From NCBI GenBank assembly GCA_043826565.1, contig JBDRPX010000004.1, positions 10,232 to 74,231 of the forward strand: a stretch of DNA of 64,000 nucleotides, given 5' to 3'. Position numbers and translations under genes: made by a program. Below, in pieces: positions 1 through 64,000 of the stretch. Numbering within the stretch: position 1 is the first letter of the stretch; every line of letters starts with the position of its first letter. Under the pieces are notes generated by a model, which did no database searches, was not told where the DNA came from, and worked only from the letters and a program-made list of their open reading frames with translations. This DNA is from Candidatus Omnitrophota bacterium. GTDB lineage: Bacteria > Omnitrophota > Gorgyraeia > B26-G9.

Positions 1-555
1 AATATCGGCGGCGGACTGGGCATTACTTACAGCGATGAAAGACCGCAGACAGCGCAGGATTATGCCCGGGCAATTATCCCGATATTAAAAGGCCGGAAGC
101 TAAAACTCATTTTAGAACCGGGAAGATTTATTGCCGGTAATGCCGGGATTCTGGTGACTAAGGTTGTTTATGTCAAAGATACTCCGGCAAAGAGGTTCAT
201 TATTGTCGATGCGGCAATGAATGACTTGATCCGGCCTGCGTTTTATGATGCACACCATGATATTTTGCCAGTGAAGGCTGACAAAAAAAGCAGATTAAAA
301 AAAGCGGACGTAGTGGGCGCGATTTGTGAAAGCGGTGATTTTATCGCTAAAGATAGGCGTCTGCCGTGCGATTTAAAGCAAAAAGATTTACTTGCTGTTA
401 TGAGTGCCGGAGCTTATGGTTTTACTATGTCGAGTAACTATAATAGCCGGCGCAGAGCTGCTGAAGTGTTAGTTAAGGGGAATCGGTGTTGGATAATTAC
501 CAAAAGAGAGACCTATGCTGATCTGGTGAAAAATGAGGTTGTGGTTAACTTATAA
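1..555 (+). CDS. lysA: diaminopimelate decarboxylase, C-terminal part (5' end cut by window edge)
   Basis: Frame 1 is open from base 1. The translation (NIGGGLGITY...ICESGDF...) matches the LysA/ODC-fold C-terminal region. The listed ORF 154..555 is the in-frame tail. Confidence 0.8.
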   Translation, partial: NIGGGLGITYSDERPQTAQDYARAIIPILKGRKLKLILEPGRFIAGNAGILVTKVVYVKDTPAKRFIIVDAAMNDLIRPAFYDAHHDILPVKADKKSRLKKADVVGAICESGDFIAKDRRLPCDLKQKDLLAVMSAGAYGFTMSSNYNSRRRAAEVLVKGNRCWIITKRETYADLVKNEVVVNL

Positions 556-558
556 GGA

Positions 559-1449
559 GTGTATATGAAGAAGGCTCTAGTGAAAATAAAGCAGACAAAA
601 AAAGTTAACGTTAAAAAGGCAAAATCTGTCAAACGTAAGGTCATCAGAAAAAGAAAATTTGATTTCACTAAAATGGTTGCTTCCGGCAATGACTTCATTG
701 TTTTTGATAATCGGCGTTCCGGTTTGAAAAACGGAACTGAATTGGCGGCAGCTTTATGTAATAGGGTTGAAGCTATTGGCGCGGATGGGTTGATCTTTAT
801 TGAAAAATCCCGGAAAGCTGATTTTAAAATGCGGATATTTAATCCTGACGGTTCGGAAGCGGAGATGTGCGGTAATGGTATGCGGTGCGCGGCGCTTTAT
901 AAGGGGAAAAAGAGTGCGACGGTGGAAACTTTAGCCGGGATTTTAAAGGCAGAATTAAAAGATGACGCGATTAAAGTTAAAATGACACCGCCTAAAGATA
1001 TGCAGTTAAACATGAATCTTAATATTAATGGGCGGATGTATCCGGTAAATTTTGTTAATACCGGAGTTCCGCATGCGATCTATTTTGTCGAAGACCTGGA
1101 ATTGGCGAAAGTTCTCCTGTTGGGAAGGCTTATTCGTTATCACCGGGAATTTCATCCGGAGGGAACTAATGTTGATTTTGTTTCCATAGTTGATCAAGAG
1201 AATCTGGCAATCCGTACGTATGAGCGCGGGGTAGAAGCGGAAACATTAGCCTGCGGAACCGGTTCGGTTGCCTCGGCTTTGATCCATCACCATAAATTTA
1301 TTAGTACCCCGGGCAGTTTTAAAATTAATATCACGACAAAAAGCGGGGAAGTATTGAAAATATATTTTACTTATACCGGAAGTGAGTATGAGGATGTCTG
1401 GATGGAAGGCCCGGCGAGGGTTGTGTATGAGGGAGAGTGTTATGTTTAG
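559..1449 (+). CDS. dapF: diaminopimelate epimerase
   Basis: GNDF...CGNG motifs and a second active-site Cys region (ACGTGS). It has a Lys-rich N-terminal extension. The RBS AAGGAG lies upstream; the alternative ATG is at 565. Confidence 0.85.
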   Translation: MYMKKALVKIKQTKKVNVKKAKSVKRKVIRKRKFDFTKMVASGNDFIVFDNRRSGLKNGTELAAALCNRVEAIGADGLIFIEKSRKADFKMRIFNPDGSEAEMCGNGMRCAALYKGKKSATVETLAGILKAELKDDAIKVKMTPPKDMQLNMNLNINGRMYPVNFVNTGVPHAIYFVEDLELAKVLLLGRLIRYHREFHPEGTNVDFVSIVDQENLAIRTYERGVEAETLACGTGSVASALIHHHKFISTPGSFKINITTKSGEVLKIYFTYTGSEYEDVWMEGPARVVYEGECYV

Positions 1450-2332
1450 AGGATCAATGGTTGCGATTGTTACACCGTTTAAAGACGGCCGTCTTGATGA
1501 GGATAAACTTAAAGAACTTGTGGAATTTCATATTAAAAACAAAACCAGCGCGATTGTTCCCTGCGGGACAACCGGAGAGTCGGCGACATTGTCATTGGCC
1601 GAACATGAGCGGGTAATTGAACTGGTTGTAAAAACAGCAGGTGGAAAAGTTCCGGTTATTGCCGGTACCGGTTCAAATAATACCACGGAAGCTATTCGTT
1701 TAACTAAACATGCCAAAGAAGCCGGAGCGGATGGGTCTCTGCTGATCACGCCTTATTATAATAAGCCGACACAGCAGGGATTATATTTGCATTTTAAGGA
1801 AATTGCCGATAGTGTGGATATTCCGATTGTTTTATATAATATTGCCGGAAGAACAGCGGTTAATATGCTGCCGGAAACGATTGCCCGGCTGGCTTGTGAT
1901 TGTAAAAATATTATAGCGGTAAAAGAAGCCTCGGGGAATTTAGAGCAAATGGCGAGAATAAAGATGTTGTGCCCTAAGGATTTTGCTTTGATTTCCGGTG
2001 ATGATGCTTTGCTTTTGCCGGTTTTATCGATCGGAGGAATAGGAATTATTTCTGTGCTTGCTAATATCGTACCCCAGGATGTGGCTAAAGTAATTGAGGA
2101 ATTTGAAAAAGGTAATCTTAAAAAAGCGCAGGAAGTATATTACAAATTACTGCCTTTGATCAAAGCTATGTTTGTGGAAACAAACCCGATTCCCGTTAAG
2201 ACAGCAATGGGGCTTTTAGGGATGATAGCGCCGGAACTTCGACTGCCGTTGTGTCCTTTAGCTGAAGAATCTTTAGCTGAACTTAAAGAAGCTCTTCTTG
2301 TGTATGGATTATTGAAAGGGAAGAAAAAATGA
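1442..2332 (+). CDS. dapA: 4-hydroxy-tetrahydrodipicolinate synthase
   Basis: MFRGSMVAIVTPF...CGTTGE is characteristic of DapA. The start is chosen at the internal ATG overlapping the dapF stop, because the N-terminal extension of the longer ORF is non-homologous. Confidence 0.85.
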   Translation: MFRGSMVAIVTPFKDGRLDEDKLKELVEFHIKNKTSAIVPCGTTGESATLSLAEHERVIELVVKTAGGKVPVIAGTGSNNTTEAIRLTKHAKEAGADGSLLITPYYNKPTQQGLYLHFKEIADSVDIPIVLYNIAGRTAVNMLPETIARLACDCKNIIAVKEASGNLEQMARIKMLCPKDFALISGDDALLLPVLSIGGIGIISVLANIVPQDVAKVIEEFEKGNLKKAQEVYYKLLPLIKAMFVETNPIPVKTAMGLLGMIAPELRLPLCPLAEESLAELKEALLVYGLLKGKKK

Positions 2333-3042
2333 TTAGGTTAGGAGTCATCGGTTGCTGCGGAAAAATGGGTAAAAGAATTATGTCATTAGCCCAAGCTGAC
2401 AATATCCTTGAGGTTTGTATTGGACTTGAGATAAAGAATTCACCAACTATTGGTACGGTTCTTTGTGGGATTAAAGTAACCGATGATATTAGCCAAATAA
2501 AGCAGGTTGATGTGATTATCGATTTTACTCCGATGGTGGATAAAAAGGCCTTGCTTGATCTTGCTTGTGAGTATAATAAAGCTGTGGTGATTGGTACAAC
2601 AGGTTTAAACAAAGAGCAGGTTCAGGTAATTGCCGATGCTGCCAAACAGATTGCAATTGTTTATTCGCCAAATATGTCAGTTGGTGTCAATGTTATGTTT
2701 GAACTGGTTAAACAAGCAGCAGCTAAGCTTAAGGATTATAAAGTTAAAATAATTGAAGCGCATCATATTCATAAGAAAGATGCTCCCAGTGGTACTGCAA
2801 AACAATTTGCTCATTTAATTGAGTCTGTGACTAATAAAGCGGTTACAGATATTGAAGCTATTCGTGAGGGTGAAATTGTCGGTGATCACAAGATCATACT
2901 TGAAAGCGATGTGGATACTATCGAATTAAGCCACCATGCAAAAACTAGAGATATTTTTGTTAAAGGAGCTCTGGAAGCCGCCCGATGGGTTGCGGATAAA
3001 CCCGTTGGCTTATATAATATGCAGGATGTGTTGGGGAAATAG
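2329..3042 (+). CDS. dapB: 4-hydroxy-tetrahydrodipicolinate reductase
   Basis: N-terminal Rossmann motif GVIGCCGKMG. The length and the AHHIHKKDAPSGTA region are typical of DapB. ATGA overlap with dapA. Confidence 0.85.
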   Translation: MIRLGVIGCCGKMGKRIMSLAQADNILEVCIGLEIKNSPTIGTVLCGIKVTDDISQIKQVDVIIDFTPMVDKKALLDLACEYNKAVVIGTTGLNKEQVQVIADAAKQIAIVYSPNMSVGVNVMFELVKQAAAKLKDYKVKIIEAHHIHKKDAPSGTAKQFAHLIESVTNKAVTDIEAIREGEIVGDHKIILESDVDTIELSHHAKTRDIFVKGALEAARWVADKPVGLYNMQDVLGK

Positions 3043-3289
3043 TAAAATTAATTCAAAAGTCAAAGACCAAAAGTCAAAAATACAAATCAAAATTAAAAAG
3101 TTAAAAATAATATAACAGAATATATTGACAAAATTGAAAATAATCAAAAGTTGGATTCTATTAATAAGTGAACTGTTTGTTGATGATAGAATGCTTTAAA
3201 AATATTTCTTTAAATAATACAAATATATATTTTTGATTTTTGAATTTTGATTTCACAGTGTTGTGAAGAAAGGAAGGATGATTTAGTAT
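3043..3289. repeat. intergenic quasi-palindrome built from tandem CAAAAGT-like units (left arm) and their complement (right arm)
   Basis: tcaaaagtcaaagaccaaaagtcaaaaatacaaatcaaaatt ... tttttgatttttgaattttgattt. Confidence 0.6.
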
Positions 3290-4450
3290 ATGGAGATTAA
3301 GACCGCGAAGACATTACAGCAATTACCGCCCTATCTTTTTGTCGAAATCGATAAAGCAAAACGCAAGGCCAGACAGGCGGGAAAGGATCTTATAGATTTG
3401 GGTATCGGAGATCCGGATATCCCAACGCCGAAACATATAATCGAAGCATTGTATCGGGCCGCGAAAAACCCTTTAAATCACCGCTATGCCATGGATGCCG
3501 GCATGCCGGCTTTTAGAGAAGAAATTGCCACATGGTATAATAACCGTTTTAAAGTTAAACTTGACCCAATTAATGAAATATTGCCTTTGCTGGGATCGAA
3601 GGAGGGTATTGCCCATACTCCATTCGCGTTTTTAAATAAAAACGATGTTACGCTTGTGCCGGACCCGGGTTATCCGCCGTATAGTAATGCTACTATTTTG
3701 GCCGGAGGTATTCCGTATCGGATGCCTTTACTGCAGGAAAACGATTTTTTGCCGGATTTGAAAAAGATACCGGCTGCGGTATTAAAAAAGGCAAAACTTA
3801 TATTCCTGAATTATCCGAATAATCCGACCGCGGCATTGGCCCCCAAACAGTTTTTACAGGATGTGATTAAATTCGCGAAGAAAAATAAAATCATTATATG
3901 TTTTGATATGGCTTATTCGGAAATGTCCTATGACAATTATCGCGCTCCTTCGATATTAGAATTAAGCGGAGCAAAAGAGGTTGCCGTAGAATTCCATTCT
4001 CTTTCTAAAACGTTTAATATGACCGGCTGGAGAGTGGGCTGGGTTTGTGGAAATAAAGATGTAGTTGCCGCAATAGCCAAGATCAAATCAAATGTGGATT
4101 CCGGGATTTTTCAGGCTGTGCAATTGGCGGGAATTGCCGCGTTGAAATCACCGCGGAGTTTTTATGAAGGAATGTCCAAAATTTATCAACAGAGAAGAGA
4201 TATCCTTGTTACTGGCTTATCAAAGATTGGTTTTGAAGTAAAGGCCCCAAAAGCAACTTTTTATGTTTGGACTAAAATTCCATCCGGGAAAAACTCTATA
4301 GAATTTTCTAATCATTTGATGCAGAATGCGGATATCGTTGTTACTCCCGGAGTAGGTTTTGGAAAGTCCGGAGAAGGATATATAAGGTTCGCGCTTACGC
4401 AAAACAAAACCAGGATAAAGGAAGCTGTTGAGCGTTTGGCTGTTCTATGA
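3290..4450 (+). CDS. dapL: class I/II PLP aminotransferase, probably LL-diaminopimelate aminotransferase (DapL type)
   Basis: Aminotransferase fold with the PLP-lysine context SLSKTFNMTGWRVGW. It sits at the end of the lysA-dapF-dapA-dapB cluster, and no dapD/dapE is seen. Confidence 0.6.
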   Translation: MEIKTAKTLQQLPPYLFVEIDKAKRKARQAGKDLIDLGIGDPDIPTPKHIIEALYRAAKNPLNHRYAMDAGMPAFREEIATWYNNRFKVKLDPINEILPLLGSKEGIAHTPFAFLNKNDVTLVPDPGYPPYSNATILAGGIPYRMPLLQENDFLPDLKKIPAAVLKKAKLIFLNYPNNPTAALAPKQFLQDVIKFAKKNKIIICFDMAYSEMSYDNYRAPSILELSGAKEVAVEFHSLSKTFNMTGWRVGWVCGNKDVVAAIAKIKSNVDSGIFQAVQLAGIAALKSPRSFYEGMSKIYQQRRDILVTGLSKIGFEVKAPKATFYVWTKIPSGKNSIEFSNHLMQNADIVVTPGVGFGKSGEGYIRFALTQNKTRIKEAVERLAVL

Positions 4451-4923
4451 AGCGTTGTTGGCAAAAAACTTATTTAGGCATAGGTTCAAATTTAGGAGAT
4501 AGAAAAAGCAATATTGAACTTGCTCTTTCTCTGCTTTGCGGAGAAAAAGATGTTCGTATCCTGGGGATATCTTCCCTATATGAAACCGAACCTGTCGGAG
4601 GCCCTGATCAGGGAATGTTTTTGAATGGAGCGGTTTGTATTCTTACTGATCTGCATCCGAATAAATTACTGAAAGTTTTAAAAGCAATAGAGTCTGATAT
4701 GGGGAGAAAACTAAATTCTCTTAAATGGAGTCCCCGGATTATAGATTTGGATATACTTTTTTATGGAGATTTGATCTATAAGTGTAGAGATCTTAAGATT
4801 CCCCACCCTTTGATGCATAAAAGAAAGTTTGTATTAATGCCCATGGCTGATCTGTCACCGCTTAAGAAACATCCGATTTTAAAAAAGACAATAAAAAAAA
4901 TGCTCAAGGAGTTTAAATCGTGA
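4447..4923 (+). CDS. folK: 2-amino-4-hydroxy-6-hydroxymethyldihydropteridine pyrophosphokinase (HPPK)
   Basis: The YLGIGSNLGDR and ETEPVGGPDQ motifs are typical of HPPK. Confidence 0.85.
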   Translation: MKRCWQKTYLGIGSNLGDRKSNIELALSLLCGEKDVRILGISSLYETEPVGGPDQGMFLNGAVCILTDLHPNKLLKVLKAIESDMGRKLNSLKWSPRIIDLDILFYGDLIYKCRDLKIPHPLMHKRKFVLMPMADLSPLKKHPILKKTIKKMLKEFKS

Positions 4924-5162
4924 GAAGAATCTACCGGAATAATAATGAGAGAGTGATTGCCGGGATATGTTCGGGGTTGGCTGAGGCATATAAGATTGAT
5001 CCGCTGGTCTTTAGAATGATTTTTGTAAGTACGGGTATTTTTTTCGGGTCCGGAGGCATTATATATGTAATGCTATGGGCTTTATTGCCGAGAAAGAAGG
5101 AAGAACAAAATGAAGTTGATTCGCAGCGTCCTCCGGATGCAGAATCTGAGCAAAAAGCTTAG
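4920..5162 (+). CDS. PspC-domain membrane protein
   Basis: The RIYRNNNERVIAGICSGLAEAY motif followed by one TM helix. GTG start overlapping the folK stop. Confidence 0.6.
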   Translation: MRRIYRNNNERVIAGICSGLAEAYKIDPLVFRMIFVSTGIFFGSGGIIYVMLWALLPRKKEEQNEVDSQRPPDAESEQKA

Positions 5163-5988
5163 ACAAAAGGGGAAAACTATAGGGTTTGTCCCGACTATGG
5201 GATATTTACATCAAGGGCATCTTTCTTTAGTCCGGCAGTCGGTTAAGGATGCTGATGTCACGGTGATGAGCATCTATGTAAACCCTCTGCAGTTTGGGCC
5301 GAAAGAAGATTTTAAGCTGTATCCCCGTGATATTAAAAGTGATATGAAACTTGCCAGGAGTTCCGGAGTAGACTATGTTTTTATTCCTTCTGATCAGGAT
5401 ATGTATGCTGAAAAGTATCTTACGACAGTGGAAGTTAATGAGATCAGCGGACGGATGTGCGGAGCTTCCCGGCCGGGTCATTTTAAAGGAGTTACCACAG
5501 TAGTAAGTAAGCTTTTTAACATTGTTTTGCCGGATATCGCGTATTTTGGTCAAAAAGATGCCCAGCAGGCTGTTATTATAGGGAAAATGGTTAAGGATCT
5601 AAATATGCCGGTCAAGGTAAAAGTCTTGCCGATTATTCGTGAGCCTGATGGTTTGGCCAAAAGTTCCCGTAATATTTATCTGAGCCCGGGGCAGAGGAAG
5701 GACGCGGCAGTATTATTTCAAGCTTTGCAGATCGCCCGCAAAATGATCATTGAGGGAGAGCGGAATCCCGGAAAAGTTATTTTAAGAATGAAAAGATTGA
5801 TTTCTCAGACGGAGTCTGTTACAATAAACTACATTGTAATCGCAGGAGCTGATGATCTGCTGCCGGGAAAAAAGATATCCGGAAGAACATTAATAGCTTT
5901 GGCGGTGTTTATCGGCAAGGTAAGATTGATTGATAATATAGTAATTAAAGTCAAAAGTCAAAAGTCAAAAATCAAAATTACAAGTTAA
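5110..5988 (+). CDS. panC: pantoate--beta-alanine ligase
   Basis: GFVPTMGYLHQGH (HIGH-like) and other PanC-wide conservation. It overlaps the preceding ORF by about 50 nt. Confidence 0.85.
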   Translation: MKLIRSVLRMQNLSKKLRQKGKTIGFVPTMGYLHQGHLSLVRQSVKDADVTVMSIYVNPLQFGPKEDFKLYPRDIKSDMKLARSSGVDYVFIPSDQDMYAEKYLTTVEVNEISGRMCGASRPGHFKGVTTVVSKLFNIVLPDIAYFGQKDAQQAVIIGKMVKDLNMPVKVKVLPIIREPDGLAKSSRNIYLSPGQRKDAAVLFQALQIARKMIIEGERNPGKVILRMKRLISQTESVTINYIVIAGADDLLPGKKISGRTLIALAVFIGKVRLIDNIVIKVKSQKSKIKITS

Positions 5989-6082
5989 AATTCAAAATGA
6001 AAAAGAGAATAGTTTTATAGTTGTTGTTTTTGAGTTGAACTTATGGGTTTTGACTTTTGAATTTTTAATTTTTTGAAGAGGG
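5945..6082. repeat. intergenic quasi-palindrome (gtcaaaagtcaaaagtcaaaaatcaaaatt ... ggttttgacttttgaatttttaatttt)
   Basis: Direct reading of the sequence. It lies between panC and panD. Confidence 0.65.
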
Positions 6083-6091
6083 GTGAAAAGA

Positions 6092-6448
6092 ATGCTACGT
6101 ATAATTTGTAAATCTAAAATCCATAGAGCAACTGTTACTGATGCTAATCTTCAGTATATGGGAAGTATTACTATTGATAAAGATTTACTTGAAGCCGCGG
6201 ATATATATCCTAACGAACGTGTTCAGGTAGTTAATCTGAATAACGGCTCTCGTGTGGAAACCTATGTTATGGAAGGTCCGGCCGGTTCCGGAGTTGTTTG
6301 TATGAACGGTGCCGCAGCTCGCTGGGCACAACCGCAGGATAAAGTTATTATTATAACTTATTGTCTTTTGGATTCCCAAGAAGCTAAGGATCATGCGGCA
6401 AAAATAGTTTTTGTAAATGATGATAATAAGATAACCAAAACTAAGTGA
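6092..6448 (+). CDS. panD: aspartate 1-decarboxylase
   Basis: [16 protein letters not shown]...GSITID matches PanD, including the Gly-Ser self-processing site. The RBS GAGGGG is 8 nt upstream of the ATG at 6092. Confidence 0.85.
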
Positions 6449-6457
6449 TGATTTTTT

Positions 6458-7405
6458 ATGAATATAGATAATAGAACTGAAGACGATAAGCGATATATCA
6501 GTGATTTAAAGAAGAAGATTTCTGAACTTAAGAAAAAAAGAAAAGCTGTAATCATTGCGCACAATTATCAGCGTCCGGAAGTACAGCAGGTGGCTGATAT
6601 TACCGGAGATTCTTTGGAATTAAGCCGTGGGGTTACTCAAGTAGACGCGAAAACTGTAATTTTTTGCGGGGTGCATTTTATGGCTGAAACAGCATCTATA
6701 CTTAATCCGAAAAAAAAGATACTTCTCCCGGTAAAGGAATCAGGTTGTCCGATGGCCGATATGATTAATCTCAAAGAGCTGCGAAAGCTGAAAAAAGCGC
6801 ATCCCGGAGTGCCGGTTGTTTGTTATGTGAATTCCTCCGCGGAAGTCAAAGCGGAAAGTGATATTGCCTGTACTTCCAGTAACGCCGTGCAAATAGTCGA
6901 TTCCCTCCCGGAGAAGCAGGTTATTTTTGTTCCGGATAGGAATCTGGGTTCTTATATACAGTCTCAATTACCGCATAAAAAAATTATTCTTTGGGAAGGA
7001 TTTTGCCCGACGCATATGCGTGTTTCTGAGGAAGAAATAATTGAAGCAAAGCGGAAACATAAAAAAGCGAAATTTATTGCTCATCCGGAATGTCCCGGGA
7101 GGCTTTTGAAACACGCGGATTTTATCGGTTCGACAAGCCAGATGCTGCAATATGTAAAAAAGACACCCAGCCAGGAAATTATTGTCGGTACAGAGCTGGG
7201 GATGATCTATCGTTTTAAACAAGAAGCTCCGCATAAGAAATTCTATTGTCCCAGTGAGCATTTTATCTGCGCGGATATGAAATTAACAACTTTGGGATGG
7301 ATCGCGCATAGTTTGGAAAACATGGTTTATGAAGTCAGAGTTAGTGAGAATGTGAGAAAAGGCGCGAAAAAATCTTTGCAGAGAATGCTTTCCGCGCTTA
7401 AGTAA
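6458..7405 (+). CDS. nadA: quinolinate synthase
   Basis: AHNYQRPEVQ...DSL and VHFMAET motifs, plus Cys residues spaced as in NadA. Confidence 0.85.
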   Translation: MNIDNRTEDDKRYISDLKKKISELKKKRKAVIIAHNYQRPEVQQVADITGDSLELSRGVTQVDAKTVIFCGVHFMAETASILNPKKKILLPVKESGCPMADMINLKELRKLKKAHPGVPVVCYVNSSAEVKAESDIACTSSNAVQIVDSLPEKQVIFVPDRNLGSYIQSQLPHKKIILWEGFCPTHMRVSEEEIIEAKRKHKKAKFIAHPECPGRLLKHADFIGSTSQMLQYVKKTPSQEIIVGTELGMIYRFKQEAPHKKFYCPSEHFICADMKLTTLGWIAHSLENMVYEVRVSENVRKGAKKSLQRMLSALK

Positions 7406-7420
7406 AAGAAAGAATAGATA

Positions 7421-8227
7421 ATGATTAAAGTTGGTATTGTCGGATGTGGAACGATTGGTTCATATCTTGCTAAAGAAATTTTAAAACGATATAAAGACAG
7501 TGTCCGTTTAATGGGATTTTGTGAGGTCGATGGAAATAAAGTTGCCAAGCTAAACCGTCTGCTCAGAATAAAACTTAATGTATATTCGCTCGAGGATTTA
7601 ACTGAAAAGTGCGATCTGATTATTGAAGCAGCAGTTGGAGAAATTGCTGTGCAGGTTGTCGAAAGCGCGCTTAAGTTTAATAAAGATGTTATGATCATGA
7701 GTGTCGGAGGGTTGCTTAAAGAACCGCAATTATTTAAAAAAGTTAAAAAAAGTAAAATAAAGCTATATATCCCCAGTGGTGCTATTGCGGGACTAGATGC
7801 GCTAAAAGCCGCAGGGATGAGCAAAATAAAAAGTGTTTCGCTGACAACAAAGAAACCGCTGGCAGGTTTGGCTGGCGCGGATTATATCAAAAAGAATAAA
7901 ATTGATTTAAATAAAATCAAAACAGAGAAAGTAATCTTTGAAGGAACTGCGTTTGATGCGGTAGCTGGTTTTCCCAAAAATATAAATGTTGCCGCAGTTT
8001 TAAGCTTAGCCGGGATTGGCGCGAAGAAGACAAGGATTTGTATCATTGCCTCCCGCCAAATAAAAAGAAATACACATACTATTGCAATTGAGGGAGATTT
8101 TGGTAAAATAATATGTTGCACGGAGAACGTGCCGTCAAAGGTAAATCCAAAGACAAGTCAGCTGGCAGTATTGTCTGCGTTGGCAGCATTAGACGGGATC
8201 ATTGATAATATACGAATAGGCAACTAA
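7421..8227 (+). CDS. nadX: L-aspartate dehydrogenase-like NAD(P)-binding protein
   Basis: N-terminal GIVGCGTIGS Rossmann motif and ~268 aa length. Sitting directly downstream of nadA fits a NadX-type substitute for NadB. Confidence 0.65.
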   Translation: MIKVGIVGCGTIGSYLAKEILKRYKDSVRLMGFCEVDGNKVAKLNRLLRIKLNVYSLEDLTEKCDLIIEAAVGEIAVQVVESALKFNKDVMIMSVGGLLKEPQLFKKVKKSKIKLYIPSGAIAGLDALKAAGMSKIKSVSLTTKKPLAGLAGADYIKKNKIDLNKIKTEKVIFEGTAFDAVAGFPKNINVAAVLSLAGIGAKKTRICIIASRQIKRNTHTIAIEGDFGKIICCTENVPSKVNPKTSQLAVLSALAALDGIIDNIRIGN

Positions 8228-8239
8228 AGCTTAAGGAGT

Positions 8240-8443
8240 TTGGTTATGGGTTGTCCGAATATCGAAACAAATATACAAATGTGTAATTGCAGTTATGTTC
8301 CTTGTTCACGCAAAGGAAGATGCTGTGAATGTTTGCATTATCACCGGATGAGAAAAGAGCTTCCCGCGTGTTATTTTAGTAGTAAAACTGAGAGTACATA
8401 CGACCGTTCGATTGAAAACCTCATAAAAGATACGCAGCAGTAA
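8240..8443 (+). CDS. small cysteine-rich protein (9 Cys in 67 aa), function unknown
   Basis: CPN...[20 protein letters not shown]...PACYF. It resembles a conserved small uncharacterised bacterial Cys-rich family, but the family name is recalled rather than verified. Confidence 0.45.
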
Positions 8444-8481
8444 GGTTGTTAAAAATACAATTTCGGGAGGGAGGTGACAAA

Positions 8482-8715
8482 ATGGCAGATAAGGTTACGA
8501 AAGCTGGAGTAAAAAGAGAAAAAGGTTATCTTTATTATTTAGACAAGCAGGGTGATGTTTCCAGAGCAAAGATGGCTAGAGGCGGTAAAAAAGGCGGCAA
8601 GCCGGAAAAAGTAGTTAAAGCTGGAGTAAAAAGAGAAGATGGGTTTCTTTATTTTATCGATAAAGAAGGAGACATCTCCAGAGCAAAGATGGCTAGACGT
8701 AAAAAGAAAAAATAA
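8482..8715 (+). CDS. small basic protein made of two tandem ~33-aa repeats
   Basis: KAGVKREKGYLYYLDKQGDVSRAKMARGGKK is repeated as KAGVKREDGFLYFIDKEGDISRAKMARRKK. A strong RBS (GGGAGGGAGG) lies before the ATG at 8482. Confidence 0.5.
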   Translation: MADKVTKAGVKREKGYLYYLDKQGDVSRAKMARGGKKGGKPEKVVKAGVKREDGFLYFIDKEGDISRAKMARRKKKK

Positions 8716-8742
8716 GGTAATTTCTGTTAAATAAATATTATT

Positions 8743-8844
8743 GGCCCCTGTGAAGATCTCTTTACGGGGGCTCAATAGTCATTATAAATATATTATAAAG
8801 CAGTAAAATTTTTTATTTGTAGGGGCGGACCCCTGTGTCCGCCC
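8743..8844. other. two GC-rich hairpins sharing the motif CCCCTGTG
   Basis: 8743-8773 (GGCCCCTGTGAAG...CTTTACGGGGGC) and 8823-8844 (GGGCGGAC CCCTGT GTCCGCCC, perfect 8-bp stem). No downstream T-run, so they are not canonical terminators. Confidence 0.4.
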
Positions 8845-8944
8845 AATACTTAAAAATATATTAGGAATATTATTGATGGATTTTTCTGGTTACTGGAAAC
8901 CGGTAACTGGTTTCTTTAAAAAGAGGTGAAAGGAGTAGTTTGTT

Positions 8945-9262
8945 ATGACAGACGATGTAAAACAGGACGCCCACCCTGAGGAAAAACAGGAAGAAGTAAA
9001 AGAAGAAGTAAAAGAAGAAGTAACACCGGAGGTAACTCCGGAAGCAGTGCCGGAAGCGGCAGTGGAAGCGAAAGATAAAAAACCTCCCAAGGTTGAAATA
9101 CCTAAAAATTGCGGTGCATGCAAGAAACCTATTGAAAAAATCAGGTATTATCGCAATATGCAGTTTTTCTGTAATGTGAAGTGCTGGAAAACGTTTAAGA
9201 AAAAGAAGGAATTAGAAAAGAAAAAAGCAGAAGAAGAAAAACAGCAGGAAAAAACAGCTTAA
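8945..9262 (+). CDS. acidic/Lys-rich protein with a TRASH/FCS-like zinc ribbon (C-x2-C-x18-C-x3-C)
   Basis: CGACKKPIEKIRYYRNMQFFCNVKC, flanked by EEVKEEVKEEV and KKKELEKKK low-complexity tails. Confidence 0.45.
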   Translation: MTDDVKQDAHPEEKQEEVKEEVKEEVTPEVTPEAVPEAAVEAKDKKPPKVEIPKNCGACKKPIEKIRYYRNMQFFCNVKCWKTFKKKKELEKKKAEEEKQQEKTA

Positions 9263-9365
9263 GAATAGACTAGAGACAGCAGACTAAAGACCAAAAATAA
9301 AAGAAGTCCATAGCTGATAGTCCATGGTCCATAGTCGAATCATTTGGAATCTGGGATGAAATAAT
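9263..9365. repeat. intergenic repeat block of GTCCATAG-like units
   Basis: gtccatagctgatagtccatggtccatagtcg. Confidence 0.5.
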
Positions 9366-10466
9366 ATGGATATAAGCCTGATATTGGGAATTTCTATAGT
9401 TGTCGGTTGTGTGATAGTTGTAATATTTTGGATGTTTAAAAATCAAAAACCGGCGAAGTCAGATAATGTCATGAGTTTATTGCAGCAGCAGGTTGATAAT
9501 TTGCGTCAGCAGGTTAGTGAATCACTTAATGCTAATGCGCAGTTAGTTAATCAGCGGTTGAGTGAGCTTAATAACAGTGTTAATCAAAATCTGCAGGCGG
9601 TAACAGAGCAAATGATTGCTTCACAAAAAACTGTGGGCGACCGGCTTGAGGGAGCTACCCATATGGTGGGGCAAGTGCAAAAAGGGTTAGGTTCTTTGAC
9701 TGAGGCGACACAGCGGATATTTGAAGTCGGCAAGGATATTGCCAGTTTGCAGGAAATTCTCCAGGCTCCCAAGATAAGGGGAGGATTAGGAGAGTTGTTT
9801 TTAGAAGATCTTTTAAAGCAAATGCTGCCTTTTGCTAATTTTCAGATGCAATATAAATTTAAGAGCGGTGTGATCGTCGATTCCGTGGTCCGCTTGGGAG
9901 AGCACCTGATTAGTGTTGATTCGAAGTTTCCTTTAGAAAATTTTCGTCGAATCATCAGCTCAGAGAATGAAGATGGAAAAAAACAAGCGCGCCGAATTTT
10001 TAAAAGTGATGTAAAAAAGCACATTGACAGTATTGCTTCTAAATATATTGTTCCTGATGAAGGAACATTTGATTTTGCGCTTATGTATATTCCCGCGGAA
10101 AATGTTTACTATGAAATGATTATTAAAGATGATGGAGACGGGGAAAACAGCTTAAGCGTCTATGCGTTGAAGAAAAAAGTTATTCCCGTAAGCCCCAATT
10201 CCTTTTACGCGTATTTGAACGCGATTGTTTTAGGGTTGAAGGGATTAAAAATAGAAAAAAATGTACAGAATATTATTCAGCACCTTGATCATTTAAATAA
10301 GGATATGGAGCGTTTCAAGAATGATTTTGAGGTATTAGGAACACATATAAGGAATTTGAGCGGTAAATACGATGAAGCTGATAAAAGGCTTAGCAAATTT
10401 GAAGGCAAACTGGTAAGTATTTGCCAGGTCGAAAACGATAACAAACTTTTAGGTGATCATGAATAG
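9366..10466 (+). CDS. rmuC: DNA recombination protein RmuC
   Basis: N-terminal TM, a coiled-coil region, then the RmuC-type motifs VDSKFPLE and MYIPAENVYYE. Confidence 0.75.
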   Translation: MDISLILGISIVVGCVIVVIFWMFKNQKPAKSDNVMSLLQQQVDNLRQQVSESLNANAQLVNQRLSELNNSVNQNLQAVTEQMIASQKTVGDRLEGATHMVGQVQKGLGSLTEATQRIFEVGKDIASLQEILQAPKIRGGLGELFLEDLLKQMLPFANFQMQYKFKSGVIVDSVVRLGEHLISVDSKFPLENFRRIISSENEDGKKQARRIFKSDVKKHIDSIASKYIVPDEGTFDFALMYIPAENVYYEMIIKDDGDGENSLSVYALKKKVIPVSPNSFYAYLNAIVLGLKGLKIEKNVQNIIQHLDHLNKDMERFKNDFEVLGTHIRNLSGKYDEADKRLSKFEGKLVSICQVENDNKLLGDHE

Positions 10467-11007
10467 TAATGGTTTTGATAGAAGGTCTTATCCTCGTTTT
10501 GTCTCAACATTACCGCTGGAAATTAGTACCCCTGATTTCCAGTTGGAGACAATAACTAAAAATTTAAGCTGCTCCGGAGTCCTTTGCCAAGTACGTCGTT
10601 TTATACCGCTCAAGACGAAATTGAAGGTTACGATGAAACTTCCGCTTGTTATCGATGAGAAAAAAGTTAAAAAGTCGGTGAGTTGCCCGGCGGTAGTTGC
10701 CAGGATTGAGCCTTCCGAAGAAATGGGAGGAGCTGCCTATAAAATCGGTATTGTGTTTTTGAGTATCGAAGGGCAAGATAGAGAATTTATTTTGCAGTTC
10801 ATCCGCCAGAAAAACCTAAAAGAGGCAAAAGAGTTAAAGCGTTTATATTTGCAGTTAAAAGAGATGGCTGCCCGGCTTACCGAATTGGAAGAATGTCATC
10901 CCACGGCGGAACATTTTAGGAAGGTTATAAGCGGTGCTATTGAGGAACTTGATGCCGCCGCGCATATCCTTGATTTTGAAATAAATGAACTCAGACATAT
11001 GGAGTAA
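10453..11007 (+). CDS. PilZ-domain protein (c-di-GMP binding)
   Basis: The RRxxxR-like DRRSYPRF motif and the N.SxxG motif (NLSCSGVL). Confidence 0.65.
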   Translation: MIMNSNGFDRRSYPRFVSTLPLEISTPDFQLETITKNLSCSGVLCQVRRFIPLKTKLKVTMKLPLVIDEKKVKKSVSCPAVVARIEPSEEMGGAAYKIGIVFLSIEGQDREFILQFIRQKNLKEAKELKRLYLQLKEMAARLTELEECHPTAEHFRKVISGAIEELDAAAHILDFEINELRHME

Positions 11008-11009
11008 AT

Positions 11010-11393
11010 ATGGAACGTCAAAATCACAGTTTTGATAGAAGGTCGTGTCCTCGATATGAGACAAATCTTCAGGTTAATATTTGCGGGTTAAATTCCTCTT
11101 TTACTGCGGAAACCAAGAACATCAGCGGTTCGGGGTTGTACTGTACGGTGGATAAGTTTATACCGGTAATGACAAAATTATCATTAATTATGATTGTGCC
11201 GCTGATCGATAAAAATGCAAAAGTTGAGAAAGAAGTAAAGTGCGCGGCTGTGGTCGTTAGGATTGATCCGGACATAGAGCTTAAAACTGTTAAAAACTAT
11301 CAGTTAGGGCTTTTTTTTACGGAAATAAATGATAAAGACCGTGATATTCTTGCGCAATATATCCGGCATTCATTTCTCTCCGGGATGAATTAA
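11010..11393 (+). CDS. PilZ-domain protein, paralog of the previous gene
   Basis: DRRSCPRY and NISGSGLY motifs. It shares the N-terminal sequence MERQNHSFDRRS with the upstream paralog (MNSNGFDRRS). Confidence 0.65.
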   Translation: MERQNHSFDRRSCPRYETNLQVNICGLNSSFTAETKNISGSGLYCTVDKFIPVMTKLSLIMIVPLIDKNAKVEKEVKCAAVVVRIDPDIELKTVKNYQLGLFFTEINDKDRDILAQYIRHSFLSGMN

Positions 11394-11486
11394 TAAAAAG
11401 CCAGTTACCAGAAGAATTTTTGGTTACGCTTGATTAGTGTTCGCGGAACTCTTCGGTTTACTGGTTATTACTTATCGGGGGCTATT

Positions 11487-11963
11487 ATGGCAAAAGCATT
11501 AATTGCTTATTATTCACGATCCGGAAACACAAAAAAAATGGCGGAAGAAATTGCTCAGAGCCTTAAGCAAGAAGGATTATCTGTTGTTTGCCGGGAAATT
11601 ACATCAGTATCTGCCGAGGAACTTATAAATTTTGATGTTTTTATATTTGGATCCCCAACCTATTATGGAACAATGGCTTATCAAGTTAAGAAATTATTGG
11701 ATGAAAGTGTGATATTACATGGGCGCTTAGATGGGAAAATTGGAGCGGCTTTTTCTTCTTCGGCAAATATCGGAGGAGGAAATGAGACTACGGTAATGGA
11801 TATCCTGTATGCGTTTTTAATACATGGCATGATCTTACAAGGAGATGCTAAGGGTGATCATTACGGCCCGGTATCTATAGGCGCGCCGGATCAGCGCAGT
11901 ATCGCTCAATGCCGGAGGCTTGGGCAAAGAGTTGCCGGTCTGGCAAAAAAGCTTTTTAACTAA
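11487..11963 (+). CDS. flavodoxin-family FMN-binding protein
   Basis: AYYSRSGNTKKMAE phosphate-binding loop and the FGSPTYYG motif. Confidence 0.7.
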   Translation: MAKALIAYYSRSGNTKKMAEEIAQSLKQEGLSVVCREITSVSAEELINFDVFIFGSPTYYGTMAYQVKKLLDESVILHGRLDGKIGAAFSSSANIGGGNETTVMDILYAFLIHGMILQGDAKGDHYGPVSIGAPDQRSIAQCRRLGQRVAGLAKKLFN

Positions 11964-11976
11964 CATATAGTTTTGT

Positions 11977-12070
11977 GCGCCCATAGCTCAATTGTCCGCC
12001 AGGTGTCCACAGAAGGGCGAGACCTCGCCATGTGTGACTGCGAAGATATGGCTTGGCGGGGATAGAGAGT
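11977..12070 (+). other. partial tRNA-like copy (5' acceptor/D-arm of the downstream tRNA-Arg) interrupted by a ~56-nt GC-rich structured insert
   Basis: GCGCCCATAGCTCAAT[...56 nt...]GGATAGAGAG parallels GCGCCTGTAGCTCAATGGATAGAGCAC of the tRNA at 12097. No matching 3' acceptor strand is present. Confidence 0.4.
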
Positions 12071-12096
12071 GTGAAAATTGTTTTTGTTAGTTCTTT

Positions 12097-12169
12097 GCGC
12101 CTGTAGCTCAATGGATAGAGCACTAGTCTTCGGAACTAGGAGTTGTCCGTTCGAGTCGGACCAGGCGCG
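12097..12169 (+). tRNA. tRNA-Arg (anticodon TCG)
   Basis: Hand-folded cloverleaf: acceptor GCGCCTG/CAGGCGC, D-arm GCTC..GAGC, anticodon loop CTTCGGA, T-arm GTCCG TTCGAGT CGGAC. Confidence 0.8.
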
Positions 12170-12227
12170 CTTATTCTTGACCTTAAGTTTATTTTTTGTT
12201 ATAATTTAAACTTCCGAAAGAATCGGA

Positions 12228-12303
12228 GGGCCGTTAGCTCAATCGGTAGAGCATCTGACTCTTAATCAGGGGGTTGAAGGTTCGAGTCCTTCACGGCCCA
12301 CCA
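12228..12303 (+). tRNA. tRNA-Lys (anticodon CTT), CCA encoded
   Basis: Acceptor GGGCCGT/ACGGCCC, anticodon loop CTCTTAA, T-loop TTCGAGT, 3' ACCA. Confidence 0.85.
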
Positions 12304-12339
12304 ATTGTATCCTATAGTAAAGGTGGTGAAGCTTCTGTG

Positions 12340-13020
12340 ATGAAAGATATACAGGAACAGTTTGAACTGTTTGAAAAGGTAAATAATAAATACCGCAGCA
12401 TAGGAGATGTATTTGTTTTACTATTAATCGTTGTTTTGTTTGTGCAGATCGGTGTTATGGGGTATTTTATTACTAATATTGATACTGCCGAAATACAAGA
12501 AAAACTGGTAAAAAGAAGTATTGAGGTTGTCCCGGTTCTGCGGGATGAGATTAGTGATACTTTAAGAGAAGTTATTCCGGTATATGCCGAGGAGTTTAAA
12601 CAAAAAGTAGAAAAGCGTATGCCGGAATTTGAGGCGAAGCTTGAAAAAGAAAGCGGAGAATTTGTTGCCGGTTTTGAAAAAAAGATTTTGCCGAAAGCAG
12701 AAGCAAAAATTGATATATTAAGTGAGCGTACATTAGCCGTAATCCTAGAGGAATTTCCGGAATTGCAGGATTCGGAAAACACAGAAAATGTTGTAAAGAA
12801 TTTAAAAGAAGCTTTAGTCATTGCTTTTGCGGATATCTTTACGGATAAGCTCTCAAAAGCGGATAAGATCTTTAGGGGAATTAAAGAAAAACTTGATAAG
12901 ATGCATAAAGGTAACTTACAAATTGAAGATAATGTTGAAATAAAACTTCTTGCAGTTACTTTTCAATTAGCCGGTAAACGAATCGCGGAAGAAATTAGCC
13001 AGATGGAAAGCGGAAACTAA
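12340..13020 (+). CDS. single-TM membrane-anchored protein, function unknown
   Basis: The start is moved to the ATG at 12340 because the longer ORF overlaps tRNA-Lys. RBS AAGGTGGTGA. One TM (VFVLLLIVVLFVQIGVMGYFI), then a charged helical region. Confidence 0.5.
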   Translation: MKDIQEQFELFEKVNNKYRSIGDVFVLLLIVVLFVQIGVMGYFITNIDTAEIQEKLVKRSIEVVPVLRDEISDTLREVIPVYAEEFKQKVEKRMPEFEAKLEKESGEFVAGFEKKILPKAEAKIDILSERTLAVILEEFPELQDSENTENVVKNLKEALVIAFADIFTDKLSKADKIFRGIKEKLDKMHKGNLQIEDNVEIKLLAVTFQLAGKRIAEEISQMESGN

Positions 13021-13035
13021 TTGGATCGGATAAAA

Positions 13036-13090
13036 AAGACCTCTCACTCTAAAAGAGTTCGAGGTTAATTTGTTAATGCAAATTAAGGAG
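13036..13090 (+). promoter_or_regulatory. conserved leader element, copy A (AAGACCTCTCAC...GTTCGAGGTTAATTTG-loop-CAAATTAAGGAG)
   Basis: One of three ~85% identical copies (also 27200-27253 and 60506-60558). Each ends in the RBS of the downstream gene. It contains a perfect 7-bp inverted repeat TAATTTG/CAAATTA. Confidence 0.55.
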
Positions 13091-13096
13091 TTTGTG

Positions 13097-13777
13097 ATGG
13101 GGCAGGAAAATAGCACGGTTTTGCTAATAGAGCAGAAGATTGAAAAACTGCAGAAAAAGATAAAAAGAAACACTATCGTTTTCTTGGTATTGCTTATTGC
13201 GGTGATCATTCACTCTGCGTATACTTGTGTCTGGACTCACGAAATGACAAAGCCGGAGATGATTGTCGATGCTTTGTACGGAAAAGTTCTCTTGTCTACT
13301 CCGGAAATTGGAAAGAACACAAGGAAATATTTAATAGAAAATGCAGCGGTTATTACCGATAATGTGCTTGATCAAAGTCTTGGGGTTTTACCGCAGATGC
13401 GTTTGCTTGCTTTAAGGCAAGCTGATATTTTGACGACAAAATTATTCAATGAGGCAATTCGTGATGTAGAGCAGGTAACCCGGGATATGCTCACAGAAAA
13501 TAAAGATAAGCTTAGGGAAGGTATTGAAAGCGGGCTAAAAGAAGAAAATGTCAGTGCTCTTTCTCTGAAGATCGTCTCTGAAGTTGAAGGGTCATTAGAT
13601 CCCTGGGTTGATGAAATGATCAACTCTTTAGAAGTTAACTTGGAAAGTATAAATAATCAGCTGGATCAGATGGATAATAAACGCCGTTTAACAAAAGAAG
13701 AACAGTTGGAGCAGCGGTTTATTGAGTTATGGTTTCAATTGATGGCGAAATATTTTCCGGAAAAGAAACAATTATAA
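13097..13777 (+). CDS. single-TM membrane-anchored protein, paralog of 12340-13020
   Basis: Same architecture (short N-terminus, one TM, long helical charged domain). Start set at the ATG 6 nt after the AAGGAG of the leader element. Confidence 0.5.
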   Translation: MGQENSTVLLIEQKIEKLQKKIKRNTIVFLVLLIAVIIHSAYTCVWTHEMTKPEMIVDALYGKVLLSTPEIGKNTRKYLIENAAVITDNVLDQSLGVLPQMRLLALRQADILTTKLFNEAIRDVEQVTRDMLTENKDKLREGIESGLKEENVSALSLKIVSEVEGSLDPWVDEMINSLEVNLESINNQLDQMDNKRRLTKEEQLEQRFIELWFQLMAKYFPEKKQL

Positions 13778-13781
13778 TCAG

Positions 13782-13866
13782 GCGGACGTGGCGGAATTGG
13801 CATACGCGTACGGCTTAGGACCGTATCCCTTCGGGGATGAGAGTTCAACTCTCTCCGTCCGCACCA
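13782..13866 (+). tRNA. tRNA-Leu (anticodon TAG), CCA encoded
   Basis: Acceptor GCGGACG/CGTCCGC, anticodon stem-loop TACGG CTTAGGA CCGTA, long variable arm, T-loop TTCAACT. Confidence 0.85.
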
Positions 13867-14024
13867 AGTAGTTTGTAGCTCATAGCTGATGGTTCATAGT
13901 CAAAAGAAAAATGCTAAATAAAAAATTATTATTTATCATTATTTTGAAAATCCTATCAGTTAATTTTATACAGTTGTATTTTTTACTATGAGCAATAAAC
14001 TATGAGCCATAAGCTAATAAATAC
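13867..14024. repeat. intergenic quasi-palindrome of CATAG-containing units between tRNA-Leu and tRNA-Gly
   Basis: tagctcatagctgatggttcatagtc ... ctatgagcaataaactatgagccataagcta. Confidence 0.55.
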
Positions 14025-14099
14025 GCGGCGGTAATTCAGTGGTAGAATGTCTGCTTGCCAAGCAGAATGTCGAGGGTTCGACCCCCTTCCGCCGCTCCA
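14025..14099 (+). tRNA. tRNA-Gly (anticodon GCC), CCA encoded
   Basis: Acceptor GCGGCGG/CCGCCGC, anticodon loop TTGCCAA, T-loop TTCGACC. Confidence 0.85.
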
Positions 14100-14232
14100 A
14101 ATTTGTGCCCTCCTATGGGGGGCGAAGCAAGCTGAGCGCCGAGCAAGTGCGAGGAACAGCGAGCAGGACTGCGAGTGACAGCTAAGCGGGTGGGCCTGCG
14201 CAATCCCGCATAGGACATGCGGGATGTAGTAG

Positions 14233-14254
14233 GCGACCCCCTTCCGCCGCTCCA
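14233..14254 (+). repeat. direct repeat of the tRNA-Gly 3' end (GCGACCCCCTTCCGCCGCTCCA)
   Basis: Near-identical to 14078-14099. The two copies flank a 133-bp GC-rich segment (14100-14232), which is atypical for this AT-rich region. Confidence 0.6.
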
Positions 14255-14260
14255 TTTTTT

Positions 14261-14295
14261 AGATAATCACAGATGTTTTTCATCTGTGATTATCT
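14261..14295. promoter_or_regulatory. perfect 15-bp inverted repeat AGATAATCACAGATG-N5-CATCTGTGATTATCT upstream of tig
   Basis: Read directly from the sequence. It lies between the tRNA island and tig-clpP, so it is a candidate operator or terminator. Confidence 0.4.
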
Positions 14296-14335
14296 GTTCA
14301 TAAAGAGAAATAAAAAAGAAAGCGAGTTGATATTA

Positions 14336-15610
14336 GTGAAAGTAAAAGTAAAAAGTTCCGCAAAATGTCAGAAAGTATTAGAAATTGAGGTTCCGCAAGA
14401 AGCAATTAAAGAAGAATTCAATGAGTTTTATAAAAATCTGAGCAAATCAGCACAAGTTCCCGGATTTAGAAAGGGTAAAGCGCCTCGTCATATTCTGGAG
14501 AAATTCTATGCGGCTAAAGCCCATGAGGAAGTGTTGACTAATCTGGTTAATGATAGTTATAAGAAAGCGATAGAAAAAGAAAAGATCAATCCGGTTACTT
14601 TTCCGGAGGTTTCTGATGTTAATTTTGCTCAGGATGGGAATTTAACTTTTCAAACTACAATTGATGTGCGTCCGGAGTTTTCTTTAAAAGGGTATAAAGG
14701 TGTAAAGATAAAAAAGAATTCCGCGGTGGTTAAGGATGATGATATTAAACAAGTGCTGACTTTTTTGCAGGAGCGGTATGCTCAATTTACTCCGGTTGAG
14801 GACAGAGCGGTAACGAAAGGTGATTACATTATTTGTGATTACAGTTATGCGGTGGAAGAAAAAGTTTTAGAACAAAAAGAAAATGCCTGGATTTTTGTGG
14901 ATGATAAAATGTTCATCCCGGGGATATCTAAAGAATTATCCGGAGTGGAAGCCGGACAGACTAAAGAATTTGAACTCAAGCTTCCGGAGCATTTTCGTCC
15001 GGAAGAGTTTGCCAAAAAATCTGCCAAGTTTTGTTTTTCTGTGAAAGAAATAAAACAGAAAAAACTGCCGGATCTGGATGATGAATTTGCTAAGGTTGTT
15101 GGCCAAAAATCGATCGATGAATTGAAAGCTCACGTAAAAGAAGATCTTACTAAAGAAAAAGAAATGCAGATAAAACTGGATATGAAAAACCAGCTTGTGG
15201 ATGCTTTGGTCCAGGCCATGTCTTTTGATGTTCCGCCGTCATTGGTAAAGGAGCGGGAGCAGCTGCTTAAGGATAAGACCAGACAGAAATTCAAACAGCA
15301 GGGATTTGATGATAAGCAGATTGAAGAAGAAGAGAAAAAACTGACTGAAGAATTTAAGACAGAAGCATTAAAACAGATAAAAATATATTTTATTCTTGAG
15401 GAGATATCTAAACAGGAAAAGATTTCGGTTACGGCCCAAGAGATGGATCAGAGGCTTGAGTTAATTGCTAAATCTTATAATCAGGCTAAAGATGAGTTAT
15501 TGAAATATTTACAGGAAAAGAAGCTGCTGGATAATATCCATTGGGAATTATGGGAAGAAAAAGTCATTACTTTTCTCATTGATAATGCAAGTGTAGAAGA
15601 AAAAAAATAA
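14336..15610 (+). CDS. tig: trigger factor
   Basis: GFRKGKAPRHILEKFY ribosome-binding signature, an FKBP-like middle domain and a C-terminal helical domain. GTG start chosen at 14336 from alignment to the trigger factor N-terminus. Confidence 0.8.
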   Translation: MKVKVKSSAKCQKVLEIEVPQEAIKEEFNEFYKNLSKSAQVPGFRKGKAPRHILEKFYAAKAHEEVLTNLVNDSYKKAIEKEKINPVTFPEVSDVNFAQDGNLTFQTTIDVRPEFSLKGYKGVKIKKNSAVVKDDDIKQVLTFLQERYAQFTPVEDRAVTKGDYIICDYSYAVEEKVLEQKENAWIFVDDKMFIPGISKELSGVEAGQTKEFELKLPEHFRPEEFAKKSAKFCFSVKEIKQKKLPDLDDEFAKVVGQKSIDELKAHVKEDLTKEKEMQIKLDMKNQLVDALVQAMSFDVPPSLVKEREQLLKDKTRQKFKQQGFDDKQIEEEEKKLTEEFKTEALKQIKIYFILEEISKQEKISVTAQEMDQRLELIAKSYNQAKDELLKYLQEKKLLDNIHWELWEEKVITFLIDNASVEEKK

Positions 15611-15726
15611 CGATTACCCTGATACCAGAGCTCGCAGATAACTCGCTCGGTATAGGGTTTAATTCGCGTAATTCACTTATGTTGCTAAAGCTTCCATAAG
15701 TGAAACGCTCATTAAAGGAGGTTGTG

Positions 15727-16341
15727 ATGAAGGAACAGAATCAAATGTTAGTGCCGATGGTTGTAGAGCAGACCAGTCGTGGAGAACGAGCATATGATAT
15801 TTACTCACGATTATTAAAAGATAGGATTATTTTTATCGGAACCGCGATTGATGATATGGTCGCTAACCTGGTTATTGCGCAAATGCTATTTTTACAGATG
15901 GAAGATCCGGATAAAGATATTAATATCTACATTAATTCCCCGGGAGGTGTTGTTACTGCGGGCTTGGCTATTTATGATACGATGCAGTTTGTCAAATGTG
16001 ATGTTAACACTTATTGCGTCGGGCAAGCCGCGAGCATGGGGGCGGTTCTTTTAGCTGCCGGGGAAAAAGGTAAGCGGTTTATCCTGCCTAATGCGCGGGT
16101 TATGATTCATCAGCCCTGGGGTGGAACGCAGGGAGCAGCTTCGGATATAAGTATTCAGGCCCAGGAAATTTTAAAATTGCGGGATAATCTGAATGGAATT
16201 TTAAGCCGTCATACCGGTCAGCCGATTGACAAAATTGCCAAGGATACCGACAGGGATTATTTCATGTCTGCGGAAGAGTCAGTAGCCTATGGAATTATTG
16301 ATAGTGTAATCTCAAGTGAGCTGGATCAAAAGAAGAAATAG
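15727..16341 (+). CDS. clpP: ATP-dependent Clp protease proteolytic subunit
   Basis: SPGGVVTAG...GQAASMGA...MIHQP gives the catalytic Ser/His context. RBS AAGGAGG. Confidence 0.9.
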
Positions 16342-16363
16342 AACTTTACCGGAGGTAAGATCT

Positions 16364-17941
16364 GTGAAGATACTAATAAGTGATCCTTTATCGGAAGAAG
16401 GAATAAAGATTTTAAGAGATAGAGGTCTTGCTTTTGATTTGAAACCAAAATTATCTCCGGAAGAATTAAAAAGTATTATCAGTGAGTATGATGCTTTGAT
16501 TATCAGAAGCGGAACAAAAGTAACTGCTGAGATTATCAAGGCTACTAAGAATCTTAAAGTTATCGGCCGGGCCGGAGTCGGTGTCGATAATGTGGATGTT
16601 GATGCGGCTACTCAAAAAGGGATCGTGGTAATGAATACTCCCGGCGGCAATACGATATCTACCGCAGAACATACCGTCAGTATGCTGCTTGCTTTAAATC
16701 GTAATATCCCTCAGGCAAATATTTCTTTAAAACAAGGACAATGGGAACGTAAAAAATTCCAAGGCAAGGAACTTTCTAAAAAGACATTAGGCATTATCGG
16801 CTTAGGCAGAATTGGTTTTGAAGTTGCTAAACGTGTGCAGTCCTTTGGGATGAAGGTTATCGCATATGATCCTTTCTTGTCCACAAAAAAAGCTCAACAG
16901 GTAGATATTGAGCTGGTTGAGCTTGATGAATTATTTAAACGTTCCGACTACTTGACTGTACATACACCTTTAAGTGATGAAACACGTCATATGATCGGAA
17001 AAAGTCAGTTTGATCAGATGAAAAAGGGAGTGAAGATCCTTAATTGCGCGCGCGGCGGTATCGTTGATGAAAAAGCACTTTATGAGGCGATAAAAAATGG
17101 AGTTGTTTCCGGAGCTGCTTTAGATGTTTTTGAGCAGGAACCGCCGGTAGATAATCCGCTGATAGGTTTAGATAGTGTTATTGCCACGCCTCATTTAGGC
17201 GCTTCGACCGATGAAGCCCAGGTGAATGTTGCGGTTGAGATTGCTCAGCAGGTCGCGGATATCTTAGAAGGTAAAGGAATTCGAAATGCCGTGAATTATC
17301 CCTGTATTGAAGGCGAAACATGTACTATTTTGGAACCTTATATGCGGCTGGCGGAAAAGCTGGGTTCTTTGCAAGCGCAGATTATTACTGGACATATCAA
17401 CAAAGTGAGTATAAAATATGGGGGAGAGATTGTAGGTCAGGAAGTCGCTCCTATAACAGTGGCGCTTATAAAAGGGTTACTGACCCCCATATTGCAGGAA
17501 TCAATAAATTTTGTTAATGCTCCATTTATTGCTAAAGAGCGGGGCATAGCGGTTAGTGAGACCAAAATTCTTGAAACAGAAGAATTTGCTAACCTGATCG
17601 GGGTTGAAGTTGAAACCGATCAGGGGAAGACATTTGTTGCCGGAACTTTGTTTTCTAAAAATAATCCGCGAATTGTCAGGATTAACGAGTTTTATATTGA
17701 TTCAATCCCGGAAGGTTACATGATCATAACTCATAATCACGACAAGCCGGGAATTGTGGGAGAAATCGGGACAATTCTTGGTGAGAATAACATCAATATC
17801 GGAGCCATGAATTTCGGCAGAACAGCTCCCGGAGGAGAATCCTTGGTGGTTTTGAATGTTGATGGAAATGTTTCCCGTGAAATTTTAGAAAAAATTAAAA
17901 ATAGTGAAAATGTACTTGATATTAAACTCATCAAGCTTTGA
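16364..17941 (+). CDS. serA: D-3-phosphoglycerate dehydrogenase (long form with C-terminal ACT domain)
   Basis: 2-hydroxyacid dehydrogenase NAD-binding motif GIIGLGRIG, a catalytic His region, and a C-terminal ACT-like segment. GTG start after GGAGG. Confidence 0.8.
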   Translation: MKILISDPLSEEGIKILRDRGLAFDLKPKLSPEELKSIISEYDALIIRSGTKVTAEIIKATKNLKVIGRAGVGVDNVDVDAATQKGIVVMNTPGGNTISTAEHTVSMLLALNRNIPQANISLKQGQWERKKFQGKELSKKTLGIIGLGRIGFEVAKRVQSFGMKVIAYDPFLSTKKAQQVDIELVELDELFKRSDYLTVHTPLSDETRHMIGKSQFDQMKKGVKILNCARGGIVDEKALYEAIKNGVVSGAALDVFEQEPPVDNPLIGLDSVIATPHLGASTDEAQVNVAVEIAQQVADILEGKGIRNAVNYPCIEGETCTILEPYMRLAEKLGSLQAQIITGHINKVSIKYGGEIVGQEVAPITVALIKGLLTPILQESINFVNAPFIAKERGIAVSETKILETEEFANLIGVEVETDQGKTFVAGTLFSKNNPRIVRINEFYIDSIPEGYMIITHNHDKPGIVGEIGTILGENNINIGAMNFGRTAPGGESLVVLNVDGNVSREILEKIKNSENVLDIKLIKL

Positions 17942-17976
17942 TATGGAAACCTTTAACTTTAGATAAGGGGTGGAGG

Positions 17977-19608
17977 ATGAAAGGTAAACTGTTGAATAAA
18001 TTATTTATCATGATGGTGAGTATTTTGATTCTTCCTGTAGCTGCCAGAGCAGAGCTTGTGCTGGTAGCGGATATCGGGATTGAAGCATTTGGCCCGGAAG
18101 TGAAGATTTCCGTCACTTCTAATCTGCCTTTGCAGATTGAAACATTTAAGAGTGAAGAAGGTTCATCAAACTATATAGTTGTCGATTTTTTAGGAGCAGT
18201 ATATTCAGATCTTCCGCCGGTTGTGGATATAAGCAGCGGTGCGGTAGAAAAAGTAAGTCTTGTGCGGGGAGAGGAACAGCCGGTATCAGTAGACGGAAAA
18301 GAATATTACACTCTCGATTTTTTAGCAATTAACTTAAATGCCGATGCTGATTACAAAGTTGATCAGGATATGAATGTTATTGATTTGAAAATTACTGCTG
18401 TTGCAAAATCAGATAAGCTGTCTAAAGAAAGTGAGGCGGTTGTTTTAGAACCGCCGGTAGTTGTTACCCCGAGGAAAGTGGAAGTACCCAAGATTGAAAA
18501 AAAAGAAGATGTTGAAAAAGCGGAAAAAGAAAATAAGAAAGAAGAAGCGAGATTAGCTAAAGAAGCAAAGAAGGCGGAAAGAGCAAAGAAAAAAGAAGAA
18601 GTGAGATTAGCTAAAGAAGCAAAGAAGGCGGAAAGAGCAAAGAAAAAAGAAGAAGCGGGATTGGCTAAAGAAAAGCTGGAGAAAAAAATAGAATCAAAAA
18701 ATCCTGAAAAGAAGAAAAATGTATTAATCGTAAAAGCAGAACCGGAGCAAAACCCGGAGGTTAAAAAGACGGTAAGCCGTGCTGTTGATCCGGCTAATAA
18801 ATATATAATTGATAAGGTTGTCCAAGATACTATGCGTGAAAAAGAGCAGGTTAATTCCCGCATTGAAGAATTGACCGCTCAGCTGCAGCGCATGCAGAAA
18901 GATCTTGACTCCACAAAAGGTGAAAAATCTAAGATAGAAAGTAAAATAAGCGAAATTCTGTCAAGACTTGATGATGTTAATGACGCTTTAGGACTGGAAA
19001 TTAAACGTCGTCGTGAGTTAGGTGAACAGGTTGAGGATTTGGTTGAAAAAAGAAAGGCCTATACGCAGGCAAAGAGAACATTTGAAACTGTTGCCGCACA
19101 GCTTGCCGATACAAATGACAAAGTTGATACTTTGACCGCGGAAGCAGCCGCGGTCAAAGGTAATATTAGTGAGCTGGAAAAAGAAAAGAGTCAGCTAGAG
19201 TCAAAATTTGGCGCGCTTAGTACGGAAAGCGGCCGCTTTGAGGCTGATTATGAAGAGGCTTTGGATTTAAGTAACCGGAGTTCTGCGAAAGTAGATGAAT
19301 TAAGAAGAAAGCTTGAGCAAATGGAGATGACTCTCGCCAAGACCCTAAAAGATGAAGAAGCGCTTAAAGCTAAAGTTAAGGATTTAGAAAGTAAAAGAAA
19401 ATTCAGCAGTATAGAAGCGTCAAATTTTAAACAAAAATTAATGGATAAAGAAATATTATTAGATAATCTCTCCAGAAAATATGAACAGCTGAATAACGAA
19501 TTGGAGCTATCTTTGATGCAAAAGGATAAGCTTGATGAAGAATATAAAGATGCCAAGAATAAATATGAACAAATTAAACGCGAAGTTAAAGAGTCTATTA
19601 AAAATTAA
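17977..19608 (+). CDS. secreted AMIN-domain protein with Lys/Glu/Ala tandem repeats and a long coiled coil
   Basis: Signal peptide, then an AMIN-like beta domain (LVLVADIGIEAFGPEVKISV...YIVVDFLGAVY), then repeated KEEARLAKEAKKAERAKKKEE units, then heptad-rich sequence. Confidence 0.55.
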   Translation: MKGKLLNKLFIMMVSILILPVAARAELVLVADIGIEAFGPEVKISVTSNLPLQIETFKSEEGSSNYIVVDFLGAVYSDLPPVVDISSGAVEKVSLVRGEEQPVSVDGKEYYTLDFLAINLNADADYKVDQDMNVIDLKITAVAKSDKLSKESEAVVLEPPVVVTPRKVEVPKIEKKEDVEKAEKENKKEEARLAKEAKKAERAKKKEEVRLAKEAKKAERAKKKEEAGLAKEKLEKKIESKNPEKKKNVLIVKAEPEQNPEVKKTVSRAVDPANKYIIDKVVQDTMREKEQVNSRIEELTAQLQRMQKDLDSTKGEKSKIESKISEILSRLDDVNDALGLEIKRRRELGEQVEDLVEKRKAYTQAKRTFETVAAQLADTNDKVDTLTAEAAAVKGNISELEKEKSQLESKFGALSTESGRFEADYEEALDLSNRSSAKVDELRRKLEQMEMTLAKTLKDEEALKAKVKDLESKRKFSSIEASNFKQKLMDKEILLDNLSRKYEQLNNELELSLMQKDKLDEEYKDAKNKYEQIKREVKESIKN

Positions 19609-19654
19609 TTTTGATTATTCGATAATTATTGGGAACAGAAAGGTAGGTGGATCC

Positions 19655-22222
19655 ATGAGGAAACGTTTTTTTCTGTTGTTAGTTACAACGGCCTTGATAA
19701 TTTTTACTGGTGGCGCGCAGCTTTTTGCTCAGTCGGTTGTCTTAACTGATACAGAAATTAAAGAGGATTCTGACGCCGTACAATTGTTGTTTTCAACTAA
19801 TCGGTCTATTCCCATTGAATGTTATGACCTAAGTACTCCCCCGCAAATCGTGATTGATTTTATGGGTGAAATATATAGTAATAAACCTGAGATCATGATG
19901 GTAAACAAAGGTGCTGTAAAACAGATACGTGTAATAAAGGGGACAAGACAAGCAGCAGACTTAGATGATGCGTATTATTCTGTTGATTTTATTATTGTGG
20001 ATTTAAAAGAAGCCTTGCGATATGACTTTAACCAAGGATTAACTACCGCGGTTTTAGTTATTTCAAAACCGGGAAAAATCGTTACGGCAAAAATTCCCCT
20101 GAAGGAAGTCCCGGAAGTAGAACCTAGGACGGTAAGTCCGGAACCGGTTGAAAAGAAAGTTGTGGAAAAAGAAGTTGTTAAGAAAGAAGCTGTTAAACCG
20201 GTAGTTACTGAGAAACCTTTGCCGGTCGTGAAAAAGGAAAAGCCGTTTTTACTTGAGGAAAAAGAGCGTGATGCTGAGCAGGTGGTAATGCCTGCGAAAA
20301 AAGCGGATAAGGTTGTGGAGGCTTCTGATGAAGGTACTGTCGCGAAAAGTTCCAAAGCGGTTGGTAAAGGAATAGCTAAAGGCGTAGGAAGTTTTGGCAA
20401 AGGAATAAAAAACTTCTTTGGAGGGAAAGATAAAGATTCCAAAGAAGAACCTAAGGAAAATAGAAAAAGCAGAAGATCCAGACAAAATAAGGTAGCCCAA
20501 AAGAAGGAAAAAGAAGAAAAGAAAGCTGCTGCGAAACCGCAAAAGAAACTTTCTGCAAAACCAAAGAAAACAAAGGAGTTCTCCATAGAATCGATCTCCT
20601 TAGAAGAAGCGACAAAAAACTTGGCGGGTGCTAAAAGGGAATGTGGAAAAGCAGAGGAAGAAGTAGATGCCTTAAAGAAAGAAGTTGCTGATATAAATGC
20701 CGGCTTGGAGCAGGAGAAGGAAAAATTCGAAAAGAAAAAATCCGAAATCTCCGCTACTGAGGAAAAGAAAGACAGTGCTGAGAAAGATTTTAAGGCTGCT
20801 TTAAAGAAAACAGATATTGCGAAGAACAAAGCGAACGCTGTCTGGGTCGAATATGCCGAGGTTAAAGATCAGTTAAGCAGTCTTTTAGAAGGGAATGAAA
20901 AAGAAAGTATTATTGAAGATAGACAAAAGAAATATGAGAAAAAGAAAGAAATACTGGAGTCTTCGATCCGAGAAGCAGAAGAAGCTAAAGCGGGAAGCGA
21001 CAAAAAACTAAAAGAATACAATTTCTTAAAAGAAGAAGTGGGTAAATTATCACAGGAAGCAAAAGATCCGGAAAAGAAGATTGAAGTATTACAAAACAAG
21101 CAGCGTGAAACAGAAAAAAAACTTAATCTGGCAATGAATGATTTGAATGCGGCAAATAAGAAATTATCAAAAGCCGGGAGAGATTATAAGAAATATGAAT
21201 TAGAGAAAGCTGATGAGGAATATCGAAAATCCTTATTGGAGATAGATGAAGAAATAATTGTTCAAATGGAAGATCGCAGCAGTAAGCACGTAGAGAAACA
21301 GAAAAATGAAGAAGAAAAACGTAAAAAAATAGTTGAGAAAACCGCGGAAAAAGAAGCCCAGATTGAAGAGGAAAAATTAGAGAAAGAAACGATCAGAGAG
21401 GAACGCGCTCGTAAACGAGAGGAAGCTTTAGCCGCGAGAAAAGCGGAAAGAGAACAGAAAAAGGAAGAGGCTCGATTAGCTAAAGAAGCGAAAATGGCTG
21501 AAAAGGAAAAGAAAAGAGAAGAGGCTAGGCTGGCTAAAGAAGAACGCAAGGCCCAAAGAGAAGAGAAAAGAGAAGAAGCTAGGTTAGCCAAAGAAGCGCA
21601 AGAAGAGCTTAATAGAGAAGAAGAGATAGCTGAGATTGCTAAACAAGATGCTCAGGAAGCAGCTTTATTGCTTGTGCAGGAAAAAAGGCTGAAAGAAGAA
21701 GTTGTTGAGGAATATGCTGAGGAAGAAGTTGCGGAAGAAGAGGTATTGGTTGTTCCTGAAGAAGATAAAGAAATTCGGCCAAAAAGAAGAAAGACAAGTC
21801 TTGCCGCTAAGAAAAAAGCAGTTGAACAAAAATCACCGCGGGAAGAGATCTTGAAATCAGCAGTTGAGTTGCGCAATGCCGGTCTGGAAATGCAGCGTAC
21901 CGGGGATTTGGACCGCGCACTTAGATATTACCAGAAAGCGTTGATGAGTGATCCGGAATATGCGGCGGTGCATAATGACTTAGGTATTCTTTATGAACAA
22001 AAAGGCTTGGATGAGAAAGCAAAAATGGAATATCTTAAAGCTTTAAAAATAAATCCTTATTATATAAAGTCTCACAGTAATTTAGCTCTTTTATATGAGA
22101 AGTTTGGAGATAATAATAAGGCGTATTATCATTGGAAGCAAAGGGCTGAGTTAGGAGATCCTAATGATCCATGGACTGGAAAAGCAAAAGAAAAAATGGA
22201 AGAATTTAAGCAGAGAAAGTAG
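19655..22222 (+). CDS. secreted AMIN-domain protein with Lys/Glu repeats, coiled coil and C-terminal TPR repeats (paralog of previous)
   Basis: Signal peptide, an AMIN-like domain (VVLTDTEIKEDSDAVQLLFS...IVIDFMGEIY), EEARLAKEAK repeat units shared with the upstream gene, and C-terminal TPR-like helices (ALRYYQKAL...YLKALKINPYY). Confidence 0.55.
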   Translation: MRKRFFLLLVTTALIIFTGGAQLFAQSVVLTDTEIKEDSDAVQLLFSTNRSIPIECYDLSTPPQIVIDFMGEIYSNKPEIMMVNKGAVKQIRVIKGTRQAADLDDAYYSVDFIIVDLKEALRYDFNQGLTTAVLVISKPGKIVTAKIPLKEVPEVEPRTVSPEPVEKKVVEKEVVKKEAVKPVVTEKPLPVVKKEKPFLLEEKERDAEQVVMPAKKADKVVEASDEGTVAKSSKAVGKGIAKGVGSFGKGIKNFFGGKDKDSKEEPKENRKSRRSRQNKVAQKKEKEEKKAAAKPQKKLSAKPKKTKEFSIESISLEEATKNLAGAKRECGKAEEEVDALKKEVADINAGLEQEKEKFEKKKSEISATEEKKDSAEKDFKAALKKTDIAKNKANAVWVEYAEVKDQLSSLLEGNEKESIIEDRQKKYEKKKEILESSIREAEEAKAGSDKKLKEYNFLKEEVGKLSQEAKDPEKKIEVLQNKQRETEKKLNLAMNDLNAANKKLSKAGRDYKKYELEKADEEYRKSLLEIDEEIIVQMEDRSSKHVEKQKNEEEKRKKIVEKTAEKEAQIEEEKLEKETIREERARKREEALAARKAEREQKKEEARLAKEAKMAEKEKKREEARLAKEERKAQREEKREEARLAKEAQEELNREEEIAEIAKQDAQEAALLLVQEKRLKEEVVEEYAEEEVAEEEVLVVPEEDKEIRPKRRKTSLAAKKKAVEQKSPREEILKSAVELRNAGLEMQRTGDLDRALRYYQKALMSDPEYAAVHNDLGILYEQKGLDEKAKMEYLKALKINPYYIKSHSNLALLYEKFGDNNKAYYHWKQRAELGDPNDPWTGKAKEKMEEFKQRK

Positions 22223-22226
22223 GATT

Positions 22227-23501
22227 ATGTCTAACTTAGTGATTGTCGGTGCTCAATGGGGAGATGAGGGCAAAGGAAAAATTATTGATATTCTCTCTAA
22301 AAACGCGGATTATGTTGTTAGGTATCAAGGCGGTAATAATGCCGGGCATACTGTGGTTGTCGGAGAAACTGAGATTATTTTACATCTTGTTCCTTCCGGG
22401 ATTCTGCATAAAAATAAAATTTGTGTTATCGGGAATGGAGTGGTTATTGATCCGCAAGCTCTGCTTACGGAAATCGCTTATCTTAAAGAACGAAATATTG
22501 ATGTTAAAAATAATCTTAAAATAAGTGATAGAGCGCATGTAATTTTTCCCTATCATAAGGTGCTTGATCAGCTTCGTGAAGAAAAGTTTAGAAAAACAAA
22601 GATCGGGACCACCGGTAGAGGGATCGGCCCGTCTTATACGGATAAGTTTTCCCGCGGAGGGATTCGTATCGGTGATCTTTTAAATAAGAAGATATTTAAA
22701 GAAAAATTAGAGTGTAATCTGGAAGAAAAGAATGCGATTTTTACCAAAGTGTATAAATATAAAAAGTTTTCTTTTCAACAGATATATACTCAGTATTTAA
22801 AGTATGCCGAAAAGATAAAGCCGTATGTATGTGATTGTTCGGTTCTTTTGAATGAAGCGATAAGTAAACGCAAAAAAATACTTTTTGAAGGAGCACAAGG
22901 AACACTTTTGGATATCGATAACGGTACTTATCCGTTTGTTACTTCTTCAAATTCTACTGCCGGAGGAGCTTGTGTGGGTACGGGAATAGGCCCGACCAAG
23001 ATTAATAAAGTTACCGGGATAGTAAAAGCATACACAACCCGCGTCGGAGAAGGTCCGTTCCCTACGGAATTTTCGGATGTATTGATGAAAAAAATAAGAC
23101 GTATTGGAAAAGAATTTGGGGCGACTACCGGCCGGCCGCGCCGTTGCGGATGGTTTGACGCTGTTGTGGTAAAACATGCGGTAGCGACTAACGGCTTAGA
23201 CAGCATTGTCGTAACTAAGCTTGATGTTCTGGATACAATGCCGTCATTGAAAATATGTGTGGGATATAAATATAAAGGAATACTGTATACTAATTTTCCG
23301 TCTGATATTGAGGTGCTTTGGAAAGCTAAACCGATATATGAGGAATGTGAGGGTTGGATGGCGGATACAACTCGAGCAAAAAAGTTTTCGGATCTGCCGG
23401 TAAACGCTCGTAAATATCTAAGTAAATTGTCTGGGTTAGTAGGTGCAAAAATTGAAATTGTGTCTGTCGGCTCAGAACGAAACCAAACATTATTTGTCTG
23501 A
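22227..23501 (+). CDS. purA: adenylosuccinate synthetase
   Basis: VIVGAQWGDEGKGK P-loop and GTTGRGIGP motifs. Confidence 0.9.
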   Translation: MSNLVIVGAQWGDEGKGKIIDILSKNADYVVRYQGGNNAGHTVVVGETEIILHLVPSGILHKNKICVIGNGVVIDPQALLTEIAYLKERNIDVKNNLKISDRAHVIFPYHKVLDQLREEKFRKTKIGTTGRGIGPSYTDKFSRGGIRIGDLLNKKIFKEKLECNLEEKNAIFTKVYKYKKFSFQQIYTQYLKYAEKIKPYVCDCSVLLNEAISKRKKILFEGAQGTLLDIDNGTYPFVTSSNSTAGGACVGTGIGPTKINKVTGIVKAYTTRVGEGPFPTEFSDVLMKKIRRIGKEFGATTGRPRRCGWFDAVVVKHAVATNGLDSIVVTKLDVLDTMPSLKICVGYKYKGILYTNFPSDIEVLWKAKPIYEECEGWMADTTRAKKFSDLPVNARKYLSKLSGLVGAKIEIVSVGSERNQTLFV

Positions 23502-23675
23502 AAGGAAAATCAAAAATCAAAAATTAGAAATCAAAATGACAAAGAAAAATGTAAAAAGAATAAAAAATTACAAGAAATAAAATATGATTGTTATTCTATG
23601 ATTTTTCTTTTATAATTTAGATTTGACATTTTGCATTTTGACCTTTGAATTTTGACTTTAACAAGGATACTAAAG
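23502..23675. repeat. intergenic quasi-palindrome (aaatcaaaaatcaaaaattagaaatcaaaatgac ... tttgacattttgcattttgacctttgaattttgac)
   Basis: Between purA and mgtC-like. The centre contains a TATAAT-like hexamer. Confidence 0.65.
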
Positions 23676-24353
23676 ATGATTTTATTTTTTGATGATATTG
23701 TTTATCATATAACTGTGCGGATAATGCTTGCGGCATTATTGAGCGGACTTATCGGGTATGAAAGAGAAATCCATGGCCGGGCGGCCGGGTTAAGAACAAC
23801 GATTCTTGTGGGAGTGGGGTCATGCTTAATTATGATAACCTCAATACACATGCATGAAATGTTCGGAGCAACGGCTAATGTTGATCCCGGAAGAATCGCG
23901 GCACAGGTAGTAAGCGGCATCGGGTTTTTAGGCGCCGGGACAATACTGCGTTTTCGCGCTTCGATAAGAGGATTGACTACAGCTGCCGGATTATGGGCAG
24001 TGGCCGGGATCGGACTTGCCGTAGGATGCGGTTTTTATTCTGCGGCGCTTATCTCCACAGCGGTTATTTATATCGTATTGGTAACCTTATCAAGATTCGA
24101 ACATAGAATAAAGAAAAAATTTGAAAAGACATTAAAAATTGATACTATTGGCGGTATTGATCAGCTTGCTAAAATTACTAAAGTTCTTTCGAGTTGTCAA
24201 ATAGAAATAAAAGACATTGAGATAATCGATGCCCTCCAGGAAGGTAAATTTTCTACGAATATGCAGCTGTTGATTTGTGATGAAGGCAGTAGCAGCCAAT
24301 TAACTGAGTCACTAGCCAACATTAAAGGTATAACTGCTATAAAATGGGGTTAA
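23676..24353 (+). CDS. MgtC/SapB-family membrane protein
   Basis: GLIGYEREIHGRAAGLRT motif, four TM helices, and a C-terminal soluble domain. Confidence 0.7.
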   Translation: MILFFDDIVYHITVRIMLAALLSGLIGYEREIHGRAAGLRTTILVGVGSCLIMITSIHMHEMFGATANVDPGRIAAQVVSGIGFLGAGTILRFRASIRGLTTAAGLWAVAGIGLAVGCGFYSAALISTAVIYIVLVTLSRFEHRIKKKFEKTLKIDTIGGIDQLAKITKVLSSCQIEIKDIEIIDALQEGKFSTNMQLLICDEGSSSQLTESLANIKGITAIKWG

Positions 24354-25063
24354 AGAAAAAAAAACAAACCAAGGGATCTTCCTCAAAACAAGCACATCAT
24401 ATTTCCCTAAAAGAGCATAGAGTTTGTACGGCACGCGTGGATGTTGGACGGGAAAAACGGCGTGGTTTTCCAGAAGTAATTTATTGTCCGCAAAAAACAA
24501 TTAAACAGATTGAGCAAATTTCCCGATGTATTCTTAAGCACAACGACACCTTGCTTTTAACCCGGGCTAATGAAAAAATATATAAATGTATTAAAAAGAT
24601 TGACCGCCGGGCGGTTTATAATAAACGGGCTAATCTTATTTACATTAAAAAGGAAAAAAAGATTTCCAAAAAAGGGTTAATTTTAGTTATCAGTGCCGGC
24701 ACAAGCGATATTCCGGTGGCGGAAGAGGCCGCGGTTACGGCTGAGCTTATGCAAAATAAAGTTGAACGTCTTTACGATGTCGGGGTTGCGGGAATTCATC
24801 GTTTACTGTCCGAATCTGAATTATTGAAAAAAGCTGATGTTTTAGTGGTTGTTGCCGGAATGGAAGGCGCTTTAGCCAGTGTGGTCAGCGGTATGGTCAA
24901 AAAGCCGGTTATTGGGGTGCCGACAAGTATTGGTTATGGAGCAAGTTTTTCCGGGATCGCGCCGTTACTGACAATGCTTAACAGTTGTTCTCCCGGAGTG
25001 TGTGTGGTGAATATCGATAACGGGTTTGGCGCCGGGTATTTGGCGGGAATGATTAATAAGTAA
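24344..25063 (+). CDS. larB: nickel-pincer cofactor biosynthesis protein LarB (PurE-like carboxylase/hydrolase)
   Basis: PurE-fold motifs (ISAGTSD, GMEGAL, VPTSIGYGAS) in an ~240-aa protein, adjacent to larC. Confidence 0.65.
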   Translation: MGLKKKKQTKGSSSKQAHHISLKEHRVCTARVDVGREKRRGFPEVIYCPQKTIKQIEQISRCILKHNDTLLLTRANEKIYKCIKKIDRRAVYNKRANLIYIKKEKKISKKGLILVISAGTSDIPVAEEAAVTAELMQNKVERLYDVGVAGIHRLLSESELLKKADVLVVVAGMEGALASVVSGMVKKPVIGVPTSIGYGASFSGIAPLLTMLNSCSPGVCVVNIDNGFGAGYLAGMINK

Positions 25064-25163
25064 GTTTCAAGTTTCAGGCTGCAGGTCGCAGGATGTATTG
25101 ATAAATCTTTTGCTTTAAGACTTGTGACTTGTGACTTGTGACTTGTGACTGGAGACTTTTTTT
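25064..25163. repeat. intergenic repeat: gtttcaagtttcag ... then GACTTGTG x4 tandem
   Basis: agacttgtgacttgtgacttgtgacttgtgactgg. Confidence 0.6.
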
Positions 25164-26342
25164 ATGACTAGGATTGCCTATTTAGATTGTTTTTCCGGAA
25201 TAAGCGGGGATATGCTCTTAGGTGCTTTTATCGATTGCGGCTTAAAAGTTGCTGATTTAAAAAAAGAACTGGTAAAACTGAATGTTAAAGGGATTGATAT
25301 TAAAACCAGACGAGTAAGGCGCGGGCACATTTCGGGAACTAAAGTAGATGTGATTGCCGGGGGTAAAATTAGATTTTCTAGTTTAAAGAGTATTTTTAAA
25401 CTTATTGATAATAGTAAGCTTGATTCTAAGATAAAAGATTCGGTAAAAAATATATATACAAATTTGGCCAAGGCAGAAGCTGAAGTTCATCATGAGAAAC
25501 TAGAGCAGGTGCATTTTCATCAGCTGGGAGCTTTAGATACGATCGTTGATATTGTGGGAGCTGTAGTAGCGATAAATTTGCTGGGGATAGAACAATTGTA
25601 TTCTTCAAGTATTACTCTGGGCACAGGCATGGTGCGCTGCGGCAAGGATGTATTTCCTTTACCGGCTCCGGCAACATTACAACTGATCAAAGGCCGGACA
25701 GTGTGCATGGATCCTTCTATTTCGCATGAATTGGTTACTCCTACCGGAGCGGCAATATTAGCTACTCTGGCGAAAGAAGTCAAGTTTTTGCCCATGAATA
25801 TTTTGAAAGTAGGTTACGGGGCGGGCAGTTATAATGATCCGGCTTTACCTAATTTATTAACTTTGATAATTGCCGAATCAAAGATATTACCGGAAAAAGA
25901 TAATATAATTGTCGTTGAGACAAATATTGATGATACCCTGGCTTTAAATTTTGAGGTGCTTTTTGAACGATTGTTTGCTGCCGGCGCGCTGGATGTATAT
26001 ACTGTTTCGGTGATGATGAAAAAAATGCGGCCGGGTATTTTACTGAGTGTCCAGGTTTGCGAGAGCCGTCTGGATGAAATTTTGGAGATAATTTTCGAGG
26101 AAACAACTACCCTGGGAGTCAGAATAAACAATGTTTCTCGTCGAAAGCTGCAAAGAAAAATCTTGAAACTCAAAAGCGAATATGGGATAATTGTGAGAGT
26201 GAAAATTGCGGCTTTGGGAGCAAAAACAATGAATATTGCTCCGGAGTACGAGGATTGCAAAAGAATTGCTTTAAAGAAAAACTTACCGTTTAAAAAAGTT
26301 TATGAGAAAATAAAAGCCCAGGCATTAAAGGAGTTTGCGTAA
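25164..26342 (+). CDS. larC: nickel insertion protein LarC (DUF111 family)
   Basis: The N-terminus YLDCFSGISGDMLLGA is diagnostic for the LarC/DUF111 family. Confidence 0.8.
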   Translation: MTRIAYLDCFSGISGDMLLGAFIDCGLKVADLKKELVKLNVKGIDIKTRRVRRGHISGTKVDVIAGGKIRFSSLKSIFKLIDNSKLDSKIKDSVKNIYTNLAKAEAEVHHEKLEQVHFHQLGALDTIVDIVGAVVAINLLGIEQLYSSSITLGTGMVRCGKDVFPLPAPATLQLIKGRTVCMDPSISHELVTPTGAAILATLAKEVKFLPMNILKVGYGAGSYNDPALPNLLTLIIAESKILPEKDNIIVVETNIDDTLALNFEVLFERLFAAGALDVYTVSVMMKKMRPGILLSVQVCESRLDEILEIIFEETTTLGVRINNVSRRKLQRKILKLKSEYGIIVRVKIAALGAKTMNIAPEYEDCKRIALKKNLPFKKVYEKIKAQALKEFA

Positions 26343-26347
26343 CTATC

Positions 26348-27196
26348 ATGAAAAGAAGACTTTATACATTAGTTGTTCCGCGATTTGAGGATATTTTTCA
26401 TTCTTATTTTGCGCAGGAGATTATTAAAGGTGCCAGTTCTGCGGCTAGCCATATAAATGCCGATTTGCTGATACATATTACCGAGCGTGGTTCTCATGAT
26501 GATTGGATAAGCGCTTGCGCGCTTAAACCGGGGTTTTCCGACGGGATAATGTTTGCGGATATTGATCAGGACCGGAGCGGGCTTAATAGAATTATTAGCC
26601 GGAATATCCCTCATCTTGTTTTAAATAATTATTTTGACGGTCCGGGAAATTGTATTGGTATTGATAATTATAAAGCAACTTTGAAAATTGTTGATTATTT
26701 ACTTAGGCTGGGGCATAAACGTATTGCGACGATTTGCGGAGAACTTAATACGCAAGCCGGATCACAGCGTTTAAAGGGGTTTAAAGACAGGCTTAAAGCT
26801 CATGGCCTAGAGGTTAATGACAAGTATATCAAGAAGGGGGAGTTTTTAAGAACTCCGGCCCGTCGTGCCGCCGAGTATCTGCTGGGCTTGGATAATCCGC
26901 CGACGGCAATTTTCGCGGCTAGTGATGTGATGGCTCTGGAAGTTTTGGATGTGGCTAAGAAAAAAAATATTAAGATACCTGAGGATTTATCAGTGATTGG
27001 TTTTGATGATAATCCGTTAAATGTTTACAGTCCTATATCTCTGACTACCGTGAGGCAGCCGATCGCGGAAATGGCCAGGATGGGGTTGGAGATATTAAAT
27101 AGAATTGTTAAAAGGCAGGAGAAACTTCCGGTAAAGCAGAAACTTTCGGCAAGACTGATTAAAAGAGACTCCTGCGGAGAATATAAAATAAAGTGA
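26348..27196 (+). CDS. LacI-type periplasmic-binding-fold (sugar-binding) domain protein lacking the HTH
   Basis: Peripla_BP_1-like sequence from residue 1 (LVVPRFEDIFHSYFAQEIIKG ... FAASDVMALEV ... IGFDD). There is no N-terminal DNA-binding helix-turn-helix. Confidence 0.55.
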   Translation: MKRRLYTLVVPRFEDIFHSYFAQEIIKGASSAASHINADLLIHITERGSHDDWISACALKPGFSDGIMFADIDQDRSGLNRIISRNIPHLVLNNYFDGPGNCIGIDNYKATLKIVDYLLRLGHKRIATICGELNTQAGSQRLKGFKDRLKAHGLEVNDKYIKKGEFLRTPARRAAEYLLGLDNPPTAIFAASDVMALEVLDVAKKKNIKIPEDLSVIGFDDNPLNVYSPISLTTVRQPIAEMARMGLEILNRIVKRQEKLPVKQKLSARLIKRDSCGEYKIK

Positions 27197-27199
27197 ATT

Positions 27200-27253
27200 A
27201 AGACCTCTCACCTAGGCAGGTTCGAGGTTAATTTGCTAAAGCAAATTAAGGAG
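27200..27253 (+). promoter_or_regulatory. conserved leader element, copy B (upstream of secG)
   Basis: AAGACCTCTCACCTAGGCAGGTTCGAGGTTAATTTGCTAAAGCAAATTAAGGAG, with the ATG 7 nt downstream. Confidence 0.55.
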
Positions 27254-27260
27254 AAGGAAA

Positions 27261-27665
27261 ATGTACACAGTTTTATTAATTGTTCATGTAATTGTTTCTT
27301 TGTTTTTGATTTTTATCATTTTGATTCAAAGCGGTAAAGGCGAGGGGCTTTCTGATGTTTTCGGCGGCGGATCAAGTCAAACGACTATTTTTGGCACCCG
27401 TACCGGGACTTTTTTAACAAAAGCTACGACGGCTTCCGCAATTATTTTTATGGTTACATGTTTGAGCCTTGCGTTTATATCCCGGAAAGAAGGCGGTTCG
27501 GTTGTGCAGCAGGAACTTCAAAAAGAACAGGTAAACGATAAAATAAAAGGACTTATGCAGGGAGCTAAAGAAGCCCAGGAAAAAGCTGCGTCAACACCAG
27601 CAGCACCGGCAATGGCTGAAAATGTCCCGGAACAAGCACCAACAACACCGGTTCAAGGGGAGTAA
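27261..27665 (+). CDS. secG: preprotein translocase subunit SecG (with extended Ala/Pro-rich C-terminus)
   Basis: The LLIVHVIVSLFLIFIILIQSGKGEGL...FGGG core matches the SecG signature, plus a second TM. Confidence 0.7.
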   Translation: MYTVLLIVHVIVSLFLIFIILIQSGKGEGLSDVFGGGSSQTTIFGTRTGTFLTKATTASAIIFMVTCLSLAFISRKEGGSVVQQELQKEQVNDKIKGLMQGAKEAQEKAASTPAAPAMAENVPEQAPTTPVQGE

Positions 27666-27806
27666 ATAAAATATACAATAGACAATAAACAATAAACAAA
27701 TTACAAGTAATAGACAAGGAACAAAGAATCAATAAAATTAGGATAAAATATTTTATTAAATTTTTTGTAATTTGGAATTTGTGATTTGTAATTTGTAATT
27801 TTAGGG
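27666..27806. repeat. intergenic quasi-palindrome (acaatagacaataaacaataaacaaattacaag ... ttgtaatttggaatttgtgatttgtaatttgtaatt)
   Basis: Direct reading. Confidence 0.65.
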
Positions 27807-27818
27807 ATGGGGGAGAGT

Positions 27819-29450
27819 ATGAAAAAAAAATTACCGCTTTTTGCGGTATTTTTTTTAGCGGCAATAATATTCGGCGGATGTTCCGCGGATAAAAAAGAAG
27901 CGGTTTTTAATGAAGAAGAAAATTCTATTCCCGCTTATGGGGATATAATTGTCGAGGCCGGGATAGGCGATGCCCGAACTCTGGTTCCGATACTTGCCTC
28001 AGATAGTGCTTCCGGAAAGATCTGCGGGCTTATTTTTAATGGATTGGTCAAATACGATAAAGACCTTAATCTGGTTGGAGAGCTGGCCCAGAGCTGGGAT
28101 ATCCAGGAGGATGGACTGGTTATTGTCTTTCATTTACGAAAAGACGTTAAATGGCATGACGGCCGTTTGTTTACTGCTGCTGATGTTGAATTTACTTATA
28201 AAAAACTTATCGATCCGAATGTTCGGACTCCCTATAGCGGTGATTTTGTAAAGGTCAAGAATTTTGAAGTTATCGATGATTATACAGTAAAAATTACATA
28301 TGACGAACCGTTTTGTCCCGGCTTGGCCAGCTGGGGAATGAGTATAATGCCGCAGCATATCCTGGGAAAAGAGGATTTAAATAATACTGCTTTTTCGCGT
28401 AATCCTATCGGCACTGGCCCCTATAAGTTTAAAAAATGGAAAACGCAGGAACTTATTGAGTTGGAATCCAATCATGATTATTATGAGGGACGCCCTTATA
28501 TTGACCGTTTTATTTTGCGTATTATTCCTGATCCTTCAACCATGTTTTTAGAATTACAGAATCGCACTATTGATTATATGGGTCTTACCAGTCTGCAGTA
28601 TGTCCGGCAGACGCAAACCAAATTTTTTGAACGTTTCTATCATAAATTCAGATATCAGGGATTCTTTTTTACTTATCTGGGTTATAACTTATCTGATCCC
28701 AAGTTTAAAGATATCCGGGTGCGTAAGGCAATTAATTATGCTGTAAATAAGCAGGAGATCATCCAGGGAGTATTGCTGGGTGTGGGGACAGAATGTACCG
28801 GCCCGTTTGCCCCGCGTTCCTGGGCATATAACCGGGGAGTTAATGCGGTTGAGTATGATTTGGTGAAGGCCAAAGAACTTCTAGGGCAAGCCGGCTGGCA
28901 GATTGATAAAGACGGGATATTAAAGAAAGATGGTCAAATCTTTAAATTCACGATTATTACCAATCAGGGGAATGACGAAAGAAAGCGTGCCGCGGAAATT
29001 ATTCAGAAGCGGTTAAGTAAACTTGGGATGAAGGTCAAGATAAAAATACTGGAATGGAGTTCTTTTATTAATGAATGTATAAATAAGCGTAATTTTGAGA
29101 CAGTTCTTCTGGGGTGGTCTTTGTCCATGGATCCGGATTTGTATGATATTTGGCATTCCAGTAAAATAAAAGAGGGTGAGTTTAATTTTATCGGCTACAA
29201 GAATGAAGAGGTAGATAAGCTTTTAGAACAGGGGCGCAGGATATTTGATCAGGAAAAGAGAAAACAATTGTATAATAGAGTTCATGAAATAATATATGAT
29301 GAACAGCCGTATCTTTTTCTCTATACTCCGGACAGCTTACCGGTTTTAAGCAGCCGTTTCCAGGGAATAAAAGTAGCTCCGCTAGGTATTGGATATAATT
29401 TTATTAAATGGTATGTACCGAAATCAAGGCAGAAATATATTCTGCCTTAA
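27819..29450 (+). CDS. ABC transporter substrate-binding lipoprotein, family 5 (peptide/nickel type)
   Basis: Lipobox FGGCSAD, with length and conserved blocks of SBP_bac_5 (OppA/DppA/NikA-like). Confidence 0.75.
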   Translation: MKKKLPLFAVFFLAAIIFGGCSADKKEAVFNEEENSIPAYGDIIVEAGIGDARTLVPILASDSASGKICGLIFNGLVKYDKDLNLVGELAQSWDIQEDGLVIVFHLRKDVKWHDGRLFTAADVEFTYKKLIDPNVRTPYSGDFVKVKNFEVIDDYTVKITYDEPFCPGLASWGMSIMPQHILGKEDLNNTAFSRNPIGTGPYKFKKWKTQELIELESNHDYYEGRPYIDRFILRIIPDPSTMFLELQNRTIDYMGLTSLQYVRQTQTKFFERFYHKFRYQGFFFTYLGYNLSDPKFKDIRVRKAINYAVNKQEIIQGVLLGVGTECTGPFAPRSWAYNRGVNAVEYDLVKAKELLGQAGWQIDKDGILKKDGQIFKFTIITNQGNDERKRAAEIIQKRLSKLGMKVKIKILEWSSFINECINKRNFETVLLGWSLSMDPDLYDIWHSSKIKEGEFNFIGYKNEEVDKLLEQGRRIFDQEKRKQLYNRVHEIIYDEQPYLFLYTPDSLPVLSSRFQGIKVAPLGIGYNFIKWYVPKSRQKYILP

Positions 29451-29617
29451 AAAATTCAAAATTCAAAGGGCAAAACTCAAAACTGCAAGTCAAAACTAAA
29501 AAGTAGAAAATGAAAATCATTGTTTTAACTTTTGATTTTTGAATTGTATTTTTGACTTTTGAATTTTAAGTTTTGACTTATAAATTTCACCATATTGTTG
29601 TTAAAAGATTGGATAAA
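29451..29617. repeat. intergenic quasi-palindrome of TCAAAA(C/T)-type units and their complement
   Basis: aaaattcaaaattcaaagggcaaaactcaaaactgcaagtcaaaact ... ttttgatttttgaattgtatttttgacttttgaattttaagttttgac. Confidence 0.65.
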
Positions 29618-30394
29618 ATGATAAGAATACTTTATCTATTCAGCTTAATCTTTATATTAACTGGCTGCGCCCAGCGGTATTACAATGTGGCGACACATGA
29701 GGAAGAGATCTATTTTTACTCGACGGAAAAAGAAGTTAAAATCGGAAAATCATTTTCTCAACAGGTTGAAAAAAATTTTGATGTAGAGCCGGACGCATTG
29801 ATTCAGAAACGGATTACGGAAATCGGCAAAAAAATAGCGCAAGTGTGTGACCGGAAGGAAATAGATTACTATTTTAAAGTTTTGGATGAAAAAGATGAAA
29901 ATGCTTTTGCTTTACCCGGAGGCTATGTATATCTTTTAAAAGGGCTCTGGGATAAAGTCGAAGAAAGTGACGATTTAATCGCGGCTGTTTTGGCTCATGA
30001 AATCGGACATATTTGTGCCCGCCATAGTATTAAACGCACACAGCAGAGTATGGGTTATAATGCTCTGAGCATCCTGGTTGCCGGAGGAATGAATAATGCG
30101 TATGCCCGGAATAAAGCTTTGGTGGGGATAAACGAGCTGCTTTTATCATATTCCCGGGAAGATGAATTGCAGGCGGACAGGCTTTCTGCGGACTATTTAA
30201 AAAAAGCCGGGTATGATCCGCAGGCTATTATTAAGGTTCTGCAGTTATTACAAAAAATTCAGCGGGAAAAACCAGTACATTTTGCGTATGTACAGACGCA
30301 TCCGTATATAACAGAGCGCATGCGTGCGGTACGCGAGTTAATAAACAATGGAAATATTGGGTTTGATGATTATATTAACACAATCAAGGAATAG
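29618..30394 (+). CDS. M48-family zinc metallopeptidase lipoprotein
   Basis: Lipobox LTGCAQ, the HEIGH (HExxH) motif, and a downstream Glu, all typical of M48. Confidence 0.7.
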   Translation: MIRILYLFSLIFILTGCAQRYYNVATHEEEIYFYSTEKEVKIGKSFSQQVEKNFDVEPDALIQKRITEIGKKIAQVCDRKEIDYYFKVLDEKDENAFALPGGYVYLLKGLWDKVEESDDLIAAVLAHEIGHICARHSIKRTQQSMGYNALSILVAGGMNNAYARNKALVGINELLLSYSREDELQADRLSADYLKKAGYDPQAIIKVLQLLQKIQREKPVHFAYVQTHPYITERMRAVRELINNGNIGFDDYINTIKE

Positions 30395-30415
30395 TTAGAT
30401 CCTCAAGGAGAAATT

Positions 30416-31084
30416 ATGGATGAAATTATCAAAATGAAGGTTGACCGGGAAGAGCCCTGGAGAATTTTCCGGATTCTGGCGGAATTTGTCGATGGATTTG
30501 AAACCCTGTCTAAAATTGGGCCGGCGGTTTCAATCTTCGGTTCCGCGCGAAAAATGAAAAAAGATGAAAAGTATTATAAAACCGCGGAGAAAATTGCCTA
30601 TTTACTTTCTAAAAGAGGATTTTCTATTATTACCGGAGGAGGCCCGGGAATTATGGAAGCGGCAAATAAGGGAGCAAAAGAAGCCGGAGGTGTTTCCGTG
30701 GGGTTAAATATCCAGATCCCTACAGAGCAGAAGCCAAACAGATTTATTACTAAACTTGTAGAATTCCGTTATTTTTTCTGCCGCAAGGTAATGTTTGTTA
30801 AATATGCCTCGGCGTTTATAATTTTACCGGGTGGATTTGGTACGCTTGATGAATTCTTTGAATCCATTACCTTGATCCAAACCGGAAGAAGTGAACCTTT
30901 CCCGGTAATTCTCGTCGGTAAAAAGTACTGGCAGGGATTGGTGAAATGGCTTAATACAACTGTACTCCATGCCGGCAGTGTGCAAAAAAAGGATTTGAAT
31001 ATTTTTGAAATGGTAGATACTCCCGAAGAAGTGATGCGGATTATCGAGAAGTTCAATGAAAAGTCGCAAATACTGAAGGATTAG
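30416..31084 (+). CDS. LOG-family (TIGR00730-type) nucleotide-binding protein / cytokinin riboside 5'-monophosphate phosphoribohydrolase-like
   Basis: SIFGSAR and GGGPGIMEA motifs, plus PGGFGTLDE. Confidence 0.75.
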   Translation: MDEIIKMKVDREEPWRIFRILAEFVDGFETLSKIGPAVSIFGSARKMKKDEKYYKTAEKIAYLLSKRGFSIITGGGPGIMEAANKGAKEAGGVSVGLNIQIPTEQKPNRFITKLVEFRYFFCRKVMFVKYASAFIILPGGFGTLDEFFESITLIQTGRSEPFPVILVGKKYWQGLVKWLNTTVLHAGSVQKKDLNIFEMVDTPEEVMRIIEKFNEKSQILKD

Positions 31085-31199
31085 TAAAAAAGCAACTTTT
31101 TTATGTAAGTACTGTAATTTCTTGATTATAAGTATTAAATTTGATACAATCTGAAGATAGGGAAGTTCTGTCTGCCAACTAATAACAAGGAAGTTATGT

Positions 31200-33128
31200 A
31201 TGGGACAATATGAACTAAATCTAAGAGATTATATTCGGATATTTCGTAAACGCCGGCCAATCATTTTTCTTACCTTTATCATTATTACTCTTATCAGTGC
31301 TTTGTTTTCGGTAAAACAGGTCTCTACATATGTAGCTGTTACCACAGTTAAAATAGAAGAGCATAAAACTGTTGCCGGATTGCTTACCGAATGGATAGTA
31401 TATCAGCCGGGAGATATTATGGAATCGGAAACCAAGATTGTCAAAGGCTATCCGGTGATGAAAAAAGCAGCGATGCATCTGGGGCTGATTGACCAGGAGT
31501 CAACTGAAGATCAAACGAATCTTGTGGTCAGCACTTTACAGGACAAAATAGAGGCGGAACGCATCGCGAACACAAATATAATCCGGATTGTTGCGACTGC
31601 TGAGAATAGCCAGGAAGCTATAGAAATTGCGACGGCGGTAGCTCAGGAATATAAAGCTTATAATCTGGAGGAAAGACGCAGCCAGGCCAGCAGTGCCCGT
31701 AAATTTATTGAGGAGCAATTGCTTTCTCTGGAGAAGCGTTTAAGAGAAAAAGAGGAAGTGCTTAAAAAATTTGCCGAACAGTATGGAGGAGCAGCGCTTA
31801 ATGAGCCTTTCCAGAAAAAACTGGCAGAGTTGGAATTTGAACTTAATAAGTTAAAGCAAAAATATACGGAAAAACATCCAAATGTTATTCAGGTACAGGA
31901 ACAGATCGCCGCGCTTAAAGAGAATAGTAAGCAATTTGCCGGAGAGGATTTGAAAATTGCGCGGATTGCCCGGGATGTAGAATCGGATAAAAAGCTTTTT
32001 TCTATGCTTAAAGAAAAGTTGGAAGAAGCCCGGATAAATGAATCGCAAAAAGTCAGCGCGGTTTCCATTGTTGACCCCGCGGTAACCGCGGAAAAGAAAA
32101 TAATCGGACCGAATAAAATCGTCGGATTATTAGTCGGTGGATTTCTCGGGCTTATTTTAGGGTTTGCCTTGGCTTTAGTGCTGGAAAATCTGGATACTTC
32201 TATCGGGACAATTGAAGATGTCGAGCGCATAGCTGACGTACCGGTATTAGGAGTTATTCCGTCGGTATTACTGGAAGGCTCGGAACGAAAAAAAAGAGGT
32301 GTTTTTAGGAATTTTAAAAATAAATTAATGAACCGGGAGACGGAAGAGGTTGACGAAAAATCTATTCGCATGATTCTTCACTATAACCCGACTTCTCCGA
32401 TAGCGGAAGCTTTTCGTAATGTGCATACAAACCTTAAACTTACCCGGGAAAAGAAAACAATTCTCGTTACCAGTGCCGGCCCGCGGGAAGGCAAAAGCAC
32501 CACTGTGACGAATTTGGCGCTTGCCGTAGCTCAGGCGGGGATGAAGGTGCTTATTGTTTCCACAGATATCCGCCGGCCGGTAATCGGCAAGACATTTGGT
32601 ATAGATAAAGAACCGGGATTAACCGATGTTCTGCTGGGGATGATTTCCTTAGATGATGCCGTAAAAAATGTTACGGATTTTATGCTCGGAGATATGAGCT
32701 TTGAAGATATTCAGCAAACTCCGGGGTTGGATAATCTTTGGGTCCTTACCAGCGGCAAATTGCAGTTTAACCCGGCGAAATTATTGGAATCAAAAGAGTT
32801 TACCGACAGTGTTGAGGCAATGAAAGAAAGATTTGATGTTATCTTCTTCGATTCTCCTCCGGTATTACCGGTTACCGATTCCAGCCTTATTGCTAAAAAG
32901 ATGGATTGTGTGATTATGGTCTATGAAATCGGCAGGACCAGCCGGGAAGCTTTACTGCGCGCGAAAAATCAGCTTGATTCTGTCGGAGCCAATATCGCCG
33001 GTATTGTGCTTAATCAGACCAGACAGGAAATCGAAGCGGATGTTATTCAGCCCTACTATTATAAATATAAATATTACAAGTCTACTGAGGAAGAGGCAGC
33101 TGAAAAAAAAGGGGTCATTCTTAATTAA
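31200..33128 (+). CDS. polysaccharide co-polymerase/BY-kinase fusion (Wzc-like tyrosine autokinase)
   Basis: N-terminal Wzz-like domain with two TMs and a coiled coil. C-terminal Walker A (SAGPREGKST) and a terminal Tyr cluster (YYYKYKYYK). Confidence 0.8.
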   Translation: MGQYELNLRDYIRIFRKRRPIIFLTFIIITLISALFSVKQVSTYVAVTTVKIEEHKTVAGLLTEWIVYQPGDIMESETKIVKGYPVMKKAAMHLGLIDQESTEDQTNLVVSTLQDKIEAERIANTNIIRIVATAENSQEAIEIATAVAQEYKAYNLEERRSQASSARKFIEEQLLSLEKRLREKEEVLKKFAEQYGGAALNEPFQKKLAELEFELNKLKQKYTEKHPNVIQVQEQIAALKENSKQFAGEDLKIARIARDVESDKKLFSMLKEKLEEARINESQKVSAVSIVDPAVTAEKKIIGPNKIVGLLVGGFLGLILGFALALVLENLDTSIGTIEDVERIADVPVLGVIPSVLLEGSERKKRGVFRNFKNKLMNRETEEVDEKSIRMILHYNPTSPIAEAFRNVHTNLKLTREKKTILVTSAGPREGKSTTVTNLALAVAQAGMKVLIVSTDIRRPVIGKTFGIDKEPGLTDVLLGMISLDDAVKNVTDFMLGDMSFEDIQQTPGLDNLWVLTSGKLQFNPAKLLESKEFTDSVEAMKERFDVIFFDSPPVLPVTDSSLIAKKMDCVIMVYEIGRTSREALLRAKNQLDSVGANIAGIVLNQTRQEIEADVIQPYYYKYKYYKSTEEEAAEKKGVILN

Positions 33129-33395
33129 TGTGAACGATTTTCTATAACTTAATGATTACTAAATTGTTAGGCTAAATTTAAGAATGTCCCTGATTACAAT
33201 GATTAAAAAATTGATTACACCGATTGGACAAGTTGTCTTAAAAACCAGTTTTTCTTCTCGAGAGTTAAATATATTAATATCTGTGTAATCTTTTGAAAAT
33301 CTGTGAAATCAGGTTCTTTCAAGTTCACAAAAAATAAGAAAGAACCAAAAAAAGAATCATTGGCGCGTCGTTAGTTCTCTATAAATTTTCGAAGA

Positions 33396-34778
33396 TTGTT
33401 TAATAAAATGCTTAAAAATAATGGATATGCTAAGTTTGGTATTATTGTTACTCTTCTTCTTGTCGGCTTGGTAAGTATTTTATCTGTTTTCTATCCGGCA
33501 TCTTCAATGATGCCTTTATTTTTAATCCTTATCCCGGTAATTTTTATCATCGCGTTTACAAATACTGATTTTGCTTTAATTGTGCTTATCTTTGCCATGC
33601 TTTTATCTCCGGAAATTGGTTTAGGCGGAGGTATCCCCGGGCGTAATGTCGTGATACGTTTAGATGATATTTTTTTATTTATTATATTTTTCGGCTGGCT
33701 GGCAAAGATGGCGGTAAATAAAGAAGTGGGATTATTAAGAGTCACATTTTTAAACAAGCCGATTATTTTTTATGTTTTTATCTGTATAGTATCTTCCTGT
33801 TTAGGAGCGTTGCGCGGAACGACTAATCCGGTGCATACTATTTTTTATATTTTAAAATATATAGAATATTTTATCGTCTTTTTTATGGTTAGTAATAATA
33901 TTAAAGATAAAAACCAGGTAAAACTATTTACGGATTTAATACTATTAACTTGTGTTATTGTCTGTATCTACGGTTCTTATCTCTCCCTGATAAAGGGGGT
34001 ACGGGCGACCGCGCCGTTTGAAGGTATTGGAGAAGCAAATACTTTAGCCGGATATCTAATTGTTATGGGCGGTCTTGTACTGGGATTGTTTGTTTACGCG
34101 TCGGCTTCTTTTCGTAAACGATTCCTGCTGGCTGGTTTGTTTTCTCTGGTCCTATTTACCTTAATTTATACTCTTTCCCGAAGCGGATGGGTAGGATTTG
34201 GTTTTATGCTTGTATCTTTTACGTTTTTTTCTAAACGAAGTAGAATTTTTATGATTTTTGCGATTGTCTGCGGGGTGTTAATCCTGCCTCTGGTCTTGCC
34301 CCAGAGAGTTTATAAACGGGTAGATGCGACCTTTAAAGGGTATAAACAATACAGGATATTTGGTAAGTTAGTAACGCTTGATGAGTCTACGGGAGCGAGG
34401 ATAAGATCTTTTGAGTATTCTGTAAAACAATGGCTGAAAAATCCGATACTTGGGCAAGGAGTGCCCGGAGCTGATGTTTCCGATGTGCAGTATGGACGCA
34501 TCTTAAGAGAAGTCGGGATTGTGGGGTTTTTGTCATTTGTCTGGATTATCTGGATGGTTTTTAAAACCGGACTGAGGAGCTACTTTTATTCTAATATGGA
34601 TGGTTTTGGCAGAGGATTAAGCGTCGGTCTTATTAGCGCCTTAGTGGGTTTGCTGATAATGGGATTAGGCGCGGAATTTTTTATTATTATTAGAATCATG
34701 GAACCGTTTTGGTTTTTAGCGGCGATTGTTTCCGTGCTTCCGGAGACAAATCTTGTTGTAGAAACAAGTCCTGCTTAA
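33396..34778 (+). CDS. O-antigen ligase/Wzy-like polytopic membrane protein
   Basis: About 10 TMs and the Wzy_C-type motif YTLSRSGWVGFG. Confidence 0.6.
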   Translation: MFNKMLKNNGYAKFGIIVTLLLVGLVSILSVFYPASSMMPLFLILIPVIFIIAFTNTDFALIVLIFAMLLSPEIGLGGGIPGRNVVIRLDDIFLFIIFFGWLAKMAVNKEVGLLRVTFLNKPIIFYVFICIVSSCLGALRGTTNPVHTIFYILKYIEYFIVFFMVSNNIKDKNQVKLFTDLILLTCVIVCIYGSYLSLIKGVRATAPFEGIGEANTLAGYLIVMGGLVLGLFVYASASFRKRFLLAGLFSLVLFTLIYTLSRSGWVGFGFMLVSFTFFSKRSRIFMIFAIVCGVLILPLVLPQRVYKRVDATFKGYKQYRIFGKLVTLDESTGARIRSFEYSVKQWLKNPILGQGVPGADVSDVQYGRILREVGIVGFLSFVWIIWMVFKTGLRSYFYSNMDGFGRGLSVGLISALVGLLIMGLGAEFFIIIRIMEPFWFLAAIVSVLPETNLVVETSPA

Positions 34779-34812
34779 GCAGGATATCATAGATAAACAA
34801 AAAGGTGGCGTT

Positions 34813-36693
34813 ATGAGCGGGATTTGCGGATTTATAAGCAATCGACAGACGGTAGACATCAACTTGTTAGAACGTATGGCTGCTTCTATGTGCTATGTTA
34901 AAGAAGATAAAACAGATAAATGGCAGTTTGACTTATTAGGCCTTTGCCGGGTGCATCACGGGCTGATTAATCAACAAACGCAGCCAATATTTAATGAAGA
35001 CAAAAATTTGTTGATTGTCATGGCCGGGGAAGTTTTTGATTATGAGGTTGAAAAGGAAAATTTAATTAAAAAAGGCCATAAATTTATTTTTGAGGATAAT
35101 GACGCGGAATATTGTCTGCATTTGTATGAAGATAAAGGCACTGAATGTTTTAAGGAATTAAACGGTTCTTTTGCTATCGCCATTTATAATTTAAAAACTA
35201 AAGAGTTGTTATTAGTCAATGACCGGCTTTCAACTTACCCTGTGTTTTATTATTCTGGAGAAAAACTCATTTTTGGCACACAGCTGTCTTCCTTGATGCA
35301 GCATTCTGATTTAGCGCGTGAATTAGATATACGTTCCTTTTTTGAATTTTTTAGTTTTGAGAAAATATTAGGGGATAAAACATTTTATAAAAATGTAAAA
35401 ACACTTCCTCCTGCCTCGGTTTTAATTTACTCAGAAAATAAAGTAGAGAGTAAAGCTTATTGGCAAAGAAAGTATACAAATAGTAATTATCCGGAAAAGT
35501 ATTATGTAGATAAATTAGCTTGCGGCTTAAAAAAATCAATAGAACGCAGAATGCGTGGTCATTATCGTTTCGGACTTCTTTTAAGCGGGGGCTTAGATTC
35601 AAGGGTAATCGCGTCTCTTAGCAATAAAAAAATGACTGCTTTTACAGTAGGAGAGTCGGCTGATCAACAGCAGGTTAAGGTCTCTAAAATGATTGCCGAT
35701 ACCTTTGGATATGAGCATGTTTTTCTTAAGCGTGAGTCAGATCACTATGCGAATCTCGCAGATAAGGCGGTGGAAATCGGCAGTGGAATGTCTTTGTTTG
35801 TAAACGCGCATAATCTTGGATTTTTCCCGATCATAGAGAAGAAATGTGATATTTTGCTGCATGGCTATCTTTGTGATACTTTATTTAAAGGCTGGAAAAT
35901 ACCGACAAGAACAATAAATATCCTAGGGAAAAAGATTAGTAATCCATTTCAGGCCTGTTCTTTTGATAGAGGGGTAATATTAAAAAATAGTTTATATTCA
36001 AAAAATCCGGCACAGCTTTTTATGCCGGAATACGCGCAGGAGTTTGAGGAAAGCATAAAGAAATCTCTGGATAATTTTTTTGCTCAGACAGAGAAAAACG
36101 GAGTTCAGGAATCACATAAAGAATATGAATATTTTGCTTTTCCTTCAGCGCTTAAACATATTGATTGTTTATATATTCTGCATAATCAGGCATGTTTTTG
36201 TGAACGGACGGTGTTGCTGGATAATGATCTTTTGGAGTTATATCTGGAAACTCCGGTTCGCCTAAGATTAAATGGTAGGTTGTTTAAAAAAGTGATTAAA
36301 AAAATTTGCCGCAAAATATCATTTATTCCGGATGCTAATACCGGCCTGTCAATTATGAGCGGGGGGATTTTAGAATGGATAGTTTTAAAGTCTAAAATGG
36401 TTTTAGATAAAATATCAGCAGGCAAAAAAAGAAAAGAGAAGCCCTCACCGCAGATGTGTAATCCTGATTCCTGGCCAAATTATTCAGAGTTAATCAGGCA
36501 TAATCAGAGATTAAAGCAGCAAATAAGCGATATTATCGAAGATCCACAGGCGCTTGATCCGTCAATTTTTAATATTTCTCGAATAAAAGAAATGTTTATA
36601 GAACATATGGAGCGAAAAAATAACCATACGATGTTTTTATTATTATTGCTTACTTTTGGAAAATGGAATAAAAAATTTCCGAGAAAAATTTAA
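34813..36693 (+). CDS. asparagine synthase (glutamine-hydrolysing) family amidotransferase
   Basis: N-terminal nucleophile MSGICGF, the PP-loop SGGLDSR, and ~626 aa length. Its EPS-locus context suggests sugar or peptide amidation rather than housekeeping AsnB. Confidence 0.8.
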   Translation: MSGICGFISNRQTVDINLLERMAASMCYVKEDKTDKWQFDLLGLCRVHHGLINQQTQPIFNEDKNLLIVMAGEVFDYEVEKENLIKKGHKFIFEDNDAEYCLHLYEDKGTECFKELNGSFAIAIYNLKTKELLLVNDRLSTYPVFYYSGEKLIFGTQLSSLMQHSDLARELDIRSFFEFFSFEKILGDKTFYKNVKTLPPASVLIYSENKVESKAYWQRKYTNSNYPEKYYVDKLACGLKKSIERRMRGHYRFGLLLSGGLDSRVIASLSNKKMTAFTVGESADQQQVKVSKMIADTFGYEHVFLKRESDHYANLADKAVEIGSGMSLFVNAHNLGFFPIIEKKCDILLHGYLCDTLFKGWKIPTRTINILGKKISNPFQACSFDRGVILKNSLYSKNPAQLFMPEYAQEFEESIKKSLDNFFAQTEKNGVQESHKEYEYFAFPSALKHIDCLYILHNQACFCERTVLLDNDLLELYLETPVRLRLNGRLFKKVIKKICRKISFIPDANTGLSIMSGGILEWIVLKSKMVLDKISAGKKRKEKPSPQMCNPDSWPNYSELIRHNQRLKQQISDIIEDPQALDPSIFNISRIKEMFIEHMERKNNHTMFLLLLLTFGKWNKKFPRKI

Positions 36694-36697
36694 TTAC

Positions 36698-38161
36698 ATG
36701 AAAAATGAAGATAGTTTAAAGCAGAATATGGTTTCCGGGGTGAAATGGACCGCGGTTTCTCAGGTAGCCAGACAGATATTGCAGTTTGTTTTTTTGGCAA
36801 TTTTAGCCAGGTTGTTGTCTTTAGAGGATTTTGGCGTAATTGCTATTGCGATAATTTTTTTGGAATTCGGCATGATGCTCAGAGACTTAGGGTTTGGCTC
36901 GGCGATAATTCAAAAAAAAGATATTCACCAGGAGCATCTTTCAACGACTTTTTCGGTATGTGTTATTGCGGGGACAGTTATGTTTATAATATTAAATATG
37001 ACCGCTCCGTTAATCGCCGGATTTTTTAGCCGGGAAAACTTACGTTTTATTATTCCGGTTTTAGCTCTGCGTTTTGTATTATATTCTTTAAGTGTTGTGC
37101 ATGAGTCTATGCTTATCAAGCAGATGCAGTTTAAAAAACTGGCGATTATTGAAATCGGAGAGACAATTACTTATGGAACGATAGCGATTACCTTAGCCTT
37201 AAACGGCTGGGGAATCTGGGCGCTTGTTTGTGGATATTTGATCAGCGGTTTTGTGCGATTTATTTTATCCTGGAGTGTTTACCGATGGGATATTGAATTG
37301 AGCGTAAATATTAAAGCCTTAAAAGAGATCATTGGGTTTGCCGGGAATATGGTCGGGTTTAAAGTAGTTAATTATACTAATGCCAATTTTGACCGGTTTT
37401 TAATCGGACGGTTTTTACCTTCAGCAAGTTTGGGATTGTATTCTATGGCTTATAATCTGGCGGTTTTTCCTTCTCAGCAGACTGCGACAATGATTTCCCG
37501 GATCGGGTTTGCCGCATTTTCTAAGATCCAGGATGAGCGGGAGAGGATAAAGGAAGGATATTTGAAGATGGTGGGCTATGTTTCCACGGTCACTTTTCCT
37601 TTACTATTTGGATTATTTGTCTTGGCCCGATATTTTGTACTTACAGTGTATTCAAGTAAATGGCTGGAGATGGTCATCCCGCTTAGAATTTTATGTATTG
37701 CCGGCGTAATGCTTTCGATGACCGCATTTGGAGGTATTATTATCCTTGCTGTAGGGCGTGCCGATAAATTGCTTAAACTTTCGTCAATAGGACTCGTATT
37801 AAAAGCCGGCTTACTTTTATATGGAGTGCAGTATGGTTTATCCGGAGTTGCCCTAATGATTGTTGTTTACGCGGTGGCAATTAATCTGCTTATGCAGATG
37901 ATGATCCGGGAACTTGTAAATTTAAAGATGAGGAAGTATTTTTATGCCTTATTGCCGGCATTCATAAGTTCATGGGCTATGGCCGGGGGGTTGTGGGGGA
38001 TTGTAAGTGTGTATCCGGATAAGATGTTCTTGCATACGATTCCCGGAATCATAAGCCTGGTGGGCATGGGCGTGATTATTTATTTAGGGGTTGGTTTTAT
38101 GATTAACCGTAAAATATTAAAAGAGTTACTGCATATGCTCAAAGGAGCGTTTATTAAATGA
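36698..38161 (+). CDS. Wzx-like polysaccharide flippase (MOP superfamily)
   Basis: About 12-14 TMs and a Polysacc_synt-like profile. Confidence 0.7.
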   Translation: MKNEDSLKQNMVSGVKWTAVSQVARQILQFVFLAILARLLSLEDFGVIAIAIIFLEFGMMLRDLGFGSAIIQKKDIHQEHLSTTFSVCVIAGTVMFIILNMTAPLIAGFFSRENLRFIIPVLALRFVLYSLSVVHESMLIKQMQFKKLAIIEIGETITYGTIAITLALNGWGIWALVCGYLISGFVRFILSWSVYRWDIELSVNIKALKEIIGFAGNMVGFKVVNYTNANFDRFLIGRFLPSASLGLYSMAYNLAVFPSQQTATMISRIGFAAFSKIQDERERIKEGYLKMVGYVSTVTFPLLFGLFVLARYFVLTVYSSKWLEMVIPLRILCIAGVMLSMTAFGGIIILAVGRADKLLKLSSIGLVLKAGLLLYGVQYGLSGVALMIVVYAVAINLLMQMMIRELVNLKMRKYFYALLPAFISSWAMAGGLWGIVSVYPDKMFLHTIPGIISLVGMGVIIYLGVGFMINRKILKELLHMLKGAFIK

Positions 38162-38808
38162 AAAAAATATATAAGGTAATAGTCAGAATCTTAAAAGCAA
38201 TTGATCGGAGCTCAGGATATAAATTAGGTAGTTTTATTAGAAAGAAAACTAATGTGAACACAATTGATTTTTGGAATGAAACCTGGACAAAAAAAGAAGG
38301 AGACGAAGATTTTCGCTATAATTATTTTTTAGAATTTTTGCCTAAAGCCAGAGTTTTTTCTCTTTTGGATATTGGGTGTGCTTCCGGGGAGGGGTGTGTT
38401 CTCATTAAGAAACATTTCCCAAAAGCAGAAATTACTGGTATAGATTTTAGTTCCGTGGCAATTAATATGGCCAATGAGAAAAAATCAGATATTAATTTTA
38501 TCAGAATGGATATTTTAAAAGAAAGTCCAACTCAGAAATATGATTATATTACGATTATCCATACGTTGGAGCATTTTAATGATCCTTTTCAAGTTGTGAA
38601 TAAATGTTTAAACTTTGTAAATGAAGCGTTGATTATTGAAGCTCCTTATACAGAAAAATTTGATGTGCCGTATTTGTATAGAAAAGGCCAGCATAGATAT
38701 CTTTTTAATGAGAAAACTTTTGAAAAATATAAATGTAAAGTTCTTAAAATAACTGAGTATATAGAGTCAGCTAAATATAGATATATTGTGTATCAAATAG
38801 AACCATAA
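38158..38808 (+). CDS. class I SAM-dependent methyltransferase
   Basis: Motif I LLDIGCASGEG. Confidence 0.6.
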   Translation: MKKIYKVIVRILKAIDRSSGYKLGSFIRKKTNVNTIDFWNETWTKKEGDEDFRYNYFLEFLPKARVFSLLDIGCASGEGCVLIKKHFPKAEITGIDFSSVAINMANEKKSDINFIRMDILKESPTQKYDYITIIHTLEHFNDPFQVVNKCLNFVNEALIIEAPYTEKFDVPYLYRKGQHRYLFNEKTFEKYKCKVLKITEYIESAKYRYIVYQIEP

Positions 38809-38834
38809 TATAGGTTTAATAATTAGGGGGAAGT

Positions 38835-39500
38835 ATGCGAGGAATAATCAAAAAATCGTATAGTTTTATTATAAATGCTGTTAAGGCATGGGATAAAAGG
38901 ACAAATTATGCAGCTTTGCGTTGGTTGCGGAAGATAACGAATACAAATTCTAAGAAATTTTATGATGATTTGCTTGCCCGGAAGGGGAAGCAATGGAGGT
39001 CTTTTCCTTATGAGACTCTATTGGAATTTCTTCCGACAGATAAGCCCTTTACTTTACTTGATATCGGTTGTGCTCTTGGTGACGGGTGTATTTTTTTAAA
39101 AGAAAAATTTCCTGATAGTGATTTTAGCGGGGCAGATTGGAGTAGTGTTGGTATTGCGACAGCAAAAGAAAAATCCAAAGAGATCAATTTTTTTGAATTG
39201 AATATACTTAAAAATTCTCCGCCGAAGAATTATGACTATATTAGTATGTTAAGTACTTTAGAGCATTTTGATCATCCTTATGAGGTGATTGAAAAGTGTC
39301 TGAAATTTGTTAATAAAGCATTGTTCATTTATTCTCCATACACAAAATCTTTTGATGATCCACATCTTTACGGATCCGGACTGCATAGATTCTTGTTCAA
39401 TGAAGATACTTTTGCCGGATATGACAGCGAAGTATTAAAGATAACTCAACTGGTTGAAGCGACAGGGTATCAATATATTCTTTACAGGATAAATCCATGA
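38835..39500 (+). CDS. class I SAM-dependent methyltransferase (tandem paralog)
   Basis: Motif I LLDIGCALGDG. It shares an LEHF block with the upstream gene. Confidence 0.6.
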   Translation: MRGIIKKSYSFIINAVKAWDKRTNYAALRWLRKITNTNSKKFYDDLLARKGKQWRSFPYETLLEFLPTDKPFTLLDIGCALGDGCIFLKEKFPDSDFSGADWSSVGIATAKEKSKEINFFELNILKNSPPKNYDYISMLSTLEHFDHPYEVIEKCLKFVNKALFIYSPYTKSFDDPHLYGSGLHRFLFNEDTFAGYDSEVLKITQLVEATGYQYILYRINP

Positions 39501-40732
39501 AAATACTAAGTATTTCAAATATGGATATTTGGCCGTTTGGGAAAAATAAGGGAATCCCTTCGGTATCAGCTTCGCAGATAGGATTTGCCGACTTGGGGCA
39601 TGAGGTTTATTTTTCATGTCCGCTAAAACGGAAAGGATTGCCGGCAGAGGAAGAAATGGAAGGGGTGCATATCCGGCGCTATAGACTGCCGTTTGGCCTG
39701 AGCAGTCTTTCTGTCTATAATTTGCCGATGGATAAACTGGGTAATCGAATAAAAAGCAGTATGATTTATAATCTGGAATGGTTTTTTGTCCAGATTTTCG
39801 GGTTTTTTCACGGGATTACTCTGGCGCTGCGGATAAGGCCGGATCTTATTTATGCTCATAGCACTACGGCCGCGTTTCCGGCATTTTTGATTAGCCGGTT
39901 GTGCAAAGCGAAATTTGTGATCAGGGTTTATGGGATAAAGGATATGTCTACGTTTAATACCTGGGGCCGGCTAAGAGCGATCAGGGATATCGCGGCATTT
40001 AAATTAGCGGCGGATTACTTTATTGTCACTAATGACGGTACCGGAGGGTATGCTTTGCTTAAGGATCTGGGAGTAAAAGAAGAAAAAATTAAAAATTGGC
40101 GTAATGGGATCGACATTTCTATATCAGATCCTGTGCCGCAGGCAAAGCAAAAGGTATGCGCGCAGCTGGGTATTCCGGAATCTTCACGGATCATCCTTTC
40201 TTTGTCCCGGTTTATTCCTATTTACGGTGTAGATAATCTGGTATTATCTTTGCCGGAATTATTTAAAAAACACGAGGATATTGTTTGTGTTATTGCCGGC
40301 AGCGGCCCGGATAAATCTAAGTTAGAAGCTATTGTTAATGAGGCGGGGATCGCTTCCCGGGTTTTCTTTTTGGGGACAGTCGACCATGAGCAGGTAAAAA
40401 GACTTTTATATGCCGCGGATATGTATGTGTTTTTACCGCGGATTCATAACTGCACAAATACAATGTGGGAAGCTATCTCATGTGGGGTTTGTATTTTAAC
40501 TACCGAAACAGAATCAATAAAAGAGGTTCTGATTTCCGGGGAAAACTGTGTCTTGATATCTTATCAAAGGATAAAAGAATTACCTCAGGTTTTAGATTCT
40601 CTTTTTAATGATGATGAGCAGATGCGTAAATTGGGAGAAAATGCCTTAAAGCGTTCCCAGGAGGTCTTGGAGAGCTGGCCGGATAGAATAAAGAAAGAAG
40701 CAGAGCTTTTGGAAGAATTAGTGAAAAAATGA
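39497..40732 (+). CDS. family 4 (GT-B) glycosyltransferase
   Basis: C-terminal E-x7-E region (MWEAISCGVCILTTETE). Confidence 0.7.
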   Translation: MKILSISNMDIWPFGKNKGIPSVSASQIGFADLGHEVYFSCPLKRKGLPAEEEMEGVHIRRYRLPFGLSSLSVYNLPMDKLGNRIKSSMIYNLEWFFVQIFGFFHGITLALRIRPDLIYAHSTTAAFPAFLISRLCKAKFVIRVYGIKDMSTFNTWGRLRAIRDIAAFKLAADYFIVTNDGTGGYALLKDLGVKEEKIKNWRNGIDISISDPVPQAKQKVCAQLGIPESSRIILSLSRFIPIYGVDNLVLSLPELFKKHEDIVCVIAGSGPDKSKLEAIVNEAGIASRVFFLGTVDHEQVKRLLYAADMYVFLPRIHNCTNTMWEAISCGVCILTTETESIKEVLISGENCVLISYQRIKELPQVLDSLFNDDEQMRKLGENALKRSQEVLESWPDRIKKEAELLEELVKK

Positions 40733-41772
40733 AAGATAATAATAAGAAATCAATAAGCCTTATAATCACCGGAGATATTATGCTCGGAGGAACATTATCT
40801 GCGGGATTAAAAAAATATAATTATTCACATCTTAGAGATTGTTTTCAAGATGCGGACATTGTTTTTGGTAACTTGGAAGCTCCGTTTTCTAATCAAGGAC
40901 AACCGCAGGAGAATAAGATACTTCTTTCTCAGCCTCCGGAAGCTGTAGAATTGATTGATTATTTGGGTTTTAATGTATTGTCCTTAGGGAACAATCATAT
41001 TATGGATTATGGAGAAAAAGGCTTAGATGAAACATTGCGTATTCTTTCTGAAAATAATATTCAATACATCGGGGCAGGTAATGATCTTGCTCAGGCCAGA
41101 AAACCGGCAGAATTTAGTATGTGCGGGATAAAGGTGTCAATATTAGGCTATGCCAGCCAGTCTACGGAAAAAAGTAATCCTTTGGTGTATGCCCGGGAAA
41201 ATAAAAAAGGTTTGGCTGAATTTAATATGGAAGTAATTAAAGAAGATATTAAACGCGCCAAGGCTCAGGGCACGGATATTGTGGTTGTTTCTTTGCATTG
41301 GGGCGAAGAAATGTATCATTTCCCCTATCCAGAACAGAGAAAACAAGCGCATGAAATTATTGATATGGGCGCGAATATTATTGCCGGGCATCATCCGCAT
41401 CTTTTACAGGGGGTAGAGAAATATAAAAACGGAGTTATTTTATACTCTCTGGGTAATTTTATTTTTGGTGAGTTTATAATGCCGAATGATAAATGGTACC
41501 GATGGTCGCCAAGAAACCGGCTTAGTGCTTATCTTGAGTTTACGGTGGGAAAACAAGGGATACTTTCTTATAATGTAGTTCCTTTGTGGATAGGCAAGGA
41601 GCTGATTCCGTCCCAGGCTAAGAAAATATCCTGCCGCAGGGCGATAGAACGATTTTCTAAAATATTGAGCAGCCCGGATTATGAAAGATTATTTAAGGGT
41701 ATAAAAGCAAAAGAAAACCAGGCAATCTTTTGGGATAAGGTTAAAAGGAGATTTTTAGGTTATGGTCTATAA
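40729..41772 (+). CDS. CapA/PGA_cap family metallophosphatase-like protein
   Basis: GNLEAPF, GNNHIMDYG and HWGEE motifs. Confidence 0.65.
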   Translation: MKDNNKKSISLIITGDIMLGGTLSAGLKKYNYSHLRDCFQDADIVFGNLEAPFSNQGQPQENKILLSQPPEAVELIDYLGFNVLSLGNNHIMDYGEKGLDETLRILSENNIQYIGAGNDLAQARKPAEFSMCGIKVSILGYASQSTEKSNPLVYARENKKGLAEFNMEVIKEDIKRAKAQGTDIVVVSLHWGEEMYHFPYPEQRKQAHEIIDMGANIIAGHHPHLLQGVEKYKNGVILYSLGNFIFGEFIMPNDKWYRWSPRNRLSAYLEFTVGKQGILSYNVVPLWIGKELIPSQAKKISCRRAIERFSKILSSPDYERLFKGIKAKENQAIFWDKVKRRFLGYGL

Positions 41773-43201
41773 AAAAGTATTCCTATTAACCCCGCCATAC
41801 CGGGGCACCCGCGTAAAAGGAGTTTTTTCCGCGGGGCTTGGGTATATTGCCGAAAGCCTTAAGAACGCGGGCATTGAATATGAAGTTTGTAATATGAGTT
41901 TGGGGTATGATTATAAATATTTAAAAATGAAAATAGATAGATTTGCTCCGGGATTGATCGGTATCTCAATGATGACCTATAGATATAAACAGACCTATGA
42001 ATTAATAAGAAGCCTGAAAAAGGATTACCCCAAAATTCGGATTGTTGTCGGCGGTCCGCATATTTCTTTGTTTCGCAAAGAAGTTTTAGAAGCATGTCCG
42101 GAAATAGATTTTGGGATTACTTTAGAAGGGGAGGAGACAATAGTGGAATTGTGCAGCGGGACAGCTGCGGGATCGATCAAAGGACTGATTTATCAAGGAG
42201 AAAAAGGGGTTATTTATAATGGCGATAGGGAATTTATTAATCCCCTGGATAAGATTGCTTTTCCTCAATATGAGAAGTTTGAAATGGAAAGGATCTTTAA
42301 TAAGGAAATAAATTCCGTTCCCATAGTTTCCTCTCGCGGCTGCCCTTTTGCTTGTGTGTACTGTCCGGTTAAATTTTCCGTGGGTTGTGATTTCCGGGTG
42401 AGAAGCCCGGAAAGTATTATTGCCGAACTAAAGTATTGGCATCAGAAAGGGTACCGCAGGTTCAGTTTCGCGGATGATAATTTTACTTTAAAGAAACAGC
42501 GGATAGTTGACTTATGCGAAGCTCTCAGGAAAAACAATCTGAATGATTTAAAATTAAGCTGTGATAATGGCATCCGTGCGGATAAGGTTGATAAAGACCT
42601 TTTGAAGTTGATGAGGGATGTGGGTTTTTATAGAATAGCTTTTGGTGTGGAAGCGGGCAATAACAAAATTCTAAAGCAGTTGAAAAAAAGTGAAAATATT
42701 GAGACAATAACCGCGCGGATTCAGGAAGCCTGTGATCTGGGCTATGAGATGGATTTATTTTTTCTTGTGGGTTCTCCGGGAGAGACTTGGGAAGATTTGC
42801 AGGATTCTTTTAGTATTGCTTTAAAATATCCCATCGGGACAGCCTACTTTTATAATATTATCCCGTTTCCGCATACAGAATTATTTGATTGGATAAAAGA
42901 AAACGGCAGGTTTTTAAAAGAACCGGAAAACTATTTAGATGATTATCCGATCTTAGATAATGTGCCGCTTTTTGAAACTCCGGAAATGCCGCTTAAAATG
43001 AGAAAAAAAGCTATAAAAAAGGCGTTTAGTATTACCCGGCTAACCATGTACCGGGCTTGGACAAAACGGCTGGAAAAATTAGGCGGCCTGGGAAAAATAT
43101 TGGCGTTCATTTATACGCGGGAATTTGTTCAGGATGTGATTTTGCGCAATGAAATTACCCGAAAAATTGTTTATCGCTTAGCCTGGCTGTTTATTAAGTA
43201 A
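41762..43201 (+). CDS. B12-binding domain radical SAM protein
   Basis: N-terminal B12-binding-like Rossmann region and the CPFACVYC (C-x3-C-x2-C) cluster. Confidence 0.75.
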   Translation: MVYKKVFLLTPPYRGTRVKGVFSAGLGYIAESLKNAGIEYEVCNMSLGYDYKYLKMKIDRFAPGLIGISMMTYRYKQTYELIRSLKKDYPKIRIVVGGPHISLFRKEVLEACPEIDFGITLEGEETIVELCSGTAAGSIKGLIYQGEKGVIYNGDREFINPLDKIAFPQYEKFEMERIFNKEINSVPIVSSRGCPFACVYCPVKFSVGCDFRVRSPESIIAELKYWHQKGYRRFSFADDNFTLKKQRIVDLCEALRKNNLNDLKLSCDNGIRADKVDKDLLKLMRDVGFYRIAFGVEAGNNKILKQLKKSENIETITARIQEACDLGYEMDLFFLVGSPGETWEDLQDSFSIALKYPIGTAYFYNIIPFPHTELFDWIKENGRFLKEPENYLDDYPILDNVPLFETPEMPLKMRKKAIKKAFSITRLTMYRAWTKRLEKLGGLGKILAFIYTREFVQDVILRNEITRKIVYRLAWLFIK

Positions 43202-43212
43202 AAGGACGAAAA

Positions 43213-44034
43213 ATGCTTGTTTCTATAATCATACCTTGTAAAAATGAGAGTGAGAATATAAAGAGCTTACTGGAAGCTGTGCAAACGCAGGAACTTGATT
43301 TTGATAAAGAGATAATTACTGTTAATAATGTAAGCCCTTCGGGCCGGGCGAGGAATCAGGGCGCGGATAGAGCAAAGGGAGAAATCCTGGTTTTTCTGGA
43401 TAATGATATTAGTTTTGGCAGTTCTAGAGTTTTAGCAAATTTAATCGCGCCGCTTTTGGAAGACGCGGAGATCGGGATTTGCGGAGTTTCTCAAAAAATT
43501 CCCAAAAACGCGAATTGGTTTCAGCGCTGGTGTGCTAAAGAAATTCCGCATACTGAGCATTTAGTTGTGGAGAAAATAGAAGAACGGGGAATGGTGGGGG
43601 GCGCCTGCTGCGCGATAAAGAAAGAATTGTTTTTTAAATCCGGAAGATTTAATGATGGATTAAAAAGAGGGGTAGATGTTGAATTTTGTGCCCGGGTAAA
43701 GGCAAATAATTATCGTGTTGTGATTGTGCCGCAGACCTGGATTTATCATCCGCCATCGGAGAATTTATTTGAGTTTATAAGTTTGTGTTTTCGCAATGGA
43801 AAAGCTACCGCGTTTATTGACCGGTATTATCCGGAATTAAATTTTGATGTCGGCGTAGGAGAAAAAATTGGCCCGCTTAAGAAAAAAAGTATTTTAGAAA
43901 GGTTCTTACGCTATGGCCAAGGGGTTTTGAAAGCTATAGTATTTTTAAAGATATTAAATCTAATCTATAGGATTGCTTATTTTTTAGGATATATTCAGGA
44001 GAAAATATTCGGCGGGAGAAAAAATGTACGATAA
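43213..44034 (+). CDS. family 2 (GT-A) glycosyltransferase
   Basis: VSIIIPCKNE start and the DND motif. Confidence 0.7.
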   Translation: MLVSIIIPCKNESENIKSLLEAVQTQELDFDKEIITVNNVSPSGRARNQGADRAKGEILVFLDNDISFGSSRVLANLIAPLLEDAEIGICGVSQKIPKNANWFQRWCAKEIPHTEHLVVEKIEERGMVGGACCAIKKELFFKSGRFNDGLKRGVDVEFCARVKANNYRVVIVPQTWIYHPPSENLFEFISLCFRNGKATAFIDRYYPELNFDVGVGEKIGPLKKKSILERFLRYGQGVLKAIVFLKILNLIYRIAYFLGYIQEKIFGGRKNVR

Positions 44035-45376
44035 AATAGTCAAACACATCTATTACCCGTTAATGCAAAAAATTAAGGGACAAAAGGTTATTAGCTACGC
44101 GCAAAAACTTGAAAAATCGCAATGGAATACTGCCGATGTTTTAGAGAAAGAGCAATGGGATAATCTGAAAAGATTAATAGATAGCGCGGGTAAAAATGTG
44201 CCTTATTATAAACGAATTTTTAAGGAGGAAGGTATTGATACGAAAAATATTAAAAATTACAGTGATTTTAGGCGCATTCCTTGTCTGGAAAAAGATACAG
44301 TGCAGCAAAATTTTAAGGAACTTATTAATCCCGATTATAAGGAGGGGTTTTACCGGACTAAAACCAGCGGTTCTACAGGGCGGGTATTGGAATTATTACA
44401 CAGTATTGAGGTGACCAGTTGGATATTTGCCGGACAAAAAAGAGCGCAAAAATGGTTTGATGTTGAGGTTGGGGATAAAGCTTTATTTATCTGGGGAAGG
44501 CCGCTGGATTCGCGTTTTCAGGAGTTGGCGGGTTATATTAAAACGCGATTAAAGAATATTATACTGATTTCGGCTTTTGAGCTAACTGAAGCGAATCTAA
44601 AAAAACAATGGCAGAAAATAAAACATTTTAAGCCAAAATATATTTACGGTTACGCATCGTCGATTTTTAAATTAGCCGAATATGTGCAAAAGACAGACAA
44701 ACAGGCAGAGTTTTCCTCAAAAGCCGTGTTTACTACCGCGGAAACGCTTTTTAATTATCAGCGGGAAGTGATTGAAGCGGTCTTTGACTGTCCGGTAGCG
44801 CAGGAATACGGCTGTGCCGAAGTAGGCGCGTTTGCTTATGAATGTCCGCAAAAAAACATGCATATTTACGCGGAGAATGTTTTTGTGGAAGTGCTTAAAA
44901 ACGGACAGCCGGCAGCTGCAGGAGAAACCGGTGAAATAGTGATTACATCTTTAAATAATTATTGCATGCCGTTTATCCGTTACCGGGTGGGCGATATGGG
45001 AAGTTACTTAGATAAAGAGTGTGCTTGCGGCCGGAAACTCCCCTTATTGGATTTAAAAGTAGCCAAAGTTACGGATATGGTAGTGACGGCTGGCGGAGAA
45101 GTATTCTCCAGTGAATTGTTTGATTATATAAATTTAGAGCTTAAAAAGAAGCAGATCACCGGAATTGGTCAATTTCGGGTAACCCAGGAAAATCAGGAAG
45201 CTTTTGCCGTGGAAATAGTAAAACAAGAGCCATTTTCTGAGCAGGCAATTGATTTTTTCCGCAAAAAAATGATGGAATTTTTCGGCAATAATATAAAAAT
45301 AGAATTTATTTTTAAAAAGGAAATACCCAGAGATAAAACCGGAAAGATGAGATATTTTATTTCCAAATTAAAGTAA
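44024..45376 (+). CDS. PaaK/CapK-like adenylate-forming enzyme (coenzyme F390 synthetase family)
   Basis: The TSGSTG AMP-binding motif and ~450 aa length, in an EPS-locus context. Confidence 0.65.
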   Translation: MYDKIVKHIYYPLMQKIKGQKVISYAQKLEKSQWNTADVLEKEQWDNLKRLIDSAGKNVPYYKRIFKEEGIDTKNIKNYSDFRRIPCLEKDTVQQNFKELINPDYKEGFYRTKTSGSTGRVLELLHSIEVTSWIFAGQKRAQKWFDVEVGDKALFIWGRPLDSRFQELAGYIKTRLKNIILISAFELTEANLKKQWQKIKHFKPKYIYGYASSIFKLAEYVQKTDKQAEFSSKAVFTTAETLFNYQREVIEAVFDCPVAQEYGCAEVGAFAYECPQKNMHIYAENVFVEVLKNGQPAAAGETGEIVITSLNNYCMPFIRYRVGDMGSYLDKECACGRKLPLLDLKVAKVTDMVVTAGGEVFSSELFDYINLELKKKQITGIGQFRVTQENQEAFAVEIVKQEPFSEQAIDFFRKKMMEFFGNNIKIEFIFKKEIPRDKTGKMRYFISKLK

Positions 45377-45377
45377 A

Positions 45378-46433
45378 GTGACTATGAAAAAAATATTAAT
45401 TATTAACTTAGGCGGAATCGGTGATTTCTTGCTTTCTACTCCGGCTGTAAAGGCTTTACGGAACGCTTATCCTGATGCGGAAATAGATCTATTGGCTTCT
45501 GCCGGGATCGGGAAGATTGCCCGGGGATTGGATTATATAAACAGGATATTTGTATTTGATATTAAATACGGTGGAATTATCCGCTGGCACCGGATATGGA
45601 AAAACATCTCAACCTTATTAACGCTGCGCAGAAGGCACTATGACTTGGCTGTTAATATGCGTACGATTACTTCCGCAGACAGCGCGAAAAAGATAAAATT
45701 CCTTTTAAAAGTAATTTCCGCGCATAAAACAGCCGGCAGAAATACCGAGGGACGGGCTTCTTTTTTTAATATAAAAATTCCGGAAACTGATGACGGAGAT
45801 AAATATGAGAGGGAATATGATATTGATACAGTAACAGCTTTAGGCGTGAAAGTGCTGGATAAAAAAGTATCCTGGGAGATTAAGAGTAGTGCTCAGGATA
45901 ATATTGAAAACATGCTTAAAGAAAAAAAGGTAAGTAAAGAGGATATTCTTATTGGTATCCATCCCGGAGGCATGTTTTCGCGCCGCTGGCCCTTAGAAAG
46001 ATTTGCCAAGGTGATTGATGCTATTGCCGAAGCAATGCCGGCTAAATTTATTATCACCGGTGCTAAATTTGAAGAAGTATTAGGTAATACCCTGAAATCT
46101 ATTTCCGATACCGAAGTTATAAATGCGGCGGGGGATTTGGACATCCATGAATTATTTGCTTTAATTAAAAGATGTAATGTTTATATATCGAATGATACCG
46201 GGCCCATGCATATCGCGGCGATACTGAAAACGCCCTTAGTGGCGATATTCGGGCCGGGGCATTTTATTCGTTATGATCCCCGGAATATTTCCGATAGGGT
46301 CAAAGTTTTGTATAAAAAGAAGGAGTGTTCGCCTTGCTTAAAGGTGGAGTGTGATGATCTGCAGTGCTTAAAGGCTGTTTCCCCGCAGGAAGTTATTGAC
46401 GCGGTAACGCAATTATTAGAGGAAAAACAGTGA
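45378..46433 (+). CDS. family 9 glycosyltransferase (heptosyltransferase-like)
   Basis: ILIINLGGIGDFLLSTPAVKAL N-terminus, with GPMHIAA near the C-terminus. Confidence 0.7.
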   Translation: MTMKKILIINLGGIGDFLLSTPAVKALRNAYPDAEIDLLASAGIGKIARGLDYINRIFVFDIKYGGIIRWHRIWKNISTLLTLRRRHYDLAVNMRTITSADSAKKIKFLLKVISAHKTAGRNTEGRASFFNIKIPETDDGDKYEREYDIDTVTALGVKVLDKKVSWEIKSSAQDNIENMLKEKKVSKEDILIGIHPGGMFSRRWPLERFAKVIDAIAEAMPAKFIITGAKFEEVLGNTLKSISDTEVINAAGDLDIHELFALIKRCNVYISNDTGPMHIAAILKTPLVAIFGPGHFIRYDPRNISDRVKVLYKKKECSPCLKVECDDLQCLKAVSPQEVIDAVTQLLEEKQ

Positions 46434-47098
46434 TTAAACGTTTATACACCTGGTTTCATAAAGCAGTTGCTAAGGATGAAGAAAAAGATCAGCCTTCGGG
46501 CGGGGTTTGGCCGCATGTAGTCAGAAAAGGGGTTTTAAATATCTGCCAGGCAACCCAGGGGGCAGTCATGGAAGTCGGCTGCGGGGAGGGATTATTTATC
46601 CGCCAACTGGCATTAAATAATCCAGGACTGAAAATTACCGGAGTGGATAATAATAGTGTTAAATTAGAAGAAGCAAAACGTAAATGCCATGAGCTTGGGC
46701 TGGTCAATGTTAACATAATATTTGCTGACGCAGCCAATATACCTGTTTCTGCGGAATGTTTTAATTGCGTTGTGTGTATAAATGTTTTGCTCAATTTACC
46801 TTCGATAGAAGTAGTCCGAAGCATTATAAAAGAAATATCCCGGGTTTGCGCGTGCGGAGGAAAGTTTGTGTTTGATTTTCGTAATTCCGCTAATCCGGTG
46901 GTTAATTTAAAATACAGGCTGGCTCCTTATTATGATGAAACAGTTAAAAGAGACAGTTTGCCGTTAAATACATATTCATCCAAGCAGATCACGGCGCTGT
47001 TATCGGAAAACAAGTTTAAGGTCATTAGCCGGAAATATCTGGGATTTCCTTATAATCGGTTAGCGCCGATTATTATAATTGAGGCGGAAAAATGTTAA
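46430..47098 (+). CDS. class I SAM-dependent methyltransferase
   Basis: Motif I VMEVGCGEG. Confidence 0.6.
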   Translation: MIKRLYTWFHKAVAKDEEKDQPSGGVWPHVVRKGVLNICQATQGAVMEVGCGEGLFIRQLALNNPGLKITGVDNNSVKLEEAKRKCHELGLVNVNIIFADAANIPVSAECFNCVVCINVLLNLPSIEVVRSIIKEISRVCACGGKFVFDFRNSANPVVNLKYRLAPYYDETVKRDSLPLNTYSSKQITALLSENKFKVISRKYLGFPYNRLAPIIIIEAEKC

Positions 47099-48246
47099 GA
47101 AAAGTACCAATAGTTGCTGTGCCCATCGAAATTACGGATTTATTAGCGGGGTTTAATGCTTTTAGCCGGAAACTCAGTCCCGGCAGTGAACCTTCGGATG
47201 TATTTTTTGCTGATTCCGCAACAGCCTGTCTTTACACATTCCTGCAGATTCTTAAAGGTCAGTCAGATAAACAGGAGGTCATCCTGCCGGCTTATACGGC
47301 ATCGACATTAGTGATCGCGATTCAAAAGGCGGGATTAAAACCAGTGCTTTGTGATATCCGCCTGACTGATTTTAATATGGACCCGGATTCATTAAGGCAG
47401 ATTATTACGGAAAAGACATTAGCGATTATCGGTGTGCATATGTTTGGAATTGTTGATGCGGGGTTGGGTAATATTAAAAAACAATTTCCGGAAATTATCG
47501 TTATTGAAGATTGCTGCCAGGCGATGGGAAGCGAAATTGACCGTGAATTTGTGGGCAAAATGACAGATGTAAGCCTGTTTAGCTTTAATCGCGGTAAAAA
47601 CATTCCCACTTACGGCGGCGGTTGTTTGGGTTTAAATATTAAATTTCTTATAGACAAGATTAAGCAGTCCGGGGTAAGGGAACAGCCGGTGACATTGGCG
47701 CAGGAACTTAAATCAGCAGTTAAGCTGATGGCTTTAGCTGTTATTATGCGGCCGTGGGTATATGGGGCGGCTTTGCCGTTTATCGCGGGTTTAAAAGAGA
47801 AAGCTCCGGCAGAGGATTTTGCGGTCCAGGGGTATACGAAGTTTCAATTAGGTGTTCTCGGTTCTCTATTAAAGAAAATGAAATCACTAAGTCAACAGCG
47901 TTATATTAATGGAATGAAATTAATCGAAGGATTGCAGAAAACAGAAGGGGTTTGTACCCCGGAAATCGCGAAAAATACTAAGCCGGCATTTAACCGCCTG
48001 CCGGTTTTATTTAATGATCCTAAGGAGAAAGAAACCACTCAGAAGAATTTAAGTAGGTCCGGCATAGAAACTTCCCAAATGTATTTTAAACCATTGCATC
48101 ATATTTTTGCTTTAGGATATAAAAAAGAAGAATTTTCTAACGCGGTTTATCTGGCGCAGCATCTTTTGACTTTACCAACACATCCTTTGCTTGCGGATAG
48201 CGATATAGAAAAGATCATTAAAACGATAAGGCGGGTAGTTAAATGA
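47092..48246 (+). CDS. DegT/DnrJ/EryC1/StrS-family PLP enzyme (sugar aminotransferase-like)
   Basis: FSFNRGKNI putative PLP-Lys block and overall DegT-like blocks, but divergent. Confidence 0.5.
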   Translation: MLRKVPIVAVPIEITDLLAGFNAFSRKLSPGSEPSDVFFADSATACLYTFLQILKGQSDKQEVILPAYTASTLVIAIQKAGLKPVLCDIRLTDFNMDPDSLRQIITEKTLAIIGVHMFGIVDAGLGNIKKQFPEIIVIEDCCQAMGSEIDREFVGKMTDVSLFSFNRGKNIPTYGGGCLGLNIKFLIDKIKQSGVREQPVTLAQELKSAVKLMALAVIMRPWVYGAALPFIAGLKEKAPAEDFAVQGYTKFQLGVLGSLLKKMKSLSQQRYINGMKLIEGLQKTEGVCTPEIAKNTKPAFNRLPVLFNDPKEKETTQKNLSRSGIETSQMYFKPLHHIFALGYKKEEFSNAVYLAQHLLTLPTHPLLADSDIEKIIKTIRRVVK

Positions 48247-49280
48247 AAAAAATTCTTATTGCCAATTTTGGGGGGATCAAAGATATTATGCTTTCTGCTC
48301 CGGCTTTGCAGGCGCTAAAAAAAGCTGATCCTGATTCCGTTCTGCATATGCTTATTTTCCCTGAGCCGTTAGAATATGCGATGATGCTTTCCTGTATAGA
48401 TAATATCACTGTTTTGCAGAGAGAGCTGGTTTGTTTGTCCTCTAATTTAAAACTGCTTTTTGAATTACGTAAAGAAAAGTTTGATATTATGATCAATATG
48501 CGTACGCTTTTTACTAAAAAAGAAGCGAGTTACATCCAGTGGATTATTAATGCGGTTAACCCTCAGTTAAAAGTCGGCAGAAATACTGATGGCCGCGGTA
48601 AATTTTTTGATATTAAGATTCCGGAAACATCGGTCGGAGAAAAGTATGAGATGGAATATAATAGTGATATCGTAAAAGCTTTGGGAGTCGAAGAGGTAGG
48701 ACGGGATATTGATTTCCCCATTGATGAAAAAAGCCAGGAATACGCGGATGATTTGCTCAAACGTGAAGGTATTGAAGAAAATATGTTTCTTATGGGGATT
48801 CATCCCGGAGGAGGAGTGTTACGGCGCTGGTCAATAGATAAATTATGCGAGGTTATAAGAGAACTTAATAAGAAATTCTCATTTCGTTATGTGATCACCG
48901 GAAGTAACGATGAAAAAGACCTGGGCGAATATATTGTTAAGGAAATAGAAGAGGGCCGGGTGATTGACCTTACCGGAAAACTGGGCATGCCTTCATTAGG
49001 CGCGGTAATTAAAAGATGTAATTTGTTTGTTTCTAATGATGCCGCTCCGTTACATATTGCCGCGGTATTTAAAACTCCTTTGATCGCTTTGTTTGGGTCT
49101 ACAGACCTAACGCGGTATGATCCGCGTAATATATGCGATAAAGCGGAAATTATTTATAATAAACAGGACTGCGCGCCTTGTAAAAAATCCAAATGTGAAG
49201 CAATAAAGTGCATGGATAGTATAACCATAGAGTCGGTAGTTCAGGCCTGTTTGAAATTTATTAATCCGGTGCAGCTTTAA
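48243..49280 (+). CDS. family 9 glycosyltransferase (second copy)
   Basis: KILIANFGGIKDIMLSAPALQAL and APLHIAA blocks; paralog of the gene at 45378. Confidence 0.7.
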   Translation: MKKILIANFGGIKDIMLSAPALQALKKADPDSVLHMLIFPEPLEYAMMLSCIDNITVLQRELVCLSSNLKLLFELRKEKFDIMINMRTLFTKKEASYIQWIINAVNPQLKVGRNTDGRGKFFDIKIPETSVGEKYEMEYNSDIVKALGVEEVGRDIDFPIDEKSQEYADDLLKREGIEENMFLMGIHPGGGVLRRWSIDKLCEVIRELNKKFSFRYVITGSNDEKDLGEYIVKEIEEGRVIDLTGKLGMPSLGAVIKRCNLFVSNDAAPLHIAAVFKTPLIALFGSTDLTRYDPRNICDKAEIIYNKQDCAPCKKSKCEAIKCMDSITIESVVQACLKFINPVQL

Positions 49281-49317
49281 TCCCGGACCAGAATTTGATT
49301 AAGATAGGGGAAAGATA

Positions 49318-49878
49318 ATGAATATAAAAGGCGTGCATTTTAAATCAATGTTATCGGCGGTGAAGATACTTTTTGGAGAAGAGGGGTTTAAAAAGGCAGT
49401 AAGCGGTCTTACTGAAGAGGATAAAAAGATTGTCAATACCGAACGAATGGCGAGCGTAAGGTTGTTACCTTTAGATTCGGTAGTACGTTTTATGGAAATA
49501 GTTATCCGGGATTTAGCTGCTGGTGATGAAAGAATAGCTTTAAAAATGGGAAAAATAGTCGGAGACCTCGAACTTAACAGTATTTACCGGGTGTTTATAA
49601 CAACCATCGGTAATCCGGAATTTATTGTTAAGAAAACACCGATGATCTTTGAAGCTCTCCATGATTCGGGAAAGCTTACTTTTGAAAAATCCGAGGAAAA
49701 TAATTTTTTGATGACGGTTACGGGTTTTAGCAAAAATCAGCGGGTTTATGAATTTGGGATGATGGGCTGGATAAAATATTATTTTGAACTAAGCGGAGTA
49801 AAATCCGTTAAAGCGGAAATAATAAAATCTATTGGGGCCGGAGAAAAGGAAGCTCAGTATAAGTTCTCCTGGGACTGA
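49318..49878 (+). CDS. hypothetical soluble protein (186 aa)
   Basis: ORF with an RBS (GGGGAAAG). I do not recognise a family with confidence. Confidence 0.4.
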   Translation: MNIKGVHFKSMLSAVKILFGEEGFKKAVSGLTEEDKKIVNTERMASVRLLPLDSVVRFMEIVIRDLAAGDERIALKMGKIVGDLELNSIYRVFITTIGNPEFIVKKTPMIFEALHDSGKLTFEKSEENNFLMTVTGFSKNQRVYEFGMMGWIKYYFELSGVKSVKAEIIKSIGAGEKEAQYKFSWD

Positions 49879-49880
49879 TT

Positions 49881-50687
49881 TTAGTATTGAATCAAACTGC
49901 CTTGCTGGCGTGCTTTTTTTAAAGCATAGCCAAAGGCAAAGAAGCTTAAAGGGGACAGGATAATCGAGAAGATCAAAAGGATCGCGCATTCTGAGGAGAG
50001 CTGGCTCAAAGTGTAGTTTTTATATACGGCTAGTTCAATTGCTCTGATCGCGTGAGTGATCGGTAAAAACTGGGCTATTGTCTGCAAAAACTTAGGCATT
50101 ACCGCGATTGGGAAAAATACTCCGCCTAATAACCCTTCCAGATTATTGATCACCCAGGCAATGGGATTACCGCGCTTGAAGACAATGATAAAACAAGCCG
50201 AGAGTATGCCTAAACTGCTGAAGCAGATGATCGTCAGTATTAAGATTATGATCGCCGAAAGGATATTTACATTCCCAAAATCTATATGGAATAAAAATAC
50301 ACCTAAGATAAAATATATACATATATTAAATGTGGCAAAGATGAGATTCCAGCAGGCCATACTGCCTAAGATAATGCCCACGCGGGTGGGAGTTAAAAGA
50401 AGGGTTTCCAAAGTGCCCATGGTCTGTTCCTGGCGGACCTGGTCGGCAAAAGAACCCATGCCCACTCCGATATAGCTGAAAAAGGCCATGCTTAAAAGTA
50501 CATAAGAAAAGTAATTCACCCCGAATTCCTGCAGATGTTTACTTATCCGGCCGCTGAAGAGTTTATCGATAAAAAAATAGGTAAGCAGAAGGACAAAGAC
50601 GCTGAATATATTCAGAAAAAAAGAAAGCTTATAACTGGTTTCAATGAGCAGGTCTTTTTTTATTAAGGCATATAATTTTCTAAACAT
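49881..50687 (-). CDS. ABC-2 type polysaccharide exporter permease (Wzm-like)
   Basis: Six TMs with an ABC-2 membrane profile. It overlaps the ATPase gene start. Confidence 0.7.
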   Translation of the reverse strand: MFRKLYALIKKDLLIETSYKLSFFLNIFSVFVLLLTYFFIDKLFSGRISKHLQEFGVNYFSYVLLSMAFFSYIGVGMGSFADQVRQEQTMGTLETLLLTPTRVGIILGSMACWNLIFATFNICIYFILGVFLFHIDFGNVNILSAIIILILTIICFSSLGILSACFIIVFKRGNPIAWVINNLEGLLGGVFFPIAVMPKFLQTIAQFLPITHAIRAIELAVYKNYTLSQLSSECAILLIFSIILSPLSFFAFGYALKKARQQGSLIQY

Positions 50688-51462
50688 TTTTTGTTAGTTC
50701 CCTATATATATCGGTTAAACCGGCTTTGGGCATTTTAGTTTGCTTCCTTAGTTCTTCAATTGTTCCGTTTCCGCAGAGTTTTCCTTTGTGAAGGATGAAA
50801 AATAAATCACAAAGATCTTCAGCTTCTCCTATATTATGTGTAGCCATAAGAATTGTTTTTCCCTCGTCGGAAAGGTTCTTAATTGTAGTTTTTAAAGTCT
50901 CAGAAGAATTATAATCCAGGCTTTTCATGGGTTCATCTAAAAGCAAAAGGGACGGTTCGTGCAGAAGCGCTCTGATCAGGGAGAGTTTTCTTTTCATGCC
51001 CGTAGAATATGAATCAAAGCGCTGGTTTTGATAGTCAATGTTGAATAACTGAAGGAGCTCGGCTAGCCGTTTTTTTGTTTGAGCCTTATTTAAGCCGTAC
51101 AAAGCGGCGAAAAATTCCAGGTTTTGTAATCCGGAGAGTCTCCAGTAGAAACTGCGGTCGTCATTGGAAACCAGCCCGATATTTGATTTAACAGCGATGT
51201 CATTTGTTTTGACCGAATAATTGTTTACGATAACATTGCCTTCATCAGGAAACACAAGCGTGGAAATTATTTTAAGTAAAGTAGTTTTGCCTGCGCCGTT
51301 TTCTCCGAGTAAACAGGCGATTTTCCCTTGGGGTAAAGAAAAAGATACATTGCTTAATGCGGTTATCCGGGGCATTTCCCGCAATAGAAGCATATCAGTG
51401 ATTGAGGCAGGAGTTTGAAATTGCTTGGTTAAATTTTCTATGCTTAATATTGTATTATTCAT
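50680..51462 (-). CDS. ABC transporter ATP-binding protein (Wzt-like)
   Basis: Walker A GENGAGKTT, signature YSTGMKRKLSL, and Walker B LLLDEP. Start taken at the ATG at 51462 (the TTG at 51498 is also possible). Confidence 0.8.
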   Translation of the reverse strand: MNNTILSIENLTKQFQTPASITDMLLLREMPRITALSNVSFSLPQGKIACLLGENGAGKTTLLKIISTLVFPDEGNVIVNNYSVKTNDIAVKSNIGLVSNDDRSFYWRLSGLQNLEFFAALYGLNKAQTKKRLAELLQLFNIDYQNQRFDSYSTGMKRKLSLIRALLHEPSLLLLDEPMKSLDYNSSETLKTTIKNLSDEGKTILMATHNIGEAEDLCDLFFILHKGKLCGNGTIEELRKQTKMPKAGLTDIYRELTKNV

Positions 51463-51801
51463 GTAGATAAGGTTAACAGATAAGCCTGTTTTCGTCAAGG
51501 TACAAGACAGTCGCTAAGCGCTCAGCTACTGCGTTATTTTTTCGCTTACTTGTGCGACGTGCATTTTGCACGCCTCCGCGTTCGCTCAAAAAAGCCTTGT
51601 ATCTGAGCACTTTTCGACAGCTTGTATGATTCTTTATGGTTTTTGTTTAAGTTATCTGTGTCTTGGGTCTTGCGTCTTGAGTCTATTAATTTTTTCCCTT
51701 GTAAGTGTTTTTATGACTGTGATACAATTAAATAAATAGGGGCGGGGCAAAAATACCGCAGATATTTCATGGAATGGATTATTAAAGACAAGGAGTGGGG
51801 T

Positions 51802-53193
51802 ATGACTATTTATCGCCAAAGTTTATTTTTAGCAGCAGTTGTTATTCTTTCCTTAGTTTTCCTCTGTTTACCTTCTTACGCGCAGGATCCCCAGACTAAA
51901 CCGCCGGAAATTGCCGGAGAGTTTTTCGGCATGCCGGTACCTTCAAGTAATTACTTTTTTGCCAAAAGGGTGATCATGTCTTATGGCGCTAAATGGCGCG
52001 GATCTCCGCAAACCCAGGCAGAACTAGAAGATATGGTTTGGCAGGAGCTTTTATTTTCATTTGAAGCATATCGCCGGGGCATAGAGGTAAGCCAGGAGGA
52101 AATTGGCGAGGAAATCGAAAAAATATTAAAAGCGCAAAAGGCAGAATTCAATTGGCGCTTGGATAAAGAGGAATTTGAAAAATGGGCAAAGGATACTTTG
52201 GGGGTTCCGGTAGATATGTTCATGAATCAAATAGAACATTTGGCTAAGATCGAAAAACTGCGTCAGGAAGTGATCGATAGTATTGAACCGGAAGTTACGG
52301 ATGAGGAAGCTTATCAGAAATTTTTAAATGAGTATAATACTCTTTTGGTGGAATTGATCCAGTTTGATGATCTGGAAAAAGCAAAAGATTTTTATGAAAA
52401 GTCCATTCTGCCGATCGCGGATAATGCTCCGGAGCAGCTTGTTTGGGATGACTTAATTCTATCCGATGAGGCTTCCAAACGGGGAATTAAAGCCGAAGAT
52501 GAAGAGGTGGACAAAGCGGTTTCGGCATTATTGCGGGCCAAAGAAGCCAGGTTTAAGTGGCAAGAAGATAATGAATCGTTTAAAAAATGGATTGAGGAAA
52601 CAACCGGAGAAACCGAAGAAGGGTTTCGTCAGCGTTTTAAAGCTTTTGTAAAGATCGGTAAGCTTATGAACAAGATATCCGCAAAGGAAGAGCCGGAAAT
52701 TAAAGATAAGAAATATAAAAAGTTTCTTAAAAATAATAAGACTTATGCGCAGGCATATGCGGAGTTTTTCGCGGCTTATAAGCCAACAGGCGATGTCCTT
52801 AATTTTGCTTCTTTTGAAGAAGCCTTAGCTTATTATCAGAAGATAGATAGACAGCCGGGGTTCTGGGAAGACCGCAAGAGAGAAAACCCGGATCTATTTA
52901 AACAGCCGGGATTTGTGGCCCTGGATTTTCTGCTGAATATGTGGGGTTTTAAAAAAGAAGACGCTTATAAGATGCTGGATGCGGAAATCGGGGCGTATTA
53001 TCCGCCGTCTCCTATATATAAGGGATATGGTGTGTTTAAGATCCTGAAAATCCGTAAGGCAAAGCCTGAGGAATATGAGGGCCGCAAAGATTATTATGTG
53101 GAAAGGGTAAAATCTATCAAAAAATATGATGGTTTTACCGCGTGGGTCAAAGAGCTTAAAGAACAGGCTGATATAAAAAGATTTATTCAGTAA
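51802..53193 (+). CDS. secreted protein with internal ~100-aa repeats, function unknown
   Basis: Signal peptide ending AQD. Repeated blocks (KWRGSPQTQAELEDMVWQE... / ...RFKWQEDNESFKKWIEE...). RBS AAGGAG. Confidence 0.5.
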   Translation: MTIYRQSLFLAAVVILSLVFLCLPSYAQDPQTKPPEIAGEFFGMPVPSSNYFFAKRVIMSYGAKWRGSPQTQAELEDMVWQELLFSFEAYRRGIEVSQEEIGEEIEKILKAQKAEFNWRLDKEEFEKWAKDTLGVPVDMFMNQIEHLAKIEKLRQEVIDSIEPEVTDEEAYQKFLNEYNTLLVELIQFDDLEKAKDFYEKSILPIADNAPEQLVWDDLILSDEASKRGIKAEDEEVDKAVSALLRAKEARFKWQEDNESFKKWIEETTGETEEGFRQRFKAFVKIGKLMNKISAKEEPEIKDKKYKKFLKNNKTYAQAYAEFFAAYKPTGDVLNFASFEEALAYYQKIDRQPGFWEDRKRENPDLFKQPGFVALDFLLNMWGFKKEDAYKMLDAEIGAYYPPSPIYKGYGVFKILKIRKAKPEEYEGRKDYYVERVKSIKKYDGFTAWVKELKEQADIKRFIQ

Positions 53194-53308
53194 TAAGTGG
53201 TAAGAATTAAGGATTAAGAAGAAAACAAAAGGCAAAAAATAAAAGAAAAAAAATATAAATTAAAAAAATGTCACTTAATACTTACGACTTAATCCTTATG
53301 ACTTAATT
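53194..53308. repeat. intergenic quasi-palindrome (ttaaggattaagaag ... cttaatacttacgacttaatccttatgacttaa)
   Basis: Immediately upstream of the peptidase/kinase/PqqD/rSAM cassette. Confidence 0.55.
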
Positions 53309-53758
53309 ATGGAAGAAATCATTCTGAAGGCTAAAGTTGATCTTTTGTGCAAGCAGCTGCGGGAAACCGGGAGTATTCAGGTATCTGTGTCCGGCAATTC
53401 TATGTTTCCGTTTATGAAAAACGGAGATATGCTGCTGGTTGAGCCGATAAAAATAAAAGATGTTTTTCTCGGGGAAGTAGTAGTTGTCTATGCGCATAAT
53501 AATCTCTACTGCCACAGGGTTGCATTTAAAAATCCTAAATTTATTCAAACAAAAGCAGATGCCTTAGTACTCTGGGATGTTCCGGCAAATCAGGAAGACT
53601 TGATCGGAAAAGTTGTCGGCCGGGTCAAAAAAGGGAACATAATTCGTATTGATAATGGATGGCTGAGGATCGCGGGAATTTTAATATTAGGGTTTTCTTT
53701 TTTGGCCGCGCCCTTATATATCCCTTTACGGATGATAAAAAGGCTATTTAGAAAATGA
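53309..53758 (+). CDS. S24/S26-family (signal-peptidase-like) serine peptidase with C-terminal TM
   Basis: The SGNSMFPFMKNGDMLLV motif is characteristic of the S24/S26 catalytic Ser region. A downstream Lys candidate is present, followed by a hydrophobic C-terminus. Confidence 0.55.
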   Translation: MEEIILKAKVDLLCKQLRETGSIQVSVSGNSMFPFMKNGDMLLVEPIKIKDVFLGEVVVVYAHNNLYCHRVAFKNPKFIQTKADALVLWDVPANQEDLIGKVVGRVKKGNIIRIDNGWLRIAGILILGFSFLAAPLYIPLRMIKRLFRK

Positions 53759-54921
53759 GTACTTCTCTTACGGAAAAGCAGGCGATATTTGATTATTTTG
53801 TATTCACTCTTATCGCGAAACCTTCATTATTTGTCTTGGAAGATTATTCCGAGTTATTAAAATCAATGGACTGGCCTTATTTTTTAGAAAAGGTTTTTCG
53901 CGAGGGTATCTCCGGTTTGATCTTTTACCATGTGCTTAAAACTAAAAATTGCCATATATTTCCTGATGATGTCCGGGAGCAGTTAAGATATGATTATGAG
54001 AACAATCTGGGCCGGAATTTATTTTTAAGTCTTCGGACAATAGAATTCCTGGATTATCTGAATAAAGAAAATATCCGCGTATTGTTACTGCGCGGAGCGG
54101 ATTTTATCGACCGAATCTACCCGGATTACGGAATCCGGGCCATGGGAGATGTGGATATTATTATTGCTGAGGAAGATTTTAAGCGGGCTGAAAAAATATT
54201 CAATACTCTTGGGTATGAGAATTACAAAGGATACCGGTACTTGTTTTTAAAAGATGAGGTTTATATCGATGTTCATCTTGATCTTGCCGGTTATTGGCGA
54301 ATCCCATCACGTTTGCATACGATTAGCATTAAAAATGAAGATGTTTGGCGAGATGCCCAGCCCATAAATGATGTTCGCCCATTGATCCGGAAATTAGGGG
54401 TATATGACGCGATTCTTGCGGCTTGTGTTCATATGCAGGAACATTCGTTTAGCCGGTTGATATGGTTTGTCGATGTTTTGTTTTTGATAAAAAATGAAGG
54501 TGAGGATTTTAACTGGCCGCGGTTATGGGAAAGAGCCCGGCAGTGTAATCTGCATAAATCACTCATGTTTGCGCTTAGTTATTTGCAGGCCCGGGAGCTT
54601 ATAATTATTCCGGAAGATATGCTGCGGAATTTTAAGCAGGTGCCTTTAAATGGGTTTGAGTCAAGGTCCTTGCAGATACTTAGAATTAATAAGCGGGAAT
54701 ATATATCCGGAGAATTACTGTTCTTTTTTTCTCTGGGGACTTTAAAAGAAAAACTTAAATATATTAAAGAAGTACTGTTTATTAAAAAAGAGTTGTTTCC
54801 TTCGGTGCTCCCAAACGCCAATATCTGGAATTATATATGCCGGTTTTTTAGGATAGTATGGTACGGAGTGAGTAAATTATTCGCGGCATTTAAAAATGAA
54901 AACAAATTGATAAGCAGATAA
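53755..54921 (+). CDS. uncharacterised nucleotidyltransferase-family protein (PF14907-like)
   Basis: ~388 aa with the minimal NTase core GDVDIIIAEED. Its neighbourhood (kinase + PqqD) fits families seen in RiPP-like cassettes. Confidence 0.5.
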   Translation: MSTSLTEKQAIFDYFVFTLIAKPSLFVLEDYSELLKSMDWPYFLEKVFREGISGLIFYHVLKTKNCHIFPDDVREQLRYDYENNLGRNLFLSLRTIEFLDYLNKENIRVLLLRGADFIDRIYPDYGIRAMGDVDIIIAEEDFKRAEKIFNTLGYENYKGYRYLFLKDEVYIDVHLDLAGYWRIPSRLHTISIKNEDVWRDAQPINDVRPLIRKLGVYDAILAACVHMQEHSFSRLIWFVDVLFLIKNEGEDFNWPRLWERARQCNLHKSLMFALSYLQARELIIIPEDMLRNFKQVPLNGFESRSLQILRINKREYISGELLFFFSLGTLKEKLKYIKEVLFIKKELFPSVLPNANIWNYICRFFRIVWYGVSKLFAAFKNENKLISR

Positions 54922-54925
54922 GATT

Positions 54926-55762
54926 ATGAGAGAAATATTATTAAACATCGGCGGGATAGCGGTATTAGTTGCTAATGGCAATGAAGAGTTTATTTCTTTG
55001 TTAAAGGATAAATATAAAGATTTTGTCATGGAGTGTTCCGGGCTCGAAAACATCCGGATTGAGATGAATAATAAACGGATTGAAAACGAAACTCCCCGGA
55101 TTACAATTGATAAAGATGAGCAGCAGTATTCGATTATCGGTGATGAGTTCTTGGGCAAGCTGAATATAGAAGATAAAAGATGTGTTGTTTATATGCGAAA
55201 CAATGAGAGTTTGTTTGATACTTTCTTGAGGGTGCTTTTTTCGGTATTACTTGTTTATCAGGAAGGATTTTTGGTGCATGCTTCGGGTATATCCCGGGAG
55301 GGAAAAGGATTTCTTTTTCCCGGAGCTTCCGAACATGGTAAGACAACTACCGCGCGCCGGTTTTGTGAATCGGTGATATTTAGTGATGAACTGGTAATTG
55401 TTAAAAAACAAGATGACGGATTTTACCTTTTCCCTTCGCCGTTTGCCGGAGAATTCGTTGGTAGTAATATGAATGAACCGGCACGATTAGAAAAAGTTTT
55501 TATACTTACCCGGGAACATATCGGCGTAACGGAAAAGGTTAAGGATTTTGAGAGTTTTCTTAGCCTGCTGGAACGTATATTTTTCTTTGCTTCTGACGCG
55601 GTCCTAAATCAGAAGCTTATTGATTTAGCTAAACAATTATGTACAAGAGTTGCTTGTTTTAAAATGAATATAATGGAAGAGAAAAACTTAGAGAGGATTT
55701 TTGATGAAATTTCAAAAGATGATGATCGAGCGCAATGCCCAGGCAGCCTGGCAGGAAATTGA
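54926..55762 (+). CDS. HPr-kinase-C-terminal-domain-like P-loop kinase
   Basis: P-loop GASEHGKTT within an HprK-C-like region (LVHASGISREGKGFLFPGASEHGKTT). There is no HPr kinase N-terminal domain. Confidence 0.55.
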   Translation: MREILLNIGGIAVLVANGNEEFISLLKDKYKDFVMECSGLENIRIEMNNKRIENETPRITIDKDEQQYSIIGDEFLGKLNIEDKRCVVYMRNNESLFDTFLRVLFSVLLVYQEGFLVHASGISREGKGFLFPGASEHGKTTTARRFCESVIFSDELVIVKKQDDGFYLFPSPFAGEFVGSNMNEPARLEKVFILTREHIGVTEKVKDFESFLSLLERIFFFASDAVLNQKLIDLAKQLCTRVACFKMNIMEEKNLERIFDEISKDDDRAQCPGSLAGN

Positions 55763-56021
55763 AGATAATGTTGTGGTTGTTACTCCGGCTAATAGTAAAG
55801 TTCATGTTTTATCCGGTATCGGCGGGCGAGTTTGGCAGCTGCTGGAAGAGGAAAAAACCGGACAACAGCTTAGCGAGATTATAATTGAGGAATTTGATGT
55901 GGGGATAGAGCAGGTCCAAGCGGATGTGGATGGTTTTTTGCAGGAGCTTTTGGAGAAAGAGATTATAAAAGTACAGAGGACAGAGGACAGAAAACAGAGG
56001 ACAGAAGAAACTACGTGCTAA
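55704..56021 (+). CDS. PqqD-family peptide-binding chaperone (RiPP recognition element-like)
   Basis: ~100 aa with the PqqD signature AAWQEIEDNVVVVTP...VHVLSGIGGRVWQLL...EF.V...V..DV..FLQEL. It overlaps the end of the kinase gene. Confidence 0.6.
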   Translation: MKFQKMMIERNAQAAWQEIEDNVVVVTPANSKVHVLSGIGGRVWQLLEEEKTGQQLSEIIIEEFDVGIEQVQADVDGFLQELLEKEIIKVQRTEDRKQRTEETTC

Positions 56022-56088
56022 AATTTTTTTCAGACTTCTGATCTCTGACATCGGATTTCTGACTTCTTGTTTTCCTTCGGAGAAGCGT
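55975..56088. repeat. quasi-palindrome (cagaggacagaggacagaaaacagaggacagaag ... cagacttctgatctctgacatcggatttctgacttct)
   Basis: The left arm lies inside the 3' end of the PqqD-like CDS (encoding QRTEDRKQRTEE). The right arm is intergenic before the rSAM gene. Confidence 0.55.
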
Positions 56089-57096
56089 ATGACTATTTGG
56101 GATGAGGTCGGCAAGGCTATAAAAGAGAAGTATATTCCGATTACTATGGTTCTGGAAGCTACCCGGCAATGTAATCTGCAGTGCTGCCATTGCTATAATA
56201 TTAAGGACAATGTGCAGCTGAGTTTTGATCAGATAAAAGACATTGGCGGGCAGCTGCGCCGGGCCGGATGTTTGTTTCTGGTGCTTACCGGAGGCGAAGT
56301 GTTTACAAAACCGGATTTTCTGGACATTGCCGGATATTTACGTAAGCTGGGGTTTGATTTAAAAGTTTTTACTAACGGTACTCTGATTACTTCACAAATG
56401 GTGGAAAGAATAAAAGATCTTGCTTTTAGTGAGGTGGGAATAAGTATTCAGGGAATCAATGCTCAAACGCATGATCGAATTACGGGAAATCCGGGATCTT
56501 TTGCCAAAGCTTTATCGGCAGTAAAGATACTTAAGCAGGCTAAGGTTCCCGTAGGTATAAAAACTACTTTAATGAAAACTAATTTTAGTGAATATAAAGA
56601 AATCATGGAATTAGCGGACAATCTGGGAGTTACCTATGTTATTGATCCGGTTGTTTCTCCGCGGGATGATGGATCAAAAGATGTTTTATCCTGCCGGTTG
56701 AGTGATGGCCAGCTTGAAGAGTTTTATCGGGAACAATTTTCTAAAATTGATTCTGTTTCTGCAGAAGTCAATAATGAGGATATTTGTGAGGCGGGTAAAA
56801 TATTCGGCAGTATTTCGGTTTTAGGTGATGTGTATCCCTGTATTCAAATTCCTTTGAAATGCGGTAATGTTTTCCAGCAGGAGTTTAAAGAGATCTGGGA
56901 TAATAGTGATATTTTAAATAAAATGCGAACAGTAAAACTTTGTGATATTGAAGAGTGTGCGACTTGTAAGATAGCTTATGGCTGTACCCGATGCCCGGGG
57001 CTGGCTTATTTAGAGGACGGAGATTTGTTTGGGCCGTCTTCGGTGGCGTGTATGAACGCGCGTATCTATGAGAAAATTAAAGAGTTAAAAATATAA
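56089..57096 (+). CDS. radical SAM enzyme with C-terminal SPASM-like Cys-rich domain
   Basis: CNLQCCHC (C-x3-C-x2-C) near the N-terminus, and a C-terminal CDIEECATCKIAYGCTRCPG...VACMNA Cys cluster. Confidence 0.8.
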   Translation: MTIWDEVGKAIKEKYIPITMVLEATRQCNLQCCHCYNIKDNVQLSFDQIKDIGGQLRRAGCLFLVLTGGEVFTKPDFLDIAGYLRKLGFDLKVFTNGTLITSQMVERIKDLAFSEVGISIQGINAQTHDRITGNPGSFAKALSAVKILKQAKVPVGIKTTLMKTNFSEYKEIMELADNLGVTYVIDPVVSPRDDGSKDVLSCRLSDGQLEEFYREQFSKIDSVSAEVNNEDICEAGKIFGSISVLGDVYPCIQIPLKCGNVFQQEFKEIWDNSDILNKMRTVKLCDIEECATCKIAYGCTRCPGLAYLEDGDLFGPSSVACMNARIYEKIKELKI

Positions 57097-57100
57097 TATC

Positions 57101-59056
57101 ATGGGATTAAAAATTAAAAATAATATTGGCAATAAACTTCTCGTTCAGATGATTATTGTGGTAATGATCATCGCCGCGGGATTCTATTCAATTATCAGCA
57201 TGCAGACTAAGGAGCTTGAGAAAAGAATATTCGATAAAGCTAAATTGTTTTCCACGATCCTGGGAGTGCATCTGGATAGAATAATCAGTGATAATATTTC
57301 CGCCTATAATAGCCTGCAAATGATTGTTAAGGGGATTGCTAAAACACATGAATCAGTAGAAGATATCCGGATTATTGCTCCGGAATTTATTGTCTTAGCT
57401 TCAAGTTCTCCGGAATATGTATGGCAGGCGGTAGATTCCGAGTATGTCGAAGTGATAAAAGATGTTGCCGCGAATATGAAGCCCCGGTCTTTGCTTAAGA
57501 CGGAATTAGGTAAAGACCTGGTTATCCATTTTATGCCTCTTTTGTCTTTGGATAAAGAAAAGCGGCTGATCGGAGTTATGCAGATCGCAGCGCGGTTTCC
57601 CTCACAGCAGGCGCAGACAATGGCTTATTTGCGCAGCAATAAGTCTGTTTATTATAAGGAGGAAGCCGCTGGATTTGCCCAGCAGGTATCTAAAGATCTT
57701 AAGAGCGCTTTGGATGAAGTGGATAAGAATTTTAGATATTTGGATGCTCTTTTGGCGAGTATGTTAAAGGATGATGAAATTCAGGATGTAAAACTATTTT
57801 CACATGATTTGCGTTTATTAGGATCCGGCAGTTCCGGACGCAAAACGCCGTTTATTTCTCAAAGAGAAATTGCTTTATATGAAAAAGCTGTTTTAGGTGA
57901 AGAAACATTGAACCTTAAGACCCCGGGGAAAAATGAGCAGCGCGAATTAGTCAGCCCGCTGTATTTAACACAAAATAATAATCGGGAGATCATTGGCGCG
58001 GTGGGAATCACAGTTTCCCTGATCAGGATAAATGCTTTAGTAGAGGCCCGGAGAAAAAATATTCTGGTGATGAGCCTGGTTATTATTGCCGCGTTTTGTT
58101 TGTTGATCGGTGTGTTTTTCAGAAAGACGGTTATGCTTCCGATAGATAAACTCATGGCCATGACTCAGCGGATAGGAAAGGGAAACTTCTCTCAGAAAGT
58201 AGTGATCAACTCTAATGATGAAATCGGCAGTCTGGCCCAGGCTTTAAACCAGATGTCGGATGAGTTGTTTAAATCAAAACAGGAAATAGAAAGATGGAAT
58301 CTTACGCTCAAAGATCGTGTGGTTGAGGTTACTAAGGAACTTCAGCAAAAGCAGGCCCAGCTTATGGAATCCGAAAGAATGGCGTCTTTGGGGGTGCTGT
58401 CGAGCGGGATTGCTCATGAAATAAATAATCCCTTGGGAATTATTCTCGGGCACGCGCAAATGCTGTTAAAGGAATTGAACACAAAAGGTAATATCCAGAA
58501 TGCCCAGGAAGCGGCGGTTCTTTTAAAGACCATAGAAGAATATACCAAGCGGTGTTCGTATATCGTAAATAGCCTCCTGGAATTTTCCCGAAAAAAAGAA
58601 TTGCAGTTTCAGTCTGTTTCGGTGACGGCGGCAATAGAGAATGCTTTAATGTTTACGAGCAGCCGTTTGGGGCAAAAGGGAATAAATGTAACCAAGGAAT
58701 ACAGTAAAAATATGCCTCAAATTTCCGCGGACTCAATACATCTGGAGCAGGTGTTTATTAATATAATTCTTAATGCCGAACAAAGTATGTCCGGAGGCGG
58801 CCAGCTGAAAGTAACCGCGGATATGAAAAAAAATGATATTTTGATCAGCTTTTGTGATACCGGACAGGGAATAGCTGAGGATGATCTTAAGAAAATATTT
58901 GATCCGTTTTTTACCACGCGTCAGCCGGGAGAAGGATCCGGATTAGGGCTGGCGATTAGTTATGGAATTATTAAGGCGCATAGCGGAGATATAATTGTGG
59001 AAAGTAAAAAAGGCCAAGGCACAAAAGTAATGGTGAAACTGCCAATAAAAAAATAA
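57101..59056 (+). CDS. sensor histidine kinase (TM - periplasmic/sensor region - HAMP - HisKA - HATPase_c)
   Basis: H-box GIAHEINNPLG and the G1/G2 boxes (DTGQGI, GSGLGLAIS). Confidence 0.8.
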   Translation: MGLKIKNNIGNKLLVQMIIVVMIIAAGFYSIISMQTKELEKRIFDKAKLFSTILGVHLDRIISDNISAYNSLQMIVKGIAKTHESVEDIRIIAPEFIVLASSSPEYVWQAVDSEYVEVIKDVAANMKPRSLLKTELGKDLVIHFMPLLSLDKEKRLIGVMQIAARFPSQQAQTMAYLRSNKSVYYKEEAAGFAQQVSKDLKSALDEVDKNFRYLDALLASMLKDDEIQDVKLFSHDLRLLGSGSSGRKTPFISQREIALYEKAVLGEETLNLKTPGKNEQRELVSPLYLTQNNNREIIGAVGITVSLIRINALVEARRKNILVMSLVIIAAFCLLIGVFFRKTVMLPIDKLMAMTQRIGKGNFSQKVVINSNDEIGSLAQALNQMSDELFKSKQEIERWNLTLKDRVVEVTKELQQKQAQLMESERMASLGVLSSGIAHEINNPLGIILGHAQMLLKELNTKGNIQNAQEAAVLLKTIEEYTKRCSYIVNSLLEFSRKKELQFQSVSVTAAIENALMFTSSRLGQKGINVTKEYSKNMPQISADSIHLEQVFINIILNAEQSMSGGGQLKVTADMKKNDILISFCDTGQGIAEDDLKKIFDPFFTTRQPGEGSGLGLAISYGIIKAHSGDIIVESKKGQGTKVMVKLPIKK

Positions 59057-59108
59057 TTAACCTGTAGGGGCCTGGCTTGCCTGGCCCGCAACTTCAAGAG
59101 GTTTTTCA

Positions 59109-60521
59109 ATGCACAAAGAGCATATTTTAGTTGTCGATGATGAGCATGGAATGCGGGAATATCTAAAAAAACTTTTAACGGATAATAATTATTTCGTATC
59201 CCTTGCCGCTAATGGCGCGGAGGCATTAGAGCAGATAAAAAATGATGAGCCGGCTGTGGCCTTAATGGATTTTAAAATGCCGAATATGAACGGATTGGAA
59301 CTGTTGGAAAAATTTAAACAGATGCATCCGCATATAACGGTGATCATGATGACTGCTTACGGCACGGTGGAAAACGCGATCAAAGCTATGAAGCTGGGCG
59401 CGTATGATTATCTGAATAAACCATTTGAAATGGAAGAAATACTATTGGTTATCGCTAAGGCTTTAGAGAAAAGGCGTCTGGAAAAAGAAAACATTTCTTT
59501 GCGTAAGCAGATTAAAAAGACATATACTTTTGAGGATATTGTTTCCGGAAATAATCAAATGCAGCAAATTTTTGAAATTGTAAAAAAAGTGGCCGGGGCA
59601 AGAAGTACGGTGCTTATTGAAGGTGAAACCGGAACCGGTAAAGAACTGGTTGCCCGGGCTATTCATAACCTAAGCGAGCGGAAAGACAAGCCTTTTATTG
59701 CGGTTGACTGCAGTGCGCTTACGGAAAGTCTTTTAGAAAGTGAATTATTCGGCCATGTGCGGGGCGCGTTTACCGGAGCAACTAGAGATAAAAAAGGGCT
59801 TTTTGAAACTGCTGACGCCGGAACGATATTTTTGGATGAAGTCGGGCATATGTCTTTGGAGATTCAGTCAAAATTATTACGCGTATTGCAGGAGGGGGAA
59901 ATTAAGCGTGTCGGCCAGGCTACTCCGCATAAAGTGGATGTCCGCCTTATTGTTGCGGCTAATGAGCGTTTGGAAAACAGGATAAAAGCCGGTAAGTTCC
60001 GGCAGGACCTTTATTACCGGATCAATGTCGTGCCTGTATATCTGCCGCCGCTTAGAGAGCGCAGTGAAGATGTGCCTCTTTTGATTGAATATTTTATTGG
60101 GAAGTATAATAGTATTGAAGGCAAACAGTTAAAGGATATATCTCTGGATGCGTTGAAAGTTTTAATGGATTATTGCTGGCCGGGGAATGTGCGGGAACTG
60201 GAAAATCTTATTCATCGCGCGGTGGTTATGGAGGTAGGGCCAATGATCACTCTTAATGATTTGCCCGCAAACATAAGAATGCCGGAGACCGCGGAAAAGC
60301 GGGAGGAATTGCCGCGGATAAAAAATTTCCGCCAGGCCAAGCGAAAAATCGTAGAGTCATTTGAAAAAAGGTTTTTAACGGAAGCCTTGACGAGGCATAA
60401 CGGCAATGTGAGTAAAGCGGCGAGAGAAATGGGATTGGATCGGAGGAATTTGCAAAGGAAATTTAAAGATTGTGATATAGATTCTGATAAATTTAGAGTT
60501 AAGGGAAGACCTCTCACCTAA
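59109..60521 (+). CDS. sigma-54-dependent response regulator (REC-AAA+-HTH, NtrC family)
   Basis: REC Asp pocket (VVDDE...D), Walker A GETGTGKE, the GAFTGA motif, and a C-terminal Fis-type HTH. Confidence 0.9.
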   Translation: MHKEHILVVDDEHGMREYLKKLLTDNNYFVSLAANGAEALEQIKNDEPAVALMDFKMPNMNGLELLEKFKQMHPHITVIMMTAYGTVENAIKAMKLGAYDYLNKPFEMEEILLVIAKALEKRRLEKENISLRKQIKKTYTFEDIVSGNNQMQQIFEIVKKVAGARSTVLIEGETGTGKELVARAIHNLSERKDKPFIAVDCSALTESLLESELFGHVRGAFTGATRDKKGLFETADAGTIFLDEVGHMSLEIQSKLLRVLQEGEIKRVGQATPHKVDVRLIVAANERLENRIKAGKFRQDLYYRINVVPVYLPPLRERSEDVPLLIEYFIGKYNSIEGKQLKDISLDALKVLMDYCWPGNVRELENLIHRAVVMEVGPMITLNDLPANIRMPETAEKREELPRIKNFRQAKRKIVESFEKRFLTEALTRHNGNVSKAAREMGLDRRNLQRKFKDCDIDSDKFRVKGRPLT

Positions 60522-60558
60522 AAGGTTCGAGGTTAATTTGTTTACACAAATTAAGGAG
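60506..60558 (+). promoter_or_regulatory. conserved leader element, copy C (overlaps the stop codon of the response-regulator gene)
   Basis: AAGACCTCTCACCTAAAAGGTTCGAGGTTAATTTGTTTACACAAATTAAGGAG, with the ATG 7 nt downstream. Confidence 0.55.
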
Positions 60559-60565
60559 GTGTTGT

Positions 60566-61039
60566 ATGAAGTGTCCGAAGTGTGATAGTGCTCTAAGGAC
60601 GGCTAAGCATAGTGATGTTACCATTGATTTCTGTGAATTATGTTATGGAATTTGGCTGGATAAAGGGGAGTTGGAAAGAATAGCTGCTTATGAAAAAAAA
60701 GACGCGGCAAAAGCTGTGGAAACCCTGAAGAACTTGCTTAAGGCGGAAAATGAAATTGTTCAGGAGCAGAGTATTTGCTGTCCGCATTGTGAACAACAAA
60801 TGCAGAAAATTAAATTCACCACTAAGGACGGAATTGTTGCCGATAAATGTGCCGGCTGCCAGGGTATTTGGTTTGATAAGGGTGAATTAATATCAATTAC
60901 TGATCATATGGACGGAAAAAAGAATTCTAATCCAGGCCAGAGCAGGGATGTTTCCCTCTTACCCAGCATATTGGCTTTGGGAGGTATCATTGCTTTGTTC
61001 ATTTTATTATTGATTTGGGCTATTAGTTATTTTAAATAA
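60566..61039 (+). CDS. membrane-anchored protein with two TFIIB-type zinc ribbons (zf-TFIIB/PF13453-like)
   Basis: Two copies of the pattern CPxC...C.LC.GIW.DKGEL, followed by a C-terminal TM helix. Confidence 0.6.
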   Translation: MKCPKCDSALRTAKHSDVTIDFCELCYGIWLDKGELERIAAYEKKDAAKAVETLKNLLKAENEIVQEQSICCPHCEQQMQKIKFTTKDGIVADKCAGCQGIWFDKGELISITDHMDGKKNSNPGQSRDVSLLPSILALGGIIALFILLLIWAISYFK

Positions 61040-61159
61040 TAGCGTGTTTAATGTCGCGATGTGTCTAAAAATACGCATTAATTTTATTGATTTTGCGTTT
61101 TCAGAATTTCCTCATATTTTTATAAATATAACTCCTGTATTTTAAATAGGTTATATCAA

Positions 61160-61172
61160 GGCAAAATTTGCC
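61160..61172. promoter_or_regulatory. perfect palindrome GGCAAA-A-TTTGCC, candidate enhancer (UAS) for the sigma-54 activator
   Basis: About 20 bp upstream of the -24 element. Confidence 0.35.
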
Positions 61173-61186
61173 GATTATTTATAGGT

Positions 61187-61202
61187 TGGCATATTGATTG
61201 CT
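61187..61202 (+). promoter_or_regulatory. sigma-54 (-24/-12) promoter TGGCAT-N5-TTGCT
   Basis: Matches the TGGCAC-N5-TTGCW consensus with the invariant GG and GC. It is 46 bp upstream of the ATG at 61248 and downstream of the sigma-54 activator gene. Confidence 0.6.
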
Positions 61203-61247
61203 TACTATATATATGTATATTTAAAAAATAAAAAATTGGAGTTAATA

Positions 61248-64000
61248 ATGTCAGCTAAAACCCTAAAAATCTTCCTGTTTTTTACCCTTATTTTTTGTGT
61301 TGGAGTAGTACCTGCGCAAGCCGGTCTTAAGGTGCAAAAAGGTGAGACGACTATTGTAAACGGTCAAACATCAGTAACAGTTAATATTACAGCAGTTAGT
61401 GATCTTTCCCGCGCAATGCTGCTGATGTGGTCATCTGGTGATAGCGGTACAGACTGGGGAGAAGCCTGGCAGGCAACCGGATATCTTTCTTCTACCAGCC
61501 AGATAGCTTTTGAGCGGGTGGGCACACGGGATGATTGTCAGATCGGATATTATGTTGTTGAAGCAGAAAATCAGGAATTCGAAGTTATTGACCGGGGATT
61601 AATGGTTATCGGGGCTGAGAATACGATGCAGGATACTGATATTTCTCAGGCGATTGACCAGGCTCATACCGCTATAATCGCAAGCTCAATGTTAGGAGAT
61701 GCCACCGGCAATGATGATGAAGTGCATAAAGGTTTTGCCACGGTACATTTTGTGGATAATGATACTATTCGCGCGACTCGAGGCGCTTCCGGAACATATT
61801 CCTGTGATGTGCGATATCAGGTGGTACAGTGGCTGGATATAATCAATGTGCAAAGTAAAGAATTTAGTTCATCTATTAGTACTACGGAACTTACCCAATC
61901 TATTGATACTCCTGTAACTGCAACGCGTACCTGGTTATATGCTACAGCCAGCCATTCCGGAGGCAGCGGTATTTCTCAGGTTGCGGTGGATACCTATCTT
62001 AAAGACGGATCAACTGTTGGATTTAGAAGGCGTCAAGGAACTTATAGTGACGCGATTCGCTGGTGGGCCATAGAATTTCCCTCAGATGTTTCTGTCCAGC
62101 ACGTATCTGGGGCAGCGGCAACCGGTGATCTTACTGTGGTAACACCGATCAGTGCGGTGACGATTGCTAATTCCTGGTCCGATGTTTATAATAATTGTAA
62201 TGGTACCGGACAGGCATTACCTCGTCAGGCTTTTTATACTCAGATTACATCAACAACTCAGGTTACCAATACCCGGTATTACAGCGGGCAGGCTGCGGAT
62301 TTATCCGTGGAAGTGATTGATACCGCAGGTTGGACTGTTACAGTGCCTACGGTAAATATTACGGTAACTCCTAATATTACCAAGTCACAAACCGCGGGAA
62401 ACCTGGAAATTAAACTGGTATTCAGTGAAAGTATGAACCCTTCCGTATCTCCGGTAGTGATGTATGACCCGGCGGGAACGACCGGAGCGCAGTCATGTAC
62501 CGGAGGGACATGGTCAACAACGACTTATTCTAATGATACTTATACGGTATATAATGATGCGGCGATCGATGAGGCTACCGGCGACGGCATTGCAGCTGTC
62601 AGTGTCAGCGGAGCAAAGAGCGTGATTGGGGTTATTATGACCCCGGATACTAATGATACCTTTGTCATCGATACTGCAGCGCCGGCAAATCCGGGCGCGC
62701 CGTGTAATGCCTGGGAAAGTTCAGCGAAAATAACTTCGCTGACCGATGATACCTGGCAGGAAAACGATGATACACCTTATTTTGAATGGGCCGGAGCAAG
62801 TGACAGCGGCGGTTCCGGAGTAAGCGGTTATTCTGTTTATTGGGGGAATGATCCAAATGGTGTACCGGCGGCAACTCAGGAACAGACAGCAGCTAATTTT
62901 GATGTGACCGCAGCCACAGGAGACGGGGTATTTTTCTTAAGAGTAAGGACATTTGATAATGCGTCCAATTACAGTGACCCGGTGACCTTATTTACATTTC
63001 GTTATGATGCCGGGGCACCAACAAATCCGAATGTGCCTTGTGATGGCTGGCAGACAAGTTTAAAGTTAGATGCAATCAGTAATGATACCTGGCAGGAAAG
63101 TGACGATACTCCCTATTTTGAATGGACCGGGGCCAATGACGCTGGCGGTTCCGGAGTAAGCGGTTATTCTGTTTACTGGGGAACTGATCCCGGAGGAGAG
63201 CCCGGGATTACGCAGGCACAGGGAAACGCCGATTATGAAGTAACTACTCCAACCGGTGACGGGACTTATTATTTAAGGGTGAGAACATTTGATAATGTGA
63301 ATCATTACAGCGCGCCGGTAACTTTATTTACTTTTCATTATGATGCGACTGCGCCGTCTAATCCCAACACTCCCTGTAATGCCTGGGATTCTTCTTCTAA
63401 AAATACAGTGGTATCTGACAATATTCCGCAAGGCGCGGACGATACTCCTTATTTTGAATGGACCGGAGCCAATGACGGCAATGGGCAGGGAGTAAGCGGA
63501 TATTCTGTATATTTAGGAACGAATTCCGAAGGCGAGCCTGGAACTACTCAGGAGCAGTCCGGGGCCAGTTATGATGTAACGGCTTCAACGGGTGCGGGAA
63601 CATTTTATCTGCGGGTGCGGACTTTTGACAGTTTGGGGCACTACAGTGAACCAACAACTTTGTTTACATTTATCTATGATGAAACCAAACCGACAATGAG
63701 TATCGGCGTGCTTCCTGATCCTGCCGGACATCGGGCAGTGGGGGAATTGGCATTTATCCTGATTTTTTCCGAGTCAATGGATACCGGAACAATACCGGTA
63801 GTAACCTATGACCCGGCCGGGTCAACTGGTTTGCAAAGTGCGGCTACTAATGGTTCCTGGTCGACGACTAACAATAATAATGACACATATACCGTATATA
63901 ACAGCAGTGCTATCAATAGTTCAACGGGTGACGGCATTGCGGCTATAACCATTAGCGCGGCTAAAGATATTGCCGGCAATACAATGCTTGATGATACTAA
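61248..64000 (+). CDS. giant secreted repeat protein (3' end beyond window); at least three ~105-aa tandem Fn3/Ig-like repeats
   Basis: My own translation shows a continuous frame from the ATG at 61248 to the window end. Signal peptide ...VVPAQA. Repeats APxNPxxPCxxW...DDTPYFEWxGAxDxGGSGVSGYSVYWG...RVRTFDNxxxYSxPxTLFTFxYDA occur three times. Confidence 0.7.
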   Translation, partial: MSAKTLKIFLFFTLIFCVGVVPAQAGLKVQKGETTIVNGQTSVTVNITAVSDLSRAMLLMWSSGDSGTDWGEAWQATGYLSSTSQIAFERVGTRDDCQIGYYVVEAENQEFEVIDRGLMVIGAENTMQDTDISQAIDQAHTAIIASSMLGDATGNDDEVHKGFATVHFVDNDTIRATRGASGTYSCDVRYQVVQWLDIINVQSKEFSSSISTTELTQSIDTPVTATRTWLYATASHSGGSGISQVAVDTYLKDGSTVGFRRRQGTYSDAIRWWAIEFPSDVSVQHVSGAAATGDLTVVTPISAVTIANSWSDVYNNCNGTGQALPRQAFYTQITSTTQVTNTRYYSGQAADLSVEVIDTAGWTVTVPTVNITVTPNITKSQTAGNLEIKLVFSESMNPSVSPVVMYDPAGTTGAQSCTGGTWSTTTYSNDTYTVYNDAAIDEATGDGIAAVSVSGAKSVIGVIMTPDTNDTFVIDTAAPANPGAPCNAWESSAKITSLTDDTWQENDDTPYFEWAGASDSGGSGVSGYSVYWGNDPNGVPAATQEQTAANFDVTAATGDGVFFLRVRTFDNASNYSDPVTLFTFRYDAGAPTNPNVPCDGWQTSLKLDAISNDTWQESDDTPYFEWTGANDAGGSGVSGYSVYWGTDPGGEPGITQAQGNADYEVTTPTGDGTYYLRVRTFDNVNHYSAPVTLFTFHYDATAPSNPNTPCNAWDSSSKNTVVSDNIPQGADDTPYFEWTGANDGNGQGVSGYSVYLGTNSEGEPGTTQEQSGASYDVTASTGAGTFYLRVRTFDSLGHYSEPTTLFTFIYDETKPTMSIGVLPDPAGHRAVGELAFILIFSESMDTGTIPVVTYDPAGSTGLQSAATNGSWSTTNNNNDTYTVYNSSAINSSTGDGIAAITISAAKDIAGNTMLDDT

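Follow-up and report, generated by a model that had tools for sequence, protein, structure and literature searches.

Bacteria of the phylum Omnitrophota are ultra-small and uncultured, and they are suspected of living on other cells; very long genes are one of their hallmarks. Giant open reading frames (ORFs) with proposed roles in adhesion, some of them bearing Laminin_G_3 domains, have already been described in these bacteria (PMC10066038; bioRxiv 10.1101/2023.11.21.568195). Those reported by Seymour et al. 2023 (PMC10066038) carry Laminin_G_3 or discoidin domains. West-Roberts et al. described "Archaeovorins" and "Dockerin-type" giant proteins of at least 30,000 aa, which have a T2SS/T4P-like locus 5' of the gene and contain either glycosyltransferase, TPR, and peptidase domains with many transmembrane helices or dockerin domains with TSP3 repeats (bioRxiv 10.1101/2023.11.21.568195). 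A "tandem-repeat scaffold" class is also known from Omnitrophota, in a preprint that reports old duplications as the source of repeat architecture in the phylum (bioRxiv 10.64898/2026.06.07.730766).

Here, we analyzed a 64-kb stretch of DNA (the window, taken at its full length) at the 3' end of which begins a gene for another member of this known kind of giant surface protein. The region is probably the 5' part of a gene, under sigma-54 control, whose product would be a very large, exported, fiber-like and adhesin-like surface protein, and a role in adhesion is suggested by the modeled fold and the architecture. The protein resembles the described giant ORFs in its phylum (judged from the labels of the metagenome-assembled genomes [MAGs] that carry the nearest loci), in its length, in being built of repeats and largely unannotated, in its predicted extracellular location and proposed function in attachment, in the Laminin_G_3 domains of its relatives, and in repeats that arose by old duplications, as the 2026 preprint reports. 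Unlike the Archaeovorin and Dockerin-type proteins, the relatives found here measure 4.1 to 6.1 kaa rather than at least 30 kaa; no dockerin, TSP3, glycosyltransferase, TPR, or C39/S8 peptidase domain and no transmembrane segment beyond the signal peptide were found, and the 61 kb upstream within the window hold no T2SS/T4P-like locus. A term search of the Omnitrophota giant-ORF papers cited above returned no mention of a sigma-54 box, an adjacent two-component pair, or head swapping. The locus offers a tractable, mid-sized giant gene with a conserved stalk, a delimited variable head, and a predicted regulatory input.

Gene and predicted product

The following elements were recognized in the gene (positions in the window; aa numbers refer to the predicted product):

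61238-61241, + strand: Shine-Dalgarno-like GGAG, 6 nt 5' of the ATG, read from the sequence
61248-64000, + strand: 5' part of the giant-gene ORF (ATG at 61248; 917 codons in one frame)
61248-61322, + strand: Sec-type signal peptide, aa 1-25, from the translation, with predicted cleavage between AQA and G and without a lipobox
61323-62342, + strand: type A head, aa 26-365, four homologous beta-sandwich sub-repeats of ~85 aa each
62358-62669, + strand: B1, Ig-like domain, aa 371-474, with the motif FSESM...YDPAG...NDTYTVYN...TGDGIAA
62670-63005, + strand: R1, FN3-like repeat 1, aa 475-586
63006-63341, + strand: R2, FN3-like repeat 2, aa 587-698
63342-63677, + strand: R3, FN3-like repeat 3, aa 699-810
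63678-64000, + strand: B2, second Ig-like domain, aa 811-917+, where the ORF leaves the window

The reading frame is free of stops for 917 codons and is open through the last base of the window, position 64000, as expected from the original prediction that the gene runs past this point. The signal peptide, MSAKTLKIFLFFTLIFCVGVVPAQA followed by G (cleavage site set by eye), is the only hydrophobic segment in the ORF. A foreign origin of this G+C-richer gene was rejected: its GC3 is normal (0.39, versus 0.377 +/- 0.035 for the other genes in the window), and the excess G+C comes from codon position 2.

Syntenic relatives with 60 to 71% identity occur in MAGs labeled Omnitrophota. The gene at locus L004 is a collinear ortholog, 60.5% identical over all 917 aa and open for at least 4,259 aa; those at L008 and L006 reach at least 4,996 aa and at least 4,108 aa, respectively, and the only complete relative, the syntenic gene at L001 (protein P0005), encodes 6,130 aa. 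By orthology, the full protein is predicted to be several thousand residues long, at least ~4,000 aa. A giant secreted protein of adhesin-like or S-layer-like organization had been proposed originally, and the signal peptide, the long relatives, and an FN3-like fold with matches to SiiE and SbsC (see below) are all in keeping with that proposal.

Predicted sigma-54 control

Three features on the coding strand precede the gene:

57101-59056, + strand: sensor histidine kinase, 651 aa, with HAMP, HisKA, and HATPase_c domains (Pfam)
59109-60521, + strand: sigma-54-dependent response regulator with receiver, sigma-54 AAA+, and Fis-type HTH (HTH_8) domains (Pfam Sigma54_activat, E 3e-71)
61187-61202, + strand: sigma-54-type -24/-12 element TGGCATATTGATTGCT, with GG and GC 12 nt apart and its first base 61 nt from the ATG

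The element follows TGGCAC-N5-TTGCW at the fixed spacing, reads in the same direction as the giant gene that it precedes, and is the only one of two -24/-12 matches in the 64-kb window that is both intergenic and correctly oriented. Its GC lies at 61200-61201, and the predicted transcript would start ~12 nt further downstream. At L001, L002, L003, L004, L005, L008, and L037, the related gene is likewise preceded by a box of the form TGGCA[CT]-N5-TTGC[TG]; overall, a -24/-12 box precedes the giant gene in 8 of 10 loci, where the background is 0.014 per kb. The response regulator is NtrC/AtoC-like and scores below every NCBIfam equivalog cutoff. A homolog of this predicted enhancer-binding protein stands upstream of the giant gene in nine of the 10 loci, and adjacency together with promoter type indicates that it is likely the activator of the giant gene. 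The histidine kinase, likely the upstream sensor of the system, has a 651-aa homolog with ~51% identity at the same position in L001, L002, and L004, the loci in which seven upstream genes, from a SurA-like gene through the response regulator, are conserved.

Repeats and fold of the stalk

The stalk, which runs from B1 through the three FN3-like repeats to B2 (both B domains being Ig-like), is 64 to 71% identical to syntenic genes in MAGs labeled Omnitrophota. Three consecutive repeats had been recognized by eye, and they were recovered as head-to-tail units R1 to R3 (starts at 62670, 63006, and 63342) with pairwise BLASTP E values of 1e-49 to 1e-56, far beyond chance; the period is 336 nt, or 112 aa, rather than the ~105 aa first given. 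The separate motif seen on both sides of the array corresponds to B1 and B2, which are 54% identical (E 3e-26), the two motif copies lying 1344 nt apart and bracketing R1 to R3. That spacing suggested a 448-aa B-R-R-R super-repeat continuing downstream, a candidate that was rejected on finding a different, 119-aa array after B2 in every relative. The R units share the signature D-x-x-A-P-x-N-P...PYFEW-x-GA-x-D...SGVSGYSVYWG...YYLRVRTFD...TLFTF-x-Y, and the repeat motifs as originally written hold in R1 and R2, with R3 deviating from them (GNGQGVSGYSVYLG; FDSLGHYSEPTTLFTFIYDE).

The original prediction had also called the repeats near-identical in protein and DNA and had read them as a recent expansion, and neither description fits the measurements. 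Pairwise identity among R1, R2, and R3 is 61 to 63% for protein and 64 to 70% for DNA, exact DNA words common to two units reach 32 nt at most and identical peptide stretches 13 aa, and Tandem Repeats Finder reported no array at R1 to R3. Where two units have the same amino acid, the codon is identical at only 49 to 58% of sites, and synonymous sites are heavily diverged. R2 is 75% identical to R2 of P0005 and 63% identical to its own neighbors; more generally, R2 and R3 are closer to same-position units of other proteins (69 to 75%) than to their own neighbors (61 to 63%), and R1 shows the same tendency only marginally (64% versus 61 to 63%). The triplication is therefore old rather than recent, because each R unit groups with the same-position repeat of related proteins, clearly for R2 and R3 and marginally for R1.

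An assembly artifact behind the repeats is unlikely, since the units are ~62% identical, diverged, and matched by position in relatives. The broader suggestion that the whole gene is a pseudogene, or an artifact of repeat collapse or misjoining, is hardly credible. In its favor, the end of the window cuts the ORF and the L002 relative stops mid-repeat after 4,286 aa, which may reflect a frameshift or an assembly error; however, the frame runs for 917 codons without a stop, is collinear at 60 to 62% identity with the independent contigs L004 and L037, and has a GC3 typical of the genome. No exact word longer than 32 nt occurs between R units, and this is too short to cause collapse where an assembly is built from longer k-mers or reads. 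For annotation, the lesson is that repeats picked out by eye are here old and diverged, with no evidence for recent expansion or misassembly.

Structure prediction for one repeat, which had been proposed as a check on the original reading, gave an FN3-like beta-sandwich that agrees with the seven-stranded form, ~90 to 110 aa in size, of FN3 and bacterial Ig-like domains. Among the best structural matches of the modeled repeat are FN3 domains of titin and chitinase, the S-layer protein SbsC, and SiiE, a giant adhesin. At E values up to 1, neither the R repeats nor the window protein matched any Pfam-A or NCBIfam model, including the curated fn3 and Big_x models, and PDB sequence and profile searches yielded no match to the giant protein. 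In one relative, P0003, Big_13 and Y_Y_Y exceed the whole-protein cutoff with no single stretch passing; Pfam matches of other relatives are weak and inconsistent, with fn3 and the remaining models below cutoff. Compared with Pfam fn3, Big_13, Y_Y_Y, and Big_6, the 112-aa unit has an FN3-like fold but its own signature, and this repeat and the four-module head constitute two domain families without curated models.

Adhesins of the SiiE type leave the cell by type I secretion; their signal is C-terminal, and they have no N-terminal Sec signal. The R repeat matches Salmonella SiiE (PDB 2yn3) in fold, but the giant protein has a Sec signal peptide and no sequence similarity to SiiE, and its complete relative ends in a beta-propeller. 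Given the Sec signal and the absence of an RTX match in P0005, the protein does not group with type I-secreted RTX/BIg adhesins of the SiiE, LapA, and BapA type. The nearby ABC genes in the window are of the ABC-2 type and lie on the opposite strand.

Variable N-terminal head

The N-terminal 340 aa form a second, hidden array, absent from the original prediction, of four diverged beta-sandwich modules (aa 26-109, 110-198, 199-280, and 281-365). Taken together, these modules have no close counterpart among solved structures. The head also contains a conserved G-T-G-x-A-F-P-R motif. Across the 10 loci, five unrelated head types, among which there is no cross-type BLAST match, sit on the same conserved stalk, and homology with relatives bearing other heads starts at the B1 linker, at about aa 365-367. 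Type A heads are also embedded in prepilin-like proteins (type IV; ~1,500 aa), so that they are present on other extracellular fibers as well.

In the mechanism that we favor, the kinase would sense an external or envelope cue and then activate the response regulator, which in turn would open the sigma-54 promoter of the giant gene. The giant protein would be exported via Sec, its rigid beta-sandwich domains would form an extended stalk, and the N-terminal head, which is exchangeable and would sit at the distal tip, would bind a ligand on another cell or surface. Adhesion of this kind would serve a lifestyle associated with a host, prey, or a matrix. As a rough guess, with ~4 nm per domain and more than 40 domains, such a fiber would be hundreds of nanometers long.

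A bolder proposal, which we put forward as possible but rather doubtful, is that the locus is a sigma-54-switched attachment organelle in which the N-terminal head is a cassette-like specificity module. In related Omnitrophota, a single conserved stalk at one chromosomal site would have received five unrelated heads by exchange. The type A head would move among giant adhesins, type IV pilin-like fibers from other candidate phyla, and a protein that stands alone on a virus-like contig of 208 kb. If true, the head would be a domain for recognizing hosts or prey that ultra-small episymbiotic or predatory microbes and their viruses share and trade horizontally. Head type can be compared with co-occurring partner organisms, and a head of 340 aa is small enough for expression and binding tests.

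An alternative is that the product is an S-layer or "coat" protein that self-assembles into a cell-covering lattice rather than a discrete adhesive fiber. Head swapping between close relatives counts against this, as does the predicted regulation, since a lattice protein that is constitutive and very abundant would not usually be controlled by sigma-54 and a two-component system. Fold resemblance to Geobacillus SbsC is the sole support for S-layer membership. There is no sequence match to SbsA or SbsC (PDB 2ra1, 4uj6), from which the protein also differs in size, regulation, and its variable head; neither the window ORF nor its relatives gave a score for SLH or another known cell-wall (S-layer) anchoring domain; and the relatives, at 4 to 6 kaa, carry dozens of beads-on-a-string domains. 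We consider a lattice protein quite improbable and a regulated, fiber-like surface protein the better reading.

It is very improbable that the product is not a cellular adhesin but a phage-derived or phage-like receptor-binding device, such as a tail-fiber-like or tailocin-like component. Comparison with PHROG families was negative for every domain, and a search of the head against BFVD viral folds returned only TM-scores of 0.33 or lower. The product has a Sec signal peptide, and its gene, of native codon composition, lies among housekeeping, EPS, and regulatory genes in conserved chromosomal synteny.

Downstream architecture and extent of the family

In the relatives, the 119-aa units come directly after B2; they are Ig-like repeats and form a long array of at least 25 copies (dozens). 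The relatives further carry an insert of DUF2341 and Laminin_G_3, CARDB, and a C-terminal BamB/PQQ-like propeller, with which the complete relative P0005 ends. No transmembrane segment and no scoring NCBIfam sorting-signal model were found at the P0005 C terminus, and neither the 64-kb window nor the complete relative showed a device for secretion across, or anchoring in, the outer membrane.

The lectin-like character of the DUF2341 and Laminin_G_3 insert, and a large same-strand EPS cluster at 31-49 kb (Wzc-like, Wzy, Wzx, glycosyltransferase, and AsnB-like genes), are what a matrix or biofilm scaffold would lead one to expect, that is, a protein that works with the exopolysaccharide of the upstream cluster and has this self-made polysaccharide, not foreign cells, as its binding target. 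The EPS genes are, however, at least 12 kb away, with ABC transporter genes on the other strand between, and a hypervariable head would suit varied external targets better than one self-made polymer. A scaffold is accordingly judged unlikely, and adhesion to other cells or surfaces is preferred. The EPS cluster and the sigma-54 regulator also suggested a PEP-CTERM/exosortase link, which was not supported: the response regulator (428 bits against the PEP-CTERM regulator model; cutoff, 502.6) and the Wzc-like protein are below PEP-CTERM model cutoffs, and P0005 has no PEP-CTERM-type end.

Word-index protein search was nearly blind to the giant-protein family, with one match per run, and an exhaustive search of representatives was needed. 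Among 1.84 billion representatives, 954 proteins match the whole 917-aa query at E values of 1e-3 or lower, and the R repeat is found in 82 of the best 150 of these 954.

Architecture and age of the repeats

In our best reading, the window protein would be a fibre-like protein of the cell surface, exported through Sec and regulated by sigma-54, in which an exchangeable N-terminal putative binding head is carried on a stalk of FN3/Ig-like domains. It would thus be an adhesin-like giant protein of a kind already suspected in Omnitrophota (PMC10066038; 10.1101/2023.11.21.568195). The main added value of the locus lies in its conserved putative sigma-54 control, its pattern of head swapping, and two domain families that have no curated models.

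The gene begins at ATG 61248 on the + strand, with GGAG 6 nt 5′ of it, and runs for 917 codons without a stop, its frame still open where the window ends, as had been predicted. The product starts with a typical Sec signal peptide (MSAKTLKIFLFFTLIFCVGVVPAQA|G), its sole hydrophobic segment; because of this signal, a type I-secreted SiiE-like adhesin was rejected. The gene looks native by composition, since its GC3 (0.39) is the same as that of its neighbors (0.377 ± 0.035) and its raised G+C arises at codon position 2, that is, from amino acid composition.

Repeat finding in the giant open reading frame (ORF) returned three in-register copies spaced 336 nt apart and a separate motif pair with copies 1344 nt apart; Tandem Repeats Finder detected no array there.

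Repeat units and flanking domains of the window protein
R1, start 62670, + strand: FN3-like unit of 112 aa
R2, start 63006, + strand: FN3-like unit of 112 aa
R3, start 63342, + strand: FN3-like unit of 112 aa
B1, aa 371-474: Ig-like domain of ~105 aa carrying the flanking motif
B2, aa 811-917+: Ig-like domain of ~105 aa carrying the flanking motif

The original prediction of tandem repeats bracketed by a second motif was thus partly confirmed: the R units match one another by BLASTP at E = 1e-49 to 1e-56, and the brackets, B1 and B2, are 54% identical (E 3e-26). The unit measures 112 aa (336 nt) rather than ~105 aa, and the supposed near-identity gave way to pairwise identities of 61-63% for protein and 64-70% for DNA. 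The longest exact DNA word common to two R units is 32 nt, and synonymous divergence is such that only about half of same-amino-acid sites use the same codon.

Run exhaustively against 1.84 billion representatives, HMMER matched 954 proteins to the window protein (E up to 1e-3). In a position-wise comparison with four relatives that retain the B-R-R-R-B core, R units cluster by position, not by protein. Window R3 shares 69-72% identity with the R3 units of the others and window R2 shares 75% with that of P0005 (the product of the related locus L001), versus 61-63% with their own neighbors; R1 is marginal, at 64% to same-position units versus 61-63%. Because of this grouping, the triplication is older than the split of these genes. 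The proposed recent expansion is refuted; of the initial interpretation it is the adhesin-like giant protein that retains support. Mis-assembly driven by the repeats is unlikely. A 2026 preprint (10.64898/2026.06.07.730766) reports that the repeats of long proteins in Omnitrophota stem, as a rule, from ancient duplication, and the window protein fits this pattern.

An exchangeable head

No part of the window protein had a sequence match in Pfam-A, NCBIfam, PHROG, or PDB. The N-terminal 340 aa were modeled with high confidence (pLDDT 91.3, pTM 0.91) as an all-beta structure with a four-fold periodic strand pattern, and profile-profile comparison found the four ~85-aa sub-repeats to be homologous (probability 84-98%, E 8e-6 to 7.5e-14). 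The head is a second, more diverged repeat array, missed in the first reading. Homology with syntenic relatives that have other heads begins at the linker before B1 (~aa 365-367); upstream of it, five head types occur among the ten loci, with no BLAST match between types.

Head types among the ten loci
Type A: window, L004, L037
Type B: L001
Type C: L002, L003
Type D: L007, L008
Type E: L005, L006

The type A head is also internal to other large proteins, including three of ~1,500 aa (P0069, P0077, and P0135, from the representative search) whose N-termini are those of type IV prepilins (G|F[TS]L[MV]E) and which carry the head at ~aa 440-830; it would therefore also be displayed on pilin-like fibres. 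A stand-alone 361-aa homolog (40% identity, no signal peptide) is encoded at 7998-9083 of a 208-kb IMG/VR contig classed as viral (IMGVR_UViG_3300032123_000052); it is flanked by a 492-aa protein, whose PHROG matches are of unknown function, and by a coiled-coil protein of 2,302 aa, with an endolysin-like ORF nearby. A phage-derived device is a possible, less well supported reading of the window protein. Because its type is swapped across loci and type A occurs in other contexts, the head behaves as a mobile extracellular module, and the case for regarding it as the putative ligand-binding end of the surface protein, an indirect one, draws mainly on this mobility.

Relatives and full gene size

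In a pattern scan that covered one genome per species, the best loci (L001, L002, and L004) fell in metagenome-assembled genomes (MAGs) labelled Candidatus Omnitrophota, with 64-71% identity across the core; Patescibacteria and other candidate phyla gave weaker R-domain matches. The window and these three loci have an upstream gene run in common (protein identity 31-65%).

Shared upstream genes, in order
SurA-like protein
Small signal-peptidase-like protein
NTP_transf_5 protein
HprK-like protein
Radical SAM/SPASM protein
Histidine kinase, 651 aa
Sigma-54 response regulator

The L004 gene is collinear with all 917 residues (60.5% identity) and reads on without a stop to 4,259 aa or more, and L037, a 4.8-kb metagenome contig, is 62% identical over residues 2-917. 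The giant ORFs of L008 and L006 span at least 4,996 and 4,108 aa. That the window ORF is a pseudogene is possible and less well supported. In L002 (8810-21670), the giant ORF breaks off at 4,286 aa, partway through a 119-aa repeat (...DDDYEGGFGSSCRGISSF*), which suggests a frameshift or assembly error in the MAG rather than a true end.

Past B2, relatives switch to this different, 119-aa Ig-like repeat, present in at least 25 copies in P0005, a complete protein of 6,130 aa. P0005 also carries a DUF2341 plus Laminin_G_3 insert and CARDB-like domains, and its C-terminus is a BamB/PQQ-like beta-propeller. Neither a transmembrane segment nor a match to any NCBIfam sorting-signal model turned up in this protein. 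An S-layer protein and a matrix scaffold are possible, less well supported alternatives to a fibre-like surface protein. Membership in the Archaeovorins (enzyme domains and TM helices) or Dockerin-type giants (dockerin and TSP3 repeats) was rejected; both classes are defined as ≥30 kaa, and the window protein falls outside them.

Four unrelated R-domain proteins (P0006, P0008, P0044, and P0058) end in ...[VI][VI]R (e.g., ...GIYFIIVEYDGRINTQKIFIIR), preceded by a short beta-strand-like stretch; these endings may resemble T9SS-type C-terminal domains. The motif is absent from the complete Omnitrophota relative. A 5.3-kb contig in an archaeal bin, Candidatus Aenigmatarchaeota (QMZY01000070.1; L007/L039), holds the 5′ end of a giant gene that shares 64% identity with the window core. 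Upstream of it lies part of the bacterial sigma-54 regulator, and the contig is probably mis-binned Omnitrophota.

Proposed sigma-54 control

A sigma-54 element (TGGCATATTGATTGCT) with textbook -24 GG and -12 GC lies 61 nt 5′ of the ATG, counted from its first base. The box TGGCA[CT]-N5-TTGC[TG] also precedes the related gene in L001, L002, L003, L004, L005, L008, and L037, and thus occurs in 8 of the 10 loci; across 1.24 Mb of retrieved DNA its background frequency is 0.014 boxes per kb. In 9 of the 10, a homolog of the neighboring sigma-54 response regulator is found upstream. From this adjacency and the promoter class, we infer that the kinase-regulator pair drives the giant gene.

Upstream neighborhood

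Immediately 5′ of the two-component pair is a RiPP-like cassette (53309-57096), and in L001, L002, and L004 this whole run keeps its synteny with the giant gene; no precursor peptide was identified in it.

RiPP-like cassette
53309-53758: small S24/S26 signal-peptidase-like protein
53755-54921: NTP_transf_5 protein
54926-55762: HprK-related/ScmC-like protein
55701-56021: unlisted 106-aa ORF, PqqD-like by eye
56089-57096: radical SAM/SPASM maturase

The stretch that separates the regulator from the giant gene encodes, at 60566-61039, a 157-aa protein with two TFIIB-type zinc ribbons that is not conserved; L001 and L002 have unrelated ORFs of 283-296 aa there. A large exopolysaccharide biosynthesis cluster (31200-49280) encodes a Wzc-like tyrosine kinase, Wzy-like and AsnB-like proteins, a Wzx flippase, methyltransferases, glycosyltransferases, a PGA_cap protein, and a B12-radical SAM protein; PEP-CTERM-associated models stayed below cut-off in this cluster. 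An 896-aa Lys/Glu-rich protein (19532-22222), coiled-coil-looking and with a C-terminus that is TPR-like by eye, coincides with an AT skew spike of 0.40 at 20-22 kb. GC skew is strong and uniform (~+0.2) over the whole 64 kb, and the + strand carries nearly every long ORF, with an ABC-2 transporter pair at 49881-51498 as the sole clear exception.
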